A stretch of DNA of 64,000 nt from Candidatus Levyibacteriota bacterium. Its GTDB lineage: Bacteria; Patescibacteriota; Microgenomatia; Levybacterales; UBA12049. The notes beneath the pieces were generated by a model that was not told where the DNA came from, did no database searches, and saw only the letters and a program-made list of their open reading frames with translations. Below, one piece after another: positions 1 through 64,000 of the stretch (the first letter of the stretch is position 1; each line of letters starts with the position of its first letter). The stretch covers positions 89,221-153,220 of the forward strand of contig JAJDCG010000001.1 of the NCBI GenBank assembly GCA_029260965.1. The letters are read 5' to 3'. The position numbers were made by a program, and so were the translations under genes.

Positions 1-55
1 GAAAAAAGTAAAACTAGACAGAAAAACAAAATTAAAAATTACACCTCGTTCAGGT

Positions 56-1873
56 ATGCTTTTTATAATTTTTATGGTATTTGTACCTGTTTTCGTATTG
101 ATTTTTGCAATGTTGATTGGCTTTTTTTCAGTAAATATGTCTGCAAAAGTGGGAGAACGAGCCAAATTTCAACTGGCAGAGAATTATGCAGCAACAGCTA
201 GAAGTGCATTTTTAGTATCAGAAGAATTGACAAAAAATTATTTTCTTTTTTATCTACTCGGTTCTGAAAAAAATAGGCTGATTGAAAATCTAACTATTGC
301 TCGTGAGGTTGCTGAGACCGAAGAAGAACTTTTTGCAGCTGCACATAATTTGACTAGGATTTATGCTGGTAAAAGTAAGGAGCCAAAAAAAGATTTTTAT
401 AAAAGTATTACAACTGTTCGAAACTCTCTCTTGAATTTGCAAAAAATAAAAGCAGAGGATAGACTTCCTGGGAACCTGAAAACAAAAATACAGGAGCTTT
501 CATATATGACTTCATTGGTGGGAAATCTTGTTGATACACTACCTATACTTCTGGGTTTCGAAGGTGAAAAAACATACCTTGTTATTTTTCAAAACAACAT
601 GGAAATAAGACCTACGGGTGGATTTATCGGATCATATGCGATTTTATCATTGAATCAAGGCAGGGTGGGCAAGTTTGAAATAATGGATGTTTATGATGCT
701 GATGGCAAGTTGACTACTCATGTGGAGCCACCAATGGAGCTGAGGAGGTATTTGGGATCATCTCATCTCTTTCTAAGAGACAGCAATTATAGCGTTTCAT
801 TTGATTCAAACGCCAGAGCTGCATCTGATCTTTTAGAAAAATCTATTGGAGTCAAGACTGATGGTGTAATTGCGCTGGATACTAATTTTATAAAAGAAAT
901 GTTAAGTGTTTTGGAGGGTGTTGAGGTCCCCGAATATAAAGAAAGCGTTACAGCAGACAATTTTTATCTTCTGACACAAAATCATGCAGAGCGCGATTTT
1001 TTCCCAGGATCTACCCAAAAAAAGGATTTTCTTCGTGCTCTTTCAAGAGCTATTCTTAATGATTTATCCTTGAGAGAAGACCTGCCGTACATAGCGCTGA
1101 TGAATGCTGTCGGTAAGTCTATAAAGGAGAAGCACCTTATGCTTGCAGTGAAAAACGAGTCAATACAGGATGTTTTAAGTGTCAATGAGATGTCCTCATC
1201 TCTAAATGACACCAGGGAAGGAGAAGGAAATATTTTTCTCGACTACTTAGGTGTTGTTGATTCAAATCTTGGACAAAACAAGGTAAATTATTATATAAAA
1301 CGAAAATTTTTGCAGAACTCTGTTCTTGATCAGTCGGGAAATATCAGAACAACTGTTGAGGTGGTCTATGCTAATACAAGTGAAAAGCAAAGCGCATACG
1401 GAGGTGAGTACAAAAACTATGTGCGTTTTTTAATTCCTGTAAATGCATTACTTACCAATATATCGATTGACGATCAAGTTGTCTTGACAACAGTTGCGAT
1501 TACAGACCCGTCTGTTTACACAGCAGAGGCTTTTGTACCACCAGCAGGACTTGAGATCGCAACAAGCATAGTATCTGAAAAAAAAGAAATTGGATTTTTT
1601 GTTACTATTCCTCCCAAATCATCAAAGAAGGTTTCAGTTACATATCTGATTACAGGGGGTGTAAATACAAATAATTCTCAATTTTCCTATGCAACAAGAA
1701 TTTATAAACAGCCAGGTACAGATCAGGATTCGTACAAGTTATTATTTTCATATCCTCCAGATTTTAGGTTAGTTGATCCTGGGGAGGGTATGGTTGATCT
1801 TGGAGGAAAAGTTACTTTTGAGACAAGCCTTACAGAAAATCGCGATATTCAGATTAATTTTGCCCAGAAGTAA
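56..1873 (+). CDS. DUF4012-domain membrane-anchored protein
   Basis: 605-aa ORF. It has an N-terminal TM helix and the motif NNMEIRPTGGFIGSY (N..E.RP.GG..G) typical of the DUF4012 family, which is common in CPR genomes. Confidence 0.6.
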   Translation: MLFIIFMVFVPVFVLIFAMLIGFFSVNMSAKVGERAKFQLAENYAATARSAFLVSEELTKNYFLFYLLGSEKNRLIENLTIAREVAETEEELFAAAHNLTRIYAGKSKEPKKDFYKSITTVRNSLLNLQKIKAEDRLPGNLKTKIQELSYMTSLVGNLVDTLPILLGFEGEKTYLVIFQNNMEIRPTGGFIGSYAILSLNQGRVGKFEIMDVYDADGKLTTHVEPPMELRRYLGSSHLFLRDSNYSVSFDSNARAASDLLEKSIGVKTDGVIALDTNFIKEMLSVLEGVEVPEYKESVTADNFYLLTQNHAERDFFPGSTQKKDFLRALSRAILNDLSLREDLPYIALMNAVGKSIKEKHLMLAVKNESIQDVLSVNEMSSSLNDTREGEGNIFLDYLGVVDSNLGQNKVNYYIKRKFLQNSVLDQSGNIRTTVEVVYANTSEKQSAYGGEYKNYVRFLIPVNALLTNISIDDQVVLTTVAITDPSVYTAEAFVPPAGLEIATSIVSEKKEIGFFVTIPPKSSKKVSVTYLITGGVNTNNSQFSYATRIYKQPGTDQDSYKLLFSYPPDFRLVDPGEGMVDLGGKVTFETSLTENRDIQINFAQK

Positions 1874-1875
1874 TA

Positions 1876-2862
1876 TTATTGGTTTTTGAGAGCCTCGCTG
1901 TGTTCTTTTTCAAATTGTTTACTACCAACATCTTTGGTTTGAGATTTAATCGCGTGGATTTTATCCAGTTGATAGACAAGATAACCACCAAGCACCATCA
2001 GGAGGATGGCAGAGAAAAAGTTGAGGTCAATACTTGGTGGTAAGGTGTTTTTTACAATTATTGGTACGATGTTTCCATGGTTGTCAATTTCGGTTTTTAA
2101 GACATCCTGCCATGGCCAAATTTTTCTAATTGAACCGAGCATAAAGCCTGAAAGTATAGCAATAGATATGTCGTGATGGTTTTTAAAAAGCCAGGATAGC
2201 ACTCTTGCGAAAAGCGATATTCCAACGATTGTACCGAGAAAAAAAACACCGAGTGTTAAAAAGTCTTTTCCTGTTACAGCGTATAATACCTGTTGGTATT
2301 TACCTAGAAGAAGAAGAATAAAAGAACCTGAAATTCCAGGAAGAATCATGGCTGTGATGGCTATCATTCCACTTAGGAAAAAAAATGGTAGGGTAGCTGG
2401 TGTTTGACCTGGTACAAGACCTACGATAAGATAGGCAAATACAGCTGATAGAATAAAGCTAATTTTGTCTGATGGATCCCACTTAATAATTCTTTTAAGC
2501 ACTACGAAGACTGAAACAAGAACTAATCCAAAAAAGAATGACCAGATATATACTGGGTACTCAGTGAGGAGAAGTGACAATATGTTTGACAGAGTTAGAA
2601 TAGCTATTAAGAGACCCGTTCCCAAGGGTATTAAGAACTTGAATGGTGTTAGTTTTAGAGCCTCTATTACTTTGCCACGCAGCAGGAGTCTGACTACGTC
2701 GCCTGTGACTGTTTTGATAGAGTAAAGAAGCTCTTCGTAAATTCCTGCCAGAAAAGCAATTGTTCCGCCTGAAACGCCTGGGATCAGGTCTGCTGTTCCC
2801 ATACCAAGTCCTGTTAAAAAAAGCCTAAAGCGATCTTTGAAAGCTTTGGGGAGTTTTATCAT
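1876..2862 (-). CDS. DUF368 family membrane protein (putative undecaprenyl-phosphate transporter)
   Basis: It is polytopic and carries two internal repeats, LIPGVSGGTIAFLAG and ILPGISGSFILLLLG (PG.SRSG.T-like), as in DUF368. Confidence 0.6.
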   Translation of the reverse strand: MIKLPKAFKDRFRLFLTGLGMGTADLIPGVSGGTIAFLAGIYEELLYSIKTVTGDVVRLLLRGKVIEALKLTPFKFLIPLGTGLLIAILTLSNILSLLLTEYPVYIWSFFFGLVLVSVFVVLKRIIKWDPSDKISFILSAVFAYLIVGLVPGQTPATLPFFFLSGMIAITAMILPGISGSFILLLLGKYQQVLYAVTGKDFLTLGVFFLGTIVGISLFARVLSWLFKNHHDISIAILSGFMLGSIRKIWPWQDVLKTEIDNHGNIVPIIVKNTLPPSIDLNFFSAILLMVLGGYLVYQLDKIHAIKSQTKDVGSKQFEKEHSEALKNQ

Positions 2863-2883
2863 AAAAGTAATTATAGCAGAAAA

Positions 2884-4053
2884 CTATTGTGAGCTTAGTG
2901 CCTGAATGCCAGGGAGGGTGCCGTTTTCAATGTAGAAAAGCATTGCTCCTCCTCCAGTTGAGATATGGGTTATTTTATCTAGATATTCCTTTTTGGAGAT
3001 AGCAGCCAGAGTATCACCTCCTCCAATTACAGACATTGCTTTCTCGTTTTCTGCAATTGAATAGTAGAGAAAGTCTGTTCCTCTTTTGAAAACTGGATTT
3101 TCCATGTAGCCAACTGGTCCGTTCCAGATAATGGTGCCTGCCTGATCTATAATTTTTCCAAACTCTGCTTCCGTCTCAGGACCGATATCTAGTACTTGGT
3201 TATGTGGTTCTATTTCTTCGATTTTTTTAACCTCGCTGGTTTTTCCATTTTTGTCATTTGCAATAATCGCATCTTTAGGTAATTCAAAACGAGTTTTTTC
3301 TTCGCGTGCCAAAGATAATATTTCTTTTGCGGTTTTTATATCCTGTTCTTCAATTGGCCCATTGTCAAAACTGTGCCCCTCGGCAACCAGGAAAGCGTTA
3401 GCAAGACCTCCTCCAAGAAGAAGGTAGTCAGCAACAGTTACAAGCTTGTTTATAAATTTTATCTTGGTTCTTATTTTTTTCCCTCCGATGATTGCAACAA
3501 ACGGTTTCTTGGGATTTTTCATTACCCGATCAAGGATAGTAATTTCTTTTTTCATGAGTAAGCCTCCGTATGAAGGAAGATGTTTGGGAATTCCAACAAC
3601 TGATGCGTGCTCACGGTGACTGACACCAAAGGCATCGTTTACATAGACATCACCAAGTGTTGACAGTTCTTTGGCAAATTCAGGATCGTTTTTGGTTTCG
3701 CCTGGATAAAACCTGATGTTCTCAAGGAGTACAATGTCGTGATTATTTTTTGTTAGTCCTTCTGGGTTTTTCAAAAAATCTTTTACAAAGACTATTTTCT
3801 TATCAGGAAGGTACTCTGCAAGCCTGTTCTTGACTCTTATGAGAGAGTCATCAGAATTTCTTTTTTCAGGTTCAGATAGATGTGCAATAATCACGAGCTT
3901 GTTGTGGTTTTTGAGAAGGTATTTGATAGTAGGAAGAGATTGTTTAATTCTCTGATCATCTGCAATTGAGAGGTTAGGGTTAAGCGAGACATTAAAGTCC
4001 ACCCTTAGAAGAACAGTTTTATTTTTTATTTCAACTTCATCAACAAATTTCAT
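2884..4053 (-). CDS. pgk: phosphoglycerate kinase
   Basis: 389 aa. The N-terminus MKFVDEVEIKNKTVLLRVDFNV and an overall length and fold pattern typical of PGK. Confidence 0.85.
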   Translation of the reverse strand: MKFVDEVEIKNKTVLLRVDFNVSLNPNLSIADDQRIKQSLPTIKYLLKNHNKLVIIAHLSEPEKRNSDDSLIRVKNRLAEYLPDKKIVFVKDFLKNPEGLTKNNHDIVLLENIRFYPGETKNDPEFAKELSTLGDVYVNDAFGVSHREHASVVGIPKHLPSYGGLLMKKEITILDRVMKNPKKPFVAIIGGKKIRTKIKFINKLVTVADYLLLGGGLANAFLVAEGHSFDNGPIEEQDIKTAKEILSLAREEKTRFELPKDAIIANDKNGKTSEVKKIEEIEPHNQVLDIGPETEAEFGKIIDQAGTIIWNGPVGYMENPVFKRGTDFLYYSIAENEKAMSVIGGGDTLAAISKKEYLDKITHISTGGGAMLFYIENGTLPGIQALSSQ

Positions 4054-4115
4054 GGGGTGTGACTTGAGTATAACACAGAGTTTTGAAATAATTTAAATTA
4101 AGTTAATATAAGATT

Positions 4116-4832
4116 GTGAATCAGAACGGAAAGTTGCTACAGCTAAAAAAAGAAATAAAATCTTTTGGGAGTGCTGAGAAGGCGGAGTTTGCCAAGAGAT
4201 TTTTTAAATCAGGCAAGGGCGAGTATGGCGAGGGTGATATATTCCTCGGGCTTACCGTTCCCGAGCAGAGAAAGATCGCATCAGGTTATACTGATCTGAG
4301 TCTACCTGACCTGCAAAAGCTTCTAGATGATAGGATTCATGAGTACCGATTTGTTGCGCTGGTGATCCTAATGCACAAATATAAAAAAGCTGATAAAGAG
4401 GGCAAGAAAGAAATCTTTGATTTTTATATAAAGAATACATTGCAAGTGAATAATTGGGATTTGGTTGATGTTTCAGCACCTGGTATAGTTGGAGATTATT
4501 TATCTGACAAAGATAAAAAAATTCTTTATAGACTTGCTCGATCAAAAAATCACTGGGAAAGGAGAATTGCTATAGTCGCTACTTTCGCCTTTATCCGCAA
4601 AAATGAATTTGGGAATACTCTCGCGATTGCAGAGATATTGCTGAGTGATATGCATGATCTCATCCACAAAGCTGTTGGCTGGATGCTGCGGGAGGTTGGG
4701 ATAAGAGACGTTGGAGCACTCTACAAGTTTTTGGATAAGCATTGTAAAGTCATGCCTCGCACTACGCTCCGCTACTCGCTTGAGAAATTTGAAAAAAAGA
4801 AAAAAGAATTTTATATGGGGGGGAAAGGTTGA
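4116..4832 (+). CDS. DNA alkylation repair protein (AlkD/AlkC-like HEAT-repeat glycosylase family)
   Basis: 238 aa with an FAKRFFKSGKGEYGEGDIFLG...NNWDLVD...GWMLREVG pattern, as in the DNA_alkylation family. Confidence 0.6.
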   Translation: MNQNGKLLQLKKEIKSFGSAEKAEFAKRFFKSGKGEYGEGDIFLGLTVPEQRKIASGYTDLSLPDLQKLLDDRIHEYRFVALVILMHKYKKADKEGKKEIFDFYIKNTLQVNNWDLVDVSAPGIVGDYLSDKDKKILYRLARSKNHWERRIAIVATFAFIRKNEFGNTLAIAEILLSDMHDLIHKAVGWMLREVGIRDVGALYKFLDKHCKVMPRTTLRYSLEKFEKKKKEFYMGGKG

Positions 4833-4854
4833 ATTTTTATAGTATAATTAAATT

Positions 4855-5343
4855 ATGAACCTTGGAAAGATTGATTTTAAAAAGGATATTGAAGCAGTAC
4901 ATTTGGTTATTGCAAAAGCTTTTTCAGATACCCCAGACATGAATTTGGATATATGGTTTTCTTTTTCAGAAATGAGTAAAATTATTTTAGAAGGTAGAGG
5001 AGTTTGCTTAAAAGCTATTTCTGAAAATAAGATTGTAGGTATGATTTTTGCCAAGCAGGAGAGTCCCGTAAACGGAAAAGAAGGATTAGAGAAATGGGTA
5101 ATTGTTGTGATAGCAGTAGATCCAGATATGGCCGATAAGGGTGTTGGTTCGCTTTTACTAGCTGAGGTTGAAAAAGAGGCTCAGGATATGGGTGCTTTAA
5201 AGATGTTTGTTTATACCAATTTTGATGACGAACGAGTGATCCATTTTTATAAGAAGAATAATTATCAAGATGCTGGATATATAAAGGATTATCAATACGG
5301 TAAAGATAATTCTGCTGTCTTTCTTCTTAAATATTTAAAATAG
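4855..5343 (+). CDS. GNAT family N-acetyltransferase
   Basis: The acetyl-CoA binding region VGSLLLAEVEKEAQDMGA..VYTNFDDERVIHFYKKNNY. Confidence 0.6.
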   Translation: MNLGKIDFKKDIEAVHLVIAKAFSDTPDMNLDIWFSFSEMSKIILEGRGVCLKAISENKIVGMIFAKQESPVNGKEGLEKWVIVVIAVDPDMADKGVGSLLLAEVEKEAQDMGALKMFVYTNFDDERVIHFYKKNNYQDAGYIKDYQYGKDNSAVFLLKYLK

Positions 5344-5440
5344 TGAATCTTACCACAAAGAAGATTCGATTTTGATTTTGTCAGATTTCTAAAATGATTT
5401 CTATTATATCTTAAGAAAATGACCAGAGATAATTAGCCTA

Positions 5441-6358
5441 CTACCTTGCTAGGTTTGATCTTAATTGATCGAAGATTTGTGGTATACTTTGCAATCTTTC
5501 TTCAACTATATTTTTCTCCGCGCAAGCTGTCTCCAGCGCGATCCTGTCATCTGCAGAAAGAACAGTCACAGTAGTTGTTTTTGAGAACATAATAGCTGAT
5601 TCATTTTCCATGTGTGGTATACCAATGGCGTGGCCAAATTCGTGTGCGAGGGTGTGCACTAGTTCTTCCCGGGAGGTGTCAAAGTAAATATTGATAGTTT
5701 CTTTACCTCCAGAGTACACATATTCTCCTTGTTCAGGTTTATATTTAAGCTCCTCGTTAAAATTTCTTATTGTTTGATTAAGCTCTCCCACCTGCTGGTT
5801 ATAGATATCAGTTGATTGATTAAGAGATGCTGCCTCAGATTTTAAGGATTCTGCCTCGGATTGTACTGACTTTTGTCTCTGGATTAAACTCTCATATTCA
5901 TCAGGTGGTGCGCCTCCTCTCTCATTCCAGTACTGTATATCTTCATTTAACTTTTTAACTATTATCTGAAATTCCTGCGCGCGCCTGTTGTAGTCTGCGA
6001 TTTTGGTATCCAGCTCGCCTTGCTCTGATTTTACCTGAGTATCCAGTTCGTTGATCTGACTGTTGAGAAATTGTCTTTGATCATAGACCAGATTTATCTC
6101 AATATCACCTTGGGGATCGTATTCAAATAATGTTGACGGATACTCAGAATTCCAAATTTGGGCTGCTTCATCAACATAAGAAAGGAATTGGGATTCAGAC
6201 ATATTATAGCGGTTATCAATTGATCCTATTTTGTATGTTTTTGGATTTTTACAGGATGATTGATAGACTAGATCGCGCGCAGCGTTTGAAATATATGGCG
6301 TGCTGAAAGCTCCAAAGCTCAAGGTGAGAATTGCTATAAAAATCAATATTTTTTTCAT
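5441..6358 (-). CDS. secreted zinc metalloprotease (matrixin/metzincin-like) with coiled-coil region
   Basis: It has an N-terminal signal peptide. The central region is heptad- and charge-rich. The C-terminal motif HEFGHAIGIPH matches HExxHxxGxxH. Confidence 0.55.
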   Translation of the reverse strand: MKKILIFIAILTLSFGAFSTPYISNAARDLVYQSSCKNPKTYKIGSIDNRYNMSESQFLSYVDEAAQIWNSEYPSTLFEYDPQGDIEINLVYDQRQFLNSQINELDTQVKSEQGELDTKIADYNRRAQEFQIIVKKLNEDIQYWNERGGAPPDEYESLIQRQKSVQSEAESLKSEAASLNQSTDIYNQQVGELNQTIRNFNEELKYKPEQGEYVYSGGKETINIYFDTSREELVHTLAHEFGHAIGIPHMENESAIMFSKTTTVTVLSADDRIALETACAEKNIVEERLQSIPQIFDQLRSNLAR

Positions 6359-6361
6359 AGG

Positions 6362-6916
6362 TTATCTTAAATTTTTACCTGCCCAGCCAATTTTTTTATT
6401 TTTTTTAGTTTTTTCAATAAAGTTATTTAGTCTTTTTATGAAATCATCTGGTCTGGATCGGGCAGCTTCAATAAATCCTAGTCTAATATTTTGATATGAT
6501 TTTGGAAAGTTTTGAAAATTTGTCCAAACAAGTTCGTCTTTTTTAAGCTCTTTGAGTATATCAGGTGATATCCCTTGTTCTTTTATAGGTGTGTAGTATT
6601 TTAGGCCTGCTGGGGTCATCAAATTCTCTCTAATGAGCTTCTTCATCCGTTCTATATTAAGTACAGACCAGTTGCTTTTTGCACGCCTGATAGAAAATCG
6701 TTGAGCATAAGTCTCATCATCAATTCCTTTGACTGTGCTGTCAATCCAGCCATAGCAAAGAGCCTCCTCTACAGCGTCATCATAAGTAATTCGAGGCTTG
6801 CCCGATGCTTTTTTATAATAAATCAGCCAGATTTCTTTTTCTTTATTATGGTTATTGGAGAGCCAAGCGCGCCAGGCTTTTCGCGTTTTAACATAAAGTG
6901 TTTTGCCAATCTGCAT
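6362..6916 (-). CDS. YdeI/OmpD-associated (DUF1801-related) family protein
   Basis: The segment LYVKTRKAWRAWL...IWLIYYKK.SGKPRITYDDAVEEALCYGWIDS resembles the YdeI family. Confidence 0.5.
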   Translation of the reverse strand: MQIGKTLYVKTRKAWRAWLSNNHNKEKEIWLIYYKKASGKPRITYDDAVEEALCYGWIDSTVKGIDDETYAQRFSIRRAKSNWSVLNIERMKKLIRENLMTPAGLKYYTPIKEQGISPDILKELKKDELVWTNFQNFPKSYQNIRLGFIEAARSRPDDFIKRLNNFIEKTKKNKKIGWAGKNLR

Positions 6917-7004
6917 TAGTTTATTTTACCCCCACATCATAAATCGGTCAATTAGGGCGAGCTAGTAGGAAGTCTGATTGTGTTTATGGTATAATCCCGT
7001 GGCA

Positions 7005-7769
7005 ATGACTGAAAGGCGGACAGGCAGAGAGGCTGAGGGGGGCAATGTAGATCTCCGGGCACAACTTAGAGAATTTGCGGGTATTCGAGATGGCAAGGAG
7101 AGGGAGGTGGCTCTGATCCGCTTGGCTAGGAATATGAGATCCGCAAACATAAAAGAGATTGATGCTTTAATTCCTCCTGAATGGGCCAAAATACAAAAAC
7201 ACCTTGAGAAGAAGGTTGACCACACACTTATAACCCTTATAAAGCTTTATGCTAGTTCAGAACCCCGACAGATTTGGACAGGAAAGGCAGCTGTTGCAGT
7301 CTTATCCCGAGAGGGAGAAGTTTTAGGCCTGACACATAGAGAACACAGTGAAGAAGAAGATGATGGACGGGTCGCTGCAATGGGAGAGGCTATCGTGAGG
7401 GCAGCAACAACCCTTCATTTTGAGCAACTGCAGAGAAGTGGAGGTTTGGCTAGTAGAGATAATTACAAAGAATTAAAGCGTATAGAAAAAAGATACGGAG
7501 TAAGGTTGTCATCAGGATCAGCGGATAATTCTATTAATTATGATAACAGATTTATATATGTCGCAGGTGCAAGCACGGGTGTAAGACCTGGGTTTTTAGA
7601 CCCCTTTTCCAAGTCTCCTATAAAGCGTAATGAGACAAAACAGGAATTTTTTGATAAAGTTTTTTCCGATAGAGTTTTGTGGCTATATGTATATCCGTTA
7701 AGAGATCATGGTCCGATCGTTTTGGGTCCATATTCAACCTCAAAAAGAAAACCTCTTGACAAAAATTAG
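7005..7769 (+). CDS. hypothetical protein (GC-richer orphan)
   Basis: An ORF in the 6978..7769 frame. The ATG at 7005 lies ~10 nt after an extended -10 (TGgTATAAT at 6987-6995). Composition is visibly GC-richer than the flanks. No recognisable domain. Confidence 0.4.
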   Translation: MTERRTGREAEGGNVDLRAQLREFAGIRDGKEREVALIRLARNMRSANIKEIDALIPPEWAKIQKHLEKKVDHTLITLIKLYASSEPRQIWTGKAAVAVLSREGEVLGLTHREHSEEEDDGRVAAMGEAIVRAATTLHFEQLQRSGGLASRDNYKELKRIEKRYGVRLSSGSADNSINYDNRFIYVAGASTGVRPGFLDPFSKSPIKRNETKQEFFDKVFSDRVLWLYVYPLRDHGPIVLGPYSTSKRKPLDKN

Positions 7770-7784
7770 CAGTCGTTGTATATT
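7756..7784 (+). promoter_or_regulatory. sigma70-type promoter of hsp20 (-35 TTGACA, 17-nt spacer, -10 TATATT)
   Basis: TTGACA at 7756-7761 and TATATT at 7779-7784. A strong SD (GGAAGGAGGTG) precedes the ATG at 7812. Confidence 0.55.
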
Positions 7785-7811
7785 AGTGCTAATAGGAAGG
7801 AGGTGAAGAAG

Positions 7812-8243
7812 ATGGCATACGATTTGATTCCAAATAGATTTTTATCATTTCCGGGAAATTCGTTATCGTCTATTTTTGATGACGATGAGTTCTTTAATTC
7901 TCCTGTAAGCCAAAATGGTCTTTCTATCTCAGAGGATGAGAAAAAAGTCTATGTAGAAGCTGCAATACCAGGTGTGAATCCTGATAATGTAGAGGTTACA
8001 TTTCATGACGGATACCTCTGGATAAGAGGTGAACAAAAAAAAGAGGAAAAAGATAAAAAGAGAAAGTTCTACAGGCAGGCTGCTACATCTTTCTCATACA
8101 GAGTCGCCGTACCAGGTGAGATAGATCAAAATACAGAGCCTGAGGCTCACTACAAGCACGGTGTGATGAAGGTGCAATTTGCTAAATCTCCCAAAGTTGA
8201 GCCCAAAAAAATTAAAGTCAACGTTGAGAAGCAAGATAAATAA
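7812..8243 (+). CDS. Hsp20/alpha-crystallin family small heat-shock protein
   Basis: An alpha-crystallin domain: VYVEAAIPGVNPDNVEVTFHDGYLWIRGE...FSYRVAVPGEIDQ...HYKHGVMKVQFAK. Confidence 0.8.
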   Translation: MAYDLIPNRFLSFPGNSLSSIFDDDEFFNSPVSQNGLSISEDEKKVYVEAAIPGVNPDNVEVTFHDGYLWIRGEQKKEEKDKKRKFYRQAATSFSYRVAVPGEIDQNTEPEAHYKHGVMKVQFAKSPKVEPKKIKVNVEKQDK

Positions 8244-8271
8244 TTGGAGTTGACAAGGTGAGTATTTAACA

Positions 8272-8300
8272 AAGCTCCGCCTCATGAGGCGGAGCTTTTT
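8272..8300 (+). terminator. Rho-independent terminator after hsp20
   Basis: A perfect hairpin, GCTCCGCCTCATGAGGCGGAGC, followed by TTTTT. Confidence 0.75.
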
Positions 8301-8334
8301 CATGATGTCTAACCCTGTGTTATAATTAGGCTCA

Positions 8335-10521
8335 ATGGACAAGGCATACGATCATAAGAAGTTTGAGGATGATTTATATAATTTTTGGGAGAAAAATGGT
8401 TATTTCAAGCCTGAGATAAATCCTGACGGAAAACCATATTCTATTGTTCTCCCTCCTCCAAATGTAACAGGTACGCTTCATATCGGTCATGCATTTGAAG
8501 GAACGCTTCAGGATATTGCTATTAGATATCATCGCATGCGTGGAGATAAGACCGTTTGGATTCCGGGTACAGATCATGCAGCAATTGCGACTCAGTCAAA
8601 ATTTGAAAAAGAGCTATATAAAAAGCATAAAAAATCAAGGCATGATTTTCCCCGCGAGAAATTCTTTGAGATGGTTAATGAGTTTGCAGTTTCCAATCAG
8701 GATAGAATCTTGGGACAGCTTCATAAAATAGGCTTCTCACTTGACTGGGAGAGGCTTTCTTTTACTTTAGATGAAAAGCGTGAGCTTGCAGTGCGGACTG
8801 CTTTTGAGAAGATGTACAAGGCAGGACTTATTTATAGGGGCGATCGGATAGTTAATTGGGATCCGAAAAGTCAGACAACTGTTGCGGATGATGAGATAGA
8901 GCATGTTAGTCAAAAAGATCCATTTTATTATTTCAAATATGGTCCTTTTATAATTGGAACAGTCAGACCTGAGACAAAATTTGGCGATAAATATGTGGTC
9001 ATGCACCCGAGGGACAAGAGATACAAGGATTATAAACATGGACAAAAAATTGACCTTGAATGGATAAACGGGCCAATGACAGCAACTGTTATTAAGGACG
9101 TGGCTGCGGATATGGATAAAGGATCTGGTGTTATGACGATCACCCCTGCGCACTCTGCAATTGATTTTGAAATAGCTCAAAGACATGGACTTGATATTGA
9201 AAAAGTGATTGATGATAGGGGCATACTTCTTCCAATTGCAGGGGAATTTGAGGGGCAACATATTAAAAAAGCGAGAGCATTGATAGTTGAGAAACTGAGA
9301 AAAAAAGGTCTTGTAGATAGGATAGATGAAAATTATGAGCATAATGTTTCGACAAATTATCGAGGCAACGGTATGATCGAGCCTCAGATTAAAAGACAAT
9401 GGTTTGTTGCTGTTAATAAAGAATTCCGCATTGAAAATTCGAAAATTCCAGGTATCAAATCAGGTTCAGAGGTTACACTTAAGCAAATTATGAAAAAGTC
9501 AGTTGAGGCAGGAGGCGTAAAAATCAAGCCTTTAAGGTTTGAAAAAATCTATTATCACTGGATTGATAATCTCAGAGATTGGTGTATTTCAAGACAAATT
9601 ATATATGGACACCAAATTCCTGTTTGGTACAGAAATGATGATATGTACGTTGGGCTTAAGGCACCCGAGGGAGATGGATGGAAACAGGATACAGACACCC
9701 TTGATACTTGGTTTTCCAGTGGTCTTTGGACTTTCTCAACTCTTGGTTGGCCTGAAAAAACACCAGATCTTAAAACATTTCATCCAAACTCCAATATGAT
9801 GCCAGGATATGAGATTCTTTTTTTCTGGGTTGCTCGCATGATTTTAATGAGCGGATTTTTATTGGGCGAGGTTCCTTTTAGTCGAGTTTATTTACATGGC
9901 ATTGTCCGTGACAAACAGGGAAGAAAGTTTAGTAAATCTTTAAACAATGGCATTGATCCTTTGGAGATGGTTGATAAATACGGAACCGACGCGCTTAGAA
10001 TTGCCCTTATTTTTGGTGCGGGAATTGGAAATGACGTGATGTTTGATGAGCAAAAAGTGAAGGGCATGAAGCATTTTGCCAATAAACTTTGGAATATAGC
10101 GCGGTTTATTGAAGTGAATAAGCAAAAAGCAAAAAGCAGTATGCAAAAAGCAAAAAAAATTGAGGATTTAGAAAAGATTGCAGACAATAAAATTGATAAA
10201 GAGTGGGTGAAAAAAACAGTAAATTTGATAGAAGAAGTCACAAAAAGTTTGGATAATTATAAATTTAATTTAGCTGCAGAAAGGCTTTATGAATTTATAT
10301 GGCATGAGTTTGCGGATGTTTATATAGAAGATGTTAAAAGTAGAATTGATGAAAACTCATTCTCTGTTCTCTGTTCTCTGTTTTCTGTTCAGCTAAAACT
10401 CCTTCATCCCTTCATGCCTTTTGTAACTGAGGCTATTTATCAGGAATTTCGAAAAAACGGGATCTTGACTGAGGGGAAAGAATCGATAATGATTGAGAAA
10501 TACCCTATGCTGAAATTCTAA
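8335..10521 (+). CDS. valS: valine--tRNA ligase (short form)
   Basis: A class I aaRS. The HIGH region is PPPNVTGTLHIGHAF. The KMSKS-like motif is KFSKSLNN. The editing and anticodon-binding regions are valS-like. Confidence 0.8.
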   Translation: MDKAYDHKKFEDDLYNFWEKNGYFKPEINPDGKPYSIVLPPPNVTGTLHIGHAFEGTLQDIAIRYHRMRGDKTVWIPGTDHAAIATQSKFEKELYKKHKKSRHDFPREKFFEMVNEFAVSNQDRILGQLHKIGFSLDWERLSFTLDEKRELAVRTAFEKMYKAGLIYRGDRIVNWDPKSQTTVADDEIEHVSQKDPFYYFKYGPFIIGTVRPETKFGDKYVVMHPRDKRYKDYKHGQKIDLEWINGPMTATVIKDVAADMDKGSGVMTITPAHSAIDFEIAQRHGLDIEKVIDDRGILLPIAGEFEGQHIKKARALIVEKLRKKGLVDRIDENYEHNVSTNYRGNGMIEPQIKRQWFVAVNKEFRIENSKIPGIKSGSEVTLKQIMKKSVEAGGVKIKPLRFEKIYYHWIDNLRDWCISRQIIYGHQIPVWYRNDDMYVGLKAPEGDGWKQDTDTLDTWFSSGLWTFSTLGWPEKTPDLKTFHPNSNMMPGYEILFFWVARMILMSGFLLGEVPFSRVYLHGIVRDKQGRKFSKSLNNGIDPLEMVDKYGTDALRIALIFGAGIGNDVMFDEQKVKGMKHFANKLWNIARFIEVNKQKAKSSMQKAKKIEDLEKIADNKIDKEWVKKTVNLIEEVTKSLDNYKFNLAAERLYEFIWHEFADVYIEDVKSRIDENSFSVLCSLFSVQLKLLHPFMPFVTEAIYQEFRKNGILTEGKESIMIEKYPMLKF
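10362..10389 (+). repeat. heptanucleotide tandem repeat (CTCTGTT x3 plus a variant) inside valS coding sequence
   Basis: The sequence ctctgttctctgttctctgttttctgtt encodes FSVLCSLFSVQ. Confidence 0.6.
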
Positions 10522-10623
10522 TATCTAATTTCTAATATCTAAAAAACATTAAAATTATTGTTTCGAAAATAGATACTCAATACAAGTTGTTATTTTTACC
10601 AATTTGAATTATATTAGTAGGCA

Positions 10624-11001
10624 ATGGGCAAGGATTCTCAAAAAAAAGTTTTTTCCCCGAATATATCCCGATTTATTACCGAAGAAGGTAAAAATCTAGC
10701 CTTTAGTATGGTTGCAACTATGCTTGTTATAGGCATTTTTGTACAGGGATTGTCTCTGACCCACAATCTAAGTAAGCAAGAAGATGCAAGCAATAGGCAG
10801 AAAGAAATAAGTGCAGAGCTGGATTTTTGGAAGGAATTTATCGGCAAAAACGGTGATTATAGGGATGTTTATTACCGTATGGCTGAACTGGAATATAAGC
10901 TTGGAAATATAAATGAGGCAAGGTTGAATCTAGCAAAAGTAGAGGAGCTTGACCCAAATTTCAAAGATGCAGATGTTTTAGGAGTCAAGATAGAAGAGTA
11001 A
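10624..11001 (+). CDS. hypothetical membrane-anchored TPR-like protein
   Basis: One TM helix, then a segment YYRMAELEYKLGNINEARLNLAKVEELDPNF that looks TPR-like. Confidence 0.35.
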   Translation: MGKDSQKKVFSPNISRFITEEGKNLAFSMVATMLVIGIFVQGLSLTHNLSKQEDASNRQKEISAELDFWKEFIGKNGDYRDVYYRMAELEYKLGNINEARLNLAKVEELDPNFKDADVLGVKIEE

Positions 11002-11004
11002 TAG

Positions 11005-11712
11005 TTATTCTTCTTTTTTGTTTTCTTCTTTATCTCCGCTTTCAGCTGGTTTTTCGCCTTCAGGTTTTACCTCTCCATCCTTGGCCTCGCCTTCCTTACC
11101 TTCGCCTTCTTCACCTTCTGCACCTTCTGCGGGTTCTGGTTCTGGCTCTGGTTCAGGTGCGACAAGTTCTGCTATTTTCACAACTGTCTGGTCAGGAGCT
11201 GTGAGTATTTCTACTCCTTCTGGAGCCTTTAAGTCACCGACTAGTATATGGGCATCAAGCTCAGCTAAATGCTCCACGCTTACTTCAATGTTTTCGGGGA
11301 GTTTGTCGGGTAAAGCTTCAACCTCAACTTCAGATAGTGGTTGAAGAAGAAGGCCGACTTTTTCTGCAACAGCTTTAGCCTCGCCTACAATTGCAAGCGG
11401 AACTGTGGTTTTTACTTTTTCTTTGAGGTTTACCTGGTAAAAGTCAGCATGAAGAGGTGTGTGTGTCTCAAAATCCATTTGAAGGTTTTTGACCAGAACA
11501 GGATGAGTTTTACCGTCAAATTCAAGATCAATAAGTCCTGAATCTCCTGCTTCTTTATGAACGTTTTCAAAGTCAGCAAGCTTTACTTGTAGTGCGGTAG
11601 ACTCAAGACCTTTTCCGTAAACATTGCCTGGGAGAATGCCCTCACGTCTGAGATTTTTTACTTTTTTTCCAAGAATAGTCCTTTTTTCAGCAGTGAGCTT
11701 TGGGTGTTTCAT
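11005..11712 (-). CDS. rplY: 50S ribosomal protein L25 / general stress protein Ctc with acidic PE-rich C-terminal tail
   Basis: The N-terminus is KLTAEKRTILGKKVKNLRREGILPGNVYGKG. The C-terminus is EPEPEPEPAEGAEGEEGEGKEGE. The plus-strand Ser/Pro-rich ORF opposite it is an antisense artefact. Confidence 0.8.
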   Translation of the reverse strand: MKHPKLTAEKRTILGKKVKNLRREGILPGNVYGKGLESTALQVKLADFENVHKEAGDSGLIDLEFDGKTHPVLVKNLQMDFETHTPLHADFYQVNLKEKVKTTVPLAIVGEAKAVAEKVGLLLQPLSEVEVEALPDKLPENIEVSVEHLAELDAHILVGDLKAPEGVEILTAPDQTVVKIAELVAPEPEPEPEPAEGAEGEEGEGKEGEAKDGEVKPEGEKPAESGDKEENKKEE

Positions 11713-11784
11713 GTATTTATGTATTTTACCTTAAATTTTCTGCTAAAACAAGCAATTAGTCTTTTGTCTTTGTATAATGTAGAT

Positions 11785-12300
11785 ATGCGGATACTTGGAA
11801 TAGATCCTGGGATTGGGAGATGTGGATGGGGAATCATAGAAGCAAAAGGCAACAAGCAAATAGCAATAAGCTATGGTTGTATTGAGACTGATAAAGACTT
11901 GCCACTTGATACAAGGCTTGAACAACTTTTTGATCAGGTTACAAAAATTATAAAGACTGAAAAGCCAGAGAGCTTTGCAATAGAGGATCTTTTTTTTAAT
12001 ACCAATGCCAAGACAGCAATGGTGGTTGGACAGGCACGGGGTGTAATTCTCTTGGCAGCGGTTAAGGCTAAGCTTCCGATCGGGATTTATACACCGCTGC
12101 AGGTTAAGATGGCGGTCACAGGTTATGGCAGGGCAGATAAGAATCAAATGGGTCAGATGATAAAAGTTTTATTAAAACTTGATAAAATCCCAAAACTTGA
12201 TGATACAGCAGACGCCTTGGCAGTTGCCATAACACATGCATTTTCAAATAAATTCGAAGCACAAAATAAGAAATCCGAAACGATGTCAAAATACAAATAA
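11785..12300 (+). CDS. ruvC: crossover junction endodeoxyribonuclease RuvC
   Basis: MRILGIDPGIGRCGWGII... with the catalytic D/E pattern. The start was taken at the internal ATG at 11785; the upstream residues of the longer ORF are not RuvC-like. Confidence 0.8.
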   Translation: MRILGIDPGIGRCGWGIIEAKGNKQIAISYGCIETDKDLPLDTRLEQLFDQVTKIIKTEKPESFAIEDLFFNTNAKTAMVVGQARGVILLAAVKAKLPIGIYTPLQVKMAVTGYGRADKNQMGQMIKVLLKLDKIPKLDDTADALAVAITHAFSNKFEAQNKKSETMSKYK

Positions 12301-12358
12301 TCAAATACAAAAAAAGAACATTCGGATTTCGAATTTTTAGTGCTATAATCTCAGTAAT

Positions 12359-12931
12359 ATGATTGGTGCTTTAAAAGGAGTTGTTGAACTGAGACAAGAT
12401 CCGACAATTATAATTGATGTGAATGGTGTTGGTTACCGCGTGCTTGTTCCTCTTAGTGTTTCCTCAAAACTAGATGGTTTAGGTTCTAAAATCAAGCTCT
12501 TTACCTACACACATGTCAGGGAAGATGCATTGGAGCTTTATGGCTTTGCTGAGTCAGAAGATTTGAGAGTCTTTGAATATCTGATAAGTGTCAATGGTGT
12601 TGGTTGTCGGACTGCTTTGAATGTTTTTTCAGTGGGGACACGTATGGATATCATGAAGGCAATTACCTCAAATGATGTTAATTTTTTTACATCAGTCCCC
12701 AGACTTGGCAAGAAAAACGCGCAGAAAATAATAATTGAGCTGAAGAATAAAATAGGTGGAGAGGACATAGATCTTTCAGCAGATTCGGGAGATAATGATG
12801 AAGTGATCGGAGCACTTAGATCATTTGGTTATTCAACCAAAGAGGCACAAAGCGCAATTAGTTTATTAAAAGGTGAAGGAGCAACTGTTGAGGAAAAAAT
12901 ACGACTTGCCCTGAAATATTTAGGAAAATAA
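12359..12931 (+). CDS. ruvA: Holliday junction DNA helicase RuvA
   Basis: The N-terminus is MIGALKGVVELRQDPTIIIDVNGVGYRV. The tandem HhH segment is ISVNGVGCRTALNV. Confidence 0.85.
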   Translation: MIGALKGVVELRQDPTIIIDVNGVGYRVLVPLSVSSKLDGLGSKIKLFTYTHVREDALELYGFAESEDLRVFEYLISVNGVGCRTALNVFSVGTRMDIMKAITSNDVNFFTSVPRLGKKNAQKIIIELKNKIGGEDIDLSADSGDNDEVIGALRSFGYSTKEAQSAISLLKGEGATVEEKIRLALKYLGK

Positions 12932-12969
12932 ACTCGAAAACCGAATATCGAAACTAGAAACAATATCAA

Positions 12970-13335
12970 ATGAGAGAAATAAGAAATTCAAAACTCTATG
13001 ATTTAGAAGATAGGACATTACAGTTTGCAAAAGACAATAGATCGTTTGTCAAACAATTACCAAAAACGATCGGTAATATTGAAGATGGAAAACAACTTGT
13101 GAGATCATCAGGTTCAGTTGGCGCAAATTATATTGAAGCAAACGAATCATTTAGTAAAAAAGATTTTGTATTAAGGACTAAGATTTGCCGTAAAGAGGCA
13201 AAAGAAAGTAGGTATTGGTTAAATTTGGTAGATACAAGTGGTGATACCAAGCTTGAGAAAGAGTGGAAACGCTTAATCCAGGAAGCAACAGAGCTGATGA
13301 ACATTTTTGGTTCAATTATAAGAAAGTCTGAATAG
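12970..13335 (+). CDS. four-helix-bundle protein (23S rRNA intervening-sequence protein family, TIGR02436-like)
   Basis: The core YDLEDRTLQFAKDNRSFVKQLPKT...QLVRSSGSVGANYIEANES.SKKDF..R..I..KEAKESRYWL. It is inserted between ruvA and ruvB. Confidence 0.6.
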   Translation: MREIRNSKLYDLEDRTLQFAKDNRSFVKQLPKTIGNIEDGKQLVRSSGSVGANYIEANESFSKKDFVLRTKICRKEAKESRYWLNLVDTSGDTKLEKEWKRLIQEATELMNIFGSIIRKSE

Positions 13336-13363
13336 TTTATAATTTTGATAATTTAAGTTTTGT

Positions 13364-13398
13364 ATTTGTTTCGGATTTCGGGTTTCGTGCTTCGAATT
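13364..13398. repeat. ~35-nt dispersed intergenic repeat copy (tttgtttcggatttcgggtttcgtgcttcgaattt)
   Basis: Its reverse complement matches 22636-22670 at about 31 of 35 positions. Partial copies lie at 12318-12340 and 12932-12969. All copies sit directly upstream of ATG start codons that lack an SD. Confidence 0.6.
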
Positions 13399-13405
13399 TA
13401 AAGTT

Positions 13406-14446
13406 ATGGATAAGTCTAAAACAAAAGTAAAAGAAGTAAAGGAGGTAACACTTGAAGAGGAAAAACTATTCGTATCCCTCAGGGCTTCTTCCTGGGAGGA
13501 TTTTCATGGTCAGCAGAACATAAAGGCATCGCTTCAGATTGCGATAGAAGCAGCAACCAAAAGAGGTGAGGCAATTGAGCATATCCTTTTGTATGGACCG
13601 CCTGGGCTTGGAAAAACCACGCTTTCTCATATCGTGGCACGGAAAATGAAAGCCAATATCAGGGTCACCTCAGGTCCAGCGCTTGAGCGCTCTGGTGATC
13701 TGGCATCAATTCTGACCAATCTTGAAAAGGGTGACATTTTATTTATTGATGAGATTCACAGGCTCAACCCAACAGTTGAAGAGACACTTTATCCTGCAAT
13801 GGAGGATTTCGCGCTTGATATTGTGCTTGGCAAGGGACCTTCGGCGCGTACTGTCAGGCTTGATCTTCCACAGTTTACGATAATTGGCGCCACAACTCGC
13901 GCAGGACTTCTCTCAGCGCCCCTGAGGGACAGATTTGGAGTAACGCATAGACTCAATTTTTATGAAGCAGAGGAACTTGGAAAAATCATTCAGGAAGCAG
14001 CGGGGAAGCTAAAGGTAAAAATAGATACAGACAGTATAATAGAAATTGCCAAAAGAGCGCGCGGTACACCACGTATTGCTCTCAAGGTTCTCAAAAGAGT
14101 TAGGGATTATGCTCAAGTCAAAGGCGGAGGTCATATTGATTTTGCATCAGCCAAGAAAGCTCTTTCTATGCTTGAGGTTGATGAGAAGGGGCTTGATCCT
14201 CTAGATATTAAATTTCTTCGTGCAATTATTGATAAGCATCATGGAGGTCCTGTTGGGATTGAAACAATTGCATCAACCATTTCTGAAGATAGTGGCACGC
14301 TTGAGGACTTGGTGGAGCCATATCTCATGCAGCTTGGATTTATCAAACGTACATCTCGTGGTCGTGTGGCGACCAAGGCAGCCTACGAGCACTTGGGATT
14401 AACACACCCTGAAGACAAAAGCGGCAAACAGGAAAAGTTGTTATAA
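13406..14446 (+). CDS. ruvB: Holliday junction DNA helicase RuvB
   Basis: The Walker A motif is [18 protein letters not shown]. An AAA+ domain is followed by a winged-helix C-terminus. Confidence 0.9.
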
Positions 14447-14470
14447 AAAAGTTGATTGTAGCCAAAAAGC

Positions 14471-15220
14471 TTACCAGCAAAAGACCCAGAGGAAACAAGA
14501 TTTTTGAGGAGCACTGGGCGGGTTTGTGATCGTTTTTTCTTGAGGAGTATTGGTTGGTTTTACTAGTTGTTTATTTCCTTCAACAGGCTTAGCAATGTTT
14601 TTAACAGTGTTTTTTATGTAGTTAAAGCTGATGGCAAGATAGCCAATACTTGCCTGACTCTTGGGATAATACTTGTTTACTGTTTTTGTGTTATTCGCAC
14701 CAGTTTTAATCGTCAAATTATTACTCCAAGGACCTGTCTTGCAGTCATTTGCAGCTCTCACTTTAAATGTATAGATTGTATTGGGCTTAAGAAGGTAAAT
14801 GTCATATTCTAAGGCTCCAGTGCTTTGGCTTAGGGAAAATTCTGCACCATAGCCTTCGCTATTTTTTCCATCACCAAATGAAACATAATATCCTGTATAT
14901 GGGTGTTGGGAAGGTGTGAAAAAAAGCTTGGCAGTAGTTCTGGTTGTGTCTATTTGAAAAAGATCTGGTGGAGATGTTGGAGCTTGTTTTGTGCAAACAC
15001 TGCTTCCGTCACCTGATGAGCCGGAGTTGGATGATCCAGAATTTGATGAGGATATAGGAGTTGGTGTCGGGCATTGATGATTGTATGAACCTCCTCCATA
15101 GGAGCAACCACCATATGTGGAAGCATTCACTTGTTCACTAGTATAAAAAAAACCAAGTAGAAAAAAGACGATAATAAAAAGAAGGTGAATTAAGCTTTTC
15201 AGCTTTATGGTTAGTAACAT
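14471..15220 (-). CDS. signal-anchored secreted protein with Ser/Gly-rich linker and fibronectin type III-like domain
   Basis: An N-terminal TM helix, then a low-complexity SSNSGSSNSGSSGDGSS stretch. The beta-sandwich-like segment is TTAKLFFTP...YTFKVRAANDCKTGPWS. Confidence 0.45.
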   Translation of the reverse strand: MLLTIKLKSLIHLLFIIVFFLLGFFYTSEQVNASTYGGCSYGGGSYNHQCPTPTPISSSNSGSSNSGSSGDGSSVCTKQAPTSPPDLFQIDTTRTTAKLFFTPSQHPYTGYYVSFGDGKNSEGYGAEFSLSQSTGALEYDIYLLKPNTIYTFKVRAANDCKTGPWSNNLTIKTGANNTKTVNKYYPKSQASIGYLAISFNYIKNTVKNIAKPVEGNKQLVKPTNTPQEKTITNPPSAPQKSCFLWVFCW

Positions 15221-15280
15221 TTTAGCTCTTGATTTTCAGTATATATGCATATATAGTTGATATCAACAGGGGAAATAATT

Positions 15281-15457
15281 ATGTTTGGTATAGGCGTTCA
15301 AGAATTAGTAATAATACTCGTAATCGTACTTTTGCTTTTTGGTGGAAAAAAACTTCCCGAATTGTCAAAGGCTGTTGGTGAGGCAATACGAGACATAAGA
15401 AAAGGCTTTACAGACGATAGTCATAAAGACAATAAAAAAGAAGAGAAAAAGTCTTGA
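15281..15457 (+). CDS. tatA: twin-arginine translocase subunit TatA
   Basis: MFGIGVQELVIILVIVLLLFGGKKLPELSKAVGEAIRDIRKGF. An SD (AGGGGAAAT) precedes the internal ATG at 15281. Confidence 0.8.
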   Translation: MFGIGVQELVIILVIVLLLFGGKKLPELSKAVGEAIRDIRKGFTDDSHKDNKKEEKKS

Positions 15458-15479
15458 CGCGCAATACCTGCACCAATTA

Positions 15480-16334
15480 ATGGAATTATCAGTAAAAAAA
15501 GGCTTAACATTTTTGGATCATATTTCCGAGCTACGATCCCGTCTTTTCTGGTCCTTGTTTAGTTTTTTTATAGGTGGAATAATCGGATTTTTATTAAACA
15601 GTCAGATTTTAGCTTTTCTTATCTCTCCTCTTAGTCAGCCACTTTTCTATTCGTCTCCAGCAGGAGGGTTTGATTTTGTTTTTAAGTTAAGTATTTTTTT
15701 TGGTTTTGTTATATCAATCCCTGTTTTTACTTACCATGTTATTAAATTTATAGAACCTGTACTCTCAGAACATTTTCATGTTTTCATCAGTCGTTTATTG
15801 ATTGCATCATGTCTGCTTACAGCAAGCGGTATTTTATTTGCTTATTATCTTAGTCTTCCCGCAGCTCTTCATTTTCTAAATCAATTTGGATCAGATAAGG
15901 TTCGCTCACTAATTTCAGCTACTGAATATTTCTCATTTGTGACGGCGTACATAGCAGGATTTGCAATTTTATTTCAACTCCCGCTTGTTTTATTTCTTAT
16001 CAACCGTGTTACTCCTCTAAAACCTGGACAATTAATGAAAAGACAACAGTATGTAATACTGGTTAGTTTTATAATTGCAGCCATACTTACACCTACGCCA
16101 GATGTTTTAAATCAGACCATAATGGCTCTTCCCCTGATTGGTTTATATCAAGTATCAATTTTAATTATTTGGGTAAGTAATTACATGGCGCATGTTAAAA
16201 AGGAACATGCAGAGGCTGCAAGTGTGTCATCGCGGAGCAGGTTAAACAGGAGTAAGCTTAGAAAGCTTAAGTTTTTTCAAAGTTCAACTAGAAAATTAAA
16301 TTATCAACCATTAATCAAATCATCATACTCGTAA
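15480..16334 (+). CDS. tatC: twin-arginine translocase subunit TatC
   Basis: Six predicted TM helices. The N-terminus FLDHISELRSRLFWSLFSFF is TatC-like. Confidence 0.8.
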   Translation: MELSVKKGLTFLDHISELRSRLFWSLFSFFIGGIIGFLLNSQILAFLISPLSQPLFYSSPAGGFDFVFKLSIFFGFVISIPVFTYHVIKFIEPVLSEHFHVFISRLLIASCLLTASGILFAYYLSLPAALHFLNQFGSDKVRSLISATEYFSFVTAYIAGFAILFQLPLVLFLINRVTPLKPGQLMKRQQYVILVSFIIAAILTPTPDVLNQTIMALPLIGLYQVSILIIWVSNYMAHVKKEHAEAASVSSRSRLNRSKLRKLKFFQSSTRKLNYQPLIKSSYS

Positions 16335-16338
16335 GATA

Positions 16339-16539
16339 ATGACAAATCCTATTAAAAATATTTTAAATAAAGAAATGAGCAGAAAAGATTTTCTGAGTTA
16401 TTCAGGCATGACTTTATTATCCTTTACAGGAGCTCTGACTATCCTGGGAAAGCTTGAAGATGCAGATCTTCTTAAATTCTACAAAAAACAAACAGTTGGT
16501 TTCGGGTCAGGAAGCTATGGTGGAAAGGAGAAAACATAA
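16339..16539 (+). CDS. small protein with Tat-like (S-R-K-D-F-L) signal peptide
   Basis: MSRKDFLSYSGMTLLSFTGALTILG resembles an S/T-RR-x-F-L-K Tat signal in an RK variant. Its stop overlaps the ATG of the next gene (TAATG). Confidence 0.45.
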   Translation: MTNPIKNILNKEMSRKDFLSYSGMTLLSFTGALTILGKLEDADLLKFYKKQTVGFGSGSYGGKEKT

Positions 16540-18365
16540 TGGCACGATTACCAATACCAGGTTCAGATGATGGAACATGGGGAGATGTGCTCAATGATTT
16601 TTTATCTCAAGAGCATAATTCAGACGGAACACACAATGGAGTAAATGCAGGCTCACTCAAGACCACAGGGGCATCAGTTGTTATTTCAGGTGCAGATGCG
16701 CCAACTACTGGACAAGTTCTCAAAGCAACCAGCGCAACAGTTGCAAGTTGGCAAACGTTGAGCTCAGTTGGAACACCTGAAGTTTTAATTGCTGCTACAA
16801 ACACCGCCCAGGATATAAAAGATGTAGCAGATTATACATGCGATGGAGTCAATGATGAAGTACAGATCAATGCGGCTATTACAAGTCTTGTAACTCTTGG
16901 AGGAAGGGTAGTTCTTAGTTATGGAACTTTTACTGTCTCAGACGAGATTTTGATGAAAACAGGGGTAGAAATATCAGGGCAAGGTCCTGGGACACATGTG
17001 AAAGCATCAGGTTTTTCAGCTGGAAAAGCAATGTTTCGTCTAGCTGATGTCAATGTGCATGCTACAGGAATTTATGACATGTTAATAGATGGAAATTTTT
17101 CGGCTGGTGGAGCGGTTGCTGGTATTGATTATGATAATACAGGTGGCGTTTTTACTGGAGGTGCAATCAGTACTAATTCAGATTGCGCTCATCGTCTGCA
17201 ACGTTTGATTGTCCGAAATACAGGATCAGCTGCGACACCTCGTTATGGTTTTCGTAATATTGGTTCATTTGCGTCAAATTTTGTTAGTGACATTCGTTTT
17301 CAGCAGTGTCGTAATGGCGTATATGTTGACAGTCCAGATTCTTTTTATAGCAATCTTGAAATTTCCTCTGCTGATGGAGTGGGTTTTACTATAGCAGGCG
17401 CCAATAATCGTATCGTCAATTCCAAAGCATATTTTAATGCAACCGATGGATTTCTGATTACTGCCGGACGTAATACGTTGACTGGATGCGAGGCTCAGGA
17501 TAATGGACGTTGGGGATTGAACTTAACTGCTGGGGATTGCAATATCGCTGGGTTTATGGCTGACTCAAATCAGAAAAATGATAATTCAGGTGGTGGTGTG
17601 CTGATTGCAAGTAGTGGGAATAATTTGATTGGACTTGATATTTTTGATCGGGCCCCATCTGGTCATACGTTTCCACAAACAAGAGGTGTGTCATTTTCTG
17701 GTACAAGAACTAATAATGTCGTCATAGGTAGAGTTCATGTGCCTAGTGGCACAAACTATGTTGAAGGCATTACATCTGGTGCCAGCAATTTAATTGAAAT
17801 TGTTACCAAACAAGGTAGTACCGCACAATCGTTAACAACAACTCGTATTAACGCTCAGGACACAAAACCTACTGGTGCTTTATTTCAAAATTTTGATCGA
17901 CAACTAGCAGGTAATACGGCTATTGCTCCTACTTCGGGTACTATGCGACTGGTATCTATTTGGTTACCAGCTGGCACTCTAGTAACATCAGCTACTTTTT
18001 GTGCAGGTACAACTGCCATGTCTGGTGGTACACATGGATGGGCTGCTCTATATGATTCTTCACTTGCTTTAGTTGGATCTCAATCAGCAAATGACACAGG
18101 AATTACGTGGGCAGCTAATGCAGCAAAAACTTTTACGTTTGGCTCTACTTATACTACGACCTACACAGGACTGTATTATGTTGGGCTTTTAATGGTTGCA
18201 AGTACTATGCCAACAATGTGTGGTCAAACAATTGGCATTGGGATATCGGGCATGGCGCCTGCAATGGGGGGGAACTCAACTACAAGTCTGACAACTACAG
18301 CGCCTAACCCTGCTGCTGCAATTTCTGGAGGTACTGCAGGCATGATCTACTGTTATGTTGGTTAA
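16539..18365 (+). CDS. right-handed parallel beta-helix (pectate-lyase-like) protein, tail-fibre/adhesin-like
   Basis: 608 aa and GC-richer. Repeated N/G/T-rich beta-helix rungs, for example NNRIVNSKAYFN..NTLTGCEAQDNGRWGLNLTAGDCNIAG. The C-terminus is Gly/Thr/Ala-rich. The conserved N-terminus is MARLPIPGSDDGTWGD. Confidence 0.55.
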   Translation: MARLPIPGSDDGTWGDVLNDFLSQEHNSDGTHNGVNAGSLKTTGASVVISGADAPTTGQVLKATSATVASWQTLSSVGTPEVLIAATNTAQDIKDVADYTCDGVNDEVQINAAITSLVTLGGRVVLSYGTFTVSDEILMKTGVEISGQGPGTHVKASGFSAGKAMFRLADVNVHATGIYDMLIDGNFSAGGAVAGIDYDNTGGVFTGGAISTNSDCAHRLQRLIVRNTGSAATPRYGFRNIGSFASNFVSDIRFQQCRNGVYVDSPDSFYSNLEISSADGVGFTIAGANNRIVNSKAYFNATDGFLITAGRNTLTGCEAQDNGRWGLNLTAGDCNIAGFMADSNQKNDNSGGGVLIASSGNNLIGLDIFDRAPSGHTFPQTRGVSFSGTRTNNVVIGRVHVPSGTNYVEGITSGASNLIEIVTKQGSTAQSLTTTRINAQDTKPTGALFQNFDRQLAGNTAIAPTSGTMRLVSIWLPAGTLVTSATFCAGTTAMSGGTHGWAALYDSSLALVGSQSANDTGITWAANAAKTFTFGSTYTTTYTGLYYVGLLMVASTMPTMCGQTIGIGISGMAPAMGGNSTTSLTTTAPNPAAAISGGTAGMIYCYVG

Positions 18366-18440
18366 GCCTTATTAAGATCGGGACTCCAACACGCTTAATA
18401 TTTTAGCGAACATAAATATATATAGATAAATAAATTAATA

Positions 18441-18733
18441 ATGGCACGATTACCAATACCAGGTTCAGATGATGGAACATGGGGAGACACCCTTAACGAA
18501 TTCTTATTAGTTGAGCACAACTCTGATGGCAGTCGAGATAATGCTAATACGAGCTTGGGGGTTTAGCCTTTATAGGTGGATCAAGTGCTACTGAGCCTCC
18601 AATCAGCTCAGCGGTTTGGGTGACAAATGCATTGGTTGTGCCAAGTGGTACGACCAAAGTCAGACTAATTGATTTTTTTAAGGGTGCAGGAACTGTTAGA
18701 ATTGGGCGAATGTGTATTAGAAAATCCGGAACT
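18441..18733 (+). pseudogene. decayed partial paralogue of the beta-helix gene (41-codon N-terminal ORF, then a frameshifted C-terminal-like remnant)
   Basis: 18441-18487 is 47/47 identical to 16539-16585. It encodes MARLPIPGSDDGTWGDTLNEFLLVEHNSDG... and stops at 18566. The +2 frame at 18569-18733 is open and encodes ...ALVVPSGTTKVRLIDF, which resembles IWLPAGTLVTSATF of the full gene. Confidence 0.55.
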
Positions 18734-18740
18734 TAGTTTT

Positions 18741-20273
18741 TTAGTACAAACTATCAGTTTTTGGTCTGTATTGTAGCGCTTCAGCAATATGGTTAGGTTT
18801 GATCTCAGAATTTCCCTCTAGATCAGCTATGGTGCGTGCGAGCTTGATCATTCGATAGTAAGATCTACCTGATAAATTCATCTTGCTGACTGCAACACGC
18901 AGGAGATTTACACACTCTTCTGTTAGTGCGCAAAAAACTTTTATATCCCTGTTAGTCAGTTCAGCATTTGATGCAATGTTTGATTTTTTATATCGCTTGA
19001 TCTGTTTGTTTCGTGCAGCCTGTACTCTTTTTCTGATGCTTTTAGAGTCTTCAATTGAACCTGAATCTGCTTCAGTTAGTTTTTCTACCTTTACAGCTGG
19101 AACCTCGATATGAATATCAATTCTATCAAGAAGCGGTCCTGAGACCTTTTTTTGATAACGAAGGATTTGTGACGGCGCGCAGCTGCAGGGTTTTTGTTTA
19201 TCCCCAAGATATCCACAAGGGCAAGGATTCTGAGCTGCAACAAGCATGAATTTGGCTGGAAAAGTTACCTTGCCTTTGGATCTGGAGACAGAAACAATAT
19301 TGTCCTCAATTGGTTGCCTGAGACTTTCAAGCACGCTGCGTGGGAATTCAGGAAATTCGTCAAGAAAGAGTACTCCGCGATGGGCAAGTGTGATTTCGCC
19401 TGGTTTTGGATGAGAGCCACCACCTATGAGACCAACCAGGGAGGTTGTGTGGTGGGGTGATCTGAAAGGACGGGTTTTGACCATTGCATCTTTACCCAGA
19501 AGACCTGCGATTGAGTAAATTTTAGTGACTTCAATCATTTCATCAAACGTAAGATCTGGAAGAATTGATGGAAAGGATCTAGCCAAAAGCGTTTTTCCAG
19601 CGCCAGGCGGGCCCTTCATTAAAATATTGTGCCCACCTGCTGCTGCTATTTCAAGCGCTCTTTTGGTTTGTTGTTGGCCTTTTATTTCACGCATATCATA
19701 CTCAAAGCTCGTGTTTGAATTTTGGCTAGAAAACCTGAGGGGCTTTATGGGCTTTATTGCAGTTAGATTTGCTAGATGTTGATAAATCTCTTTAAGTGTG
19801 CTGACAGGATAAATATCAAGCTTTGTGACAATTGCTGCTTCGCGAGCATTTTCTGAGGGCAGGAAAAGTCTTTTGTATTTTTTATCTTTGGCCAATATTG
19901 CTTGATTTAGTGCCCCGTTTATGGAACGCACACGTCCATCAAGTGAAAGCTCGCCTGTGAAAATCGCATCATTAGCATCAGTTACGAGTTGGCCAGATGC
20001 CATCAGTATTCCAAGGGCAATTGGCAAATCATAAGACGCGCCTTCTTTTGGTAGATCCGCTGGCGCGAGATTAACTGTTATTTTTTTGGCAGGAAATTCA
20101 GCGCCTGTGTTTTTGATAGCAGATCGCACTCGTTCTTTGGCCTCATCAACTGATTTATCAGGAAGCCCAACAATGGTAAATGAGGGAAGTCCCATGGAAG
20201 CTATATCCACCTCTACCTCAATCGGTACAGCCTCAAGTCCGATAACAGCAGCGGAAATGACTTTTGCCAGCAT
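18741..20273 (-). CDS. YifB/ComM family Mg-chelatase-like AAA+ ATPase
   Basis: The N-terminal Lon-like domain is MLAKVISAAVIGLEAVPIEVEVD. Walker A is GPPGAGKT. The C-terminus is typical of ComM. The start was set at the internal Met at 20273. Confidence 0.8.
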   Translation of the reverse strand: MLAKVISAAVIGLEAVPIEVEVDIASMGLPSFTIVGLPDKSVDEAKERVRSAIKNTGAEFPAKKITVNLAPADLPKEGASYDLPIALGILMASGQLVTDANDAIFTGELSLDGRVRSINGALNQAILAKDKKYKRLFLPSENAREAAIVTKLDIYPVSTLKEIYQHLANLTAIKPIKPLRFSSQNSNTSFEYDMREIKGQQQTKRALEIAAAGGHNILMKGPPGAGKTLLARSFPSILPDLTFDEMIEVTKIYSIAGLLGKDAMVKTRPFRSPHHTTSLVGLIGGGSHPKPGEITLAHRGVLFLDEFPEFPRSVLESLRQPIEDNIVSVSRSKGKVTFPAKFMLVAAQNPCPCGYLGDKQKPCSCAPSQILRYQKKVSGPLLDRIDIHIEVPAVKVEKLTEADSGSIEDSKSIRKRVQAARNKQIKRYKKSNIASNAELTNRDIKVFCALTEECVNLLRVAVSKMNLSGRSYYRMIKLARTIADLEGNSEIKPNHIAEALQYRPKTDSLY

Positions 20274-20354
20274 AGATTTATGATAGCAGAAAGTTTCTCT
20301 CAAAGAATGTTTTGAAACTTTTTTTCTCCAAAGTGCGTATAATAAGGGCGCGAG

Positions 20355-20876
20355 ATGGATGAGAAAAAAATAATTAATCAAATCCTGGCAGGGGATGATA
20401 AGAAATATAAATTACTTTTGGAACGTTACCAGCCAGGTCTCGTCCGACATTGTCTTGCTATGGTGCATGATCCAGAACAGGCAAACGATTTGGTGCAAGA
20501 AGCATCAATCAAAGCTTATTTTCAGCTTAAAAAGTATGACGATAAATACCGTTTTTCTACCTGGATTTATAAGATTGCAACCAATTTAAGTCTGGATTAT
20601 TTAAGAAAGAAGAAACATTTCTCTCTTGAAGATGTTTCTGATTTGAGAAGCAACATGCCAACACCGCCAGAAGAATTGGATAAGAAGGAAGCTGTGAATT
20701 CAGTGCAAAAAGCAGTCATGAAATTACCAATAAAATATCAAGGTGTTATAAGTCTTTATTACTGGCAGGATCAAACTTATGAAGAAATTGCACATATTAT
20801 GAACGTGCCAACAAATACTATTCGTACTTGGCTTAAAAGAGCAAAGGAAAAATTAAAGGAGGAGCTGAATGGATAA
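20355..20876 (+). CDS. ECF-type RNA polymerase sigma factor (sigma-70 family regions 2 and 4)
   Basis: Region 2 is DLVQEASIKAYFQLKKYDDKYRFSTWIYKIATNLSLDYLRKK. Region 4 is the HTH EIAHIMNVPTNTIRTWLKRAKEKL. Confidence 0.8.
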   Translation: MDEKKIINQILAGDDKKYKLLLERYQPGLVRHCLAMVHDPEQANDLVQEASIKAYFQLKKYDDKYRFSTWIYKIATNLSLDYLRKKKHFSLEDVSDLRSNMPTPPEELDKKEAVNSVQKAVMKLPIKYQGVISLYYWQDQTYEEIAHIMNVPTNTIRTWLKRAKEKLKEELNG

Positions 20877-22371
20877 TCTGGATAAACTGTTGCAAAAAAA
20901 TGAACTTAAGGCAAAGGCTAGAGAAAGTCTGACTGAGGATACTTTGATTTTAATTTCAGAGATAAAGTCTGTAAAGACAATCCAAAAAAAACTGGCATTT
21001 ACATTTTTTGTACTTGTTTTTATTTTTATCACCAAGTGGCTCAGTAATGATATATTATTTTTAATAAATTTAGCAATTACAAAATACACTTTTGTCCGTT
21101 CGCAGATGTTTTTATATTTTGAAGCATTACTTGAATCTATCCCAAGGTTTCAATTTTTCGCAATTCTTTTTACCAGTATTTTATGGCTAGGATGGAAGAG
21201 GTTTGAAACTTTTATTCAGCACACTCGTATAACAAGTAAGAAAACATTTGCTATGAAAATTATGAAAATGACACCACGACTACTTATTGCAAGTATATTA
21301 TTGGTAGGTACTGTTTTGGGTTTTTCTGGATATACCTATGCTCAAAAAGAGGAACAAAAAAAACTTGAGATTTTAAAAGAATATGTTAATGCGACCGGAC
21401 GGGTAGAGCTTGATACAAACTATGAAGAGGAGTGTAAATCTTCGCTTGGTGACTATCTACAAAATCGAACTAATAAATTTGAAATTAAACAAGGATCAGG
21501 ACTTAGCGCAGGAGATGCTCAGAAAATATTGGAAGCTAACTGTCTTGTCCGCAATGCAAGAATGTTTATTAAAGATAAATTTTCAAGTGGGAAACAAAAC
21601 AGCAGCAGTTATGAACATATGATATTAGGAGAGTCTAAAATTATAGAACTGTCAAAAAATACAATAACAATAGAGTTTTCAAACGTTCCAGAAAAAATTC
21701 AAATTCCTTCGGAAGAATATACTGTCACGAATAATACAAAAATATATAAAAATCAGATCTTAACCTCAAAAGAGTCACTTAAAAAAGGTGACATTGTAAT
21801 AGTCATAGGTGAGCATGGTGATAGAGAAAATACCGATAAAGCATTAATAAGCAAAGAGGCGTTGGGAGTTTACGTTCTTCCAGAACAGCCTGAATTTAAA
21901 TGGTATAATCCGATGTTGATTTACTCTCTTACTCAGATTCAACATTGTGAAGGTAACCCTGATGACAGATGCAGCTTTACAGGAAGTATAGATCTTTTTC
22001 CAAGTGGTGCTGGAGAAGGAAATTTTTTTAATCCGAAATTTACTCCATTGGAGTTTCCTCCCACTAAAAATAGTCCTGTTATAAAAGAAATTGCTGGATC
22101 GTTGATTGAAATTAACGATAAATATGTAAAAATTAAATCTTCATCAGGAAGAGAGCTTACGGTAAATTTTCAAAGCAATCCGATTGATTATTTTAATAAA
22201 AATATTTCACAAAATCATAATAATCTAAAAATAGAATTAGGTGATACGATTATGGTAAGATATGCTGAAGCACACGATGAGCATTCAGTAATTATAGAAA
22301 ATAAACAGATAATGAATGCAGTTTTTGTAATAGAAGTTACATTAAAATATGATTCGGTTGAGAAGTATTAA
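20869..22371 (+). CDS. putative membrane anti-sigma factor / regulatory partner of the ECF sigma
   Basis: Its start overlaps the sigma gene stop (ATGGATAA). A short cytoplasmic N-terminus is followed by TM segments and a large extracytoplasmic domain with no known fold. Confidence 0.4.
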   Translation: MDNLDKLLQKNELKAKARESLTEDTLILISEIKSVKTIQKKLAFTFFVLVFIFITKWLSNDILFLINLAITKYTFVRSQMFLYFEALLESIPRFQFFAILFTSILWLGWKRFETFIQHTRITSKKTFAMKIMKMTPRLLIASILLVGTVLGFSGYTYAQKEEQKKLEILKEYVNATGRVELDTNYEEECKSSLGDYLQNRTNKFEIKQGSGLSAGDAQKILEANCLVRNARMFIKDKFSSGKQNSSSYEHMILGESKIIELSKNTITIEFSNVPEKIQIPSEEYTVTNNTKIYKNQILTSKESLKKGDIVIVIGEHGDRENTDKALISKEALGVYVLPEQPEFKWYNPMLIYSLTQIQHCEGNPDDRCSFTGSIDLFPSGAGEGNFFNPKFTPLEFPPTKNSPVIKEIAGSLIEINDKYVKIKSSSGRELTVNFQSNPIDYFNKNISQNHNNLKIELGDTIMVRYAEAHDEHSVIIENKQIMNAVFVIEVTLKYDSVEKY

Positions 22372-22373
22372 AA

Positions 22374-22556
22374 TCAGCAGAATTCGCAGGATTTGGCTTT
22401 TTTCTTTGAAGATTTATCTATACTCCCACAACATTTTTCGCAGCAGTATTTTTGACCCTCTTTTGTGAATGGCTCACCTGCTTTTATTTTTTTATCGCAG
22501 TGTGAACAAACGTGAGCTTCCTGATCTGTTTTTGGTCCTAGTCCGAAAATACCCAT
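22374..22556 (-). CDS. small TRASH/YHS-like Cys-rich metal-binding protein
   Basis: 60 aa, HVCSHCDKKIKAGEPFTKEGQKYCCEKCCGS, i.e. C-x2-C-x17-CC-x2-CC, and a terminal CEFC. Confidence 0.5.
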   Translation of the reverse strand: MGIFGLGPKTDQEAHVCSHCDKKIKAGEPFTKEGQKYCCEKCCGSIDKSSKKKAKSCEFC

Positions 22557-22635
22557 ACCATTAACTTACTACAGATTTGATTTGGTTGTCAAATAAGGTG
22601 GCTTTTTTGATAAACTGGAATAGTCCAGGAAATAA

Positions 22636-22670
22636 AAATCCGAAGCACGAAATCCTAAATTCGAAACAAT
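22636..22670. repeat. ~35-nt dispersed intergenic repeat copy (aaatccgaagcacgaaatcctaaattcgaaacaat) in the 5' leader of the P-type ATPase gene
   Basis: The reverse-complement match to 13364-13398. It lies between a putative promoter (TTGTCA at 22586-91) and the ATG at 22691. Confidence 0.6.
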
Positions 22671-22690
22671 TTCAAAATTTAAAAATCCAA

Positions 22691-25375
22691 ATGACAGAAA
22701 CTGCCCATTTTTATCAATTAACAAAAGAAAAGCTTTTTGGTCTTTTCAAAACTTCTGATCAGGGACTGTCTGAGGTAGATGCGAAAAAGCGTCTTGATCA
22801 AAATGGTGTCAATCAGCTAACAGCAAAGAAAAAAGTATCTGCCTTCGCGCTCTATTTGTCCCAGTTCAAAAATACACTGACACTTATTCTTATTGCCGCC
22901 TCAATTTTAGTACTATTTATTTATTACTTCGGAGAACGTGATCCATCTGACCTCATAGAAGCTGGGTTGATACTGGCGATTGTTTTTATGATAACGCTTC
23001 TTGGATTCATCCAGGAGTACAAAGCAGAAAAAGCTATTGAATCATTAAAAAAACTACTTTCATATAAAACAAAAGTGTTAAGAGATGGAACAGAGCGAGA
23101 GGTTGATGTGGCAGATTTGGTAACAGGAGATATAGTAATCATTGAGGAAGGTAGCAAGACACCAGCAGATATGAGATTGCTTGAAGCGTACTCTCTCATG
23201 ATAAATGAAGCATCACTCACTGGTGAATCGGTGCCTGTTTCAAAATTTACGGATCTGATTTCTGGTAATACGCAGATTGCAGATCAGAAAAATATGCTTT
23301 TTGCAGGAACATCTGTGACATCAGGTCGTGGGATTGGCTTGGTTGTAGCTACGGGAGATGGTACTGAGATAGGTAAAATCGCCAAGAATGTTGCTGAGGT
23401 TGAAAAAGAAGCAACACCAATTCAAAAAAAATTATCAAGAATAGGGAAGATAATCGGGCTTGTTGTCTTGGCAATAAGTCTTGTTGTTTTCGTATTTATT
23501 GTTTTCTTTGCTGAAGATTTTACTAGTCAGCCAATCCTACAGCGTATTATTCATTCATTTATCGCAAGTGTTGCGCTTGCTGTTGCGGCAATTCCTGAAG
23601 GGCTTCCTGCGGTAGTTACCATTTCGCTTGCATTTGGTACGCAAAGAATGCTCAAAAAAAACGTGTTGGTTAGAAAGCTTAATTCAGTCGAGACACTGGG
23701 ATCAACAGATACCATTTGTTCTGATAAAACAGGGACTCTCACAAAGGGAGAAATGACTGTCAGAAAAATTTATTTTGGAGGAAAACTGATTGAAGTTACA
23801 GGTGCAGGTTATGTAACTAAAGGAGAATTCCTTTTTGGGGATAAAAAGATAGGTGTTAAAGAAGTAGCCCCGCTTTTGGAATGTGGTTTCTTTTGTAACA
23901 ATGCAAAACTTGAAGACAAAAATATTTTGGGAGATCCCACAGAGGCAGCACTTCTTGTTTCATCTGCGAAGGCCGGTATAAATCCCAAAGGAAAAAGAGT
24001 TTTAGAAATTCCTTTTAGTAGTGAACGAAAAATGATGTCTGTAGTAGTTGAAAAAAATGACAAATTGGTAATTTATACCAAGGGTGCTGTGGAAGAAGTT
24101 TTGAATCATTCAAATATTTCCCCCACTGAAAAAAGAAAGATTTTAGCAGTAAATGAAAAGTTGGCAGGAGAAGCTCTACGTGGTCTTGCATTTGCTTTTA
24201 AAGAAATATCAAAATCAGAATTTGTGAAACAAAAAAATTCTTCGAGAGGCTCAGGACAGAAAAAACTCGAGTCAGGTTTAACTTTTCTAGGTATTCAAGC
24301 CATGATTGATCCGCCGCGTACTGAGGTTGCGCCACTTATCAAATCATGTCAGGAATCAGGAATACGAGTCGTGATGATAACAGGAGACCACATAGATACG
24401 GCGCGTGCTGTTGCCCGTGAGATCGGTATAACAGGTGAGGGTTTGACAGGTTTAGAGCTTGAGAAAATGAATGATTCAGAGTTTATAAAAACAGTTGAAA
24501 ATATAAGTATATATGCAAGAGTTAATCCAAATACAAAAATGAGAATTATTTCAGCATTAAAGAAAAAAGGTCATATTGTTGCGATGACAGGAGATGGAGT
24601 AAATGATGCGCCAGCTTTGAAAAAATCAGATATTGGTATTGCAATGGGAATAACGGGTACTGATGTTGCTAAGGAGTCAGCTGATATGGTTTTGTTGGAC
24701 GATAAATTTTCAACGATAGTTGCATCAGTTGAGGAGGGGCGAGGTATATTCCACAATATTCGTAAATTTGTGACATATCTTCTCTCGTGCAATATTGGTG
24801 AAGTGATGTTGGTTTTTGTATCAGTAATGCTATTTCAGAAATTGCCATTATCTGCGACAATGCTTCTCTGGATAAATATCGTTACTGATGGGATACCAGC
24901 AATTGCACTTGGTGTTGATCCTGCGGAGAAAAATATCCTCTCACACAAGCCTGCAGTTTTTCAAAAAAATATTATTACGCGCAGGCTTTGGGTTGAGATG
25001 ATTGTCTTTGGAGTTTTATTAACCATTGCTTGTATTGGTATATTTTTGATTGATCTTCCATTTGGTTTGGAGCGGGCACGTGGTGCTGTATTTACGGCAA
25101 TAGTGTTTTTTGAGCTGGTTGGCCTTTTTTTAATACGTGATGATTATAAAGTATCATTTTTTTCAAATCCCTGGCTTCTCATATCGGTTTTTGTGACAGT
25201 AATTATTCAGCTTATGATTGTATATATCCCTGTAATTGCAAGTCTTTTTGAGATAAAAGCAGTTGATTATCTGGATTGGATTTATATAATGGCAGCATCA
25301 GGTCTGATTTGGTTGATTTTTAAATCTGCAGAAAATATACTTGATCAATTTTCATCGATGAGAATGGATGCCTGA
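22691..25375 (+). CDS. P-type cation-transporting ATPase (P2/Ca2+-Mg2+ type)
   Basis: DKTGTLT at the phosphorylation site, [21 protein letters not shown], and IPEGLP in TM4. It lacks a CPC heavy-metal motif. The start was set at the internal ATG at 22691, after the leader repeat. Confidence 0.85.
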
Positions 25376-25428
25376 TAGGCCTTGTAGAATATCTACAAAT
25401 ACGTTAATCTAGATATAGATCTATATTT

Positions 25429-26148
25429 ATGGAAGACCTGCTCAATTCTTATGCGTTAAATGTGCTGCTTTTGGGAACAATACTACTTGTTCTTTTTGCC
25501 GTAATTTCTCTAAAAAAGAGAAAACTATCAGAAGATAGTAAAAAGATGCTTTTTGGGGGAATAATAACTGCAACCATTATACCAACGCTCTTGATGGCAG
25601 GATCAACCATCTATCTAAACACAATCTCATCAAGTGGTGGTCCTGTTCATTGGCATGCTGATTTTGAAGTATGGAGCTGTGGGAGGCAGGTAGAATTGGT
25701 AGACCCGAAGGGTTTCAGTAATAAGATTGGTACAGCAACCCTCCATGAACATAATGACAAAAGAATTCACCTAGAAGGATTAGTGATGGAGTCTCTGGAT
25801 GCCAGCCTTGGGAATTTTTTTAATGTGGTTGGTGGACATCTGAGTACGAATTCATTTAGTATGCCAACAACTGATGGAGATGTATATTTTGAGAATGGAC
25901 AATCCTGTCAAGAGGGTGTTGCGGAAGTTCAGGTTTTTGTCTACAGGACGGATGAAAATAATCAGTTTTTTCAGGAAAAGCTCGATAATCCAGTTGACTT
26001 TATCATCAGAGATAATTCGGCAGTGCCACCAGGAGATTGCATAATCGTTGAGTTTGATACCCCCAAGGATAAGACAGACAAGCTATGTAAGAGTTATCAA
26101 GTAGCAGAGGAGATAGAAGAAATAGAGAGGAGGCCAAATGGGAATTGA
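25429..26148 (+). CDS. hypothetical membrane protein (two N-terminal TM helices, extracytoplasmic domain)
   Basis: It overlaps the start of the downstream CcdA gene. No recognisable domain. Confidence 0.4.
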   Translation: MEDLLNSYALNVLLLGTILLVLFAVISLKKRKLSEDSKKMLFGGIITATIIPTLLMAGSTIYLNTISSSGGPVHWHADFEVWSCGRQVELVDPKGFSNKIGTATLHEHNDKRIHLEGLVMESLDASLGNFFNVVGGHLSTNSFSMPTTDGDVYFENGQSCQEGVAEVQVFVYRTDENNQFFQEKLDNPVDFIIRDNSAVPPGDCIIVEFDTPKDKTDKLCKSYQVAEEIEEIERRPNGN

Positions 26149-26842
26149 TCTACCAACACTATCAGTAGTTGTTTCTGCAGCAGCAATTGACAGCATAAAC
26201 CCATGCGCTATAGGAGTTCTTATTCTTATGGTGTCAGTAATCCTTGGAGGTAAGGGATCTACTAAAAGACTTTTGTTTCTCGGTAGTCTTTATATCCTTG
26301 CTATTTTCATGACTTATCTGATTGCTGGACTTGGTCTCATTTATTTTTTGGCAAGTGTGCCACTTTATATAGCTGAATATTTGTCGCTTGTTGTGGGTGT
26401 TTTAGTTATACTTGCAGGACTTTTGGAGATTAAAGACTTTTTTTGGTACGGTCAGGGCTTTTCGCTTCAGATACCTCCTTATTTTGCTGAAAAAATTCAC
26501 AAATTTTCCAAAAACGTTACAGTACCAGGAGTCATATTCCTTGGTGCATTCATAGCAGGCGTGGAGCTTCCATGTACAGGCGCGCCCTATCTGGCAATCA
26601 TTACACTTCTTTCGCTTAACTTTAATTTCCAGGCTTTCATGATGCTTGTTTTATATAATATAGTTTTTGTATTGCCACTTATCATAATTCTTTTAATGGT
26701 AGCAGGAGGCACAAAAGTAAGCAGCATTAAGAAGTGGAAACAGAGCAACAAGGGCTACATGAGATTTGCAATTGGCTATCTTTTGATTGCTCTTGGTTGG
26801 CTTTTGATACTTATTGCAAACGGAACAATTAACTTTGGCTGA
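26138..26842 (+). CDS. cytochrome c biogenesis CcdA/DsbD-family thiol:disulfide transporter
   Basis: The conserved TM cysteines are AIDSINPCAIGVLILM and GVELPCTGAPYLAII. Confidence 0.75.
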   Translation: MGIDLPTLSVVVSAAAIDSINPCAIGVLILMVSVILGGKGSTKRLLFLGSLYILAIFMTYLIAGLGLIYFLASVPLYIAEYLSLVVGVLVILAGLLEIKDFFWYGQGFSLQIPPYFAEKIHKFSKNVTVPGVIFLGAFIAGVELPCTGAPYLAIITLLSLNFNFQAFMMLVLYNIVFVLPLIIILLMVAGGTKVSSIKKWKQSNKGYMRFAIGYLLIALGWLLILIANGTINFG

Positions 26843-26843
26843 T

Positions 26844-27113
26844 ATGACACACTTGGTTAAAAGAAAAGGGCATATTGAGGAATTTGATGAGCGCAAGATC
26901 TACGCTAGCGTTTTTGCATCCTGTATGGTGCTTCGCATGACTGATGAAGAATCAGAAGTAATTGCAGATATGGTAACCCATGAGGTGCTGGATGCTCTTA
27001 AAAAAGAAAAAGACATACAAGCACACAAAATTCACGAAGAAGTTGTAAAGACATTGAGAAAGTATAATCCTGATGTAGCCTACATGTATGACACTCACAA
27101 GGATATTTATTAA
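26844..27113 (+). CDS. stand-alone ATP-cone domain protein
   Basis: MTHLVKRKGHIEEFDERKIYASVFASC matches the ATP-cone pattern (VIKRDG..E.FD..KI..AI). 89 aa. Confidence 0.55.
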   Translation: MTHLVKRKGHIEEFDERKIYASVFASCMVLRMTDEESEVIADMVTHEVLDALKKEKDIQAHKIHEEVVKTLRKYNPDVAYMYDTHKDIY

Positions 27114-27136
27114 AAGGTACCACAGGAAATTTAAGT

Positions 27137-28519
27137 ATGCTTAGTAGATTTAGAAAAAAACATCATTACGATTACGATCTTATTGTCATCGGATCAGGTG
27201 CAGGTGGATCAGTTGGTGCCCATTATGCGCGTGATCTTGGTAAAAAAGTTGCTATCTTTGAGGCAGATGCGATAGGTGGAGAGTGTCCGAATTTCGCATG
27301 CGTACCAACCAAGGCTCTTCTCCATGCTTCTCATGCGTATAATCAATCCCAAAATTTAAAATTTTTAGGAACAGAAGTCGGAGAATCATCATTAAACTAT
27401 CATGCTGTTAAAAAATGGAAAGATTTGGTTGTTTCGCGCACTGGAGCTGCTCACGGTACTGAGTCATTTCAAAAAGACGGTATTGATGTAATAAAACATA
27501 AAGCATCATTTATCTCATCTCATGAAGTGGAAGCAGGAGGCAAGACTTATTCTGCAGCTAAATTTTTAATAGGTACAGGATCAGGTATTTTTGTGCCTCC
27601 AATTACAGACCTTGAGGATGTGGGGTATATCACATATAGAGAAGCAGTAGATCTTGAAAAGCCTCCAGGATCAATCCTTATTTTTGGTAGTGGAGCTGTG
27701 GGTTGTGAATTTGCACAGATTTTTTCTGATTTTGGATCTAAAGTAACTATAGTTAATAGATCTAATCAGGTTTTAAGCAAGGAAGATGAGGAGGTCGGTG
27801 ATTTGGTGAAGGCGCTTTTTGAAAATGTTGGCATACAGGTATTGACTGGGACGAGTGTTATAAGAGTTGAGAAAAAAGGCAACAAAAAAATAGTTCATTT
27901 CCAAAAAGGGTCAGAGCAGTATTTTGGAGAATATGACGAGATTTTGATTGCAACTGGTAAGAAGCCTCTTCTCAACTTTGCTCCAGAAAAAGCAGACATA
28001 GAGGTTGATCAAGGTAGGCTTGTTGTTAACAAGTATCTTCAGACCACAAATCCTCATGTTTTCGCAGCAGGTGACGTGGTGGGACCATATCTCTTCACAC
28101 ATACAGGCTATTATCAGAGCTACATAGCAGCTCACAACGCTTTCTCAAGCAAGAAGCTTAAACCAGACCTGACTGTGGTGCCAAGATGTGTATTTATCAG
28201 GCCTGAGGTTGCATCTGTTGGCATGAGTGAGGCGGATGCTGTTAATAAGAAGATTAAAATCAGAAAAGGTATTGTACCGATCTCTATTTTGGGACGTTCA
28301 AATACCTCAAATGATTTTGACGGATTTGTAAAAATAATTACTGATGAAAATTATTTCATAATAGGGGGTTCAATTGTCGCGCCTCGTGCTGGAGAGTTGA
28401 TTCACGAAGTAGCACTAGCTATAAAAACACACACAACAGCTCGTGAATTATCTGAAATGATTCATGCCTATCCTACCTTCTCTGAAGGGATAAAAATCGC
28501 TGCAAGCGTGGTGGAATAG
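27137..28519 (+). CDS. class I pyridine nucleotide-disulfide oxidoreductase (dihydrolipoamide dehydrogenase / mercuric reductase family)
   Basis: The FAD site is YDLIVIGSGAGG. The redox-active disulfide is GGECPNFACVPTK. The NAD site is ILIFGSGAVGCEFA. The C-terminal dimerisation motif is HAYPTFSE. Confidence 0.8.
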   Translation: MLSRFRKKHHYDYDLIVIGSGAGGSVGAHYARDLGKKVAIFEADAIGGECPNFACVPTKALLHASHAYNQSQNLKFLGTEVGESSLNYHAVKKWKDLVVSRTGAAHGTESFQKDGIDVIKHKASFISSHEVEAGGKTYSAAKFLIGTGSGIFVPPITDLEDVGYITYREAVDLEKPPGSILIFGSGAVGCEFAQIFSDFGSKVTIVNRSNQVLSKEDEEVGDLVKALFENVGIQVLTGTSVIRVEKKGNKKIVHFQKGSEQYFGEYDEILIATGKKPLLNFAPEKADIEVDQGRLVVNKYLQTTNPHVFAAGDVVGPYLFTHTGYYQSYIAAHNAFSSKKLKPDLTVVPRCVFIRPEVASVGMSEADAVNKKIKIRKGIVPISILGRSNTSNDFDGFVKIITDENYFIIGGSIVAPRAGELIHEVALAIKTHTTARELSEMIHAYPTFSEGIKIAASVVE

Positions 28520-28527
28520 CTGAATAC

Positions 28528-28737
28528 TTGACAAGTCATTAAAAAAAGTATTACGCTAGATATGTCTGATTGGTGTACAACTGTCTGACTTGCCAATAAA
28601 TTAGGCTTTCTAGAGACTTAGTTTTGCGGGACTATAAAATTCGAAAGGCATGGGAATCGGCTTGGAGGGTAAAACCGATAAGTTGAAACTTGTGAACTTT
28701 CAACAAAGAGATCTGTCACAAGCAGATCTTTTTGTTT
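28528..28737 (+). promoter_or_regulatory. putative structured leader/sRNA: promoter-like TTGACA, two hairpins, and an intrinsic terminator immediately upstream of gene 28782
   Basis: TTGACA at 28528-33. A hairpin GTTGAAA-cttgtgaac-TTTCAAC at 28682-28704. A terminator hairpin AGATCTG-tcacaag-CAGATCT plus TTTTTGTTT at 28709-28737. Confidence 0.4.
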
Positions 28738-28781
28738 ATACACCAGATGTAGTATTTATTACGTTTATATATAATTAATCT

Positions 28782-29669
28782 ATGGATGACAATGAATGGT
28801 GGAAAGATCCAACAGTTACTGGTAAAGCACCGTTGGGTAATGTGGGAAATAGTTTAAGTGAAAAAAATGGTGATAAAAAAACTTGGTGGGATCAAGGACT
28901 TCCTCCAGTCCAAGACCAAGATGAACCTAAGCCACTGGTATTTGCCAAAGGAGCTGATAATCCTTTTTTCAATTCTGTTTCAAAAATTGTTGAGTCACGT
29001 CTAAAAGACTTAGATTTAGACGGTGAGGCGGAGATGCTTAATCCTGCATGGTGGGAATGGAACAAGAGAAACCAAACATCCGGTAGACTACGAGAAGAAA
29101 ACGAACCTGTACAAACAAGAAAATTGATCTTTCAAGAAATAGCCAGCCAGGGCAAGGGCTGGAAATTTCATCTGAATTTTGATGCGCAAGATCCCGCAAA
29201 AGTACAAACAGTTGGTAATTTTCTAACTGCAATGGAAGAATGCGGGGCAATAACTGCATTTAAAATTGGAAAAGGTGGTGGTAAAGAGTCTGATGCTCCA
29301 GGAAAAGAAGCGACTGTTTATATTGGGCATCGGAATAAAGCAAATGCCATGGCTCCAATTATTGAAGAAGCGCTGGGAGGTGTTCTGGATGATCCCGAAG
29401 GAGATGCTCTTAAAGACGATGTGGTCTTTACGCCACTTGTAAGGGGACGCTTCGAGATTACAAACCTTGATCCTGAATTTCATCAGTATGGTGCGAAAGG
29501 TCATCCGTTGTTAAGAGATGATATGAGAGGTAGTCCTCAATGGCAAAGGACAAGTATGGTCGATGAGCAAGATAGTGCTAGATTTAAAAAGGAAGCTACT
29601 GCGCGAGCCAATAGCTGTCTTAAAGAACGCTATGGAGTTTTTTATACTGGTTCACAAGCTGCAGTCTAA
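28782..29669 (+). CDS. hypothetical protein (GC-richer orphan, W/D/E-rich)
   Basis: 295 aa with no recognisable motif. Composition is clearly GC-richer than neighbouring genes. Confidence 0.45.
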   Translation: MDDNEWWKDPTVTGKAPLGNVGNSLSEKNGDKKTWWDQGLPPVQDQDEPKPLVFAKGADNPFFNSVSKIVESRLKDLDLDGEAEMLNPAWWEWNKRNQTSGRLREENEPVQTRKLIFQEIASQGKGWKFHLNFDAQDPAKVQTVGNFLTAMEECGAITAFKIGKGGGKESDAPGKEATVYIGHRNKANAMAPIIEEALGGVLDDPEGDALKDDVVFTPLVRGRFEITNLDPEFHQYGAKGHPLLRDDMRGSPQWQRTSMVDEQDSARFKKEATARANSCLKERYGVFYTGSQAAV

Positions 29670-29671
29670 TT

Positions 29672-30661
29672 TTATAAAAGATCTATTACCGCTTTTGCTA
29701 GTTTGTCAGGATCGTGGCGAATAATTGAGCGTCTTTGTTGGTCTGCAATATTTTTCTTGAGAATCACGTCTTTGATTAGATTATTGCTGATAATCTTAAA
29801 TGTATTTATTTTTTCTAGATTATTTAAAACAGGTTCCTCAGCAAATTTTTCGTACCACTCAAGAGTTTTTTTATTTGGCATCTTATTATTTACCAAGACA
29901 AAATCCAGCATATTTTTACCAATATATTTTTCAAGATCCTGTACATGATCAGAAGCGCTGTAATGGGTCGTTTGTCCGTATTTTGTCATCAGGTTTAGCG
30001 CATAGACTTTTTTAGCTTTTGATTTTTTGAGAGCGTTTGTAACACCTCCAACTAGCAGATTCGGGATGATGCTGGTATAGAGATCGCCAGGTCCGATGAG
30101 GATGAGATCAGCATGCGTTATTGCATTTATTGCAGTAGGGTTTGAGATTACTTTTGGTTTTAGAAAGGCTTTTTTTATGCGTGACCGTTTTTTCTTGCCA
30201 TCAGCATCGTCTATGTGTGTCTCGCCCTCAATTATTTTACCATCTATCAATTCAACGCAGAGATCAGTTTTGCTAAAAGTTACAGGCGCGACCGTGCCCT
30301 CAATTTTCAAAATTTTTCCAATTTCTGAGATTGCTTTTTCAATACTTCCCGTTGTTTTTTCAAGAGTTGACAAGAATATGTTGCCAAAAGTATGCCCTTT
30401 TAGATTACCATCCTCAAATCTATAGGTAAAAAGATCTCGCATCAAGGTGCTGGAATGAGAAAGAGCAACAAGACATTGTCTGATATCTCCGGGGGGTAGT
30501 ACTCCGAGTTCGTCTCGTAGCCTACCGCTTGATCCACCACTATCCATCATAGTAACAACTGCAGTAAGATTAACAGGATATTTTTTGAGACCTGTGAGCG
30601 CTGTGAAGCTGCCAGTTCCTCCACCTATTACTACAATCCGAGGTTTAGAATTTTTATTCAT
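29672..30661 (-). CDS. YvcK/gluconeogenesis factor (CofD-like, UPF0052) family protein
   Basis: The N-terminus is PRIVVIGGGTGSFTALTGLK. A later segment is TMMDSGGSSGRLRDELGVLPPGDIRQCLVALS. Confidence 0.75.
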   Translation of the reverse strand: MNKNSKPRIVVIGGGTGSFTALTGLKKYPVNLTAVVTMMDSGGSSGRLRDELGVLPPGDIRQCLVALSHSSTLMRDLFTYRFEDGNLKGHTFGNIFLSTLEKTTGSIEKAISEIGKILKIEGTVAPVTFSKTDLCVELIDGKIIEGETHIDDADGKKKRSRIKKAFLKPKVISNPTAINAITHADLILIGPGDLYTSIIPNLLVGGVTNALKKSKAKKVYALNLMTKYGQTTHYSASDHVQDLEKYIGKNMLDFVLVNNKMPNKKTLEWYEKFAEEPVLNNLEKINTFKIISNNLIKDVILKKNIADQQRRSIIRHDPDKLAKAVIDLL

Positions 30662-30756
30662 GTCTGTTTTAATATCAAATTTCAGCCGTTTGTGCAAGCG
30701 ATATGAGCATTAAGGATTCTATTATACTTTATACTTACTTATTTAATACCAAAAAT

Positions 30757-32544
30757 TCATTTAACAGTTACGCTTTTTGCCAGGTTTCTTGGTTTGTCAG
30801 GGTCATAGCCTTTTTTAAGTGCCAGCTCATAGGCGATAAGTTGTAGCGGAACTATTTGAGAAAGTGCTGTTGCATCAGATGTATTTTTAACTTCTATAAA
30901 ATAATCAAAAGCCGGATGATTTTTGTTGCTCACACCAATTATTATTCCACCGCGGGATCTTATCTCTATGGCGTTTGATAAAATAGCATCATGTGTTTCA
31001 TCCAGGGGAGCAAAAACAATACAGGGCGTTCCTTTTGAGATAAGGGCAATTGTTCCATGTTTTAGCTCTCCCCCTGCCAGTCCCTCAGCATGAATATATG
31101 AAACTTCTCGTATTTTGAGTGCTGCCTCAAGCGCAGTTGGATATGAAACACCTCTTCCGATGATGTAGATATGTTTGTTTTTTGCAAGCAATTCAACCAC
31201 AGGCTTAAGTTTTTTTTTGTTTTTTATTATTTTTTCAATCTCATTTGCAGATTCAATTAGTTGTTCCGATGCAGTTTTTGAGCTATTTACTAATTGATAA
31301 GAGAGCATTAGAAGTATTGATAGTTTGGCAATATATGCCTTCGTTGAGGCAACAGCTTGTTCTATCCCTGCTCCCAAGAGAATTTTTTCATCGCTCATTC
31401 GGTAAATTGTTGAACCCTGAGTGTTGGTGAGAGTTGCTATTTTGGCTTTTTTCTTTTTTGCAATTGTGAGTGGTTCTACTACATCTATTGTTTCTCCAGA
31501 TTGTGAAAGCGCAATTATGAGACTTTTATTTTTGATAAAATCAAGAAGATAATTAAATTCAGACGCATATGCCATATTGACATGTTTATTAGCTATTTTT
31601 GAGAAAAAATATGTACCTATTAAACCCGCAAAAGAAGCAGTTCCTGCACCGATAAAAAAAGTACCCTTTGCCGTTTTAATTGTTTTTGTTAGGGATGAGA
31701 CTTGGTCTTGATAGGTAGTCGCGATATTACGGATTATATTTGGTTGTTCTGAAATTTCTTTTATCATAAAATGAGGAAATTTTCCCTTTTTTAAATTTTG
31801 ACTTTTCCAATTTATAGTTTCGAAATTTATTTTTTGTTTTTTACCATCTCCCAGATTTATTAGCTGAAGATTTTTACCAATTATTGCCATCTCATTGTCT
31901 TTTATAAAAAGCATTTTTTTTGTGTGTGGTAAGATGCTTGTTGCATCAGATGAAACAAAAAATTCTTTTTTATTCTCTCCAATTACTAGGGGGGAGCCTG
32001 TTTTAGCAATTACCATCTCGCTTGATATTGAGTATGCAGCAACAATTGCATTCATTCCCCTTAACATGTTAAATGCATTTCTTACTGAAGTTGCAAAACC
32101 AAATTTTTTTAATTCTTCTTCAATTAGATGAGGAATGATTTCAGAATCAGTATCAGATAAAAATTTATGATGTTTTTTTTCAAGTAGCTTTTTTAATTCT
32201 TGATAATTTTCAATTATTCCATTGTGAATTATGCTTATTTTTCTTGTACAGTCGATATGTGGATGTGCATTTTTGTCTGTAACCCCACCGTGAGTTGCCC
32301 ATCTGGTGTGGCCCAAGGCCAAACTAGAATTAAGAATTAAGAATTTAGAATTTAGTTTTGCATCAGCTATTTTCCCAGTACGTTTTTCTACAACGAATTT
32401 TGTTTTTTGCTCTTTGTTTCCCCCCTTTTCTTTTACTGCCACACCCCAAGAATCATAGCCTCTATATTCAAGCAGCTTGAGTCCCTCAAGGACAGTCTGA
32501 GCAGCATTTTTTTTAGTTCCTACGTAGCCGAAAATTCCACACAT
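30757..32544 (-). CDS. glmS: glutamine--fructose-6-phosphate aminotransferase (isomerising)
   Basis: MCGIFGYVG at the N-terminal Cys-hydrolase, followed by two SIS domains. 595 aa. Confidence 0.9.
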   Translation of the reverse strand: MCGIFGYVGTKKNAAQTVLEGLKLLEYRGYDSWGVAVKEKGGNKEQKTKFVVEKRTGKIADAKLNSKFLILNSSLALGHTRWATHGGVTDKNAHPHIDCTRKISIIHNGIIENYQELKKLLEKKHHKFLSDTDSEIIPHLIEEELKKFGFATSVRNAFNMLRGMNAIVAAYSISSEMVIAKTGSPLVIGENKKEFFVSSDATSILPHTKKMLFIKDNEMAIIGKNLQLINLGDGKKQKINFETINWKSQNLKKGKFPHFMIKEISEQPNIIRNIATTYQDQVSSLTKTIKTAKGTFFIGAGTASFAGLIGTYFFSKIANKHVNMAYASEFNYLLDFIKNKSLIIALSQSGETIDVVEPLTIAKKKKAKIATLTNTQGSTIYRMSDEKILLGAGIEQAVASTKAYIAKLSILLMLSYQLVNSSKTASEQLIESANEIEKIIKNKKKLKPVVELLAKNKHIYIIGRGVSYPTALEAALKIREVSYIHAEGLAGGELKHGTIALISKGTPCIVFAPLDETHDAILSNAIEIRSRGGIIIGVSNKNHPAFDYFIEVKNTSDATALSQIVPLQLIAYELALKKGYDPDKPRNLAKSVTVK

Positions 32545-32547
32545 AAT

Positions 32548-33027
32548 TTAATCTTTCGAGTTTATAACGGGTATTATATCATTTAGGTTCTGGATTGTAA
32601 TATCAGGAAAAAATTCTTTGGTATTTTGATTTGTATTTGAGTACCTGCCTCGGTTGAAAAAAATCGTTACAAGAGTAGGAAGCGCATGTTTGGCGTGTGA
32701 TAAATTTATCAAAAGATTATCTACGAAGAAAATTTTCCCATCAAAGTTTTTATATTTTTTTAGTTCGTTTATCAGATTTGCATCTTTTTGAGCAACAATG
32801 TGGAGATGGTCCTTGCTGAAAAAGTGAATTATTTTTGTTTCTATTAGTTTTTTGTTTTGAAATTCAACATTTCCCTTGGATAAGATACCCAGTAGAGTAA
32901 TTTGAGATAATTCAGCTAACGTTTTTTCAACATCTGGATATAGGTGGAATTCAGTAAGGGAGCTTTTCTTGAAGCGGTTCGTATCAAAAAGAACATCGTC
33001 AATGTCAAAAAGAATTAATTTTTGCAT
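32548..33027 (-). CDS. HAD-superfamily hydrolase (small)
   Basis: The first Asp motif is MQKLILFDIDDVLFD. The size and layout fit a HAD phosphatase. Confidence 0.55.
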   Translation of the reverse strand: MQKLILFDIDDVLFDTNRFKKSSLTEFHLYPDVEKTLAELSQITLLGILSKGNVEFQNKKLIETKIIHFFSKDHLHIVAQKDANLINELKKYKNFDGKIFFVDNLLINLSHAKHALPTLVTIFFNRGRYSNTNQNTKEFFPDITIQNLNDIIPVINSKD

Positions 33028-33029
33028 TT

Positions 33030-33671
33030 TTAATTTTTAATTATCTCGTTTTCTTGGTGCGTGCCAGTTACGGATATTAGTGGATAGACAATTGTACTTT
33101 TGCCAAGGATTGTTCCAGGGTTAAGAACGGAGTTGACACCTACATTTGATCCATCTCCTATTATTGCGCCTAGTTTTCTGAGACCAGTTTGATATTTTTC
33201 TTTACCGGAGCTTACGGATACTGGTTTTTTATCCAGTCTATAATTTGCAAGTATTGATCCTGCGGACAGGTTGACTTTATTGCCAATAATACTATTTCCA
33301 ACATAATTAAAATGTCCGGCAATACTCCCATTTAGAAAAATACTGTCTTTTACTTCTACTGCGTGGCCTGCTTTCGCATTGTCTGCGAAGAGACACGCTC
33401 CGCGAAGAAATGCACCATGAGAAATCATGCAGTTTTTGCCTATGATTGCAGGACCTGTGATCTCAGCTGTTTCATGAACTACTGTTCCCTCGCCGATATA
33501 GACGTCATTGCGGTTTTTGTAGTTTGATTTTATTTTTCCTGACTTGAACTGTTCTCGGATGTATTCTTCAAGATTATTAAAAACTTCCCATACATTCTCC
33601 TTGTCTTTAAAAAGATCAGCAAAATATATATCAGATAAGTCAAAAAAATTTTTAGCTGAAAAACTATTCAT
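33030..33671 (-). CDS. left-handed beta-helix (hexapeptide-repeat) acyl/acetyltransferase, GlmU C-terminal-domain-like
   Basis: Repeated [LIV]-G-x-x-x-x hexapeptides, for example IGKNCMISHGAFLRGACLFADNAKAGHAVEVKDSIFLNGSIAGHFNYVGNSIIGNKVNLSAGSIL. It is adjacent to glmS. Confidence 0.6.
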   Translation of the reverse strand: MNSFSAKNFFDLSDIYFADLFKDKENVWEVFNNLEEYIREQFKSGKIKSNYKNRNDVYIGEGTVVHETAEITGPAIIGKNCMISHGAFLRGACLFADNAKAGHAVEVKDSIFLNGSIAGHFNYVGNSIIGNKVNLSAGSILANYRLDKKPVSVSSGKEKYQTGLRKLGAIIGDGSNVGVNSVLNPGTILGKSTIVYPLISVTGTHQENEIIKN

Positions 33672-33730
33672 AGTCTATGTATTCTACCATAATTGCAAAA
33701 GACCGAAAGGGAGTATATACTTTCCTCAAT

Positions 33731-35494
33731 ATGGATGAGGTAGATCAAATAAGAGATAAAACAGATATTGTATCTTTGATTTCTGAGTATGTGACTGTAA
33801 AAAAAGCAGGCAGGAATTTTAAGGCAAATTGTCCATTTCACAATGAAAAAACCCCGTCATTTGTTATATCTCCAGAACGCCAGATCTGGCATTGTTTCGG
33901 GTCATGTAACAAGGGAGGGGATGCGTATAGTTTTGTTATGGAGTATGAGAAAGTTGATTTTCCAGAGGCACTTAGGATGCTTGCTAAGAGGTCTGGAATA
34001 GAGCTTTCCCAATCAAGAGATACAGGTGTCACCTCTTCACAAAAAGAAAGCTTTTATAGAATAAATGCTCTTGCAAAGGAGTATTACCATTATATACTTA
34101 CAAAACATAAAGCAGGTGAAAAGGCATTGAGTTATCTCAAGAAACGAGGAATTAATGAAAAGTTAATTGAATCTTTTAAGGTTGGTTTTGCACCTCGTAC
34201 ACAAGATGGTTTAGTAAAGTATCTTACTCAGAAAAAAAAGCATAACATTCAGGATGTTATTGAGGCAGGACTTGCTTTTAAAAAGGGCGTACAGCCAACA
34301 GATTTTTTTTGGGGTAGACTTATTTTCCCATTAGTTGATCACAGGGATAACGTGGTCGGATTTTCAGGGCGAATCCTTGATAATAATTCTTCTGTTTCTA
34401 AGTATATAAATACGAGGGAGACGCTTGTTTATCACAAAAGCGATCATGTTTTTGGACTTAATATCACAAAAGAATCAATCAGACGTGAGAATCAGGTCAT
34501 AATAACTGAGGGAGAATTTGATGTGATGGCATGTTACAAAAATGGTATTGGAAATGTGGTTGCTGTGAAGGGCACAGCGCTTACTGAAGCGCAGGTTAAT
34601 CTTATTGGACGCTTTGCGGAAAAAATTACATTCTGTTTTGATACTGACAAAGCAGGACTTGAGGCAATAAAGAGAAGCATAGGAGTAGTTGAGAAAAAAG
34701 GTCTTTCTCCGACAGTTATTGAGATAGTGGGTGGAAAAGATGCGGATGAAGCTCTTTTGAAAAACCCTACTGGTTTTAAGAAAGCAGCAAAAGAAGACGT
34801 ATCTGTTTATGAATTTTTGATTAAAAAGGCACTTGAATTATTTGATGTAAATATAGCAGATGGAAAGAAAAAATTTTCCAATGAAACACTTCCTTATGTA
34901 GCGCAAATCGGCAACGAAATAATCAAAGAGCACTATCTAAAAAAGATTGCTAAAGAACTGGATACATCATATGAGAGTATCCAGAAAGAGGTTGAGAGGA
35001 TAGGTAAAAAGATAGAAAAGACAGAAGTTAAAATAGATGCTGTCAGCAAAAGACCACAAGATGAAATCCTTGAGGAGTATTTGCTCGCGCTGATTCTCCA
35101 ATCAGATAATCGGAGTGAGGATCTCAAATCCGCGATACAGATATTGTCAGATACGGGAATTGCTAAAAAATCCCAACACAAGATAATGGATAAGCTTTCA
35201 GAGTTTTTGGGAAAAAATAAAAAATTTGATGCCGATAAATTTATAAATACTCTTCCACAGGAGCTTTTGTCCTCATATGATACGAGTTTTCTTTTCCCAC
35301 TACCTGAGTTCAGTGATGAGAAGCACTATCACAATGAGGTTGAAAAAATAGCTAAGAACCTGAAGACTATCTATGTCCGAGAAAGGCTGAAGGAAGTATC
35401 TGAGGAGATAAGGCAAAAAGAGCGGGATGGAAAAGAGAAGGATATAGAAAAATTACAGAAAGAGTATTCAGCTCTCGTAGCGAATTTAGGTTGA
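33731..35494 (+). CDS. dnaG: DNA primase
   Basis: The CHC2 zinc finger is CPFHNEKTPSFVISPERQIWHCFGSC. The TOPRIM is VIITEGEFDVMA...DTDKAG. Confidence 0.85.
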   Translation: MDEVDQIRDKTDIVSLISEYVTVKKAGRNFKANCPFHNEKTPSFVISPERQIWHCFGSCNKGGDAYSFVMEYEKVDFPEALRMLAKRSGIELSQSRDTGVTSSQKESFYRINALAKEYYHYILTKHKAGEKALSYLKKRGINEKLIESFKVGFAPRTQDGLVKYLTQKKKHNIQDVIEAGLAFKKGVQPTDFFWGRLIFPLVDHRDNVVGFSGRILDNNSSVSKYINTRETLVYHKSDHVFGLNITKESIRRENQVIITEGEFDVMACYKNGIGNVVAVKGTALTEAQVNLIGRFAEKITFCFDTDKAGLEAIKRSIGVVEKKGLSPTVIEIVGGKDADEALLKNPTGFKKAAKEDVSVYEFLIKKALELFDVNIADGKKKFSNETLPYVAQIGNEIIKEHYLKKIAKELDTSYESIQKEVERIGKKIEKTEVKIDAVSKRPQDEILEEYLLALILQSDNRSEDLKSAIQILSDTGIAKKSQHKIMDKLSEFLGKNKKFDADKFINTLPQELLSSYDTSFLFPLPEFSDEKHYHNEVEKIAKNLKTIYVRERLKEVSEEIRQKERDGKEKDIEKLQKEYSALVANLG

Positions 35495-35534
35495 CAAACT
35501 AGTAAAAACGGAGTATTATTTCAGCCAGATAGCA

Positions 35535-36359
35535 ATGAGGACAGAACATGTAAGGCCAGGCAATGACATTATTGGTTCATCTAGGGAACGACTCTTACCC
35601 CCTCTTTCTTTGCAAGAACAGGTAACAAGAGGTGCCAAAAAATTATTCTTCGGTTTTCCATTTGCTTTTGTTGGAAAAGATTTAGACGATTATCTTCAAG
35701 ATTTTTATGTTCCTGCGGGAGTAAAACAACTACTTGAGCATAAAGACGATACGCTTGTGGTGATTGATCCCCGAATTTCTCGTTCACAACAGGTCTATCA
35801 ACAATATCATGGCTCAAGGAGATCAGAAACGCTGGGTGTAAGTTTAGTATCAGAATTCGAGCTACCAAATGCTTTTTCCAGATATGGAGGAGAGGAGCAG
35901 ATCAGAAGAGAGCAAAACAAAAAAAGGCTAGATTGGGATGTAGTAGATATCAATGGCACACAAACTTCGCCTTATGTGATTTGGGTTAGAACTGATTCAT
36001 CAACTAATAGGCCTGGAGCAACTATCGATGTAGCAAAAACATTGGATGAGGGTCAAGTAGGTTTATCACTTACTGAATTACTACATGTTAATCTTTTTGC
36101 ACCCCACCTACTTACAAATTTCAATCCAGCATTGGGCTCAGAAGTGCCGTATAAGATTCGAGCTGAATCTGGCGTAGAAGGAGATGGTCTTCAGGAAAGG
36201 AATCTTTCTCCAGCTTTAGTGAGAGATGGTTTTGGAAATAAAAAATTGGTTGTTTGTTTTGGCCAGGGTGTGGGGCTGCACTATAATTCAGCTTTGAGCC
36301 GTGGAAGAGATGTGATAATGCTTGGTCCAAAAGATTCTGATAACATGGTCAAAGCGTAA
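35535..36359 (+). CDS. hypothetical protein (GC-richer orphan inserted between dnaG and rpoD)
   Basis: 274 aa with no recognisable domain. Composition is GC-richer than the flanks. Confidence 0.4.
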   Translation: MRTEHVRPGNDIIGSSRERLLPPLSLQEQVTRGAKKLFFGFPFAFVGKDLDDYLQDFYVPAGVKQLLEHKDDTLVVIDPRISRSQQVYQQYHGSRRSETLGVSLVSEFELPNAFSRYGGEEQIRREQNKKRLDWDVVDINGTQTSPYVIWVRTDSSTNRPGATIDVAKTLDEGQVGLSLTELLHVNLFAPHLLTNFNPALGSEVPYKIRAESGVEGDGLQERNLSPALVRDGFGNKKLVVCFGQGVGLHYNSALSRGRDVIMLGPKDSDNMVKA

Positions 36360-36436
36360 AGCTAAAATAGCTTTAGTGTTCTCAAAATAATCTTCTGTCT
36401 ACCTAGATTTGCCAATTTGTGTTAAAATAAGAAACT

Positions 36437-37519
36437 ATGTCCCAGAAATTAACCCCTGTTATCTCAGAAGTAGTAGCTAGTGCTAAAAAAAGAGGCTATA
36501 TCACGCAAGAAGAAATACTTGGAATTTACACTAAGCCAGAAGAACATATCGAAGATCTTGATTCTCTTTATGACAAGCTCATGAAGGGTAGTATTGATGT
36601 GTTTGAGTCAGTTGCTCAGTCGCAGGAGCAGGACAAACCAATTGAAGATCTGGAAAAAGAGCTTGAGGCTCTCACAGTCCTGACAGAGGGATCGGTATCT
36701 GATCCTGTGCGTATGTACCTCAAAGAGATAGGTCGCATACCCCTTCTTACTTTTGATCAGGAAATTGATTTAGCCAAAAGAGTTGAAAAAAGCGAAATTG
36801 CAGCAAAAAAGAAGCTTATAAATTCAAATTTGAGACTAGTTGTCTCAATTGCCAAAAAATATATTGGTAGGGGCTTGACACTTCTTGATCTTATCCAAGA
36901 GGGGAATCAGGGCTTGATCCGTGCGGTAGAGAAATATGACTGGAGAAGAGGATTTAAGTTTTCAACTTATGCTACATGGTGGATCAGGCAATCTGTGACA
37001 CGTGCAATTGCCGATCAGGCTCGTACTATCCGAATTCCAGTTCACATGGTTGAGAATATTAACAGATTTCTTCGAAGTCAGCGAAAGCTGATGCAGGAGC
37101 TTGGTCGTGAACCCACACCAGAGGAGGTCGCAAAAGTGCTTGGAATTGAACCTGATAAAGCACTTGAAATTATAAAAATTTCCCAAAATCCAGCCAGTCT
37201 AGAGGCGCCGGTTGGAGACGAGGAAGATTCACGCCTCGGAGATTTTATATCAGATAGTTCCGCACCTACTCTTTTTGATTCTGCTAGTCGTGAGCTTCTC
37301 AAGGAACAGGTTGATCAGGTGCTTGATACACTTTCTGATCGTGAAAGAAGGGTTTTGAAAGAGCGTTTTGGTCTGGATGATGGCAGGCCCAAGACACTTG
37401 AAGAGGTGGGACGCATGTTTCAGGTCACCCGTGAGCGTATCCGTCAGATTGAAGCTAAGGCTCTGCGCAAACTCCGCCACCCCAGTCGTGGTAACAAGCT
37501 CCGTGATTATCTAGTCTAA
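36437..37519 (+). CDS. rpoD: RNA polymerase sigma factor RpoD (sigma-70)
   Basis: Region 2 is [54 protein letters not shown]. Regions 3 and 4 are present. Confidence 0.9.
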
Positions 37520-38787
37520 TTGACTTCTCTTTTCTTTTCGATAATATCTGATGCTGGATTTGTACGACGCGCCAGATAGATGAAGGGAAGAGCCATCGCG
37601 TAAATAATTCCAGATACAGCATAAGAGGTTGAGTAGTTCCAGATGTCAGCAACTCTTCCAAGTGCTGGTTGTATGATAACACCTCCACTTGATCCGATTA
37701 AAGAATCAAATGACAATACAGTCGCGCGCTGCTGTGATGGTATGAGACCGTTTAGATAACTTTGTCTTATCGGGATTAGTGCTGCAAACATCAGTCCCCA
37801 GATGAAAATAAGCACCAGAACAGCATAGAAATTCTGAACAAATGATACGGAAGTTAAAATAACTGCAGATATTAGAATTCCGGTAAAAATAGCAGTAGTG
37901 CGTCTTCTAAAAAGCTTTCTCATATAGGATGCGCTAAACCCTCCTGCGATTTGAGCACTTGCCACAAGGGCTGCTGCTAAACCTGCGACACCATATGCTT
38001 CTTTATTTCCATAAAGCTCAAGTAAATATGGCTGCAGTGCATAAAATCCATAAAAACTGACGCCCATGGTAAATGGTGCTGCAATCATAATCCATCTAAC
38101 AGGAGGATTTTTGAGGCCGTGATCTATGGAATTTTTAAATATCTTCTTCATTTCTTTTAGAGGCGTTTTGCTTTTCTGGGGTGCAAATCCCAGATCCCGC
38201 ATTAGGAAAAATGCTGTGAAGAAATTTATGATAAGTATTGCGGTTCTTATGATATATGGCACACCCAAGTTTGTCATTTGTGCGATGAAACCACCAGCAA
38301 TTGATCCTGTTAACATGGCAACACCTGATGCAATTTGACCCTTTGCAAAAACGCCGTCCAGATCACCCGTGAAATTGGTGGCAGTGAGAGCATCAACCAA
38401 CCACGCTTCAAGTGCGCCTGAGAAAAATGTAAACCCAAGACCAAGCACCATAGAAGAGACGGCCCAGCCCCAGAAAGGACCTTGAATCTGCCACATGAAT
38501 AAATAAAGCGCTGTTGATAAAGAGAGGGTTATTGCGCCAAGTAGATATGAAATGCGTCTACCATATGTATCAGCAACTACTCCTGTTGGCACCTCAAAAA
38601 TTACCTGACCAAGGGTGAAAAAAGCATTGGCAGCAAATGCCTGAAGGTTACTAAGTCCTGCATCAAGTAGAAAAAGTGTATTGACTCCCCAGATAAAGGA
38701 TGCGGCAAGTGTGTTCCCGAGTACGAGATAAATATAGATCCTCTGAATGCTTCGAGGTTTTTTAACCATGGTTGGATTTTGCGACAA
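37516..38787 (-). CDS. MFS transporter
   Basis: 12 predicted TM helices. An MFS motif-A-like segment [16 protein letters not shown]. Confidence 0.7.
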
Positions 38788-39100
38788 AGTAGTTGATGAA
38801 CGAAAGGATTATGCTAAACAAAAGCGCCCACCAGAAGCTGTCAACCGAAAAGCCAGGTACAACGGCACTAGCAAGAAGTATCATCAATGCATTTATAACA
38901 AATGCAAAAAGACCTAGTGTAACAACTGTTAGAGGGAGGGTTAGAAGGATAATAACGGGTTTTACAAGCACATTGATAACACCCAGTACAACAGCTACAA
39001 CAAAAGCAGAAACAAAACCTGATAGTTGTACGCCTGGCAGGATATAGGCGGTCACAAAAATAACGATTGCACTGAGTAACCAGTTGATAAGTATGGTCAT
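38762..39100 (-). CDS. phage-holin superfamily IV / DUF360-like small membrane protein
   Basis: 112 aa with 4 TM helices: LLSAIVIFVTAYILPGV...VVAVVLGVINVLVKP. Confidence 0.5.
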   Translation of the reverse strand: MTILINWLLSAIVIFVTAYILPGVQLSGFVSAFVVAVVLGVINVLVKPVIILLTLPLTVVTLGLFAFVINALMILLASAVVPGFSVDSFWWALLFSIILSFINYFVAKSNHG

Positions 39101-39148
39101 AAATATATTATACAGCTTTTTTCAAATTTATAAAAACGCTGAGAGGAA

Positions 39149-39766
39149 TTAGAAGCCTAAGTCTTCTTCAATTAGAATGAATTTGATTTTGCGGGCATTC
39201 ATTGGGCTTTCGTTTTTGAAGATAACTATTTTATTTAGACTTGTTCCCATGCCGTATTTTTCCTTCATGTGCTGGTCCTCAAGAGGAACGATATGCTTCT
39301 CAAGCCTTTTCATAGCTGATTCCAGATTTGGAACTATTTTTTTGGTGCTAACTATAAAAATAAGATTTTCGGAAGAATAGACAATATGTGAGAGTTGGCT
39401 GGCAGTATTGCTGGCAACCAAAAATTCACCTGATTGAGTAAGGGCGTGTACGCTTCCCAGGTAATAATCTGACAGCAATCCATGTTTTCGCAGTTTGGCT
39501 TTTTTTATAGGATCAGTTTCGCTAACAATTTTTTTATGTAGATTGTTCCATTTGTGCTTATCTGTTTTTAGATAATCGACAAATCCTATTTGCTCACTGG
39601 TCACAGATGCGCCATTCATCAGAGTTGCTCCCTCTGGAATTGATTTTTTTACCTCAATCAATGCATCTTCTTTATTTTTTACGATAGTTGCTTCATATCC
39701 CTTATCGTTGAGGCTTTTGACTGTTTTATCCAATGTTTTCTTATCTGCCAGTTTATTAAATTGCAT
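39149..39766 (-). CDS. LUD (lactate-utilisation LutC/YkgG-like) domain protein
   Basis: KTVKSLNDKGYEATIVKNKEDALIEVKKSIPEGATLMNGASVT...GVSHALTQSGEFLVASNTASQ. The start is ambiguous between 39766 and 39826. Confidence 0.5.
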   Translation of the reverse strand: MQFNKLADKKTLDKTVKSLNDKGYEATIVKNKEDALIEVKKSIPEGATLMNGASVTSEQIGFVDYLKTDKHKWNNLHKKIVSETDPIKKAKLRKHGLLSDYYLGSVHALTQSGEFLVASNTASQLSHIVYSSENLIFIVSTKKIVPNLESAMKRLEKHIVPLEDQHMKEKYGMGTSLNKIVIFKNESPMNARKIKFILIEEDLGF

Positions 39767-39781
39767 ATTAGATGTATAATA

Positions 39782-39831
39782 CATACTAAGTATGGATTTA
39801 ACAAGTACATACTTTTTGTATACCAAGTATG
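39782..39831. promoter_or_regulatory. operator-like AGTATG/CATACT inverted repeats in the divergent LUD / hxlR intergenic region
   Basis: A perfect palindrome CATACT-A-AGTATG at 39782-39794. Further half-sites: CATACT at 39808-13 and AGTATG at 39826-31. GTATAC at 39818-23. Confidence 0.45.
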
Positions 39832-40140
39832 AAAGATGTTAGCATGTGTCAGTTAGACAAAACCCTGAGTATAATTGGAGGAAAATGGAAAATGGTAATT
39901 CTCTGGCATTTATCACATGATGTGCTGAGGTTCTCTGAGCTTGAGAAAAAAATTCCAGAAATAACTCAAAAAATGCTTTCCCAATCTCTTCGTGAGCTGG
40001 AAAAAAATAAATTAATCTCAAGGAAAGTTTATCCTGTCATCCCCCCAAAAGTAGAATACGCGATTACCGCGCATGGCGTATCACTTGGAAAAGTACTAAA
40101 CGAGCTAAATAAATGGAGCCAGACTCATCTGACAAAATAA
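39829..40140 (+). CDS. HxlR-family winged-helix transcriptional regulator
   Basis: CQLDKTLSIIGGKWKMVILWHLSHDVLRFSELEKKIPEITQKMLSQSLRELEKNKLISRKVYPVIPPKVEYAIT. Confidence 0.8.
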   Translation: MKDVSMCQLDKTLSIIGGKWKMVILWHLSHDVLRFSELEKKIPEITQKMLSQSLRELEKNKLISRKVYPVIPPKVEYAITAHGVSLGKVLNELNKWSQTHLTK

Positions 40141-40220
40141 TCCACTATCCTCTGGATTTGAAGTGTGTTAAATGTTAAAATACTTCTTATCATGTATGCC
40201 AAGTTGGGATACATAGATAT

Positions 40221-40292
40221 TCCCCTGTAGCTCAATGGTAGAGCGCGCGACTGTTAATCGCTAGGTTCGAGGTTCGAATCCTCGCGGGGGAG
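40221..40292 (+). tRNA. tRNA-Asn (anticodon GTT)
   Basis: The acceptor is TCCCCTG/CGGGGGA. D-arm GCTCAATGGTAGAGC. Anticodon loop CTGTTAA. T-arm CGAGGTTCGAATCCTCG. The CCA is not encoded. Confidence 0.85.
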
Positions 40293-40305
40293 CAAAATTG
40301 TCAAT

Positions 40306-40392
40306 TTGTAGCTCAGCGGTACCTGCCTGCCGGCAGGCAGGGAGCAGGAAGCTGCTAACTTCAAGGTCCGAGGTTCGAATCCTCGCGTGGGA
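40306..40392 (+). pseudogene. tRNA-like element / probable tRNA pseudogene with 20-nt palindromic insertion in the D-loop
   Basis: The canonical D-arm GTAGCTCAGCGGTA|GAGC is interrupted by the perfect palindrome CCTGCCTGCCGGCAGGCAGG at 40322-40341. The anticodon-like loop is CTGCTAA. The T-arm and 3' acceptor are near-identical to the tRNA-Asn 3' end, but no complementary 5' acceptor strand is present. Confidence 0.5.
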
Positions 40393-40701
40393 ATCGTAGG
40401 AAGAACAGAACTAGATTTAGACAAACAAATAGCAACCTTTGAGAAAGAAAAGGAGGTAATGTTTACAGTAAAAGATGGTTTGTACGCACATACACCAGAT
40501 GATGGTGGGTTGTTCACAATAAAGCGAGGGCCATTTAGTGTAGCGCTCGATGCGATGCTTTACTGTCGGCTAACAATGGAATATTTAACTCTTGAGAGTT
40601 TTCTCAATATTTTGGAATTTATGTATAAAATCGCTTCTCAAAGAAGAAGTGATGATGCATACTTCCCTAGATTTAGGAATGAAAACGAGTTTTGGAATTA
40701 A
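40387..40701 (+). CDS. hypothetical protein
   Basis: A 104-aa ORF beginning inside the tRNA-like element. The true start is probably an internal Met near 40459. Confidence 0.3.
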   Translation: MGIVGRTELDLDKQIATFEKEKEVMFTVKDGLYAHTPDDGGLFTIKRGPFSVALDAMLYCRLTMEYLTLESFLNILEFMYKIASQRRSDDAYFPRFRNENEFWN

Positions 40702-40734
40702 CTACGTTGCAGGAGTACGGAAAAGTGCCAAATA

Positions 40735-41730
40735 TTGATATTGAAGTACAAATATATGAGCTACTACGAACTAGAGCAAGATAAAGCCATTAGGCAATTT
40801 TTAAAGGATTTTCCTGAACCAACAAAGGACAATCTTTTTATCTTATTTCATAGCCATTTCATATACCCAGATATAGAAACTGAATTTCTAAACAAAGTTG
40901 CAAAAAATGCTATTGATGTAAGTTACGATTATTTTATTTCTCTCCCGAAAACAAAGAGATTCCATTTTTTACGAGCCTTGGGAAAATTAATAGATTCTGC
41001 CTTGTCGTTAAAAATCTGGGAATTCCAGCTCTCAAGAAATGATGCTAAGTGGTATTGGAAAGGTACCCCTACTTACTTTTTAGCATTAACACATTTAGTA
41101 GAACCTCTTGAATCTTTAAGGCACGAAATGGGATTAGTTAAAAGAAAACATTTGTATGAAAAAATTGTTTGTGTAGAGGGAGAAAGCGAACTTAGTTTTA
41201 TAAGGACTATGTATCTAACTGCAAAATATGCAAACTTTGACTTTCCTGTCTACAGCTATAGAGGGAAGGGTGAAATACAGAATTTAATACACTTTATTAA
41301 AGAAAAAAATAGGCAAGGAATAAGAGTTCTCTTATCGTACGATATGGATAGACAGTCAGACTCATTTATTAAGAACATTAAGAAAAAATGCGTTATTGAA
41401 AAAACTTTTGGGTTCAACCAAGACTTCGAAAGCTCATTCCCGCCTAAAATACTAAAGTACTCATTAGATTCCTATATCAAAAGGTACACAAAGTTAAAAA
41501 TATCATTAAATGAAAAAGATGTTGCCGACTTATTAACTCAACAAAAGCCATTTTTAAAAATATTTAGTCAAAAATATAATGTAAAAATTAACAAAGTGAA
41601 GTTTGGTGAGATAATGGGGAAAATTATGGCAGGCATACTATATCAACATTGGAACGATGTTTTTAATAAGCCCATGAAAGCACCATTTAACTATGAAATA
41701 TTTAAGTTTTTAAAATATTTAGTCACATGA
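40735..41730 (+). CDS. TOPRIM-like (DUF4435/RloB/OLD-type) domain protein with N-terminal extension
   Basis: The conserved glutamate lies in KIVCVEGESELSFIRTMY. About 55 aa later, an acidic DxD motif lies in VLLSYDMDRQSD. This is the E...DxD spacing of Toprim folds. The N-terminal ~140 aa has no recognisable domain. Confidence 0.45.
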   Translation: MILKYKYMSYYELEQDKAIRQFLKDFPEPTKDNLFILFHSHFIYPDIETEFLNKVAKNAIDVSYDYFISLPKTKRFHFLRALGKLIDSALSLKIWEFQLSRNDAKWYWKGTPTYFLALTHLVEPLESLRHEMGLVKRKHLYEKIVCVEGESELSFIRTMYLTAKYANFDFPVYSYRGKGEIQNLIHFIKEKNRQGIRVLLSYDMDRQSDSFIKNIKKKCVIEKTFGFNQDFESSFPPKILKYSLDSYIKRYTKLKISLNEKDVADLLTQQKPFLKIFSQKYNVKINKVKFGEIMGKIMAGILYQHWNDVFNKPMKAPFNYEIFKFLKYLVT

Positions 41731-42386
41731 TGTATATAATAAGCTGGCTTCAAGATAACTATGGCTGGACAATTAGTTTGGTGATACAAGGTTTTATTGC
41801 CTATCACGTTTTCTTTTTATCCCAAAGACTATCAAACAGGGAGAGGTTAAAACACAAAGATGCTATAAAAAATAAGGCAGATGAATTGTTATCAGAAATT
41901 CGGAGAAAGAAATTAAATAGTGAAGTATATTTAGTAAACATTAACAGATATTTTAAAGACTATCCATCCAACGAGAAAAGACGATTTGAAGGATATTCCC
42001 ATATCAAAGCAGAAATAAAAACTACAAGATTTGATGGCATTGAGTTTTTTGCTGAAATGCCAAGGGAAGTATATAGAAAATCAGATGGGAGCCTGTCGTT
42101 TAAGGGAAGCAAGAAAGAACATGTATTTAATGCGTTTCCAGTTGGCGTAGTGCCGTATGAATGGATAGAGCATGTGGACACTGCAGGTGATGAGTATGCC
42201 TATGTACCATTGTTCTACTGTCATTTTAAGGGAAGAACACATTGGAAATTTTGGAAACGTTTACTTTTCTTTGGGTATCCTTACAAGCAAATGCTTTATT
42301 ATCGTCTAAGTGATGTGTATAACGAAAGAAATGATCCGATGGAAATGAAGTATGCCTATATAAACGAACCTATTACTAAATCCTAA
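41727..42386 (+). CDS. hypothetical membrane-anchored protein, translationally coupled partner of the TOPRIM-like gene
   Basis: A 4-nt ATGA overlap with the upstream gene. An N-terminal TM helix (WTISLVIQGFIAYHVFFL), then a ~190-aa soluble domain with no known motif. Confidence 0.45.
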   Translation: MMYIISWLQDNYGWTISLVIQGFIAYHVFFLSQRLSNRERLKHKDAIKNKADELLSEIRRKKLNSEVYLVNINRYFKDYPSNEKRRFEGYSHIKAEIKTTRFDGIEFFAEMPREVYRKSDGSLSFKGSKKEHVFNAFPVGVVPYEWIEHVDTAGDEYAYVPLFYCHFKGRTHWKFWKRLLFFGYPYKQMLYYRLSDVYNERNDPMEMKYAYINEPITKS

Positions 42387-42856
42387 CTGACTATAGCCAT
42401 CGCTGGCCGTACTTTCTCCATTTCCTCCTTTAGTTGGTTGATGAACCTAAAATTCTCAAATACCTTGAAGATACGCACAAATTGACTGGTTATATTAACG
42501 TTACGATCCCCGAGCCAAATGGGATTTGCAGGTCGCAAATCCGGGAATTGTGCGAACAAATCAGTATATCTCTGAGGTTCGACCCAATCCTTATACTTTT
42601 CACTCCATTTTTCTTGTTCTGCAAAGGGTATGAGGTGATCATCCAGTTCTATCAATACTTTTTTGTGATTCACCTGTAAGTTCGAGCCGATGTTAAACAA
42701 TACTTCTCTTCTCGCGTCACGACCTCCAACCTTAAATTTTATAGCAGAGCCATAAGCAATATCGATTGCTTCTTCGATTTTTATTCTCCATGATGAAAGA
42801 CTGCCGTGAGCGTTTTCTATCTTGTTAATTAGGGTTTGTTTTGTTGATATGCCCAT
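42383..42856 (-). CDS. hypothetical protein
   Basis: 157 aa. Its C-terminal 30 codons are covered by repeat copy A at 42413-42503. A decayed paralogous C-terminal fragment lies at 45302-45468. Confidence 0.4.
   Translation of the reverse strand: MGISTKQTLINKIENAHGSLSSWRIKIEEAIDIAYGSAIKFKVGGRDARREVLFNIGSNLQVNHKKVLIELDDHLIPFAEQEKWSEKYKDWVEPQRYTDLFAQFPDLRPANPIWLGDRNVNITSQFVRIFKVFENFRFINQLKEEMEKVRPAMAIVS
42413..42503. repeat. ~90-nt direct repeat copy A (about 80% identical to 45362-45451)
   Basis: Shared core ttgaa.at.c.cacaaatt.actggttatattaac.ttacgatcc.cgagc. Confidence 0.6.
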
Positions 42857-43074
42857 ATTTTCGTACCTAACTCCGTATCAGCTAAACTAATTTTTTCCAC
42901 CAGGGCATTCATTCTTGAAAGCCTTCTATTTCCTGTTTGAACTCGAAACTCATGAACACGTAATTCTGTTAAGACATTTCGTGCTTCAACCACCGCTTCT
43001 CTGATTGTTTTCTTGAGGTACTCTTTATCGTTACTACCCTTCCTCTGCGGACAATTCAGCCTTTCGTTTCGCAT
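42829..43074 (-). CDS. hypothetical small protein
   Basis: An 81-aa ORF overlapping the 157-aa gene. No motif. The start is uncertain because the alternative small ORF 43037-43177 overlaps it. Confidence 0.25.
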   Translation of the reverse strand: MRNERLNCPQRKGSNDKEYLKKTIREAVVEARNVLTELRVHEFRVQTGNRRLSRMNALVEKISLADTELGTKIWAYQQNKP

Positions 43075-43177
43075 AATTCACAGCATATGCAACAATAGCT
43101 GCAAGTCCTAAGTTCATTAAAAACAAAACTGCAAAATCAGCAAAAGTAAGCGTTATCATAATCGTATTATAATCCAT
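43037..43177 (-). CDS. small hydrophobic peptide (47 aa, single TM, charged C-terminus)
   Basis: MDYNTIMITLTFADFAVLFLMNLGLAAIVAYAVNYAKRKAELSAEEG. A good SD (AGAGG, 5 nt upstream of the ATG). Not in the ORF track because it is under 60 aa. Confidence 0.35.
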
Positions 43178-43207
43178 TTGAACCTCTGATATAATCACAT
43201 CATTAGT

Positions 43208-43693
43208 ATGGAAGATGAAAATGTTAAGAAAGCCAAAGATATAATCTCAAAAATTCTTTATATCACTATTGCTACTGCTTCCAAAGATGGAACTCCTTGG
43301 AATAGCCCTGTTTATTCAGCATACGATGACGAGTATAATTTCTTTTGGGCATCAGATCAAAACGGTCAGCATTCAAAGAACATAGCGGAAAACAACAAAG
43401 TGTTTCTGGTTATTTATGACTCTACAGCAGCAGAAGGAACTGGTGAAGGAGTATATATTCAAGCAAAGACATCCATGCTTACTGATCCTGAAGAAATAGC
43501 ACATGCGCTAGAATGCCTTGATGGACGAGTGAACAAGAAGAAAGACCCCCTGTCAAGAATTGCTCAGTTTCAAGGAGACAAGCCAAGAAGGGTCTATAAA
43601 GCAGTTCCAGAAAAAGTTTGGATAAATGGTGATGGAGACGTAAATGGCGAGTATATTGATATACGGATGGAGATTGATTTACTAGGGAAATAG
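43208..43693 (+). CDS. pyridoxamine 5'-phosphate oxidase-like FMN-binding (general stress protein 26 family) protein
   Basis: ILYITIATASKDGTPWNSPVYSAYDDEYNFFWASDQNGQHSKNIAENNKVFLVIYD. Confidence 0.6.
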   Translation: MEDENVKKAKDIISKILYITIATASKDGTPWNSPVYSAYDDEYNFFWASDQNGQHSKNIAENNKVFLVIYDSTAAEGTGEGVYIQAKTSMLTDPEEIAHALECLDGRVNKKKDPLSRIAQFQGDKPRRVYKAVPEKVWINGDGDVNGEYIDIRMEIDLLGK

Positions 43694-43694
43694 T

Positions 43695-44165
43695 ATGGAC
43701 GACAAGCATTACTTACAACTAGCCATAGAACAAGCAAAAAAATCAGTTGACGAAGATGGTTTCCCAGCTGGAGCAATCATTGTCAAGAATGGGCAAGTAC
43801 TAGCTGAAGGGATTAGTGTTGGCTTCAAGAACAACGACCCAACGGGGCATGCCGAAACTTCTGCAATAAGAGCAGCTTGTCAAAAAGTAAAATCTTCTGA
43901 TTTAACAGGTGCAGTGTTGTATGAGTCCTTGGAATGTTGCAACATGTGCTTTTCGGTAGCAAATTGGGCAGGTGTATCAAAAATCGTATTTGCTTGCAAG
44001 AAGACACCTGAGATGGTAAATAAACTTTATTATGAAGGAACTACCAGTAATTATTTACTTAACCAAAGTAACAGTCATAAAATAGACCTCGTATTTATTC
44101 CTGATTTCGAGCAAGCAGCTCTAGATCTAGTTAAAAGTTGGGAGGAAAAAAACAATGGAATATAA
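43695..44165 (+). CDS. CMP/dCMP-type nucleoside/nucleotide deaminase (TadA/guanine deaminase-like)
   Basis: The zinc ligands are HAETSAIRAAC...LECCNMCFSVANWAG (H.E and PC..C). Confidence 0.7.
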   Translation: MDDKHYLQLAIEQAKKSVDEDGFPAGAIIVKNGQVLAEGISVGFKNNDPTGHAETSAIRAACQKVKSSDLTGAVLYESLECCNMCFSVANWAGVSKIVFACKKTPEMVNKLYYEGTTSNYLLNQSNSHKIDLVFIPDFEQAALDLVKSWEEKNNGI

Positions 44166-44529
44166 CAAATTAACAATAATTATTAAAAAACCACTTGCGG
44201 AAGTTTTTGCATTTTGTATTACGCCACCAAAGGCAAAACTCTGGGTGCCAAATATTATCGATGAAAAAACAAATGAGTCGCCAATTAAAGTTGGGACTGT
44301 TTATACAGAATATAAGGATGACAAGACCTCATTTAACATAATCGTTACCGATTACAGGGAGAATGATTACATCGAGTGGAAAACAGAGGATGGGAATTAT
44401 CATGTTAGATATACGTTTACATCGATTGACCAAAATACTACACAACTTGAATATGTTGAAACTGGAAATGTTGATGAGCCTTTTACTCAAGAGGTTTTGG
44501 AGAAACTTAAGGTTGTCATAGAAAGTTAA
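44155..44529 (+). CDS. SRPBCC (START/Bet v1-like, polyketide cyclase-type) domain protein
   Basis: 124 aa, IIIKKPLAEVFAFCITPPKAKLWVPNI...YIEWKTEDGNYHVRYTF. Confidence 0.5.
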   Translation: MEYNKLTIIIKKPLAEVFAFCITPPKAKLWVPNIIDEKTNESPIKVGTVYTEYKDDKTSFNIIVTDYRENDYIEWKTEDGNYHVRYTFTSIDQNTTQLEYVETGNVDEPFTQEVLEKLKVVIES

Positions 44530-44666
44530 ATTGAGAGCAATGTTTTTGTCTGTTGCATAACAACATCAGGATAATCAATAATCTCTAACCAGTTGGAGCC
44601 GTAGAAATCGTTCCACTTGGGGAGCATAATTAATTTGGCCTTGAAATTAATCAACCCAGTTAATAT

Positions 44667-45305
44667 TTAATATAGCCTTTGGCTACATGAGGCAGACCCA
44701 AGCCATGTATGTGGATTGCCATCCCAACACCACCCAAGATTTGGTTGTTTTTTTGAATTTAGCCATATAGCTGGAACTCTTTTATTCCCTTTGCATCGAG
44801 ATGCTAAAAGCGAAAAGCAATTATTTTTCATCAAAAATTTAGGATAGTGAGTAATGATTGCAACTCCCTCATCAATGGTTAATGGGAAACGACTATCTTT
44901 AGCTATTAAGTCAAATGCTTCATTTGGTGGGAGATTTATGTTTAGTTTCCCTCTGTCTATGTTGAGACACATATAAACGTTTTGTTTTGGAATAGGTACA
45001 TCCTTTATTGGACTGAAATTTCTGGGTTCATGTGGGTAGAGTTTTATTATTCCATCTTTGCCGTCTTTGCTGGCGTGTGTCATGGCAAACTCCGTCGAGA
45101 CAAATTTGTTTGATACGACAATTACAAAAGGTAGTGTGCCTTTTTCGTAATCAATATCATATGTTGCTGAGTCCACCTTCATTATAAGTGGTTCTACTAT
45201 AGCCTTGAATTTCTCTCTGGATAAATTTGCTGCTTCGGGGTAGCCGTTATCCAGCAAATTATCCAGCTGTCGTTTAAACTCCAAATGTAATATGTCTTGT
45301 TTCAT
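44667..45305 (-). CDS. hypothetical protein
   Basis: 212-aa ORF. Its ATG overlaps the stop of the upstream pseudogene fragment (ATGA). No assignable domain. The 3' boundary is uncertain. Confidence 0.4.
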   Translation of the reverse strand: MKQDILHLEFKRQLDNLLDNGYPEAANLSREKFKAIVEPLIMKVDSATYDIDYEKGTLPFVIVVSNKFVSTEFAMTHASKDGKDGIIKLYPHEPRNFSPIKDVPIPKQNVYMCLNIDRGKLNINLPPNEAFDLIAKDSRFPLTIDEGVAIITHYPKFLMKNNCFSLLASRCKGNKRVPAIWLNSKKQPNLGWCWDGNPHTWLGSASCSQRLY

Positions 45306-45468
45306 ATATAAATAATAGCATTTATCCCTGTATAGGAACTACTACTGGCTTCACTTTGTTCATTTTTTCTTAGTTGGCCAGTAAACTTGAAATCTTCAAA
45401 CATCTTGAATATGCACACAAATTTACTGGTTATATTAACCTTACGATCCTCGAGCTCAACCAAAAGTT
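45302..45468 (-). pseudogene. C-terminal gene fragment paralogous to the 3' end of gene 42383-42856 (repeat copy B)
   Basis: The minus-strand translation ELLVELEDRKVNITSKFVCIFKMFEDFKFTGQLRKNEQ... matches WLGDRNVNITSQFVRIFKVFENFRFINQLKEEMEK. The frame opens straight after an in-frame TAG stop and the first in-frame Met is the internal M of KMFEDF. Confidence 0.5.
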
Positions 45469-45493
45469 CCTAAAGTGTGTTAGAATAAATAAA

Positions 45494-45994
45494 ATGAGTA
45501 AACTAATTACATGCATTTGGTTTGCGGGCAATGACGGAGAAGAGGCAGCAAACTACTACATAGATACTTTTAATTCTGCACCAGGTGATCACAGTGCAAA
45601 AATAGGAGATATTACAAAATCTCCTAAAGCATCAGAAGAAGTTTCCGGAAGACCTGAAGGATCTGTTATGACAGCTGAATACGAGCTTGATGGAATAAGC
45701 TTCATGGCTCTCAATGGTGGTCCTGTTGATCAATTCAAACTTAACGGCGCAACTTCATATATTGTGGAGTGCGAAACACAAGAAGAAATTGATTTCTTCT
45801 GGGAAAAACTTTCAGCAGATCCTGAAGCTGGACAATGCGGATGGTGTCAAGACCGCTTCGGTGTCACATGGCAAATAGTTCCAAGGATTTTGGATGAACT
45901 GATGAGAGATCCTCAAAAAGCTGAGGCAGTAACCGCTGCTTTTATGCCAATGAAGAAAATTGACCTTGAAACAATCCGAAAAGCCGGCGAATAA
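45494..45994 (+). CDS. VOC-superfamily (PhnB/3-demethylubiquinone-9 3-methyltransferase-like) protein
   Basis: MSKLITCIWFAGNDGEEAANYYIDTF...GQCGWCQDRFGVTWQIVP. The start was set at the internal ATG at 45494. The upstream extension of the longer ORF is the repeat. Confidence 0.7.
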   Translation: MSKLITCIWFAGNDGEEAANYYIDTFNSAPGDHSAKIGDITKSPKASEEVSGRPEGSVMTAEYELDGISFMALNGGPVDQFKLNGATSYIVECETQEEIDFFWEKLSADPEAGQCGWCQDRFGVTWQIVPRILDELMRDPQKAEAVTAAFMPMKKIDLETIRKAGE

Positions 45995-46128
45995 AGCCGT
46001 TGCTATAGAAGAGTATTTATGAAATAGCTTCTAACTATCATAAAAAGAATGATTCGGTTTTATTTTGCCTACCTAAGTACTCCCCAAATCCAGCCCGTAG
46101 GATAATAAATTTTTGCTATACTTTATTT

Positions 46129-46485
46129 ATGAAAATTAGAACAGTTGATGAATATATTGCAAATGCTCCGAAACAAATACAAAGCAGGCTCAAAGAGTTA
46201 CGTTCTGCTATCAAATCCGCAGCACCAAAAGCTTCAGAAAAAATAAGTTATGGCATGCCTTATTACAGTTACAAAGGAAGGCTTATTTATTTTGGTTTTG
46301 CTAAAAATCACATTGGGATTTATACTATGCCACCCATTGTTGAGGAATTTGGTAAGGAGCTCAAAAAATACCAGACAGGTAAAGCAACCATCCGTCTGCC
46401 TCTTGATGAAAATTTACCGATTGAGTTAATCAAAAAACTAGTTAAAGCCAGAGTAAAATTTAACGACAATGCGAAAAAATCCTAA
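46129..46485 (+). CDS. DUF1801 (YdhG-like) domain protein
   Basis: RTVDEYIANAPKQIQSRLKELRSAIKSAAPKASEKISYGMPYYSYKGRLIYFGFAKNHIGIY. Confidence 0.6.
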   Translation: MKIRTVDEYIANAPKQIQSRLKELRSAIKSAAPKASEKISYGMPYYSYKGRLIYFGFAKNHIGIYTMPPIVEEFGKELKKYQTGKATIRLPLDENLPIELIKKLVKARVKFNDNAKKS

Positions 46486-46503
46486 ATAGTATATAATACA
46501 CTT

Positions 46504-46635
46504 ATGGCAAAAAGAGATACAGGAGTTGGAAAAAAAAGGAATAAATTAAAAAGACCTCACAAAACAGCAAAAAGGCTGGATGCTAAAAAAGTCATGCTTG
46601 CTGCCAAAAAACCCGCAAAAAGAAGGACAAAATAA
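46504..46635 (+). CDS. small highly basic protein (43 aa)
   Basis: MAKRDTGVGKKRNKLKRPHKTAKRLDAKKVMLAAKKPAKRRTK. It sits exactly between two genes. Not in the ORF track because it is under 60 aa. Confidence 0.35.
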   Translation: MAKRDTGVGKKRNKLKRPHKTAKRLDAKKVMLAAKKPAKRRTK

Positions 46636-46656
46636 CTCCTCTGATATAATGGCTGG

Positions 46657-47052
46657 ATGAAGACAATAGTCTCATCAGACAAGATTTACGTTTCCGTTTC
46701 AAAAATCCCTGACTCTGGTCGTGGAGTATTTGCTAGAGTTGATATCAAAAAAGGAGAAATTATCGAGACCTGTCCTCTGATAGAAATACCAGTAAATGAT
46801 TTTGCAAACATAAATCAAAGCTTTCTAGTAACGTACTTTTTTTCATTTGGAGCCAAAAAAGAAACACTAGCAATAGCCCTTGGTTTTGGCGCTATTTATA
46901 ACCATACCTATACTCCAAATGCTACTTATAAAAAGGTGTCAGGTGAAAGCATTATGAAATTTATTGCGCTTAAAAACATCAAAAAGCACCAAGAAATAAC
47001 CGTAAATTATAACAACGGTGATCCAACAGACACCACCCCTCTCTGGTTTTAG
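46657..47052 (+). CDS. SET-domain protein (bacterial lysine methyltransferase-like), minimal form
   Basis: GRGVFARVDIKKGEII, then NHTYTPNA (the NHS motif), then EITVNY (the ELxxDY-like motif). 131 aa, with no post-SET Cys cluster. Confidence 0.65.
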   Translation: MKTIVSSDKIYVSVSKIPDSGRGVFARVDIKKGEIIETCPLIEIPVNDFANINQSFLVTYFFSFGAKKETLAIALGFGAIYNHTYTPNATYKKVSGESIMKFIALKNIKKHQEITVNYNNGDPTDTTPLWF

Positions 47053-47102
47053 TAATTAATTTTCTTACAAAAAACTTACATTTATGATATAGAATTATAT
47101 TT

Positions 47103-47996
47103 ATGTCAAATAAAAAAATTGTCCCTCATCTATGGTTTGATACTCAGGCTGTTGAAGCAGCTGATTTTTATGTATCGACATTTGGTGAAGGATCAAAAGT
47201 TACCAACAAGTATAAACTTCACAATACGCCATCAGGAGATGTAGACACAGTGAGCTTCAATCTCTTGGGAATAGATTTTATGGCAATTTCAGCTGGACCT
47301 TTTTTCAAATTTAATCCATCAATTTCATTTATTGTTGGCTGCGAAACCAAAGAGGAGGTAAATAGACTCTGGGAAAAATTATCAGAAGGCGGAAAGACGC
47401 TTATGCCTCTTGATAAATATCCATTTTCTGAACGCTTTGGCTGGATTCAGGATAAATTTGGCCTTTCATGGCAGCTAATCTTTACACATCCTGAGGGTGA
47501 TCAAAGACCCAGAATTGTCCCAGCTCTTCTTTTTACAAATGAAGTTTCTGGAAAGGCAGATGAGGCGATTAGGTTCTATTTATCTGTTTTTAAAGATTCC
47601 AAGATGGGCAGCAAAATGACTTACGGACCAGATCAAAAACCAGAAAAAGAAGGAAATATCATGTTTGCTGACTTCCAGCTTTTTGACACATGGATGGCTG
47701 CAATGGATAGCTCTCTAGATCACAAATTCAATTTCGGTGAAGCAATCTCATTTATCCTTAACTGTGATACGCAGGAAGAAATAGATTATTATTGGGAGAA
47801 ATTATCTTTTGTTCCAGAATCAGAGCAATGCGGCTGGCTCAAGGATAAGTATGGTATCAGCTGGCAGATTATTCCAAAGATTCTTGACGAGATGCTTGAG
47901 AAAGGTAGCAAAGAGCAGGCAGAACGTGTCACACAAGCCTTTCTTAAAATGAAAAAATTTGATATCAAAAAACTCAAAAAGGCTTATACTAAATAA
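47103..47996 (+). CDS. tandem-domain VOC/PhnB-like protein
   Basis: There are two repeats, each with the pattern [18 protein letters not shown]...[14 protein letters not shown]. The second repeat has [16 protein letters not shown]. Confidence 0.7.
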
Positions 47997-47997
47997 T

Positions 47998-48384
47998 ATG
48001 TTTAAAAATACACCTGCATTCAGTGGATTTTCAGTTGACAACCTTGAGAAAGCAAGAAAATTTTATGGTGATACACTTGGAGTAAATGTCGATAAGGATG
48101 ACATGGGATTGTATCTTAATCTAAAGGGAGCAGGCAAGATATTTGTTTACGAAAAAGAAAATCATATACCTGCAACATTTACACTTCTTAATTTTATAGT
48201 TCCAGATATAAACAAAGCAGTTGATGAATTATCAAAAAAAGGGATAAGATTTGAACACTACACAGGTGATATGGCAACAGATGAAAAAGGGATTCTTCGA
48301 GGGATTGCAGCCAACATGGGCCCTGATATTGCCTGGTTCAAAGATCCAGCTGGTAATTTTCTTTCAGTACTTCAAGAAAAATAA
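47998..48384 (+). CDS. VOC/glyoxalase-family protein
   Basis: FSGFSVDNLEKARKFYGDTLGVNV...WFKDPAGNFLSVLQ. The start is the ATG at 47998, just after the upstream stop. Confidence 0.65.
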   Translation: MFKNTPAFSGFSVDNLEKARKFYGDTLGVNVDKDDMGLYLNLKGAGKIFVYEKENHIPATFTLLNFIVPDINKAVDELSKKGIRFEHYTGDMATDEKGILRGIAANMGPDIAWFKDPAGNFLSVLQEK

Positions 48385-48430
48385 TCTCATTTAATCTCTC
48401 CAATATCTATGCTAGAGTATATACATACCT

Positions 48431-48922
48431 ATGGTTGATCAAATAAATAATCAGGAGAGTGAAAAAATGCATGAAATTGAAGAAGCAGCAGAAAAAATAT
48501 CTGATGAACTGCATGTAGAATTACCAGCTAAGGGACTTCTCTTTCCAATCAGAATAATCGCGCTTTTTGCGCTTCTTGGCGGTCTTGGGATAATTGGATC
48601 AGGATTTGCTGATATCCTTGATGCGACAAAAAACAATGTTTGGGTATATATATTTCGAACCTCAGTTGGGATATTGGCACTTGCTGCAGCTTATGGAATA
48701 ATTGAGCACAAAAGATGGGCGATTTGGTTTTTTGGATTGATTGTTTTCATGGGTCTTGTTATAAACCCAATTATTACGCTCTTTCCCCTGGCAGCTTTTA
48801 TCTATTTATTTACAAAACGAGAACTTTTTGAACCTTCAAGATTTGATAAACTTCTTGATTTAGTCTGGCAGGCAATAAGAGAAAAGATTCAAAAACAAAA
48901 ACCAACAGATAATTTATCATAG
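48431..48922 (+). CDS. hypothetical membrane protein
   Basis: Four predicted TM helices and no motif. Confidence 0.35.
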   Translation: MVDQINNQESEKMHEIEEAAEKISDELHVELPAKGLLFPIRIIALFALLGGLGIIGSGFADILDATKNNVWVYIFRTSVGILALAAAYGIIEHKRWAIWFFGLIVFMGLVINPIITLFPLAAFIYLFTKRELFEPSRFDKLLDLVWQAIREKIQKQKPTDNLS

Positions 48923-49161
48923 CTCTTACTTGCTGAGGGTCTTGATATACTGTATTTACTTATGCAATTTCTTGGTCTTACATTTCAAGTTACTGGCGAG
49001 GTCATGATAGGGCTTACTGCTATCATGGTGCATCGAAGGGTCTGGAAAGAACACAAAATAGATCCTGCAGTTTATAAAGAGATGAGAAGGGAACAAACCG
49101 TGGGGATACTTGGAATTTCTTTTTTAATAATCGGGTATTTCTTGCAGATTCTCTTTTAATC

Positions 49162-49482
49162 TTATTTTTTTCCTTTTCTTCTTGATTCTGATCTGTATTG
49201 CATTTGAGCTGTTAACTCCTCAATTACAGACACCACTAATCCATATACAATGAGCGCGAAAAGCGCTGAAAATTCTATCACAAATCCTCCCTTAATTGCA
49301 GGTGATGGGAACATGCCAGTAAAAGGTGTGAGGAGCGGAGCGCTTGTCTCATAAACCCATTTAACAAATGGCGCACTTTGATTGGCTCCGAAAAATTTGA
49401 GCACCACCCGGAGTCCGACGATAAGTCCGATAAACCACAAAACCCAATTTACAAGTCTGAGTAACATTGTTGATGCATTCAT
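49162..49482 (-). CDS. small membrane protein (possibly YggT family)
   Basis: 106 aa with two TM helices and a basic C-terminus. Confidence 0.35.
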   Translation of the reverse strand: MNASTMLLRLVNWVLWFIGLIVGLRVVLKFFGANQSAPFVKWVYETSAPLLTPFTGMFPSPAIKGGFVIEFSALFALIVYGLVVSVIEELTAQMQYRSESRRKGKK

Positions 49483-49559
49483 AATTGTAATTTATAAAAT
49501 TTTATTTTTCTTGTCAAGATATTTATATAAACTTATTTCAGTTCTGCTATAATTTCCTC

Positions 49560-50083
49560 ATGGATACCAACCTCCGCCAACTCTTCAAAGATAAATTACA
49601 TGGAGCGCATGATTATTCACACATCAAACGGATTTTGCGATACGGTGAGCAAATTAACTCAGTCTATAAGGGTAAGTGGAGAATTTTGAAGCCGCACTTT
49701 TGCTTCACGAAATAACAAAGAATAACCTTCCAAGCATAAAAAAATATTTACCCGAGTTTACTAATGATGAGGTGGAGAAGGTTACATATTGCATCAGACA
49801 CCATTATGATTTTGTAGATAAGCCGACAACACTTGAGGGCAAAATAGTGCAAGACTGCGACATAATAGATATGCTTGGTGCTGTGGGAGTCGCAAGAGGC
49901 TTTATGTCATCGGGTGAGCGCGGGCTTGATCTGGTAGAGGGTAAGAAAGAGTATAAAAAGAAAAGGCTAAGCGTAATAGATCATCTGAATCTTGAAGAAT
50001 CAAAAAAGATTGCTGAAGAAAGAGCGGAGTTAACGAAATTATTTTTCAAGAAGATAGATGAAGAGATGAGTGCAATATATTGA
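49560..50083 (+). pseudogene. HD-domain phosphohydrolase gene split by a -1 frameshift (ORF 49560-49715 plus ORF 49676-50083)
   Basis: The upstream ORF MDTNLRQLFKDKLHGAHDYSHIKRILRYGEQI carries the His motif. The downstream frame VENFEAALLLHEITK carries the aaLLHDIGK-like motif. Re-reading one base near 49674-49676 joins them into a ~175-aa HD protein. Confidence 0.55.
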
Positions 50084-50117
50084 CAAGTGGGGCCTTATGT
50101 TATAACATGGTTATAAT

Positions 50118-50360
50118 ATGCAACAGACTGTAATAAAAGTCGGAAATTCTCTTGCTGTAACTGTTCCCAGCACTTTTGCAAAAGAAAGGAAACTCAAGGC
50201 TGGTCAGAAAGTATTTGTTCAGGCAGATTCTGATTCTGATATTATGCAGGTAAGCACAGAACAAAACCCTGATACAAGTATGAGTCCGGAATTTTTGAGT
50301 TGGCTTAAAAAATTTAATGCAAAATATAAGAAAGGCCTCACAGAGCTTGCCAAAAAGTGA
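50118..50360 (+). CDS. AbrB/MazE/SpoVT-type antitoxin
   Basis: MQQTVIKVGNSLAVTVPSTFAKERKLKAGQKVFV is a swapped-hairpin beta-barrel. A 4-nt overlap with the downstream Doc gene. Confidence 0.7.
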   Translation: MQQTVIKVGNSLAVTVPSTFAKERKLKAGQKVFVQADSDSDIMQVSTEQNPDTSMSPEFLSWLKKFNAKYKKGLTELAKK

Positions 50361-50746
50361 AAGTAAGATACATATCTTTTAAAGAAGTAGCCGCAATTCA
50401 CGAAGACATGATTGATCAATATGGTGGAAGTCATGGGATTCGAGATCTGGGACTTGTAGAATCTGCGCTGGCAAGACCTCAAGCTCCATTTAGTAAAATT
50501 GATCTGTATAAGACAATCTTTGATAAAGCTGCAGCGCTTTTTCATTCCATGATGTTTAATTATGCATTTGTTGATGGCAATAAACGTACGACTTTTGCTA
50601 TAGCTGTTAGATTTTTGTATAAAAACGGCTATTCTTTGGAGATTTCTCAGGAAGAAGTAGTTAATTTTCCGCTTAGTGTAGAAAATGAACATCTTTCAGT
50701 GGAAGAAATCGCCGCGTGGCTCGAGGATAACTCCAAAAAAACTTAG
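50357..50746 (+). CDS. Doc/Fic-family toxin (death-on-curing)
   Basis: The Fic/Doc motif is HSMMFNYAFVDGNKRTTF (H.F.DGNKR). Confidence 0.8.
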   Translation: MKVRYISFKEVAAIHEDMIDQYGGSHGIRDLGLVESALARPQAPFSKIDLYKTIFDKAAALFHSMMFNYAFVDGNKRTTFAIAVRFLYKNGYSLEISQEEVVNFPLSVENEHLSVEEIAAWLEDNSKKT

Positions 50747-50920
50747 CCTTTTATCATTCATTTTTCTTACCATATTCCCATTATATTTATATAGGCATAC
50801 TTTATGATGCTAGTATCATGGAAACGCAATTCATTGTTATAACAGGGTGAGTAATAGGATTTTATATTTATTTTTATGGCTAAGTTTTTCTATTGGCCAA
50901 TCTATTGTTATAATTGGTTT

Positions 50921-51340
50921 ATGAAAAATTGCGCTTTTTGTGGAGATGAAATCAGGAATAGATATATTCAAGAAGAAAAGTTTTCTTTTGTTATCCTCAG
51001 TAATCCACGAGTTGTGCCAGGACATTTGCTCATTATCCCCAAACGACACGTCCAGAAATTTGCAGAACTAACACCAACGGAAACGCTTGAAATGATAAAT
51101 CTTCTCGGATTTTATCAGGAAAAAATTCTCTCAAAATTTTCAAAGGGGACTGAAATAAGACAAAATTACCGCCCGTATAAAAAAGATAGTAAGATACACG
51201 TAAATCATTTTCATTTTCATATTATCCCAAGGGAAGAAGCAGACGAATTGGAAAAAAAATTGGATATTCACAAAAGACTTTTTTACAAAGAATTGTCAGA
51301 CAAAGAAAGGGAGAAAATAGTCAAAAAACTTTTTGATTAA
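50921..51340 (+). CDS. HIT (histidine triad) family protein
   Basis: MKNCAFCGDEI...VVPGHLLIIPKRH...HVNHFHFHIIPR matches the HxHxHxx motif. Confidence 0.75.
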   Translation: MKNCAFCGDEIRNRYIQEEKFSFVILSNPRVVPGHLLIIPKRHVQKFAELTPTETLEMINLLGFYQEKILSKFSKGTEIRQNYRPYKKDSKIHVNHFHFHIIPREEADELEKKLDIHKRLFYKELSDKEREKIVKKLFD

Positions 51341-51912
51341 GATTTTTGAAAGTCTATGTCAGTGGGGAGCTGGAATTTTGACTCATCAGGCGTCCACGGC
51401 TGGCAATTAAACCTCATCTCACGACTTATCTGTTCGGCTTGTTGTTTTTTTTCCGCGGTCATTGATTCTGTTTCTTCTTTAAGTGTTTCATTTGTGAATT
51501 GGAAACCTTGTTTGATACCTGCTGTTTCAAGCCACATATAGATGTTGTTATCGATATAGATTGTGTTTGCCTCCATATTTACACCAGCTGTGTTGCCTGC
51601 GATCTGGCTTCTCCCTTTATTGTCCGTTGTCCATATTTTACCTGTTCCAAACAGGTTGTTTTCTGCCTCACCTGGAATTTTCCAGTCGCACTGGAGATTT
51701 TTACCTCTACTTATGAGGTTAGTTATAGTTCCAGTTGATTCACCAATAAAATCAGTATCATTTTTTTCGTGTATTATTTTTTCTTTTGTTGAATTGGACA
51801 AATCTTCAAGTGTGCTTTTTTGTATAAATACGATAAAACCTATTACACCTAAAACAACAAGTCCGATTCCAACAATAACTGGAGTTGAAAAACCCTTAAC
51901 AAGCTGATTCAT
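51337..51912 (-). CDS. hypothetical membrane-anchored protein
   Basis: An N-terminal TM helix and an N/T/G-rich ectodomain. Confidence 0.35.
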   Translation of the reverse strand: MNQLVKGFSTPVIVGIGLVVLGVIGFIVFIQKSTLEDLSNSTKEKIIHEKNDTDFIGESTGTITNLISRGKNLQCDWKIPGEAENNLFGTGKIWTTDNKGRSQIAGNTAGVNMEANTIYIDNNIYMWLETAGIKQGFQFTNETLKEETESMTAEKKQQAEQISREMRFNCQPWTPDESKFQLPTDIDFQKS

Positions 51913-51994
51913 ATATCAATAGTATTTAATTTGTCTATGTTTGTCCAGATGAATTTGACTATTCACCTAAAGTGATAGATAATAAGCGCGTATT

Positions 51995-52540
51995 ATGAAG
52001 AATAGATTAATCTTGCTTGGAGTTTTAGTGGGAGTTTTGGGATATATGTATTATTCATATGTAGTATCTAGCCCTCAGTATTCTGTCTTTCAGATGTACC
52101 AAGCGGTGCGTGCGCATGACTATGAAGGTTTTGATAAATATGCAGATATTGATCAGATAGCTGATAATATGGCAGATGAGATAGTGCCTGAGGCGCAGGT
52201 TGATACAAGTATTAATTTGAATCTAAATGTGTTTGAAATCGTCAAGTTAAATCTTGCACCCCGAATAAATACAGGTCTTACGAGAGCGGTTGTAATTGAC
52301 AATGCAAAAAGAGAGTTAAAGAATAATATTGAGGAAAAAGGAGAAATAGAAAAAGCAACATACAGGGAGGATAATTTGTTTAAGGCTCTTAATGAAATAA
52401 AAATTACAACACAAGGTAGTGTTGCACTGGTTGCAGTTCCGATTGATGGAAAGCCACTGAACTTAAAAATGAGAAAAGTTGAAAATTATTGGGAAGTTTT
52501 CGAAGTTGATATAAAATCTCCTGCGCTTCAAGACAACTGA
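51995..52540 (+). CDS. hypothetical secreted/membrane-anchored protein
   Basis: A signal anchor is present. AHDYEGFDKYADIDQIADNM is possibly DUF2939-like. Confidence 0.35.
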   Translation: MKNRLILLGVLVGVLGYMYYSYVVSSPQYSVFQMYQAVRAHDYEGFDKYADIDQIADNMADEIVPEAQVDTSINLNLNVFEIVKLNLAPRINTGLTRAVVIDNAKRELKNNIEEKGEIEKATYREDNLFKALNEIKITTQGSVALVAVPIDGKPLNLKMRKVENYWEVFEVDIKSPALQDN

Positions 52541-52560
52541 TACCTGTTATAATTATTGAA

Positions 52561-53334
52561 ATGGATTATTTTAGCGCTGTTATTTTCTCTATTGTTGAGG
52601 GACTGAGTGAATTTCTTCCCATTTCATCAACTGGACATCTTGTCTTGACTGCCAAGCTTCTTAATATTCCCCAAACAGATTTCGTCAAAAGTTTTGAAAT
52701 AATTATCCAACTCGGCGCGATACTTGCAGTCGTTGTTCTTTACTGGAATAAGATTTGGAATATCAAAAAAACATGGCGTCCTATTGTCCTAGCTTTTATT
52801 CCAACTGCGATAGTGGGATTTTTTCTTTATGAGTTGATTAAAAATTATTTGCTGGGAAATGAGTTTGTAACGCTTTGGGCGCTTGCGATAGGTGGAGTTG
52901 TTATGATTTTGGTTGAGAAATGGTTTGGATCAAGAAGTCTGAAGGTTTTAGAAATTGAAAATATTACAACAAAAAATGCAATTTTGATTGGTTTTTTTCA
53001 AGCATTATCTGTTGTTCCTGGAGTATCACGCGCTGCTGCAACAATAATAGGAGCAATGATACTAGGGACCAAGCGAAAAGCCGCAGTTGAGTTTTCTTTT
53101 CTTTTAGCAATCCCAACAATGGCTGCTGCCACAGGGCTTGATCTTTTGAAAACTGATCTTTCATTCACTGGACAGGAGTGGGGAGCTTTGTCAGTTGGAT
53201 TTATTGGATCTTTTATTTTCGCAATGATCGCGGTTAAGTTCCTCATACGCTTTGTACAAAACCATACATTTGTACCATTTGGTATATATAGAATAGTCCT
53301 CGCTCTGCTTTTTTATCTTTTTATTCTTCGTTAA
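52561..53334 (+). CDS. uppP: undecaprenyl-diphosphatase
   Basis: MDYFSAVIFSIVEGLSEFLPISSTGHLVL...PGVSRAAATIIGA. Confidence 0.85.
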   Translation: MDYFSAVIFSIVEGLSEFLPISSTGHLVLTAKLLNIPQTDFVKSFEIIIQLGAILAVVVLYWNKIWNIKKTWRPIVLAFIPTAIVGFFLYELIKNYLLGNEFVTLWALAIGGVVMILVEKWFGSRSLKVLEIENITTKNAILIGFFQALSVVPGVSRAAATIIGAMILGTKRKAAVEFSFLLAIPTMAAATGLDLLKTDLSFTGQEWGALSVGFIGSFIFAMIAVKFLIRFVQNHTFVPFGIYRIVLALLFYLFILR

Positions 53335-53398
53335 TTAAATTTTCAATATAAGTTTACTACTTGACTTATGTATCAGCATACTAGTATAATATAAAACA

Positions 53399-53656
53399 AT
53401 GAATAGAAATTCTAAAGAGTTGAATGAACTGATGAATGTGGTTTTGAAGCTAAAAAGTAGACGTGAGCTTGAAGATTTTTTATATGGAATTTTGACACCC
53501 AAAGAACTTATTGAAATTCCAAATAGGCTGAAAATTGTAAAACTTTTAAAAAATGGAATTACACATCAGGATATTTCAAGCAAGTTAAAAGTCGGGGTTG
53601 CGACAGTGACACGAGGATCACGCGAAATTCAGAAAGGGAGATTTAAATATGTATAA
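53399..53656 (+). CDS. YerC/YecD (TrpR-like) family DNA-binding protein
   Basis: LKSRRELEDFLYGILTPKELIEIPNRLKIVKLLKNGITHQDISSKLKVGVATVTRGSR. Confidence 0.65.
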   Translation: MNRNSKELNELMNVVLKLKSRRELEDFLYGILTPKELIEIPNRLKIVKLLKNGITHQDISSKLKVGVATVTRGSREIQKGRFKYV

Positions 53657-53744
53657 AAATAAAAATATAAAAAATTGGTGGAACAGCCTAACTCTTTTGG
53701 GAGGCTGATTTTCGCGTTTAAAATTTCCTAAACACCTACATGAA

Positions 53745-53768
53745 CCTCTCAATTCGAGAGGTTTTTTA
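53745..53768 (+). terminator. Rho-independent terminator
   Basis: CCTCTC-aattc-GAGAGG followed by TTTTTT. Confidence 0.65.
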
Positions 53769-54000
53769 TTGATTATGAAAGAATTTGAAATAAATACTAA
53801 TGGAAAGGAAACCCCACAGCCTGAAAAAGGTGAGGGGTCGGTTTGGAGAAAATAATAATGTAGTTGAGTTTACTACAGCAAGAGAATTTATGAGGTTCAT
53901 GTTTGATGAGTCAGGATCAGATAGTATTTCTGTCTTTTCTTCTTACCATACATATCAAAATAATATTAAAATTGGAAAAGTATTAAAGGAGGTAAACGCT

Positions 54001-54924
54001 ATGAGTAAAAGAAACATGGGAATTTATGACGGATCAAAAAAGGATGCACAGGTTATGATCCAGCCGGAAATGCGGGACGCATTAAGAGTGGCGGGTAGGG
54101 TGCTTGTAGATTTGGCGGATATTACAGATAGGATTATTTTACCTGAGTTCGGAGATGAAATGCACAATTTTATTGCCCAAGTTGTGTTTGCTCATACTCA
54201 AGACAAACCGATAAATATTTTTACGCCATGTTGTCCTGATTGGTCACGGGATTCAAAGGGACAATATGATTTTAAATCATTAGGTGGGGAAGTAAGTTTT
54301 ATCGCCCGAAAAGTTTTTCGGGAAGTGCCACCTGTTTTGCGGATATTAAATAAGCACGGCATTCCATATAATGGAACTTTGGTTTTAGCAAATTATGGTT
54401 CTGAAACTGAAATTACTGCAAAAGACACATATGGTAGGAAATTAAGTGCTGATGATATTCAAATGTGTTTTGCATCAAGTTTGGCAAAAACCGATGAAGA
54501 ACTTTCAGGACTGCAAAAGAATGATAGCGGAATTTTTAATTCATATCGGGTAATACCCATGACAGAATTCTTTGATGATCAGGGGATAGATGAGGATCAA
54601 ATATTGGGAGATGCTTGTGAATATTTCAAGTCAGATAGCAAAGGAAAGAAACTAGTCAGTCAATTGCATAGAGATAGTATTGGATTAAATAAAGGGCGAT
54701 TAGGTTTGAGTGAGGAAGAAAATTTAGAGCAAACAATACGCGGATGTGCGGAATATGGAGTGTTCGGGTATGCAATGGGGCAGCAGGGAGTTATTCTTGC
54801 CGCAGAATCCAGAACGACAAGCCGTGCATACAATCTTTTTAGACGCAGCAAAGGTCAAGATGTGATGCCTTTGTTTTATTTGAAAGGTAGAAGAGGGGTT
54901 AATGAAGGAGTTAATATATTATGA
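54001..54924 (+). CDS. hypothetical protein (GC-richer), upstream operon partner of a SET-domain gene
   Basis: A strong SD (AAGGAGG) lies 7 nt before the ATG at 54001. No recognisable domain. A 4-nt ATGA overlap with the SET gene. Confidence 0.45.
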   Translation: MSKRNMGIYDGSKKDAQVMIQPEMRDALRVAGRVLVDLADITDRIILPEFGDEMHNFIAQVVFAHTQDKPINIFTPCCPDWSRDSKGQYDFKSLGGEVSFIARKVFREVPPVLRILNKHGIPYNGTLVLANYGSETEITAKDTYGRKLSADDIQMCFASSLAKTDEELSGLQKNDSGIFNSYRVIPMTEFFDDQGIDEDQILGDACEYFKSDSKGKKLVSQLHRDSIGLNKGRLGLSEEENLEQTIRGCAEYGVFGYAMGQQGVILAAESRTTSRAYNLFRRSKGQDVMPLFYLKGRRGVNEGVNIL

Positions 54925-55409
54925 AAAATGAAGTTGTAATTAGAAAAACAAGTGATAAAGATTTTGGTCTATTTGCAACTCGTGATTTTATGAAAGGTGA
55001 AATTGTTGTACAGGGTAAAAAAATAAAAAAGGTACCTGATAGGACAATGCATTCATTTCAGATCGATAAAGCTACGCACATACAACTTGATAAAAAATCA
55101 CGAAGTATTAATCATTCCTGCGACCCAAACATGGGTATAAGGAATAATAAGTTTAATGCTTATGACTTTATTGCTCTGCGTAATATAGAAAAAGGCGAAG
55201 AGGTTACATGGGATTATGAGACAACAGAGCATGTTTCAATAGCCGTTGAAAAATGCTTGTGTAATACTACATCATGTAGAAAGAGCCTAATTGGTTTTAA
55301 GTACAGATCGGAAGAGCTGTTAGATAAGTATGGAATTTTTATTGCAGATTACTTAAAGTTTTTGTACGCTCAGCAACTCTTGCTTGCGAAAGTTTCAGCA
55401 AACAGATAA
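54921..55409 (+). CDS. SET-domain protein with post-SET cysteine cluster
   Basis: GLFATRDFMKGEIV, then INHSCDPN (the NHSC motif), then EEVTWDY, then the post-SET CLCNTTSCR. Confidence 0.7.
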   Translation: MKNEVVIRKTSDKDFGLFATRDFMKGEIVVQGKKIKKVPDRTMHSFQIDKATHIQLDKKSRSINHSCDPNMGIRNNKFNAYDFIALRNIEKGEEVTWDYETTEHVSIAVEKCLCNTTSCRKSLIGFKYRSEELLDKYGIFIADYLKFLYAQQLLLAKVSANR

Positions 55410-55425
55410 TATTAATGATGAAATT

Positions 55426-56418
55426 ATGAATATGAAAAAAAGGGTGCTATCTGGTATCAGAGCAACCGGGAGACTGCACCTTGGTAATTATCTTGGAGCG
55501 ATAAAGGGAATGCTTGAGCTTCAAGACAATCCTGACTATGAGAATCTTTATATGGTTGCTGATCTTCATACTTTGACGACTCCATATGATGTAGAGGAAT
55601 TAAGGAAAAATAGACGCGAGGTAATTATTGATTACTTGTCTGCAGGACTTGATCCTGAAAAAAGCATTCTTTTTCAACAAGCTGATAACCCATATCATCT
55701 GGAACTTGCTTATTTGTTTTCATCAGTTATGACAGTTGCCAAGATGCAACATCTGCCGACTTTTAAAGAAAAGGTCAAGCAGCATCCTGAAAATGTCACA
55801 ATGGCGCTACTTAATTATCCAGTCCTGATGGCAGCAGATATCCTGATCTATAAAGCAGATAGTGTGCCAGTTGGTCTTGATCAGGAGCCTCATGTTGAGG
55901 TCGCGCGTGAAATTGCTCGTCGTATGAATCAGGATTATGGAACGAATTTTCCGGAACCCAAGAGGTTTAAAACAGAGGGTCAATATGTTCCATCACTTCT
56001 TGGTGAAGGAAAGATGAGCAAGAGTGTGGAGGGAAGCTTTATTAATCTTGTTGATGATCTGGAGACAATAAAAGCAAAAATTGCGAAAGCTCCAACAGAT
56101 ACCGGTAGTATTGGAGGGGAGATACCAAAAGAAGGTGGAGTTGCAAATCTGTTTACACTGTTAAAATTGATTGGATCAGATGAAGTGTATAATAAATTTA
56201 TACTAGATTACAGAGACAAAAAAATCCGCTATAGTGAGATGAAAGAGATTCTCTCAGATGCAATTTATAAAGAGCTCCAGCCCATCCAGGAAAAGCGTAA
56301 ATATTTTGAAACACATCCTGAAATAGTAGGTGAAATTATTGCAGAGGGAAATAAAAAAGCAATTGCTATTGCCCGGGAAACAGTTGAGGAAGTAAAAAAG
56401 AAAATGGGATTATTATGA
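55426..56418 (+). CDS. trpS: tryptophan--tRNA ligase
   Basis: RVLSGIRATGRLHLGNYLGA is the HIGH-type motif. KMSKS is present. 55426 and 55432 are alternative starts. Confidence 0.85.
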   Translation: MNMKKRVLSGIRATGRLHLGNYLGAIKGMLELQDNPDYENLYMVADLHTLTTPYDVEELRKNRREVIIDYLSAGLDPEKSILFQQADNPYHLELAYLFSSVMTVAKMQHLPTFKEKVKQHPENVTMALLNYPVLMAADILIYKADSVPVGLDQEPHVEVAREIARRMNQDYGTNFPEPKRFKTEGQYVPSLLGEGKMSKSVEGSFINLVDDLETIKAKIAKAPTDTGSIGGEIPKEGGVANLFTLLKLIGSDEVYNKFILDYRDKKIRYSEMKEILSDAIYKELQPIQEKRKYFETHPEIVGEIIAEGNKKAIAIARETVEEVKKKMGLL

Positions 56419-57059
56419 AAGCAGTAATTTTAAATTGTACTCTTAAGAAATCTCCAAAGGTCTCCAACACAGAGGCACTTATCAAAAAGGTTGTTAAGGA
56501 ATACAAAAAACTTGGTGTTACATCAGATATCATTAGAGTTGTTGATTATAAAATCCCATTTGGCGTGTCCTCTTATGAAGGAAAGGGTGATGAGTGGCCG
56601 GTGATTCTTAAAAAAATTAAGTCTTGTGACATTCTCATTATCGCAGCCCCTATTTGGTTTGGTGTCAGATCATCCGTTGCCCAGCTTGTTATTGAGCGTC
56701 TTGATGGTACATATGAGGAAGGGGATAAAAAGACAGGACAGTTCCCGCTTTATGGAAAAGTTGCAGGATGTATCGTGACAGGAAATGAAGATGGAGCACA
56801 CGATGTAGCAGCTAATACTTTATTTAATCTAACTCATCTGGGATGTGTAGTTCCTCCCAATGTAGATACATATTGGGTAGGACCCGCAGGACCGGGACCA
56901 AGTTATATTGATGCGGGTGGAGAAAAGCATCTCTACACCAATAAAACTCTCAGATTTCTTGTTCACAATACAACCTACATGGCAAAGCTTCTGAAGAAAA
57001 ACCCAATTCCGACAAACCTTAAGGAATTGATAAACGAGGCGCAGAAAGAAAGCGAGTAA
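56415..57059 (+). CDS. flavodoxin-like fold NAD(P)H-dependent FMN reductase family protein
   Basis: MKAVILNCTLKKSP...CDILIIAAPIWFGVRSS. Confidence 0.6.
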   Translation: MKAVILNCTLKKSPKVSNTEALIKKVVKEYKKLGVTSDIIRVVDYKIPFGVSSYEGKGDEWPVILKKIKSCDILIIAAPIWFGVRSSVAQLVIERLDGTYEEGDKKTGQFPLYGKVAGCIVTGNEDGAHDVAANTLFNLTHLGCVVPPNVDTYWVGPAGPGPSYIDAGGEKHLYTNKTLRFLVHNTTYMAKLLKKNPIPTNLKELINEAQKESE

Positions 57060-57076
57060 GTCGTATTTGCAGAACC

Positions 57077-57925
57077 TTATATAAAAATTGTTGTCAGAAC
57101 CAGTATTGCCAGTAGTAGGCTTGATAACATTTCTCCCATTCTGACTTTCTCTTTTAAAATAAAATACCCAGACGTGTAGCGAAGAAGCGGTCCCAAGAGA
57201 AGCAAAAGCATGGCTTGTGTAACTCCCAATAAATCTATAGCAATAAGACTAACAATTGCGCCGATTGCATAAATTACACCTGCAAGAATACTATAAGAGG
57301 TCATCTTGTAGGACAAAGTTTCAAAGATCGGTTTGACTTGAAAGAATAATAGAGAAAAAATTAGGACCCCAAACACGCGAAAGAACGCAAGGTATGCTGG
57401 GCTAATTTTATTTAGAGCAACACTATATATGCTTGGCAATATTGATTCAAATACAACAGCAAGTAGGAGAAAGTGCATTCCTCTGATTTGAAAATTACGC
57501 AGTTTTCTGCGATGAGTTCCATAATAGACGATAAAAATGCTGATAATAAACATAAATAAATAAATTGGTTCACGCTCAGATGGAAAGAGAAAATATCCAA
57601 TTAAGCCTGCCAGAATCGGTTGAAAGTCATTTAATGGCTCCCGTAGCGAAAGATCATCAACCTTGAGGCTTAATTCATCAAATATGTTGCTTGCAAATGA
57701 AACCATTCCGATCAGAAGTACAAGACTAATAGAGATAAGAGAAAGAGTTGGAAACGCGCTTTTGGTAAATAGAAGAAACAAGAGTAAACATAAAGTCATC
57801 ACAATAAAAGTTAGAAGCATCATTTGTCGGGGAGTTATATGAGTTTGTGTAAAACTTATCTTATCAACTGTTTTGCCTGCGCTTTCTGCAATTACTGCAA
57901 TTAAGGGATAAATAAGGTTTAACAT
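57077..57925 (-). CDS. polytopic membrane protein (EamA/DMT-like)
   Basis: About 9-10 TM helices and two-halves symmetry. Confidence 0.4.
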   Translation of the reverse strand: MLNLIYPLIAVIAESAGKTVDKISFTQTHITPRQMMLLTFIVMTLCLLLFLLFTKSAFPTLSLISISLVLLIGMVSFASNIFDELSLKVDDLSLREPLNDFQPILAGLIGYFLFPSEREPIYLFMFIISIFIVYYGTHRRKLRNFQIRGMHFLLLAVVFESILPSIYSVALNKISPAYLAFFRVFGVLIFSLLFFQVKPIFETLSYKMTSYSILAGVIYAIGAIVSLIAIDLLGVTQAMLLLLLGPLLRYTSGYFILKEKVRMGEMLSSLLLAILVLTTIFI

Positions 57926-58160
57926 TTTTAGTTTTGTTTACTTTAAGTTACAAATGAAATTGTTATACACTCAGGATCTTTGATTTAGAGTTTTTAAAAA
58001 TAAAATCCTTTTGGAGATCCTCGCTTGTGAGAGATAGGAATTCTCCGAACTTATCACTTAGATTAACGGTAATTTTCAAGTTCGAAAGTCTATAGATCAA
58101 GCTCTTGTCTGTAAGTATATTTTTTATACTATATTTATTGTTTAGTTCTTTCACAATAGT

Positions 58161-58466
58161 CTAGACTATTTTTGAAAAAATAGCGATGAAGATAAGGATC
58201 GTGATACCTGCAAAGACTGCAACTGTTTTTAGGAAAAGATTTACCGCATCCTTTTTCTTGCCAGAGAGATAAAGTTGGATCGGCTTACCCAAAAACAAAT
58301 AACCCATTACCGCAGCAGATAGAGTAAAAAGTGAAATGAAGGCAATTGGCGCAAAGACGCTGTCATCTATTTTTCCTGCTGCTTTGGGCGCATAGTACAG
58401 AATTGATGCAATGATTGATATGTAAGCACTAGCTGCCAACGCATTGTAAATTGGATTCCTGGTCAT
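58161..58466 (-). CDS. hypothetical small membrane protein
   Basis: Three TM helices. Confidence 0.3.
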   Translation of the reverse strand: MTRNPIYNALAASAYISIIASILYYAPKAAGKIDDSVFAPIAFISLFTLSAAVMGYLFLGKPIQLYLSGKKKDAVNLFLKTVAVFAGITILIFIAIFSKIV

Positions 58467-58488
58467 ATCAGATATAGTTTAGCATAAA

Positions 58489-59031
58489 TCACTTATATTC
58501 GTCTTTTACCTTGCTACCAAATTGCGATAGGAGTTTTTTGATTTTAGGATCAATTATTACCTGACAATACATATTTAGATTGCGGTTTTGATCATAATAA
58601 TTTTTGTGATATTCCTCGGCGGGAAAAAAACTTGAAAGCTCTGCTATCTCGGTAACAATTGGATCTTCATATTTTCCTGAATTATTTAATTCATCAATTT
58701 TTTTCTCAGCAATTTTTTTCTGCTCATCATTATGCGAAAAAATCGCAGATCTGTACTGTGCACCGATATCATTCCCTTGGCGGTTTAGTTCAGTTGGATT
58801 ATGGGTTGCGAAAAAAACGTCAAGAATTGTATCGTATGAAACTACACTTGGATCAAATTCAACCTGGATACACTCCGCATGACCTGTCGTGCCGGTTGAA
58901 ACCTGTTCATAAGATGGATTTTTTCTTTGTCCGCCAGTATAGCCTGACATGACAGATTCAACCCCTTTTAATCTTTTGAATATCGCCTCTGTGCACCAGA
59001 AACATCCATTGGCAAGTGTTGCTTTTTCCAT
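58489..59031 (-). CDS. msrA: peptide-methionine (S)-S-oxide reductase
   Basis: KATLANGCFWCTEAIF, with the GCFWC active site. Confidence 0.85.
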   Translation of the reverse strand: MEKATLANGCFWCTEAIFKRLKGVESVMSGYTGGQRKNPSYEQVSTGTTGHAECIQVEFDPSVVSYDTILDVFFATHNPTELNRQGNDIGAQYRSAIFSHNDEQKKIAEKKIDELNNSGKYEDPIVTEIAELSSFFPAEEYHKNYYDQNRNLNMYCQVIIDPKIKKLLSQFGSKVKDEYK

Positions 59032-59111
59032 AATTCAATTATATCATTTTAAAATAGCTCTTGTGATTTTTTACTTGCTAATATACAATATTAACTTGGT
59101 TAATTAAGTAT

Positions 59112-59549
59112 ATGAAAAACAACAAACAATTAAATGCGTACAATACGGGTCTTTTGCAGGGAAAGGCATATGCAGTGCTTTATGAGAAACTTGAAGTTCC
59201 ACTCTCAAAATATAATATTTCAATTCCCGAATGGAAACTTTTGGGACAAGTTTTTGAAAGTGAGAGGATAAAATTGTCAGATTTGGCTGATATTCTCCGA
59301 TATGATCCACCCATGGTAACAAAATTGGTAAAAAATCTTGAGAAAAAAGGATTACTCAAAAGAACTCCTGATCCAAATGACGTGCGAGCAAAAATTGTTA
59401 CACCAACAGCAAATGGTAAAAAGCTAATTCTAAAAATAGAACCATTTGCAAAGAACGCAATTGCAAATGTGCTAAAAGGAGTAACAAGAACTGAGCTTGA
59501 AACTTATTTAAAAGTATTAAATAAAATGGTTCAAAACTCCAAAAGATAA
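59112..59549 (+). CDS. MarR-family transcriptional regulator
   Basis: The winged HTH LSDLADILRYDPPMVTKLVKNLEKKGLLKRTPDPNDVRAKIV. Confidence 0.75.
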   Translation: MKNNKQLNAYNTGLLQGKAYAVLYEKLEVPLSKYNISIPEWKLLGQVFESERIKLSDLADILRYDPPMVTKLVKNLEKKGLLKRTPDPNDVRAKIVTPTANGKKLILKIEPFAKNAIANVLKGVTRTELETYLKVLNKMVQNSKR

Positions 59550-59690
59550 TTTTTGCATATTCCTTGAAAAACTATTAATGCGATTTATACTTAATTAAGT
59601 TAATAATTAATATATAAATAAAAATAAAATAGGTTCTGATAAGTTTTTAAAATTTATTTTAGGCAATTGAGAGAATAAGAAAATTTTGTT

Positions 59691-60257
59691 ATGCTTGAAA
59701 TGTTTAGATTAAGATCTATGCTAAAAAAAGTCTTACTAATGATATTGATTTTTGCTTTATTGATAAGTGGATATTTTTTGTTTAATCAGAAAGTTAAAAA
59801 TAGAAAAGAGGTTGTTCCAACCAGATCTTCAAAAAACACAATAAAGGTAAGTTCAACTCCAACTGAAGCTGATTATGTTGCTGGGTTTTTGATATACACT
59901 AATGGCACAAGAAGAATCTTTACTGCCTCAATGTACCATGATCTCTCAGAAGACATATATATTGATTCAAGAAATCCAAATGTTGTTAATGTTAAAAAAC
60001 CAAATCAGACATGGAATGATTTTTTTAAGACACTTCCATTTAGCTTAACTAAAGATTGCCTAATAACGGGGACAGGGCAAACTTTTTGTACTGGACAAAA
60101 TGGTGATTTGAAATTTTATATCAATGGGAAAAACGATCCTGATGTATTGAATAAAATTATTGAAGAAAATGACAGGTTGTTGGTAAGCTTTGGTAGTGAA
60201 AGTAAGCAAGGAATTGAGGATCAGATTCAAGAGCTAGAAGCAGTATCTCTAAATTGA
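59691..60257 (+). CDS. hypothetical secreted protein
   Basis: A signal anchor and no motif. Confidence 0.35.
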   Translation: MLEMFRLRSMLKKVLLMILIFALLISGYFLFNQKVKNRKEVVPTRSSKNTIKVSSTPTEADYVAGFLIYTNGTRRIFTASMYHDLSEDIYIDSRNPNVVNVKKPNQTWNDFFKTLPFSLTKDCLITGTGQTFCTGQNGDLKFYINGKNDPDVLNKIIEENDRLLVSFGSESKQGIEDQIQELEAVSLN

Positions 60258-60258
60258 T

Positions 60259-60543
60259 TTATTTATTACCTTTTAAGTTTTTTTCTTCATCTGGCTCTAG
60301 GTAGTCATCGTCAACATAGCACCAGATAAAAGATGATTCATTTGCTGGATATGAAGCCATCACTTCATGTTTTGTTTGTTCTGCATGAATTCTCGCATGC
60401 TGACTACAAGAGTCACAACACCCAACATAACCGCATGTCACGCAGACTCTTTGTCCCAGGTTACAATTGTGATTTTCTTCACATTTTTCAGCTTTTGGAC
60501 CAACGAAATTTTTAGGTAAATGTTTGCAATCTTTTATTTTCAT
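60259..60543 (-). CDS. UBP-type zinc-finger (ZnF-UBP) domain protein
   Basis: CKHL...KCEEN...RVCVTCGYVGCCDSCSQHARIHAEQTKHEV...FIWCYVDD follows the ZnF-UBP spacing C.H...C..C...W.CL.CG.VGC.....HA..H....H...WCY.C. Confidence 0.65.
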   Translation of the reverse strand: MKIKDCKHLPKNFVGPKAEKCEENHNCNLGQRVCVTCGYVGCCDSCSQHARIHAEQTKHEVMASYPANESSFIWCYVDDDYLEPDEEKNLKGNK

Positions 60544-60755
60544 ATTTTATTTTTTTCTTTTTGTTTTGGCGGACATAAACTATCTGCATATGAACAAAAC
60601 ACACAACAATCTTTTGTTTTAGGTTTTAACATAGTATCACAATTTTTACATTTATAAAAATGTTGACAAGCATTAGTCGGCATTTCAACCTTCTGCACAT
60701 AATTACACGCGGGGCAAGTTAGTTGGGCGTTAGTCTTGAAAAAAGATTCTCTCAT
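60540..60755 (-). CDS. small Cys-rich zinc-ribbon protein with DCCVFC motif
   Basis: CPACNYV...CQHFYKCKNCDTML...KDCCVFCSYADSLCPP, nine cysteines in 71 aa. Its stop overlaps the start of the UBP gene. Confidence 0.5.
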   Translation of the reverse strand: MRESFFKTNAQLTCPACNYVQKVEMPTNACQHFYKCKNCDTMLKPKTKDCCVFCSYADSLCPPKQKEKNKI

Positions 60756-60763
60756 AGATAAAT

Positions 60764-61213
60764 TTAGATATTTTTAATAAGCTCTTCAAAATCGCCCCCA
60801 ATCCATCTTTTAATTTCTTCTCCATTTTTATCCAACATTACTAAAGTGTGTTGGATTGTGACAAAGTATTTTTTATTCAGAGCTTTATTATTATCATAGT
60901 CAGTCTTTAGAATGGTTATATTTTTTGGTAGATGCATACTTTTTTCTTTTATTTCCTTGTCAAGGTTTGAGCAGGTATTGCACCAGGTGGTTGCTGCGAA
61001 AAACAGAATGGTTTTTCCGTGGGATTTTGACATCTCAAGTGATTTATCAGAATACCTGTAATAATTAGTGGAGAGTTCTTTTATTTCAGATGCAGAGATA
61101 GGTGTAGGATTTTTAATCAGCTTTTTTGGATAAGAAAAAGCTCCCATCAGCAGAAGTATTACTACAAAAATAGACAAAATTTTTAAGTGACCTTTTTTAA
61201 TTCGTATTTTCAT
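60764..61213 (-). CDS. membrane-anchored thioredoxin-like protein (WCNTC active site)
   Basis: A signal anchor, then ILFFAATTWCNTCSNL. Paralogous to 62940-63437. Confidence 0.65.
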   Translation of the reverse strand: MKIRIKKGHLKILSIFVVILLLMGAFSYPKKLIKNPTPISASEIKELSTNYYRYSDKSLEMSKSHGKTILFFAATTWCNTCSNLDKEIKEKSMHLPKNITILKTDYDNNKALNKKYFVTIQHTLVMLDKNGEEIKRWIGGDFEELIKNI

Positions 61214-62261
61214 AAATAAGTGTATCTGGATTGAATGTGGCCCATGCAAACCAAAACAGTCTGATTGGGATAATATCCTCACCAGTATTTAGATTTGTAA
61301 CTATTATTTTACCACTTCTTGTTTTTTCAAGTTTGATATTGGCATTTCCCAATGTATCTGTTATTACAGAATCTTTTTCAAAGATAGTTTCAGGATATGC
61401 TTTTCTAGCATCATTTATACTTACTCCATAAACAACTGTTTTGATTTGTAGCTTTTTATTCAAATTTTTAACTCCAAAATAGAGCTCGTCATCCTGCTCA
61501 TATGTTCCGTATGGATATGCATCATAATTTCTGGAAAATCCAGTTTCACGAGACAAGATAACTCCATTAAGGTTTTCTTTTTTCCATGTCTGCCAATTTG
61601 TAGTTGAAATATGAATTTGCTTGAGAGTTTCATTTCGTCTTGCGGCTGGACCCACTATCCCTTCGCCAGTAATTTGCTGCCAGAGATTCCCTTCGAACCT
61701 ATCATACATAACAAGATCGCTATCGTGTAGTTTGCCAGAAACCCCAAACTCAGTAATAACCTCATTTACTTTTCTCTCAAATGCTAAGGCTGATCCACAA
61801 AGAGGACAAAAAGTGACTGCAATTGGCTCACCTTGGACTTCATCATTTACAATTTCATGCCAGTTCATAATCCGTTGAGGATATGCTCTTTGTTCATTCT
61901 TGTAATCTATCGCAAATACAGTATCTGTATCTTCAAGCCAATTGTCTGCCTCGTTGATAGATTCAAACTTTGGGTCATCAATACTGGGAATGCAGTCCTG
62001 ACCAGTACAGCCCTGGAGAAGATCTTCTTTTTTGACTTTTGCCCCAGTAAAATCATTTTGAAGCTCTATGTCTCTAACAACCGTCTCTCCTGGATTTGTT
62101 GATTGAAATTCTGATGGAGATGATCTTGAAAATATTTGATTAAATAAAATAATCCCTCCTCCAAGCAGGATAAAAGTAGTAATTATAAATTTTTTGGAAA
62201 GGAAGTTTTTTATAATCAAAGTATAATAAACTAAAATAAAAATGTAAAGCCTAGTTGACAA
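61197..62261 (-). CDS. DUF3179-domain protein, membrane-anchored
   Basis: GEPIAVTFCPLCGSALAFER, the hallmark CPLC motif of DUF3179. Confidence 0.6.
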   Translation of the reverse strand: MSTRLYIFILVYYTLIIKNFLSKKFIITTFILLGGGIILFNQIFSRSSPSEFQSTNPGETVVRDIELQNDFTGAKVKKEDLLQGCTGQDCIPSIDDPKFESINEADNWLEDTDTVFAIDYKNEQRAYPQRIMNWHEIVNDEVQGEPIAVTFCPLCGSALAFERKVNEVITEFGVSGKLHDSDLVMYDRFEGNLWQQITGEGIVGPAARRNETLKQIHISTTNWQTWKKENLNGVILSRETGFSRNYDAYPYGTYEQDDELYFGVKNLNKKLQIKTVVYGVSINDARKAYPETIFEKDSVITDTLGNANIKLEKTRSGKIIVTNLNTGEDIIPIRLFWFAWATFNPDTLIYENTN

Positions 62262-62312
62262 AAAGAATGAAACAAATTAATATGAACTTAATTATGTTGA
62301 CAAAAATAGTAT

Positions 62313-62519
62313 ATGGAAGAATATATAAATAACACAGTTCCTGTTCTTAGAAAAGAAAAAAATATAACTCAGGAGGAATTTGCTGATGCGGTAGGAGTAT
62401 CGCGCCAAACTGTTATTGCAATAGAGAAAGGAAATTACACGCCATCTCTTTTGTTGGGACTGAAAATTGCAAAATACTTTAAAAAGCCAATTGATGAGAT
62501 ATTTAGTTTGAAATCATGA
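62313..62519 (+). CDS. XRE-family (Cro/C1-type HTH) transcriptional regulator
   Basis: LRKEKNITQEEFADAVGVSRQTVIAIEKGNYTPSLLLGLKIAKYF. Confidence 0.8.
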   Translation: MEEYINNTVPVLRKEKNITQEEFADAVGVSRQTVIAIEKGNYTPSLLLGLKIAKYFKKPIDEIFSLKS

Positions 62520-62881
62520 AAAATAACTTCACAAGTGAAATAATAATATCCTTACTCCTAGTAAGTTTATTGGTGTTTTTTATAGATCCTTTAGATCTTT
62601 TAATGCCTCAATCTCTTAGTCCTTTTATGGTTCCATTCCTAATAATCCTATTTATATTATTTGCAGGATTCCTGTGGAACGAAAAGCCAGGCGATGAACG
62701 TGAGCAACTGCATAAATATATAGCCTCACGTTTTGCGTATTTTGCAGGAATTGCGGTTTTGATAATAGGAATTATCGCGCAGAGCACAAACCATGAAGTA
62801 GATCCATTTTTGATAATTGCTGTTTCGGTAATGCTTCTTGCCAAAATTTTGGGGAGTGTTTATGGGAAGTTGAAGCGATAA
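62516..62881 (+). CDS. small membrane protein co-transcribed with the XRE regulator
   Basis: A 4-nt overlap with the XRE gene. Four TM helices. Confidence 0.4.
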   Translation: MKNNFTSEIIISLLLVSLLVFFIDPLDLLMPQSLSPFMVPFLIILFILFAGFLWNEKPGDEREQLHKYIASRFAYFAGIAVLIIGIIAQSTNHEVDPFLIIAVSVMLLAKILGSVYGKLKR

Positions 62882-62939
62882 ATCATGCCAGATGTAAACT
62901 TTACTTGACATAGGCTACTTTATCGTTTAACATTAAATT

Positions 62940-63437
62940 ATGAAATCAAAAACCATCATTATTTTAGTTTTGATCATTTTGATTGGTGGTGGGTTTTTCC
63001 TCGTCGGTCAAAAATCTTCTGAGAATAATGCAGTCAATTCACCTCAAGCTGATGTTATGGAAATGAATAAAGATTCGGTCAGTGAAGAAACTGTTCCCGC
63101 AGAGAATCCTGAAGAATCAAGATATATTTTGTATTCAAAAGATGCATATGATCAATCAGTTGAACAAAAAAGAGTATTGTATTTTTACGCGAATTGGTGT
63201 CCAACCTGCAAAGTAGCAAATGCTGAGTTTACGCAAAAGACAGAAGAGATACCAGAAGACATTACTATATTGAGAATAAATTATAACGATTCAGACACAG
63301 ATAATGAAGAGAAAGAGCTTGCAAAAAAATACGGGGTAACCTATCAACATACATTTGTACAAGTTGATAAAGACGGAGAGCAGATCACGACCTGGAATGG
63401 TGGAGGTCTAACAGAGCTCGTCAGTAGAGTAGAATAA
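62940..63437 (+). CDS. membrane-anchored thioredoxin-like protein (WCPTC active site)
   Basis: VLYFYANWCPTCKVANAEF. The C-terminal region ITILRINYND...YQHTFVQVDKDGEQITTWNGG parallels that of the 60764-61213 protein. Confidence 0.7.
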   Translation: MKSKTIIILVLIILIGGGFFLVGQKSSENNAVNSPQADVMEMNKDSVSEETVPAENPEESRYILYSKDAYDQSVEQKRVLYFYANWCPTCKVANAEFTQKTEEIPEDITILRINYNDSDTDNEEKELAKKYGVTYQHTFVQVDKDGEQITTWNGGGLTELVSRVE

Positions 63438-63475
63438 TATTCCTCAAGAGAGCTTGTTGTTTTGTTAAATAGATT

Positions 63476-64000
63476 ATGTTTTTACTTACTTTATTCTCTT
63501 TCTTAGGAGGATTTGTAACAATTCTTTCTCCCTGTATTTTGCCTATTTTACCAATAGTTCTTTCAGGAAGTGTTGGTGGTGGAAAAAGAAAACCTCTTGG
63601 AATTGTGACAGGATTTATTCTGAGCTTCACCTTCTTCACACTTTTTTTGTCCGCAATTGTTAGAGCAACTGGACTTTCAGCTGATGCGCTGCGAACAGTG
63701 TCTGTTGTTATCCTAATATTATTTGGTGTAAGTCTTCTATTGCCACAATTTCAGTTGTTGATGGAGAAGCTTTTTAATAAATTATCAAACAAATTTGCAA
63801 CACCCAAAATAGGTAAGGATGGCTTGTCTACCGATAGGCAGGGTTTTATTGGGGGGACATTAATAGGGTTCAGTATTGGGCTTATTTGGACTCCGTGTGT
63901 AGGGCCAATTCTTGCATCAATTATCACACTTGCCGCGACAAGCACTGTGGGATTTAGTGCAGTTATTATTACTCTTTCCTATGCGCTAGGTACAGCAATA
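63476..64000 (+). CDS. CcdA/DsbD-family thiol:disulfide transporter (partial, runs off window end)
   Basis: SPCILPILPIVL and TPCVGPILASII are the two conserved TM cysteines. No stop is seen before 64000. Confidence 0.7.
   Translation, partial: MFLLTLFSFLGGFVTILSPCILPILPIVLSGSVGGGKRKPLGIVTGFILSFTFFTLFLSAIVRATGLSADALRTVSVVILILFGVSLLLPQFQLLMEKLFNKLSNKFATPKIGKDGLSTDRQGFIGGTLIGFSIGLIWTPCVGPILASIITLAATSTVGFSAVIITLSYALGTAI

What the first reader, a model, noticed from the sequence alone, without database searches (positions are those of the whole stretch)
40735..42386. Overlapping two-gene module with a TOPRIM-like E...DxD signature, next to the tRNA locus
Gene 1 (331 aa) has the Toprim signature: a Glu in VCVEGESE and, about 55 residues later, an acidic DxD in LLSYDMDRQSD. 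It also has a ~140-aa N-terminal extension of unknown fold. Gene 2 (219 aa) overlaps it by ATGA, starts with a TM helix and has no known motif. TOPRIM proteins of the OLD/RloB/DUF4435 type usually pair with an ABC or AAA ATPase in abortive-infection systems. Here the partner is a membrane-anchored unknown instead. The location is immediately downstream of a tRNA gene and a decayed tRNA copy, in a patch containing pseudogene fragments and repeats. This is typical of defence islands. It could be an undescribed nuclease plus membrane effector or sensor pair.
Basis: partly seen in the sequence, partly recalled or inferred. Interest (0 to 1): 0.7.

Follow-up and report, generated by a model that had tools for sequence, protein, structure and literature searches.

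The report
Lone Toprim nuclease plus promiscuous membrane partner
Both genes are real: the first encodes a DNA-cutting enzyme of the OLD/Toprim type that lacks the usual ATPase, and the second encodes a membrane-anchored protein of an undescribed family that sits next to many different nucleases and restriction systems in other genomes, so the two are one combination of swappable defence parts, not a fixed new system.

Summary
Two ORFs overlap by ATGA: G1 (40756-41730, 324 aa from the ATG its homologues use) and G2 (41727-42386). They lie just after tRNA-Asn, a broken tRNA copy and a gene fragment.

G1 is an OLD-type Toprim nuclease without an ATPase.
- 19 of 22 family members hit Pfam OLD-like_TOPRIM.
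- E141, E145, D196, D198, E225 and K280 are invariant.

G2 has an N-terminal membrane helix and a helix-plus-beta domain. That domain has no Pfam, NCBIfam, PADLOC or PHROG model and no PDB fold match.

The pair is not conserved.
- G1 (~29 homologues) lacks G2 in 6 of 10 distinct loci.
- G2 (238 clusters at 50% identity) has G1 upstream in only 5 of about 45 loci.
- Elsewhere G2 is tightly coupled to HEPN, HNH, NYN or methylase genes, or embedded in type I, III and ISP restriction operons.
- Distant relatives fuse its domain to Mrr or HNH nucleases.

Best reading: a decayed mobile defence islet in which G2 is a generic regulatory or sensor module and G1 is one of its interchangeable nucleases. 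The defence role and the G1-G2 link are inferred, not shown.

The parts
40221..40293 (+). tRNA-Asn (GTT), intact. It marks the left edge of the variable patch.
   Evidence: ARAGORN; Rfam tRNA 68.7 bits.
40307..40387 (+). tRNA-like remnant. The D arm carries a 21-nt palindromic insert, the anticodon loop reads GCU, the T arm is identical over 18 nt to that of tRNA-Asn, and there is no acceptor stem. It abuts the truncation point of the next fragment.
   Evidence: Rfam tRNA 34.8 bits, model positions 6-65 only; direct repeat D3; exact 18-mer found twice in the window.
40393..40701 (+). Pseudogene fragment: the last 102 codons of a 477-aa protein with no Pfam hit, which is intact upstream of G1 in L003.
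   Evidence: tblastn 81% identity to residues 376-477 of L003 3540-4973; no Pfam or PDB match for the 477-aa protein.
40756..41154 (+). G1 N-terminal all-alpha domain (residues 1-133), of unknown function. It stands where OLD proteins carry their ATPase.
41155..41730 (+). G1 catalytic region (residues 134-324): Toprim core followed by a helical domain, OLD type. Invariant E141, E145, D196, D198, E225, K280.
41727..42386 (+). G2, 219 aa. Membrane helix at residues 13-31 (41763-41819), a long helix to residue 61, then a beta-rich cytoplasmic domain at 62-219 (41910-42383). It belongs to an uncharacterised family.
   Evidence: ORF and ATGA overlap; 176 homologues at 54-88% identity; 238 clusters at 50% identity; hydropathy; AF2 pLDDT 82.8; no fold match.
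42386..42515 (-). Stub of a large serine recombinase gene (last ~43 codons) converging on G2. It is now the C-terminus of a chimeric 157-aa ORF.
   Evidence: 84% identity to the C-terminus of the L002 540-aa protein, which matches TP901-1 and A118 serine integrases. The same stub follows G2 in L002, L003 and L044.
45302..45456 (-). Second copy of the recombinase stub. Relative to L003, the 2.9 kb between the two copies is an insertion.
   Evidence: Direct repeat D1, 80% identity; blastn synteny with L003.

Best explanation
The window holds the remains of a small mobile defence islet beside tRNA-Asn, with two intact, translationally coupled genes.

G1 is a metal-dependent nuclease of the OLD/Toprim type. 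It keeps the whole OLD catalytic region (Toprim core plus the helical domain that supplies the second-metal Glu and the Lys). In place of the ABC ATPase it has a 133-residue helical domain.

G2 is a single-pass membrane protein, predicted N-terminus out and C-terminus in. Its cytoplasmic helix-plus-beta domain belongs to an undescribed, horizontally spreading family that behaves as a plug-in module for nucleases. In other genomes it is translationally coupled to HEPN, HNH, NYN, Toprim or methylase genes, or sits inside type I, type III and type ISP restriction operons next to the R subunit. In distant relatives the same domain is fused directly to Mrr or HNH nuclease domains in place of the membrane helix.

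The most likely working model is that the G2 domain senses or gates (an infection cue or a state of the cell) and controls the adjacent nuclease, here G1, at the membrane.

Shown here: the folds, the conserved catalytic residues, the gene contexts and the fusions. Inferred: nuclease activity, a defence role, any G1-G2 contact, and whether control is activation or inhibition.
For: G1:
- PF20469 hits in 19/22 members.
- E141, E145, D196, D198, E225 and K280 are invariant. Their spacings (E-x3-E; E to DxD 55 residues; E225 to K280 55 residues) match Bp OLD E400/E404, D455/D457 and E508 to K562 (PMC6755086).
- There is no ATPase domain or ATPase gene nearby.
- G1 lies in defence-type surroundings elsewhere. 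L044 has a possible Septu-like pair (my reading): an ABC-type ATPase (AAA_15/AAA_21 hits) plus an HNH gene. L041 has Eco57I-type methylases. L047 has BrnT.

G2:
- About 24 of 37 loci have a co-directional upstream gene within 40 nt or overlapping.
- The partners are HsdS, N6_N4 or Dam methylases, ResIII, AbiU2-HEPN, HNH_2, SET and HTH; HEPN; a STAND NTPase and an NYN-domain protein.
- The downstream gene is HsdR or Res in L020, L026, L028, L032, L021 and L038.
- The order HsdM-NYN-x-HsdS-G2-HsdR is found in L068-L073.
- A 26%-identical relative lies directly after a type ISP R-M enzyme on a Paracoccus plasmid. Another lies among TIR, caspase and recombinase genes on a Pseudarthrobacter plasmid.
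- Fusions: Mrr_cat-G2 domain (P0273, P0283), HNH-G2 domain (P0235, P0295) and MerR-G2 domain (P0244).
- 'Guilt by embedding' has a tested record of finding defence genes (bioRxiv 10.1101/2024.01.29.577857).

Mobile context: serine-integrase stubs and integrase-like ORFs within 4 genes of G2 in 7 loci.
Against: - There is no experiment of any kind.
- G1 and G2 are each mostly found without the other, so a specific physical partnership is unproven.
- G2 is unusually conserved (66% mean column identity across very different lineages). That is atypical for a sensor that contacts fast-evolving phage proteins.
- Many G2 neighbours are unknowns or housekeeping genes.
- 45 of 109 full-length family representatives lack a clearly hydrophobic N-terminus, so membrane anchoring is not universal.
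- The defence enrichment was not compared with a formal background.
- The window copy sits in a decayed locus (truncated upstream gene, integrase stubs) and might no longer be expressed. Promoter and terminator scans were no better than chance.
Confidence: 0.45

Rival explanations
1. Independent neighbours. G1 and G2 are two separate single-gene cargo or defence modules that happen to lie side by side in a recombination hot spot. The ATGA overlap reflects genome compaction in a tiny genome, not joint function.
For: Each gene is mostly found without the other. G2 overlaps or abuts unrelated upstream genes in the same way. Some G2 copies stand alone between opposite-strand genes (L035/36, L033, L018).
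Against: The G1-G2 order and tight junction are kept in 4 loci whose G1 proteins are only 65% identical, and L005 keeps a 39-nt remnant of the G1 3' end. Fusion of the G2 domain to nucleases in cis argues for a functional link to nucleases in general.
Confidence: 0.3
2. G2 is itself the effector. It would be an abortive-infection membrane protein whose beta domain binds a signal and drives oligomerisation of the conserved membrane helix to damage the membrane, as in Cap15-type or PycTM-type proteins. The neighbouring nucleases would be parallel defences.
For: The membrane helix carries nearly invariant polar residues (N11, Y26, H27), which is unusual for a passive anchor. The layout of a variable N-terminal 'effector' (membrane helix, Mrr, HNH) on a constant C-terminal domain is that of sensor-effector defence proteins.
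Against: No cyclase or other signal-making gene was seen in the loci examined. There is no fold similarity to Cap15 or any solved structure. A single helix is a weak pore former.
Confidence: 0.12
3. G2 is an immunity, antitoxin or controller-like factor. It would hold the adjacent nuclease (G1, HEPN, HNH, HsdR, Res) inactive or delay its action, for example when a mobile element enters a new host, rather than sensing phage.
For: G2 sits immediately upstream of R genes in type I and III operons, the classic place of controller genes. It sits immediately downstream of small stand-alone nucleases in toxin-antitoxin-like pairs. Its high conservation fits a partner of conserved cell components.
Against: One protein would have to neutralise structurally unrelated nucleases (Toprim, HEPN, HNH, PD-(D/E)xK). 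It has no DNA-binding motif, unlike C proteins. G1 is often found without it.
Confidence: 0.1
4. One reading: a dedicated, co-evolving two-gene system in which a Toprim nuclease and its own membrane sensor or effector replace the usual ATPase partner.
For: The ATGA overlap and 4 loci with the same pair.
Against: 6 of 10 distinct G1 loci lack G2, and about 40 of 45 G2 loci lack G1.
Confidence: 0.05

Closest known systems
Class 2 OLD family nucleases (Burkholderia pseudomallei OLD, PDB 6NK8)
   Different: G1 has no N-terminal ABC ATPase, only an unrelated 133-residue helical domain. There is no UvrD-like helicase gene downstream. Sequence similarity is below Pfam threshold for the window protein, and there is no PDB hit by sequence.
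ATPase-partnered Toprim effectors: PARIS AriB, HEC-01B, Gabija GajA
   Different: Those proteins work with, or are fused to, an ABC ATPase (AriA, HEC-01A, the GajA N-terminus). None of the 10 distinct G1 loci has a conserved ATPase neighbour.
Genes embedded in restriction or Hma operons ('guilt by embedding', Payne et al. 2024 preprint)
   Same: G2 homologues are nested between S/M and R genes of type I and type III systems and after a type ISP enzyme. This is the pattern used there to find new defence genes.
   Different: G2 matches none of the PADLOC models, including the HEC candidates. It is a small membrane-anchored protein with no recognisable enzymatic domain.
Sensor-effector defence proteins with membrane-helix effectors (CBASS Cap15, Pycsar PycTM). 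Analogy recalled from memory only.
   Same: An N-terminal membrane helix plus a C-terminal beta-rich domain. In relatives the same C-terminal domain is combined with nuclease effectors.
   Different: There is no nucleotide cyclase in any locus examined and no detectable fold or sequence similarity.
LdgA and DdgA, Patescibacteria-restricted defence proteins found by functional selection (PMC12366544)
   Same: [quoted passage not shown] That description would also fit G2.

Membership tests
Toprim superfamily | Invariant Glu after strand 1 and a DxD motif after strand 3 | tested here: met
   E141 and D196-x-D198 are invariant in 22 homologues. Pfam PF20469 aligns residues 135-198 to model positions 4-67 of 67.
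Toprim superfamily | Four-stranded parallel beta sheet flanked by helices | tested here: met
OLD family nucleases | N-terminal ABC-type ATPase domain | tested here: not met
   Residues 1-133 are all-helical with no P-loop family hit.
OLD family nucleases | Helical domain after the Toprim core that supplies a metal-B Glu and a catalytic Lys | tested here: inconclusive
   154 residues superpose on the Bp OLD C-terminal region. Invariant E225 and K280 have the right spacing. No residue-level structural alignment was available.
Class 2 OLD | [quoted passage not shown] | tested here: not met
   The downstream gene is G2 (219 aa, no helicase domain) in the window, and other small genes elsewhere.
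PARIS (AriA-AriB) and HEC-01 (A-B) | Adjacent ABC ATPase gene partnered with the Toprim gene | tested here: not met
   The window has no ATPase gene beside G1. In the other 9 distinct G1 loci, not every adjacent ORF was scanned or had a Pfam annotation. Where annotation exists, no ATPase gene is adjacent, and no neighbour is conserved between loci. The only ATPase seen (L044) lies four genes upstream and pairs with an HNH gene.
PARIS AriB / DUF4435 | Sequence match to DUF4435 or the AriB model | tested here: not met
CBASS/Pycsar membrane effectors (considered for G2) | Operon with a nucleotide cyclase that makes the activating signal | tested here: not met
   No cyclase domain was found among the annotated neighbours in about 45 loci.
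CBASS/Pycsar membrane effectors (considered for G2) | Sequence or fold similarity to Cap15 or PycTM | tested here: not met
PD-(D/E)xK nucleases (considered for G2) | Conserved D ... (D/E)xK catalytic motif on the core sheet | tested here: not met
   The candidate E96 is replaced by D, G or Y in homologues. No nuclease fold match was found.
Integrative element with a large serine recombinase | Intact recombinase gene and flanking attachment repeats | tested here: not met
   Only two 43-codon C-terminal stubs remain in the window. The intact gene is present in L002. The window therefore holds a remnant, not a functional element.

The most novel reading that the evidence does not exclude
The helix-plus-beta domain of G2 is a new class of sensor or regulatory domain that gates many unrelated nucleases. 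It would act in trans as a membrane-anchored, translationally coupled partner (Toprim, HEPN, HNH, NYN, and the R subunits of type I, III and ISP restriction enzymes) and in cis when fused to Mrr or HNH domains. It would then be a widespread modular layer of immunity, especially in Patescibacteria, and G1-G2 would be a working two-part system of this kind.
Probability: 0.3. Interest if true: 0.75.

Novelty: new variant of a known kind. Interest (0 to 1): 0.55.

Why it matters
Patescibacteria have tiny genomes and few recognised defence systems. A conserved, horizontally spreading module that attaches to restriction enzymes and small nucleases would add a missing piece to how they, and other bacteria that carry distant relatives on plasmids, control nucleases.

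G1 also shows that the OLD catalytic region can exist without its ATPase. This bears on what the ATPase does in OLD, Gabija and PARIS.

For annotation, the G2 domain deserves a family model. It currently has none in Pfam, NCBIfam, PADLOC or PHROGs, although it has 238 clusters at 50% identity.

Tried and rejected
- A conserved ATPase partner for G1. None was found in the window or in the other 9 distinct G1 loci.
- The 477-aa protein upstream of G1 in L003 as the 'missing partner'. It occurs only in L003 and as a fragment in the window, with no Pfam or PDB match.
- The small unknown upstream partners of G2 as one hidden family. There was no mutual BLAST similarity.
- G2 as a PD-(D/E)xK nuclease. 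The putative ExK is not conserved and there is no fold hit.
- G2 as a PUA/EVE-like modified-base reader, suggested by the Mrr and HNH fusions. No fold support was found.
- G1 or G2 as phage genes. There were no PHROG hits and no INPHARED hit for G2. IMG/VR gave one distant hit for G2 and none for G1.
- Sequence matches to solved structures. None for either family profile.
- An N-terminal TIR-like reading of the fusion protein P0250. This rests on my memory of the motif only; Pfam and PDB gave nothing.
- Promoter and terminator scans. Results were no better than shuffled sequence.
- AFDB Foldseek. The library was not available.
- LdgA and DdgA sequences. Not held in the library.
- Naming the organism from exact protein look-ups. 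No names were returned. The Patescibacteria assignment rests on the names attached to G2 homologues and to related loci, several of which carry doubtful 'Gammaproteobacteria' labels.
Full report
**1. What is in the sequence**

One search confirms two co-directional ORFs. G1 runs 40735..41730 from a TTG. G2 runs 41727..42386. G2's ATG overlaps G1's TGA, giving ATGA. All homologues of G1 begin at the equivalent of the ATG at 40756, so I take G1 as 324 aa and number from there.

Upstream features:
- tRNA-Asn lies at 40221-40293.
- A tRNA-like element lies at 40307-40387. It passes the Rfam tRNA threshold (34.8 bits) but matches only model positions 6-65. It has a 21-nt palindromic insert in the D-loop and cannot form an acceptor stem.
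- Its T arm is an exact 18-nt copy of that of tRNA-Asn.
- Directly after it, 40393-40698 encodes the last 102 residues (81% identity) of a 477-aa protein that is intact upstream of G1 in the closest related locus, L003. This ORF is therefore a truncated pseudogene.

The region 41-42 kb has the lowest G+C in this part of the window (0.31 against about 0.38).

**2. G1 is an OLD-type Toprim nuclease without an ATPase**

- *Sequence profiles.* The window protein alone gives only a sub-threshold Pfam hit to OLD-like_TOPRIM (E 0.003), plus weak hits to DUF3226, PADLOC HEC-01B and mad4. Across the family, 19 of 22 members hit PF20469 (best 6e-6) and 10 hit DUF3226.
- *Catalytic residues.* The invariant columns of the alignment include E141, G142, E145, D196, D198, E225 and K280. 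In Bp OLD the two-metal site is E400, E404, D455, D457, T506/E508 and K562 (PMC6755086). The spacings match: E-x3-E; Glu to DxD 55 residues in both; acidic residue to Lys 55 against 54. I infer that the full OLD catalytic set is present. This rests on spacing and on the global superposition, not on a residue-level structural alignment.
- *What is missing.* There is no ATPase domain, and no profile-to-PDB sequence match.

**3. G2 is a membrane-anchored protein of an undescribed family**

- *No database model.* G2 has no hit in Pfam, PADLOC, NCBIfam or PHROGs.
- *Conservation.* It has many close homologues (176 at E<=1e-3, 54-88% identity). They are strikingly conserved: 66% mean column identity in 40 sequences.
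- *Membrane helix.* Residues 13-31 form a hydrophobic helix (median 19-residue hydropathy 1.7) followed by a basic stretch. This predicts N-terminus out and the rest cytoplasmic. The helix carries nearly invariant N11, Y26 and H27.
- *Family size.* An exhaustive HMMER search with the family profile finds 238 clusters at 50% identity (81 at E<=1e-10). Most are 190-250 aa.
- *N-termini.* Of 109 near-full-length representatives, 64 have a hydrophobic N-terminal helix. Most of the others have an amphipathic one.

**4. The two genes are not a conserved pair**

*G2 loci.* Scanning one genome per species with the G2 alignment returned 38 loci. The G1 profile hits only one of them, L003. Two further G2 loci with G1 came from the G1 look-ups: L044 and L061. 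L005 keeps about 39 nt of the G1 3' end in front of its G2.

*G1 loci.* Ten distinct loci carry a G1 homologue.
- Four carry G2 downstream: the window, L003, L044 and L061.
- Six do not: L040, L041, L042/43, L045, L047 and L049.
- In those six the neighbours are heterogeneous: a four-helix membrane protein, a multi-pass membrane protein, Eco57I-type methylases, a serine recombinase fragment, and GlmS on the other strand.

*Relative rates.* Where the pair exists, G2 evolves more slowly than G1. Window against L044, G1 is 65% identical and G2 is 82%. In the pair P0004/P0030 (L061), G1 is 65% identical to the window's G1 and G2 is 88% identical to the window's G2.

**5. What G2 keeps company with**

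In about 24 of 37 loci the upstream gene is co-directional and within 40 nt or overlapping, but it is a different gene each time.

Annotated upstream partners:
- HsdS: L023, L026, L068-73.
- N6_N4 methylase: L016, L020, L028.
- Dam methylase: L017.
- Type III Res helicase: L031, L034.
- AbiU2-HEPN: L004.
- HEPN preceded by a Schlafen AlbA_2 protein, in an island with HinfI R-M and LexA: L056/57.
- HNH_2: L007.
- An HNH-like protein, judged by motif only: L039.
- An NYN-domain protein (Pfam, aggregated scan), which I assign to L011 by its N-terminal motif.
- SET: L002.
- HTH: L010.
- A 1379-aa STAND NTPase: L006.

Downstream genes are HsdR in L026, L032, L021 and L068-71, and Res (with its endonuclease domain in L020) in L020, L028 and L038.

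The family is not confined to Patescibacteria.
- A 26%-identical relative follows a type ISP restriction-modification enzyme on a Paracoccus plasmid and is itself followed by a convergent recombinase gene.
- Another lies among TIR, caspase-family, recombinase and RelA/SpoT-like genes on a Pseudarthrobacter plasmid.
- Some loci are plainly housekeeping on both sides, for example L062-67 with GatCAB and LemA.

The association is therefore strong but not absolute, and I did not compute a formal background.

**6. Fusions**

Among the longer family members, the region equivalent to G2 residues ~30-170 is fused C-terminally to three kinds of domain:
- Mrr_cat restriction endonuclease domains: P0273 and P0283. 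P0263 has a similar N-terminus.
- HNH domains: P0235 and P0295.
- A MerR HTH: P0244.

The membrane helix is what these domains replace. They are separate 50%-identity clusters, so the architecture is not a single gene-calling error. A constant C-terminal domain with variable N-terminal nuclease or membrane parts is the usual layout of a regulatory or sensor domain joined to effectors.

Combined with the in-trans pairings in section 5, this is the basis for reading G2 as a generic nuclease-associated module. It does not say whether the module activates, inhibits or localises the nuclease.

**7. The locus is a decayed mobile element**

- blastn shows window 40398-42361 is colinear with L003 (83% identity).
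- A 113-nt segment follows G2 at 42403-42515, and a second copy lies at 45342-45456.
- Synteny with L003 resumes at 45462. The window therefore has a 2.9-kb insertion between the two copies.
- The segment is the 3' end of a large serine recombinase gene. The last 43 residues of the window's 157-aa ORF are 84% identical to the C-terminus of the L002 540-aa protein. That protein matches TP901-1 and A118 integrases and resolvases.
- Integrase-like ORFs lie within four genes of G2 in 7 loci.

The picture is: tRNA-Asn, tRNA remnant, truncated gene, G1, G2, integrase stub. G1 and G2 are the only intact genes left of that element.

**8. Mechanism and rivals**

- *Best supported.* G1 is a two-metal nuclease. 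This is an inference from fold and residues; the substrate is unknown. G2 is a membrane-anchored regulatory or sensor module that works with whichever nuclease it is coupled to. I put this at about 0.45.
- *Main rival (0.3).* The two are independent cargo genes packed together.
- *Smaller rivals.* G2 is itself a membrane-damaging abortive-infection effector (0.12). G2 is an immunity or controller factor that restrains nucleases (0.1).

The Payne et al. preprint shows that genes embedded in defence operons are often defence genes. It also shows that ABC ATPase-Toprim pairs (HEC-01, PARIS, Gabija, OLD) are the norm. This makes an ATPase-less OLD-type Toprim the unusual feature of G1.

**9. Novelty and caveats**

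- G1 is a new member, lacking the ATPase, of a known superfamily.
- G2 belongs to a family with no model in four libraries and no solved fold relative.
- Recurring unknown genes in defence islands are common, and nothing here is experimental.
- Two Patescibacteria-restricted defence proteins of unknown fold, LdgA and DdgA, were reported in 2025 (PMC12366544). I could not obtain their sequences, so G2 or G1 might already be one of them.
- The organism is inferred, not established.

Overall this is a partly corrected finding. A more general and testable idea, a promiscuous nuclease-associated module, takes its place.

Noticed in passing
window 40307-40387 (+): A tRNA-like element passes the Rfam tRNA threshold. 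It has a perfect 20-nt palindrome (CCTGCCTGCCGGCAGGCAGG) inserted in the D-loop, a GCU anticodon loop on a class I body, and no acceptor stem. Its 3' end coincides with the truncation point of the neighbouring gene fragment, so it may be an old recombination site.
   Followed up: partly
window 42386-42515 and 45302-45456 (-); also L002 6112-6224, L003 6818-6930, L044 6810-6932 and 8963-9073: The last ~43 codons of a large serine recombinase gene persist as a conserved ~113-nt stub after G2, twice in the window and twice in L044. Each time the two copies flank a few kb of unrelated genes: in the window, 42516-45341 with PNPOx, deaminase, DUF3284 and DUF5701 genes. It looks like repeated insertion or recombination at this sequence.
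   Followed up: partly
window 40393-40701 (+); L003 3028-4973: The window keeps only the C-terminal 102 codons of a 477-aa protein with no Pfam or PDB match. In L003 this protein, together with a 171-aa ORF overlapping its start, precedes G1-G2 as a tight four-gene string. It was not seen in any other locus.
   Followed up: partly
window 45734-45818 and 47304-47388 (+): A 71%-identical direct repeat lies inside two neighbouring ORFs that appear to be paralogous genes. The homologue of the first copy in L003 probably accounts for the single PF06983 (3-demethylubiquinone-9 3-methyltransferase-like) hit in an aggregated scan.
   Followed up: no
L068-L073 (e.g. L068 508-8292): A type I restriction operon in groundwater Patescibacteria-like contigs carries three embedded genes: HsdM, NYN nuclease, a 161-aa Cys-rich unknown, HsdS, the G2 homologue, HsdR. 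In L072/73 a Fic gene lies upstream.
   Followed up: no
L044 308-2429: Upstream of the G1-G2 pair in L044 lie an HTH gene, an ABC-type ATPase (AAA_15/AAA_21 hits) and an HNH gene. The arrangement may be Septu-like (my reading). Three unknown genes separate them from G1.
   Followed up: no
window 41553-41615 (+), inside the 3' end of G1: Two sigma-70-like hexamer pairs (10 of 12 matches each) lie 110-170 nt upstream of the G2 start and could give G2 its own promoter. The total number of such sites in the region is no higher than in shuffled sequence.
   Followed up: partly
L002-L006, L011 (record titles): Several MAGs that carry close relatives of this locus (up to 88% protein identity) are titled 'uncultured Gammaproteobacteria' or 'Pseudomonadales'. 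Other homologues are named Patescibacteria, Pacebacteria, Shapirobacteria and similar. The former labels look unreliable.
   Followed up: no

Follow-up and report, generated by a model that had tools for sequence, protein, structure and literature searches.

Direct repeats near a tRNA-Asn gene of a Candidatus Levyibacteriota bacterium match the 3'-terminal tail of large serine recombinase genes and point to a decayed two-element island

In serine-integrase prophages such as phiC31, Bxb1, A118 and TP901-1, attP is located beside the int gene and not within it, and we know of no such prophages that form arrays or encode a conserved C-terminal tail across the site. The tRNA-linked islands and CIMEs of the ICESt1/St3 family result from repeated insertion at one attachment site, and include att-bounded non-autonomous elements that are possibly mobilised in trans. 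These systems employ tyrosine integrases, and their identical core repeats are taken from the target gene. In SCC/SCCmec and ACME, the Ccr large serine recombinases target the 3' end of a single conserved gene, and successive elements stack in tandem. The modules of SCC are marked off by direct repeats of the same orientation, and some of them carry no recombinase genes (PMC7029739). Lastly, the SSV-type or 'suicidal' integrases (SSV1, pTN3, pT26-2) have their site within their own gene, and integration into a tRNA gene fragments the integrase gene, the pieces of which then border the element; these enzymes are tyrosine recombinases and have been stated to be exclusive to Archaea (PMC8371274).

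Here we describe a locus in a 64-kb stretch of DNA (the window, which denotes the whole stretch analysed) in which positions 40294-45455 are annotated as a decayed two-element island, and a 157-aa ORF as the stump of a large serine recombinase (LSR; Table 1). As in the SSV-type integrases, the putative site is located in the recombinase's own ORF, so that integration would split the gene. This view is supported by a junction that precedes the stop of tail-bearing ORFs by ~43 codons, by tail-less relatives that end at this junction, and by the abundance of orphan tails. However, the recombinases concerned show Resolvase, Recombinase and Zn_ribbon_recom domains instead of the tyrosine recombinase fold, their hosts are mostly CPR MAGs and not archaea, and only the last ~43 codons would be detached while the catalytic body stays intact. 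The system works like an SSV-type integrase without being one. With composite SCC islands it has in common an LSR, a 3'-end target, a tandem stack, same-direction repeats and some recombinase-less modules. However, the target is a tRNA 3' end and not that of rlmH (orfX), into which Ccr integrates SCC; the repeats are ~125 nt long as compared to ~15 bp; the att site of SCC is not inside the recombinase ORF and its repeat encodes no conserved peptide; and the host lineage and, apparently, the recombinase subfamily differ. Unlike in tRNA islands and CIMEs, the present repeats correspond to recombinase-coding tails and not to tRNA copies.

A repeat search of the window identified a direct repeat of 86 nt (42430-42515 and 45370-45455) with 80% identity and no gaps. 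blastn extended this match to 113 nt (42403-42515 and 45345-45455; 77% identity, one gap, E=4.5e-19), and returned no further match for the repeat below E=0.1 in the 64-kb window. The two copies bracket a discrete 2.94-kb set of accessory genes, which agrees with the ~3-kb patch noted in a preliminary description of the locus. An identity of 77-80% is modest, and this is all that would speak for a chance similarity in AT-rich sequence. The pairwise alignment, however, lies well above background, a 34-nt core pattern matches the window at exactly two positions as opposed to 0.00 expected (100 shuffles), and a profile of the repeat family matches both copies (E=1e-36 and 5e-24). We consider chance similarity refuted, with a probability that is practically nil.

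In the 157-aa minus-strand ORF at 42383-42856, residues ~114-150 come from copy A, and this copy supplies the last ~43 codons; the stop codon of the ORF is at 42383-42385. The minus strand of copy B encodes a homologous peptide, ..ELLVELEDRKVNITSKFVCIFKMFEDFKFTGQLRKNEQ.., that is 64% identical to that of copy A over 28 residues (tblastn). The reading frame of copy B begins 7 codons ahead of the homology, immediately past a stop, and has no usable start; its sole Met is internal, and its TGA stop shares bases with the start codon of the 212-aa DUF5701 gene (ATGA, 45302-45305). When compared with its family, copy B shows many non-synonymous changes and a 2-nt deletion. It has homology to the 3' end of the 157-aa gene but is a non-functional fragment, and in this respect the earlier reading of copy B as a gene-fragment pseudogene holds in every detail. 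Neither a recombinase nor a P-arm motif was detected in its left flank. A structured RNA as target at the repeat was dropped as a candidate, since Rfam gave no match in this region. The island does not stand out by its GC content.

Table 1. Features of the tRNA-Asn-associated island, in coordinates of the window.
Feature	Coordinates	Strand	Evidence	Suggested role
tRNA-Asn(GTT)	40221..40293	+	ARAGORN; Rfam 68.7 bits	candidate chromosomal attachment target (B' arm, its 3' end) and island anchor
Degenerate tRNA-Asn-like pseudogene	40307..40387	+	Rfam tRNA 34.8 bits, model positions 6-65	possibly scar of an earlier event
Cargo of tRNA-proximal element	40388..42382	+	ORFs and Pfam	
Tail A (copy A)	42392..42515	-	nhmmer E=1.4e-36; L030 homology starts exactly at junction	putative P' arm of tRNA-proximal element
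Junction TGGCTC (GAGCCA on +)	42512..42517	-	L001 and L003 homology stops; A/B repeat starts	putative crossover region
Large serine recombinase remnant	42516..42856	-	residues 1-113 of 157-aa ORF	
Two short ORFs (81 aa; about 54 aa)	42829..43198	-	upstream of remnant, no detectable homology	possibly debris of a deletion
Distal-element cargo	43208..45305		Pfam	
PNPOx-like	43208-43693	+	Pfam	
Cytidine/dCMP deaminase	43695-44165	+	Pfam	
DUF3284/SRPBCC-like	44155-44529	+	Pfam	
DUF5701, 212 aa	44667-45305	-	Pfam	
Tail B (copy B)	45336..45455	-	decayed orphan tail, nhmmer E=5.4e-24	putative distal junction (chromosome flank/P' arm)
Right flank	right of 45455		..TCAACCAAAAGTTCC..; PhnB-like gene	

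The 157-aa gene is not an intact member of a gene family. It corresponds to the C-terminal ~155 residues of a ~575-aa LSR, which amounts to the final ~27% of such a protein. Its remnant portion is 59.8% identical over 112 residues to residues 422-533 of the 575-aa recombinase of contig L047 (tblastn, E=3e-44). Resolvase, Recombinase and Zn_ribbon_recom domains are present in the L047 protein and in the two recombinases of contig L030 (LSR_A and LSR_B), the same architecture as in the serine-integrase prophages. In the 157-aa ORF, Pfam and tblastn detected no Resolvase (PF00239), Recombinase (PF07508) or zinc-ribbon (PF13408) domain, and tblastn with full-length relatives revealed no recombinase homology upstream of the remnant. 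Judged by its homology, the ORF is the remnant of an LSR and no functional member of this family, and it appears to be chimeric, with an LSR stump joined to the tail of a neighbouring element. Searches of Pfam, PHROGs and NCBIfam with the 157-, 81-, ~54-, 219- and 331-aa ORFs gave nothing informative save a weak TOPRIM match for the 331-aa ORF. A word-indexed protein search returned just 3 relatives, and protein-pattern scans of genome contigs and viral contigs returned none. An AlphaFold model of the ORF had a mean pLDDT of 45 and was set aside. The other 157-aa minus-strand ORF of the window (50219-50692) is unrelated.

The LSR homologues P0002 (L001) and P0004 (L003) end in ..NPxWL followed by R/P..DSN.., and their 3' ends overlap a tRNA-Asn gene convergently. 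DNA homology between these contigs and the window ceases at TGGCTC, precisely where the A/B repeat begins. The left edge of the repeat is thus the base at which LSR relatives switch to tRNA-Asn, which fits site-specific integration, with the repeats as arms of the attachment site, better than the duplication of a gene piece. Recombinase ORFs are fused to tRNA-Asn in L001, L003 and L030, and a convergent tRNA-Asn gene lies downstream of tails in L030, L031, L034, L042, L057 and the window. Other contigs have a tRNA-Gln or tRNA-His gene as target (L056 and L037). The full arrangement is found in L030, where LSR_A with its tail is followed by a 219-aa gene, cargo, and LSR_B fused to tRNA-Asn. Tail A and the 219-aa gene of the window are 82% identical in DNA to L030 2411-3172 (762 nt). 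As this tail and gene follow different LSR types in L030 and the window, the breakpoint must lie at the junction. Left modules also have alternative partners: one of 58 nt adjoins tails in L051 and L024, tRNA-Asn in L031, and a degenerate tRNA end in L006. L027 has another left module, which is likewise joined to a degenerate tRNA end, and the partner of the arm GCACTGAGCTTGCCGAAGTGCTC is a tail in L007 and tRNA-Asn in L057. Sharp breakpoints that are shared between alternative partners, and the association with a defined chromosomal target (a tRNA 3' end), are both features of site-specific integrative elements.

Probably, the LSR gene has the attachment site in its own 3' end and loses its tail upon integration at tRNA-Asn, and the window holds two stacked, decayed elements. 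Our case for integration is one of comparative anatomy. The repeated unit would be the 3'-terminal tail of LSR genes that CPR bacteria carry on small integrative elements, and one arm of the attachment site would be formed by the first ~28 nt of this tail (GCTCGAGGATCGTAACGTTAATATAACC). With attP inside the recombinase ORF, the gene of the free element would read body-TGGCTC-tail. Integration would occur at the 3' end of tRNA-Asn, the T-arm of which (GAGGATTCGAAC) resembles GAGGATCGTAAC in the tail, with the crossover presumably within GCTC and with the LSRs as the likely catalysts. At one end the body would then be fused to a few tRNA-antisense codons (..WLPR.DSN..), and at the opposite end an orphan tail would remain. 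Repeated insertion at one tRNA gene would produce a head-to-tail stack in which each internal border joins the left arm of the older element to the tail of the newer one, if this is indeed the direction of events. In the window, the stack would lie between tRNA-Asn (40293) and 45455. The distal element (42516-45455) would consist of the orphan tail B, four cargo genes and an LSR cut to its last ~113 residues, and the proximal element (~40388-42515) of tail A, the 219-aa gene, the TOPRIM-like gene and the 104-aa ORF, its recombinase having been lost. Tail B would be the cognate tail of the element with the 157-aa remnant, and copy A would be borrowed from the neighbouring element.

Some observations complicate this proposal. 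To our knowledge, canonical LSRs do not recombine with a hybrid site, and since the insertion of a new element beside an existing one needs such recombination, this counts against stacking by LSRs. Several islands that end at tRNA-Asn (L031, L034, L042 and L057) also had no detectable LSR. In L030-type arms, an outer 11-mer (GGKTATATTAA/TTAATATAACC) is arranged symmetrically, and these arms could plausibly form a site of ~50 bp in which outer inverted motifs flank a central crossover. The window-type (L047-like) left arm lacks the 11-mer, the spacing of the 11-mer takes three distances (11, 21 and ~42 nt), and as a whole the putative attP showed no more dyad symmetry than shuffles did. No empty tRNA-Asn site was found, and exact-protein look-ups of both flanking genes returned nothing. 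The sole other copy, on the independent Logan assembly contig L074, is arranged like that in the window, down to the order of the distal cargo genes. Circular forms or excision junctions were not found, none of the fetched contigs having terminal overlaps.

The lack of symmetry between the window-type left arm and the tail speaks for another reading, in which the tail is primarily a target. It would be a conserved sequence, chromosomal or borne by an element, into which LSRs insert, with recombinase-tail fusions being products of integration and not native genes. This reading also gains from L030 and the window, where the tail is linked with the cargo that lies downstream (the 219-aa gene) instead of with the recombinase upstream of it, and from the presence of near-identical tails on two recombinase types that are only ~27% identical. 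However, the L030-type left arm does carry the tail's inverted 11-mer, and in P0006 the same domain is followed by a diverged tail (..NFQSIIDKFQELKYFGEMKQRWLEI..). Moreover, orphan tails have no start codon and yet display a third-position pattern of substitutions, which calls for translation within a longer protein. We regard a primary role as target as unlikely, but the two readings are not mutually exclusive, as tails may serve as secondary targets.

The tail unit is ~125 nt long and encodes ..LE/DRNVNITSQFVRIFKVFEDFRFISQLREEMDKVRPAVAI followed by a stop, the last ~43 codons of LSRs. Further members of the family are indeed numerous: the first 22-mer of the tail was found in 49 metagenome and 21 genome contigs, the genome records being mostly labelled as Patescibacteria/CPR MAGs, and it was absent from viral contigs. 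The preliminary description had suggested a past duplication or recombination. Past recombination is recorded here, but an ordinary local duplication or illegitimate recombination of a gene 3' end that left a decaying fragment is highly improbable. The existence of two copies at 77-80% identity, one of which is degenerate (frameshift, non-synonymous changes), would fit such an event. However, the same module recurs in ~70 unrelated contigs, where most tails are orphans without a gene body, and its sharply conserved left boundary is the tRNA fusion point of the homologues. Indeed, the same TGGCTC junction was seen throughout 67 distinct junctions, only 8 of which continue a long ORF. Furthermore, tail A is nearer to the tails of other contigs than to tail B (nhmmer, 124 versus 83 bits), and orientation within contigs is uniform (99 of 99 tails, with at least two tails in 23 sources).

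The variability of the tail by codon position (0.07/0.05/0.25) indicates selection on the tail peptide. The 50%-cluster library gave 96 matches, of which about 50 are short ORFs that match the tail alone, and all nine inspected full-length relatives (493-554 aa) end in WLPR, WLPD or WLR.. plus at most a few tRNA-antisense residues. Many arrays contain recombinase-less cassettes with a single gene (507-514 nt and 850 nt); such cassettes are common to several contigs, and their homology begins at the junction. Together with the several islands that have no LSR, these cassettes could suggest that the module is the end of a non-autonomous, MITE-like repeat or the cassette site of another enzyme, for example an integron-like tyrosine recombinase, and that its link to LSRs is incidental. 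We consider this very unlikely: the tail is in frame with LSR ORFs of two types and completes them (L047, L030, L066), the junction coincides with the LSR-tRNA fusions, and neither terminal inverted repeats nor target duplications were seen. In the ORF lists of L006, L027, L030 and L066, no IntI-like ORF and no recombinase other than LSRs was noticed. As in integron cassette arrays, the cassettes are ordered, point in the same direction, are mostly recombinase-less single genes and each have their own recombination module. However, integrons rely on the tyrosine recombinase IntI, a folded single-stranded attC and an attI platform with a promoter, none of which were seen here, and the present module, unlike attC, encodes a peptide and is conserved in the manner of codons.

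The tail arrays look like an undescribed gene-capture system, and no description was found in the searchable literature on serine recombinases of CPR/Patescibacteria, tRNA-Asn islands or attP inside a serine integrase gene. Tentatively, we propose gene capture by CPR serine recombinases that have their site inside their own coding end, such that each integration at a tRNA 3' end detaches the conserved 43-residue tail. Its anatomy would combine a self-cut recombinase gene, a tail peptide encoded across the site, and ordered arrays at tRNA-Asn (elsewhere at tRNA-Gln or tRNA-His). If this proposal is true, the archaeal 'suicidal' integrases would have a bacterial counterpart of the serine type, and successive events would build integron-like, same-direction arrays of autonomous elements and recombinase-less cassettes. 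The presence or absence of the tail could then switch the activity or directionality of the recombinase. Little is known about the mobile elements of CPR bacteria, and few routes of gene gain are recognised for their small genomes. Confirmation would extend the principle of the self-splitting integrase from archaeal tyrosine to bacterial serine recombinases, and would make the tail 22-mer or profile a simple marker to delimit accessory-gene islands in CPR metagenome bins. The short defined sites and compact enzymes are of possible interest as serine-integrase tools.

As for the present state of the island, the repeats had been thought capable of mediating deletion or inversion of the intervening genes. 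Between direct repeats, deletion or excision is possible, but inversion is not. The only recombinase in the window is truncated, which makes mobility today doubtful, and both elements look immobile at present. The tRNA-proximal element retains no recombinase, and its cargo comprises a 104-aa ORF, a 331-aa protein that weakly matches an OLD-like TOPRIM, and a protein of 219 aa with a membrane anchor. The border of this element on the tRNA side is undefined, the pseudo-tRNA occupying the expected place of the left arm. This pseudogene has a 21-nt insertion in its D loop. An analogue is found in L037, where a partial copy of tRNA-His adjoins the full gene and is preceded by a P-arm motif.

The direct repeat reported in the preliminary description of this stretch is genuine. 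A repeat search of the window aligned 42430-42515 with 45370-45455 over 86 nt at 80% identity and without gaps, and blastn stretched the match to 113 nt (42403-42515 versus 45345-45455, 77% identity, one gap, E=4.5e-19), the second-ranked match inside the window having an E-value of 0.11. The 34-nt core of the repeat was found twice in the window and never in 100 shuffled sequences. What had been said of the reading frames was likewise correct: copy A forms the 3' end of a 157-aa minus-strand ORF, and copy B is translated as ..ELEDRKVNITSKFVCIFKMFEDFKF..; its frame is open from 7 codons upstream, lacks a usable start and ends in a TGA overlapping the ATG of the DUF5701 gene. When scored with a profile of the repeated stretch, hereafter called the tail, copy B was more decayed than copy A (83 versus 124 bits), with a 2-nt deletion and many replacements.

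The boundary of the repeat is a recombination junction. Alignment of the window with relatives that are fused to a tRNA showed that the recombinase-side sequence ..GATTTGCGACCTGCAAATCC....TGGCTC is common to both as far as TGGCTC (42512-42517, minus strand). Past this point, the relatives run into tRNA-Asn in reverse complement (CCCCGCGAGGATTCGAACC..) and the window into GGGGATCGTAACGTTAATATAACC... The repeat between copies A and B begins at the same GCTC where the relatives and the window diverge, and the sequence on the recombinase side of copy B is unrelated. The start of the tail (GAGGATCGTAAC) is similar to the tRNA T-arm (GAGGATTCGAAC).

The 157-aa ORF had no match in Pfam, PHROG or NCBIfam, and a word-indexed protein search found only three relatives. 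It is the C-terminal quarter of a large serine recombinase (LSR) that has lost its catalytic and DNA-binding domains, since it matches residues 422-533 of a 575-aa protein with Resolvase, Recombinase and Zn_ribbon_recom domains (contig L047; 60% identity, E=3e-44) and no further homology to this protein was found upstream of it. Structure prediction was uninformative (pLDDT 45). The related proteins P0002 and P0004 end in ..DLRPANPxWL, followed by RGLDSNQQP or PRVDSNHGPIA, and on their contigs a convergent tRNA-Asn overlaps the 3' ends of the ORFs; a Recombinase-domain ORF lies upstream of P0002. A further relative, P0003, opens with a stretch resembling a zinc ribbon and shares its terminal tail with the window gene.

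The preliminary description had read the repeat as a past duplication or recombination that left a gene fragment. The observation stands and this interpretation is partly supported; duplication of a gene piece is unlikely, because the tail is a widespread module. Its 22-mer GGATCGTAANGTTAATATAACC was present in 49 contigs from JGI metagenomes and 21 from GTDB genomes, and most of the genome records are labelled as Patescibacteria or Microgenomates-type candidate phyla, with eight labelled as Gammaproteobacteria and one as Omnitrophota. The same module occurs in MAGs labelled 'uncultured Gammaproteobacteria' or Omnitrophota (L054, L055, L062, L065, L066, L067, L068, L070), which may reflect mislabelling, bin contamination or a wider host range. 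The conserved stretch of about 125 nt codes for LE followed by DRNVNITSQFVRIFKVFEDFRFISQLREEMDKVRPAVAI and a stop codon. Variability at the three codon positions of 33 distinct tails of standard length was 0.07/0.05/0.25, and the peptide is, or until recently was, under purifying selection. A long upstream ORF continues through the junction in only 8 of 67 distinct cases; at the others the frame is open for 0-60 codons upstream and has no start, and most tails are therefore orphans. About 50 of the 96 matches in a 50%-cluster library are short ORFs that match the tail alone. Nine full-length relatives of 493-554 aa were inspected, and all of them stop at the junction or at most a few tRNA-antisense residues beyond it (WLPR, WLPD, WLPRVDSNHEPTA, WLPREDSDLEPADYK and similar), and P0006 carries a diverged tail (..NFQSIIDKFQELKYFGEMKQRWLEI..) behind the same domain.

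The profile detected 99 tails at E<=1e-3, and their direction was uniform inside every source (99 to 0). At least two tails were present in 23 sources, several of which are overlapping copies of one sequence, with spacings from 507-514 nt to about 7.6 kb. A convergent tRNA-Asn lies downstream of the tails in the window and in L030, L031, L034, L042 and L057; in several tRNA-anchored islands no LSR was detected. The clearest case of an anchored array is L030, where an LSR with a terminal tail (540 aa) is followed by a convergent 219-aa gene, cargo and a second LSR (528 aa) whose last codons extend into tRNA-Asn. The tail and 219-aa gene of L030 share 82% identity over 762 nt with 42515..41757 of the window, and this homology begins at the junction. 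The recombinases upstream are of different types and only about 27% identical.

The 219-aa protein (L030 reverse-complement 2543-3202) has a hydrophobic helix at its N terminus, matches no family and accompanies the tail; the identity of its gene region extends to L062. In the window and L030, its gene converges on the tail, with a 4-nt overlap at the tail stop codon. The protein could have a role in the element, for example as a directionality factor. Upstream of the recombinase, L047 (reverse-complement 629-5476) and L030 (reverse-complement 6764-10181) have a small backbone in common, consisting of an 82-aa protein of similar sequence type with HTH-like and other small ORFs, which suggests an autonomous element core.

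The same left arms, or left modules, were found against alternative partners. In L051 and L024, a left module of 58 nt (GAGGTTATATTAAGTATCAACCGAC..GATGTGCTC) stands before tails; in L031 it directly adjoins tRNA-Asn, and in L006 the degenerate end of a tRNA. The arm GCACTGAGCTTGCCGAAGTGCTC is joined to a tail in L007 and to tRNA-Asn in L057, and a different module (GAGGTTATATTAAGAATCTTC..GGTTTGCTC) is joined to a degenerate tRNA 3' end in L027. tRNA-Asn is not the sole partner, because left modules also adjoin the 3' end of tRNA-Gln (L056, reverse-complement ~3030-3157) and a tRNA-His fragment (L037, ~3290-3458). Recombinase-less single-gene cassettes, bounded by one tail and one left module, recur in differing contexts with homology from the junction onward. 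An 850-nt cassette (L006/L024/L027/L051) encodes a 203-aa RibD_C-like protein and a 514-nt cassette (L018/L035/L048/L060) a 99-aa membrane protein, and both genes run antisense to the tail. About 35 nt upstream of the cassette gene ATG, the left module read in reverse complement (TTAATATAACC) resembles a -10 box and is a candidate for one.

In L030-type arms, the 11-mer GGKTATATTAA mirrors the TTAATATAACC of the tail at about equal distance from CTCGAG; symmetry of the whole putative site was no higher than in shuffles. The P-arm motif GGKTATATTWD is spaced 11, 21 or 41-43 nt from the CTCGAG junction, three discrete distances that differ by roughly whole helical turns (L006, L007, L012, L025, L027, L028, L035, L039, L042, L044, L051, L061, L070, L073). 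The window-type arm is without GGKTATATTAA; an 8-bp hairpin (GGATTTGC-GACCT-GCAAATCC) is conserved there within the DLRPANP codons (42516-42550, minus strand; also L001 and L003).

We favour a model, which we consider likely, in which the 3' end of the recombinase ORF would itself contain attP. When an element integrates at the 3' end of a tRNA, presumably through the action of these LSRs, the recombinase body would be parted from its tail; the body would then end in tRNA-antisense codons and the tail would remain as an orphan at the opposite end of the element. Elements would stack up as more of them inserted at this tRNA, and internal borders would therefore read as a left arm followed by the tail of the next element. 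Such stacking would depend on hybrid sites being recombined, a reaction that is not typical of serine integrases. Exact-protein look-ups of the flanking genes, with one further contig (L074, from SRR15505512) that shows the same arrangement, gave no empty site, and no circular form or excision junction was seen among the contigs examined.

The domain content of these enzymes is that of ordinary LSRs. In function, the nearest analogue is the SCC composite island, where an LSR uses the 3' end of a single conserved gene and direct repeats bound tandem modules, some of them recombinase-less. As in SSV-type integrases, the recombinase gene would be split by its own integration, but those are tyrosine enzymes, unlike the present serine enzymes, and are exclusive to Archaea according to a 2021 review (PMC8371274). 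The cassette arrays are integron-like; none of the defining parts of integrons was seen. We found no description of this system in the literature that was searched, which is incomplete, and there may be an earlier one. Although the window copy is itself a decayed remnant, it brings to light a variant of serine-recombinase integration in CPR bacteria that is widespread and apparently undescribed.

Layout of the window under the proposed model, with associated features.
Feature	Position	Strand	Content or remark
tRNA-Asn	40221-40293	+	tRNA anchor
Pseudo-tRNA	40307-40387	+	degenerate, tRNA-Asn-like; Rfam tRNA 34.8 bits, model positions 6-65
Proximal element	~40388-42515		104-aa ORF, TOPRIM-like 331-aa gene, 219-aa gene, tail A; recombinase lost (model)
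331-aa ORF	40735-41730	+	
219-aa gene	41727-42386	+	
157-aa ORF	42383-42856	-	
Tail A (copy A)	42392-42515	-	
Distal element	42516-45455		recombinase stump, PNPOx, deaminase, DUF3284/SRPBCC, DUF5701, orphan tail B (model)
Tail B (copy B)	45336-45455	-	
Chromosomal flank	beyond 45455		PhnB-like gene 45494-45994 (model)
PhnB-family paralogues	45494-45994, 47103-47996	+	just outside the island

On this reading, the 157-aa ORF would be chimeric, with copy B as its cognate tail and copy A belonging to the neighbouring element. The decay of tail B fits an element whose enzyme was lost long ago. The pseudo-tRNA lies 14 nt past the real tRNA-Asn and has a 21-nt D-loop insertion and the anticodon loop CUGCUAA; a parallel is seen in L037, where a partial tRNA-His copy lies beside the full gene, with the P-arm motif before the copy. 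The 331-aa ORF weakly matches an OLD-like TOPRIM domain (E=0.0034, which does not reach the Pfam cut-off) and may be cargo with a defence or nuclease function. The paralogues just outside the island belong to the PhnB/3-demethylubiquinone-9 3-methyltransferase family, one being a two-domain fusion, and they account for repeat family D1 (45734, 47304, 47727).

Follow-up and report, generated by a model that had tools for sequence, protein, structure and literature searches.

Synthetase catalytic domains can take on new work in regulation or in a reaction outside translation, as in GluQRS/YadB, MshC, BshC and HisZ. GluQRS and MshC retain the ATP motifs and a clear sequence homology to their parent synthetases; the protein described here, hereafter called X, would follow the same principle but has neither. 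Among the cyclodipeptide synthases (CDPS; AlbC, Rv2275 and YvmC), AlbC carries S37 in the loop after strand beta3 and Y178 and E182 on helix alpha7, and its S37C variant is active through a thioester (PMC3105412). In Microgenomates, the TrpRS-A operons contain an 'ORF1' described as free of tryptophan residues and as bearing HIGH-like and KMSKS-like motifs (Mukai et al., 2017; PMC5370408). SET domains have also been found outside protein methylation, BurB being a methionine S-methyltransferase with a SET domain in which R70, H72 and T73 are reported to contact Met and SAM (PMC12542666). Here we describe a locus in a window of 64,000 nucleotides (the whole stretch of DNA analysed) from a Candidatus Levyibacteriota bacterium. 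X lies there directly upstream of a small SET-domain protein, hereafter SET, and the evidence collected below points to an undescribed family of synthetase-derived enzymes.

Organization of the locus

The features of the locus are listed in Table 1. The ATG of SET overlaps the stop codon of X by 4 nt in the sequence ATGA (54921-54924), and SET has a Shine-Dalgarno sequence, GAAGGAG at 54904-54910, within the 3' end of X. The overlap is not special, as such overlaps are common in this genome; two more lie nearby, between the tryptophanyl-tRNA synthetase (TrpRS) gene and the next gene (56415-56418) and between the genes at 50118-50360 and 50357-50746. The TrpRS gene, overlooked in the first-pass annotation of the window, begins 16 nt past SET, with its start at 55426 or 55432.

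Table 1. Coordinates and supporting evidence for the features discussed in the text.
Feature	Position	Strand	Basis or remark
Second minimal SET protein, 131 aa, vSET-like	46657..47052	+	Pfam SET 3e-15
Promoter-like site, TTGACT-18-TATAAT (11/12)	53361..53390	+	Consensus match only
TrpR-like YerC/YecD-family regulator, 85 aa	53399..53656	+	Pfam and NCBIfam
First conserved intergenic hairpin, then T-run	53678..53715	+	RNA fold; homologous loci
Second conserved hairpin (53742-53764) plus T-tract	53742..53774	+	RNA fold; homologous loci
Protein X gene	53800..54924	+	374 aa from ATG 53800; 307 aa if ATG 54001
BurB-like minimal SET methyltransferase, 162 aa	54921..55409	+	Pfam SET, PDB sequence match, fold
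Tryptophanyl-tRNA synthetase	55426..56418	+	Pfam tRNA-synt_1b 8.7e-61; HLGN (HIGH) and KMSKS intact

X had been read as a 307-aa protein with a strong Shine-Dalgarno sequence. AAGGAGG at 53986-53992 does precede ATG 54001, but the longer protein of 374 aa is probably the correct one, because all 19 loci compared keep the reading frame open for 159-330 nt 5' of the conserved core, the N-terminal motif 'ERKPxSL..RGxFG' is found again in homologues, and residues 21-70 are modelled by AlphaFold with a pLDDT of 71-95. The same annotation described X as GC-richer than its surroundings, which did not hold up: its GC content is 0.379-0.386, against a window mean of 0.370, 0.386 for TrpRS and a low 0.331 for SET, and no meaningful difference pointing to a foreign origin was seen.

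The gene upstream of X encodes a TrpR-like regulator (Pfam Trp_repressor 5.4e-19, 68.5 bits vs 27), which reaches the NCBIfam model yecD_yerC (TIGR02531) only marginally, with 42.7 bits for a cut-off of 42.2. The candidate promoter lies directly upstream of this gene, and since the ATG is found only 8 nt past the -10 box, the transcript may have little or no leader. Both intergenic hairpins fall in a segment (53654-53805) that folds as RNA with a z-score of -3.4; the stem of the first is retained despite base changes in loci L001, L004 and L006, and the second is either an intrinsic terminator or possibly an attenuator ahead of X. A riboswitch or T-box upstream of X was searched for in Rfam, where nothing matched at the gathering thresholds and only noise appeared at E<=10, and no tRNATrp or tRNATyr gene was found beside X. 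Loci L001, L004 and L006 likewise have the TrpR-like gene ahead of X, and L028 has it ahead of a distant X relative; only 4 of about 16 X loci with upstream DNA have it at all. In the lineages where such a repressor heads the operon, tryptophan control is suggested.

The SET methyltransferase and its relation to BurB

SET matches the Pfam SET model (PF00856) over residues 15-99 with an E-value of 6.2e-15 and 56 bits, well above the cut-off of 22.4, and bears the motifs NHSCDPN, EEVTWDY and CLCNTTSCR. N64, H65, C67, Y99, C112, C114 and C119 are invariant over 40 homologues, G16 and P69 are invariant or nearly so, and the C-terminal helix (..KYGxxIADYLK) is conserved as well. Judged from these sequences, the catalytic core of the protein is complete, with its SAM-binding and catalytic residues kept. 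The invariant cysteines C112, C114 and C119 are predicted to form a post-SET CxCx4C zinc cluster completed by C67 of the NHSC motif. The first-pass annotation was right about the SET core and its motifs, about the ATGA overlap, and about the TrpR-like YerC gene and terminator that precede the pair (hairpin at 53742-53764, then a T-run).

The AlphaFold2 model of SET has a pLDDT of 94 and the SET fold. BurB (9l4t) is its nearest solved relative by both sequence and fold, only narrowly ahead of the histone SET domains: in the PDB sequence search BurB comes first at 4.6e-9 and MLL4 next at 1.5e-8, with 39 bits vs 38 bits for the histone SET domains, the SET domains of MLL, ASH1L and SETD2 score almost the same as BurB, and Foldseek gives a TM-score of 0.66 for BurB and of 0.54-0.60 for the MLL SET domains (MLL4 0.59). 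SET resembles BurB, a methionine S-methyltransferase (MSMT), in its minimal architecture of about 160-170 aa, the NHSC..PN and DY motifs, the CxCx4C post-SET cluster and an 'H-S/T-F/L-Q-I' segment, which aligns with the stretch of BurB that holds R70, H72 and T73. The two proteins nevertheless share only 26% identity across the Foldseek structural alignment, and since the contacts of BurB with Met are main-chain only, the substrate of SET cannot be read from its sequence. The neighbourhoods also differ, as the genes around SET encode the TrpR-like protein, X, TrpRS and a 214-aa ORF, and genes of the BurI/BurD/BurE type (DMSP pathway), which would make a bur-like cluster, are present at none of the X loci examined. 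The narrow margin of BurB may be compatible with a protein-lysine substrate. SET is at the same time a candidate for a second lineage of small-molecule SET methyltransferases, with close cyanobacterial and actinobacterial orthologues.

Sequence conservation and predicted fold of X

X was said to have no known domain, and Pfam and NCBIfam indeed return no match at E<=1; the PDB sequence search gives none for X either. Its named homologues come from Curtissbacteria and Roizmanbacteria, in keeping with the CPR-like character first ascribed to the genome, and the family is known so far only from metagenomic and CPR-type genomes; a scan of the GTDB species representatives returned one locus only, in Curtissbacteria. 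The loop C145-P146-D147-W148, encoded at about 54232-54243, corresponds to a Cys-Pro-Asp-Trp/Tyr loop that is invariant in X and lies just past the first Rossmann strand, and CPD[YW] is seen in about 100 representative relatives. An alignment of 61 superfamily sequences shows no variation at the Cys or the Pro and at least 90% conservation at Asp, Glu204 and Tyr319. About 35 residues, mostly polar, are invariant, and the C-terminus GVNIL of X is conserved too. HIGH and KMSKS are both missing from the X alignment. Pfam scans of X proteins of 571-851 aa and of ten other long relatives revealed no informative domain fusions, and the isoelectric point of X (5.2-8.9, not basic) gives no bulk-charge hint of tRNA binding.

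A confident AlphaFold model of X matches the catalytic domains of TyrRS and TrpRS, the CDPS and PvcA, and nothing else, so that the predicted protein has a Rossmann catalytic domain of the TyrRS/TrpRS type. C145 follows strand 138-144 in the model, and E318 and Y319 sit on the helix preceding strand 331-334, an arrangement that parallels the placement of S37 and Y178/E182 in AlbC; C145 would then be equivalent to the CDPS serine, judged on topology only. This kinship is read from predicted structure, with sequence homology undetected: the Pfam CDPS and DIT1_PvcA models do not match X, DIT1_PvcA matches none of the 61 superfamily members, and hhalign comparisons of two X profiles (A1 and A2) with TrpRS and TyrRS profiles are not significant (E 0.13-0.57). 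The weak alignment obtained with A2, in which CPDY, 'LG.G' and 'AD' face the first strand, the HIGH helix and 'ADLH' of TrpRS, is suggestive only. The A1 profile also met the CpI-type H-cluster motif 'FTSCCPGW' of [FeFe]-hydrogenases (E 0.004 over 39 residues), a link that was dropped, as X has one invariant Cys only and the other cluster ligands are missing; with the broader A2 profile the match fades to a different, HydA-type chain at E 1.3.

X differs from each of its structural neighbours. The Ser of the CDPS lies in a GxS loop and the Cys of X in CPD[WY]; X also exceeds the CDPS by about 100 aa, carrying a helical domain at its N-terminus and an inserted beta-hairpin, and its genes are tied to TrpRS or TyrRS whereas those of CDPS are tied to tailoring oxidases. 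With no Pfam CDPS match and with Cys for Ser in a different motif, X is no member of the CDPS family by sequence, but given the analogous topology it may work in a CDPS-like way. Compared with TyrRS and TrpRS (tRNA-synt_1b), X is without HIGH, KMSKS, an anticodon domain and detectable sequence homology, and because of this canonical aminoacylation by X is very unlikely. PvcA/Dit1 proteins have another set of conserved motifs. ORF1 of the TrpRS-A operons differs as well, since X is without HIGH and KMSKS and has an invariant Trp, and since ORF1 partners TrpRS-A with tRNATrp(A73) whereas X partners a bacterial-type TrpRS or TyrRS and no tRNATrp gene adjoins it.

Gene linkage across relatives

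Of the 19 distinct X loci, 16 have SET directly beside X and three have no SET; the 4-nt overlap recurs in each of the eight loci with gene calls. A TrpRS or TyrRS gene with intact HIGH and KMSKS comes after X, or X-SET, in 13 of the 14 loci with enough downstream DNA; it is TyrRS in L002 and L008 and TrpRS at the others. Two distant X relatives (L028 and L029) also lie upstream of TrpRS, and among such distant relatives NIF3 or a second X copy replaces SET, the gene between X and the synthetase being SET, NIF3, a second X copy or nothing. It is the class-Ic aminoacyl-tRNA synthetase, over SET, that is the more conserved partner of X, and SET may be a lineage-specific passenger, because NIF3 or no gene fills the gap between X and TrpRS in other lineages. 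A YbaK-type tRNA_edit domain is fused to the TrpRS of L009, and in L009, L028 and L029 TrpRS is followed by tRNA_bind genes.

Conversely, loci of Nostoc, Streptomyces and Saccharimonadales encode SET orthologues of 50-57% identity but have no X in the vicinity, and a rough neighbour-joining tree places these orthologues within the X-linked SETs. The partnership with X put forward by the first-pass annotation thus holds at most X loci, but X is not kept beside these SET orthologues, which in part counts against it. The orthologues outside the operon have genes of amino-acid metabolism as neighbours: the Saccharimonadales orthologue (L012) adjoins a homoserine-dehydrogenase-like protein, judged by eye, and an AA_kinase-domain gene, and the orthologue in L010 adjoins an EamA transporter gene. 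The homoserine-dehydrogenase-like protein, of 357 aa and upstream of the L012 SET, was considered as a hidden X and rejected, with an hhalign probability of 0.2%.

A proposed role for X and SET, and alternative explanations

We propose, with a little less than even confidence, that X is a class-Ic synthetase-derived enzyme tied to Trp/Tyr aminoacylation, to which a BurB-like methyltransferase was added in Microgenomates. X would derive from the catalytic (Rossmann) domain of TyrRS or TrpRS, beside CDPS and PvcA, and is probably unable to activate an amino acid of its own, because HIGH and KMSKS have been lost and the anticodon-binding domain is missing. Its substrate is probably an aromatic aminoacyl moiety, whether the free amino acid or Trp/Tyr-tRNA, which the synthetase transcribed with it (TrpRS or TyrRS) would supply. 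The invariant loop Cys at the position of the CDPS acyl-enzyme serine would be the likely nucleophile or a key ligand, assisted by Glu204 and Tyr319, both near-invariant. In Microgenomates the BurB-like SET is translationally coupled to X, and its methyl acceptor is most likely the small-molecule or aminoacyl substrate or product of X, rather than a lysine of X. A more specific form, in which X takes tryptophanyl or tyrosyl from tRNA as a thioester on the invariant Cys and SET methylates the tethered or released product, is unlikely as it stands.

SET could instead methylate protein lysines, with X, or the TrpRS or TyrRS transcribed alongside, as its substrate or obligate partner, which we consider improbable. 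The adjacency and overlap of X and SET at 16 of 19 loci would fit, as would the catalytic Tyr and NH motif, both characteristic of lysine methyltransferases, the scores of MLL, ASH1L and SETD2 that nearly match that of BurB, and the conserved X lysines K159, K171 and K362. The X-free orthologues nested among the X-linked SETs argue against it, none of the conserved X lysines is consistently missing from the three SET-less loci (K362 is Leu in one), and the genome already encodes a separate vSET-like protein of the lysine-methyltransferase type. This second SET protein, correctly noticed in the first-pass annotation, has PBCV-1 vSET (1n3j, 1.7e-15) as its top PDB match and no post-SET Cys cluster; it is unrelated, of a different type, and lies outside the operon. 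X, once put forward as a candidate substrate, appears unlikely to be one, because close SET orthologues occur without X nearby, and the analogy drawn with secreted effectors gains no support, the nearest characterised relative, BurB, acting on a small molecule. About as improbable is a purely historical explanation, with X arising from tandem duplication of a class-Ic synthetase domain, now kept as a pseudo-enzyme with a regulatory or structural role in the manner of HisZ, and SET inserted independently in a compact operon. A structural paralogue beside its parent gene is the expected product of such a duplication, and the variable gap between X and the synthetase, the presence of SET elsewhere without X and the frequency of 4-nt overlaps in the genome all agree with it; the many invariant polar residues and the strict Cys-Pro-Asp loop nevertheless suggest catalysis, and inheritance alone hardly explains why X-SET is retained as its synthetase changes between TrpRS and TyrRS.

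Two further explanations place X in other chemistry. It is quite unlikely that X is a PvcA/Dit1-like enzyme acting, independently of tRNA, on the alpha-amino group of free Trp or Tyr (isonitrile or N-formyl), with SET methylating the product; the fold of X has PvcA among its matches, but DIT1_PvcA recognizes none of the 61 superfamily members, the loci examined have no Fe/2-oxoglutarate oxygenase or P450 partner gene, and deep conservation beside a housekeeping synthetase in reduced genomes is atypical of secondary metabolism. Most doubtful is that X assists TrpRS/TyrRS in quality control or as an accessory factor, perhaps as a Cys-dependent deacylase that clears tRNATrp/Tyr of mischarged or D-amino acids, SET being functionally unrelated. 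The tight linkage to the synthetases over deep divergence is in line with such a role, the TrpRS-tRNA_edit fusion and the tRNA_bind genes make up a local theme of proofreading and tRNA handling, and aminoacyl-tRNA could be hydrolysed by a nucleophile placed where CDPS form their acyl-enzyme; yet a deacylase of class-I fold has no known precedent, X has no obvious basic character, and the constant translational coupling to SET or NIF3 is left unexplained.

Significance

Sequence searches of Pfam, NCBIfam and the PDB do not reveal the X family. If the tRNA-dependent form of our proposal were true, SET would be the first of the SET enzymes to act in chemistry that depends on aminoacyl-tRNA, and the CPR-wide 'CPDY' family would join CDPS and PvcA as the third functional branch to descend from class-Ic synthetases. 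The stand-alone descendants of synthetase domains, CDPS, PvcA, GluQRS and MshC, have each brought unexpected chemistry, and X would define another such family. Its persistence in organisms with minimal genomes, where it is kept and linked to TrpRS or TyrRS at almost every locus examined, implies an important role, in the handling of Trp and Tyr or in tRNA biology.

Gene organization around the SET methyltransferase

Between 53.3 and 57.1 kb, the + strand carries a tight gene series in which the unannotated protein X and a 162-aa SET-domain methyltransferase (SET) are followed by a tryptophanyl-tRNA synthetase (TrpRS). The first-pass annotation was largely correct in its observations and half right in its interpretation. 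The SET methyltransferase with its complete core, the ATGA shared by its start and the upstream stop, the absence of a known domain upstream, the preceding TrpR-like YerC gene and the second, minimal SET protein are all genuine. The upstream partner is not GC-richer, as had been claimed, its GC content being 0.379-0.386 against 0.370 for the window and 0.386 for TrpRS (SET, 0.331). Overlaps of 4 nt recur between other gene pairs of the window and are a general feature of this compact genome.

Features of the window around X and SET, with window positions
Feature	Position	Strand	Remarks
Weak Rfam tRNA match	40307-40387		34.8 bits, model positions 6-65; directly after tRNA-Asn (40221-40293)
Second SET	46657-47052	+	Pfam SET 3e-15; amid small ORFs
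80-aa and 129-aa ORFs	50118-50746		4-nt start/stop overlap; 129-aa ORF Fic/Doc-type toxin-like by eye
Near-consensus promoter	53361-53390		TTGACT-18-TATAAT; ends 8 nt ahead of the TrpR-like ATG
TrpR-like gene	53399-53656	+	Pfam Trp_repressor 5e-19; narrowly over YerC/YecD cut-off
Spacer, 143 nt	53657-53799	+	between TrpR-like gene and X; two hairpins
First hairpin and T-run	53678-53715	+	in spacer
Weak promoter-like site	53697-53724		between the hairpins
Second hairpin and T-run	53742-53774	+	in spacer
X	53800-54924 (open)	+	no Pfam or NCBIfam match
SET, 162 aa	54921-55409	+	ATG shares ATGA with TGA of X; Pfam SET 6e-15
TrpRS	55426/55432-56418	+	begins 16 nt past SET
214-aa gene	56415 onward	+	uncharacterised; 4-nt overlap with TrpRS stop (56415-56418)

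The spacer ahead of X has a fold z-score of -3.4, and both stems are retained with altered bases in three other loci (L001, L004 and L006); no Rfam family matches it. Judged from sequence, the hairpins may serve as a tandem pair of terminators or as an attenuator governing X-SET-TrpRS. The TrpR-like mRNA may be leaderless, since the promoter-like site ends so close to its ATG. Elsewhere in the window, ARAGORN calls no tRNA at the weak Rfam match, which may represent a tRNA that is divergent, truncated or interrupted by an intron.

X had been taken to be a 307-aa protein, and AAGGAGG (53986-53992) does precede the corresponding ATG at 54001. The 374-aa form starting from ATG 53800 is more likely, because the frame stays open for 159-330 nt 5' of the conserved core in all 19 X loci despite AT-rich DNA, an N-terminal motif (ERKPxSL..RGxFG) is common to X of the window, L001 and the homologue P0004, and AlphaFold predicts helices at residues 21-70 (pLDDT 71-95). 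An additional internal start is possible. Residue numbers refer to the 374-aa form.

A predicted class-Ic-synthetase-like fold in a new family

X has no Pfam or NCBIfam match at E<=1 and no meaningful PDB sequence match. A first search returned 24 homologues, all unnamed or "hypothetical", the named ones from Curtissbacteria and Roizmanbacteria. Their alignment holds about 35 invariant positions, mostly polar, in the motifs TPxCPDWSRD, YDFKSLG, ADWGxETE, AKDTYG, AEY, AAES, YN, P-FxLKG and a C-terminal GVNIL; the C-terminus is retained in loci without SET too, so its conservation does not merely reflect the SET ribosome-binding site. One stretch, FTPCCPDW (residues ~120-150, window 54160-54250), resembles the H-cluster motif FTSCCPGW of [FeFe]-hydrogenases (profile E 0.004), a resemblance judged coincidental, as X lacks the remaining cysteines of the cluster.

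The best structure matches to the X model are TyrRS 6bqy (score 14.4) and other TyrRS (12-13), cyclodipeptide synthases (CDPS; 9.3-12.3), PvcA (11.5) and TrpRS (8.5-10.6), with more distant class-I synthetases below, and an independent Foldseek search returned only TyrRS, CDPS, TrpRS and PvcA among its best 50. From these matches, X is predicted to be a class-Ic-synthetase-like Rossmann domain ending just past the KMSKS-loop position, with an extra N-terminal helical region of ~130 aa. HIGH and KMSKS motifs are absent from the X alignment, and no sequence homology is detectable with the neighbouring synthetases (hhalign) or with the Pfam CDPS and PvcA models.

A profile search run exhaustively over 1.84 billion representatives (E<=1e-3) found 128 proteins. 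P-x-C-P-D-Y/W occurs in almost all of ~100 distant relatives (the CPDY family); in a 61-sequence superfamily alignment Cys and Pro never vary, and conservation is at least 90% for Asp, Glu204 and Tyr319. No credible Pfam match was obtained for any of the 61, and names, where given, are "hypothetical protein". Long forms of 571-851 aa (P0026-P0029, L008 at 2313-4814, L019, L022), whose 250-530-aa N-terminal extension has no Pfam match, nevertheless keep SET and a class-Ic synthetase downstream. X represents a class-Ic-synthetase-like family that is new and lacks annotation; in the literature searched, neither a CPDY-motif family nor any aaRS-like partner of SET proteins turned up. The unknown ORF1 of Mukai et al., proposed to be class-I-like, is reported to carry HIGH-like and KMSKS-like motifs but to lack Trp, and accompanies tRNATrp(A73) and TrpRS-A (PMC5370408); X differs from it in all these respects.

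Conserved partners of X

The 19 distinct X loci, from gene-level look-ups and a metagenome scan, were analysed jointly by script. X and SET are adjacent in 16 of them, overlapping by 4 nt in all eight with gene calls. SET is missing from L021, L024 and L026, and in the latter two TrpRS directly follows X. Of the 14 loci whose downstream DNA is long enough, 13 have a class-Ic synthetase there (exception, L006): TyrRS in L002 and L008, TrpRS in the rest, all with HIGH- and KMSKS-type motifs. The TrpR-like gene precedes X only in the window, L001, L004 and L006. In two distant relatives the second position is filled otherwise: L028 reads TrpR-like, X-like, NIF3/DUF34 (4-nt overlap with X-like), TrpRS and tRNA_bind, and L029 reads X-like, a second X-like paralogue (hhalign 3e-40; tandem pair at 6001-7592), TrpRS, tRNA_bind and FtsH. 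Among the partners of X, a Trp/Tyr-tRNA synthetase is therefore the most conserved, and SET is the usual but replaceable middle gene within the Microgenomates branch. Because the synthetase switches between TrpRS and TyrRS, a functional link is favoured over frozen synteny, and the position of a structural paralogue beside its parent gene type suggests that X arose by tandem duplication. On the Microgenomates-type contig of L009 (5428-9625), a HicAB toxin-antitoxin pair separates SET from a 529-aa TrpRS with an N-terminal YbaK-type tRNA_edit domain, which is followed by LPG_synthase_C (an aminoacyl-tRNA-dependent transferase) and tRNA_bind genes.

Relatives of the SET protein

SET carries NHSCDPN, EEVTWDY and CLCNTTSCR, and its core is complete: Q47, N64, H65, C67, P69, Y99, C112, C114 and C119 are invariant in a 40-sequence alignment, where the C-terminal extension GFK..KYG..IADYLK is also conserved. 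Its top PDB sequence match is BurB (9l4t, 4.6e-9; next MLL4, 1.5e-8), a SET-domain methyltransferase that acts on the sulfur of free methionine (PMC12542666). With the AF2 model (pLDDT 94), Foldseek also places BurB first over the full length (E 4.5e-10, TM 0.66), with MLL, ASH1L and SETD2 behind (TM 0.54-0.63). The segment TMHSFQIDKATHI aligns to RLHTLQINAHTHL of BurB, in which H72 contacts SAM and R70/T73 contact Met via main chains (PMC12542666). By a narrow margin, the nearest characterised relative is thus a small-molecule enzyme. The second SET protein lacks post-SET cysteines and is closest in the PDB to the 119-aa PBCV-1 vSET, an H3K27 methyltransferase (1.7e-15); the genome therefore holds two different SET types.

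Among 91 SET homologues, those 50-57% identical come from Nostoc, Dolichospermum, Sphaerospermopsis, Streptomyces globisporus, Saccharimonadales, Mesorhizobium and others. X is absent from all three of their loci inspected. On one strand of the Nostoc locus (L010, 3285-7483), FGE-sulfatase-domain, FA_hydroxylase-type and EamA transporter genes precede SET, possibly a small-molecule pathway that might reveal its substrate. AsnC-type regulator and ATP-grasp genes lie near SET in Streptomyces (L011); in Saccharimonadales (L012) a homoserine-dehydrogenase-like protein (by eye) ends 60 nt before SET, and an AA_kinase-domain gene adjoins. Such amino-acid-related neighbours fit a small-molecule role only circumstantially. 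A rough NJ tree does not unite the X-linked SETs in a single clade; cyanobacterial, actinobacterial and Saccharimonadales SETs are nested among them.

A possible role for X

In the model, invariant Cys145 immediately follows strand 138-144, conserved Glu318-Tyr319 lie on helix 305-325 before strand 331-334, and Glu336-Ser337 come after that strand. Bacillus stearothermophilus TyrRS has Cys35 at the corresponding strand end, where it contacts the ribose of tyrosyl-adenylate. The cyclodipeptide synthase AlbC moves the aminoacyl group from aminoacyl-tRNA onto Ser37, a residue of the loop that follows the first pocket strand; its S37C variant stays active via a thioester, and the substrate is positioned by Tyr178 and Glu182 from the helix that precedes the next pocket strand (PMC3105412). 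Cyclodipeptide synthases thus offer a model for how a class-Ic domain without HIGH and KMSKS can work. Given the AlbC-like placement of Cys145 and Glu318-Tyr319, we propose that X would bind an aromatic aminoacyl moiety supplied by the co-transcribed synthetase, with Cys145 as nucleophile or key ligand, and that SET may act as methyltransferase on this same substrate or on the product, whether a small molecule or an aminoacyl group.

Other readings are possible. SET could lysine-methylate X or TrpRS; X is indeed a conserved neighbour, and the first-pass annotation had called it a candidate substrate or partner, but the substrate role is argued against by the SET lineage, which evidently functions in loci without X. 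PvcA-like amine chemistry on free Trp or Tyr is possible for X, although no sequence homology to PvcA is detectable, and a proofreading factor is a possible reading of its place beside a synthetase. X may also be a pseudo-enzyme and SET a passenger, a possibility to be set beside the replaceable SET gene on one side, and the invariant polar positions and the alternation of TrpRS and TyrRS on the other.

X is not an anonymous substrate; its primary genomic partner is TrpRS or TyrRS, and it would add to the kind of stand-alone enzymes derived from synthetases.
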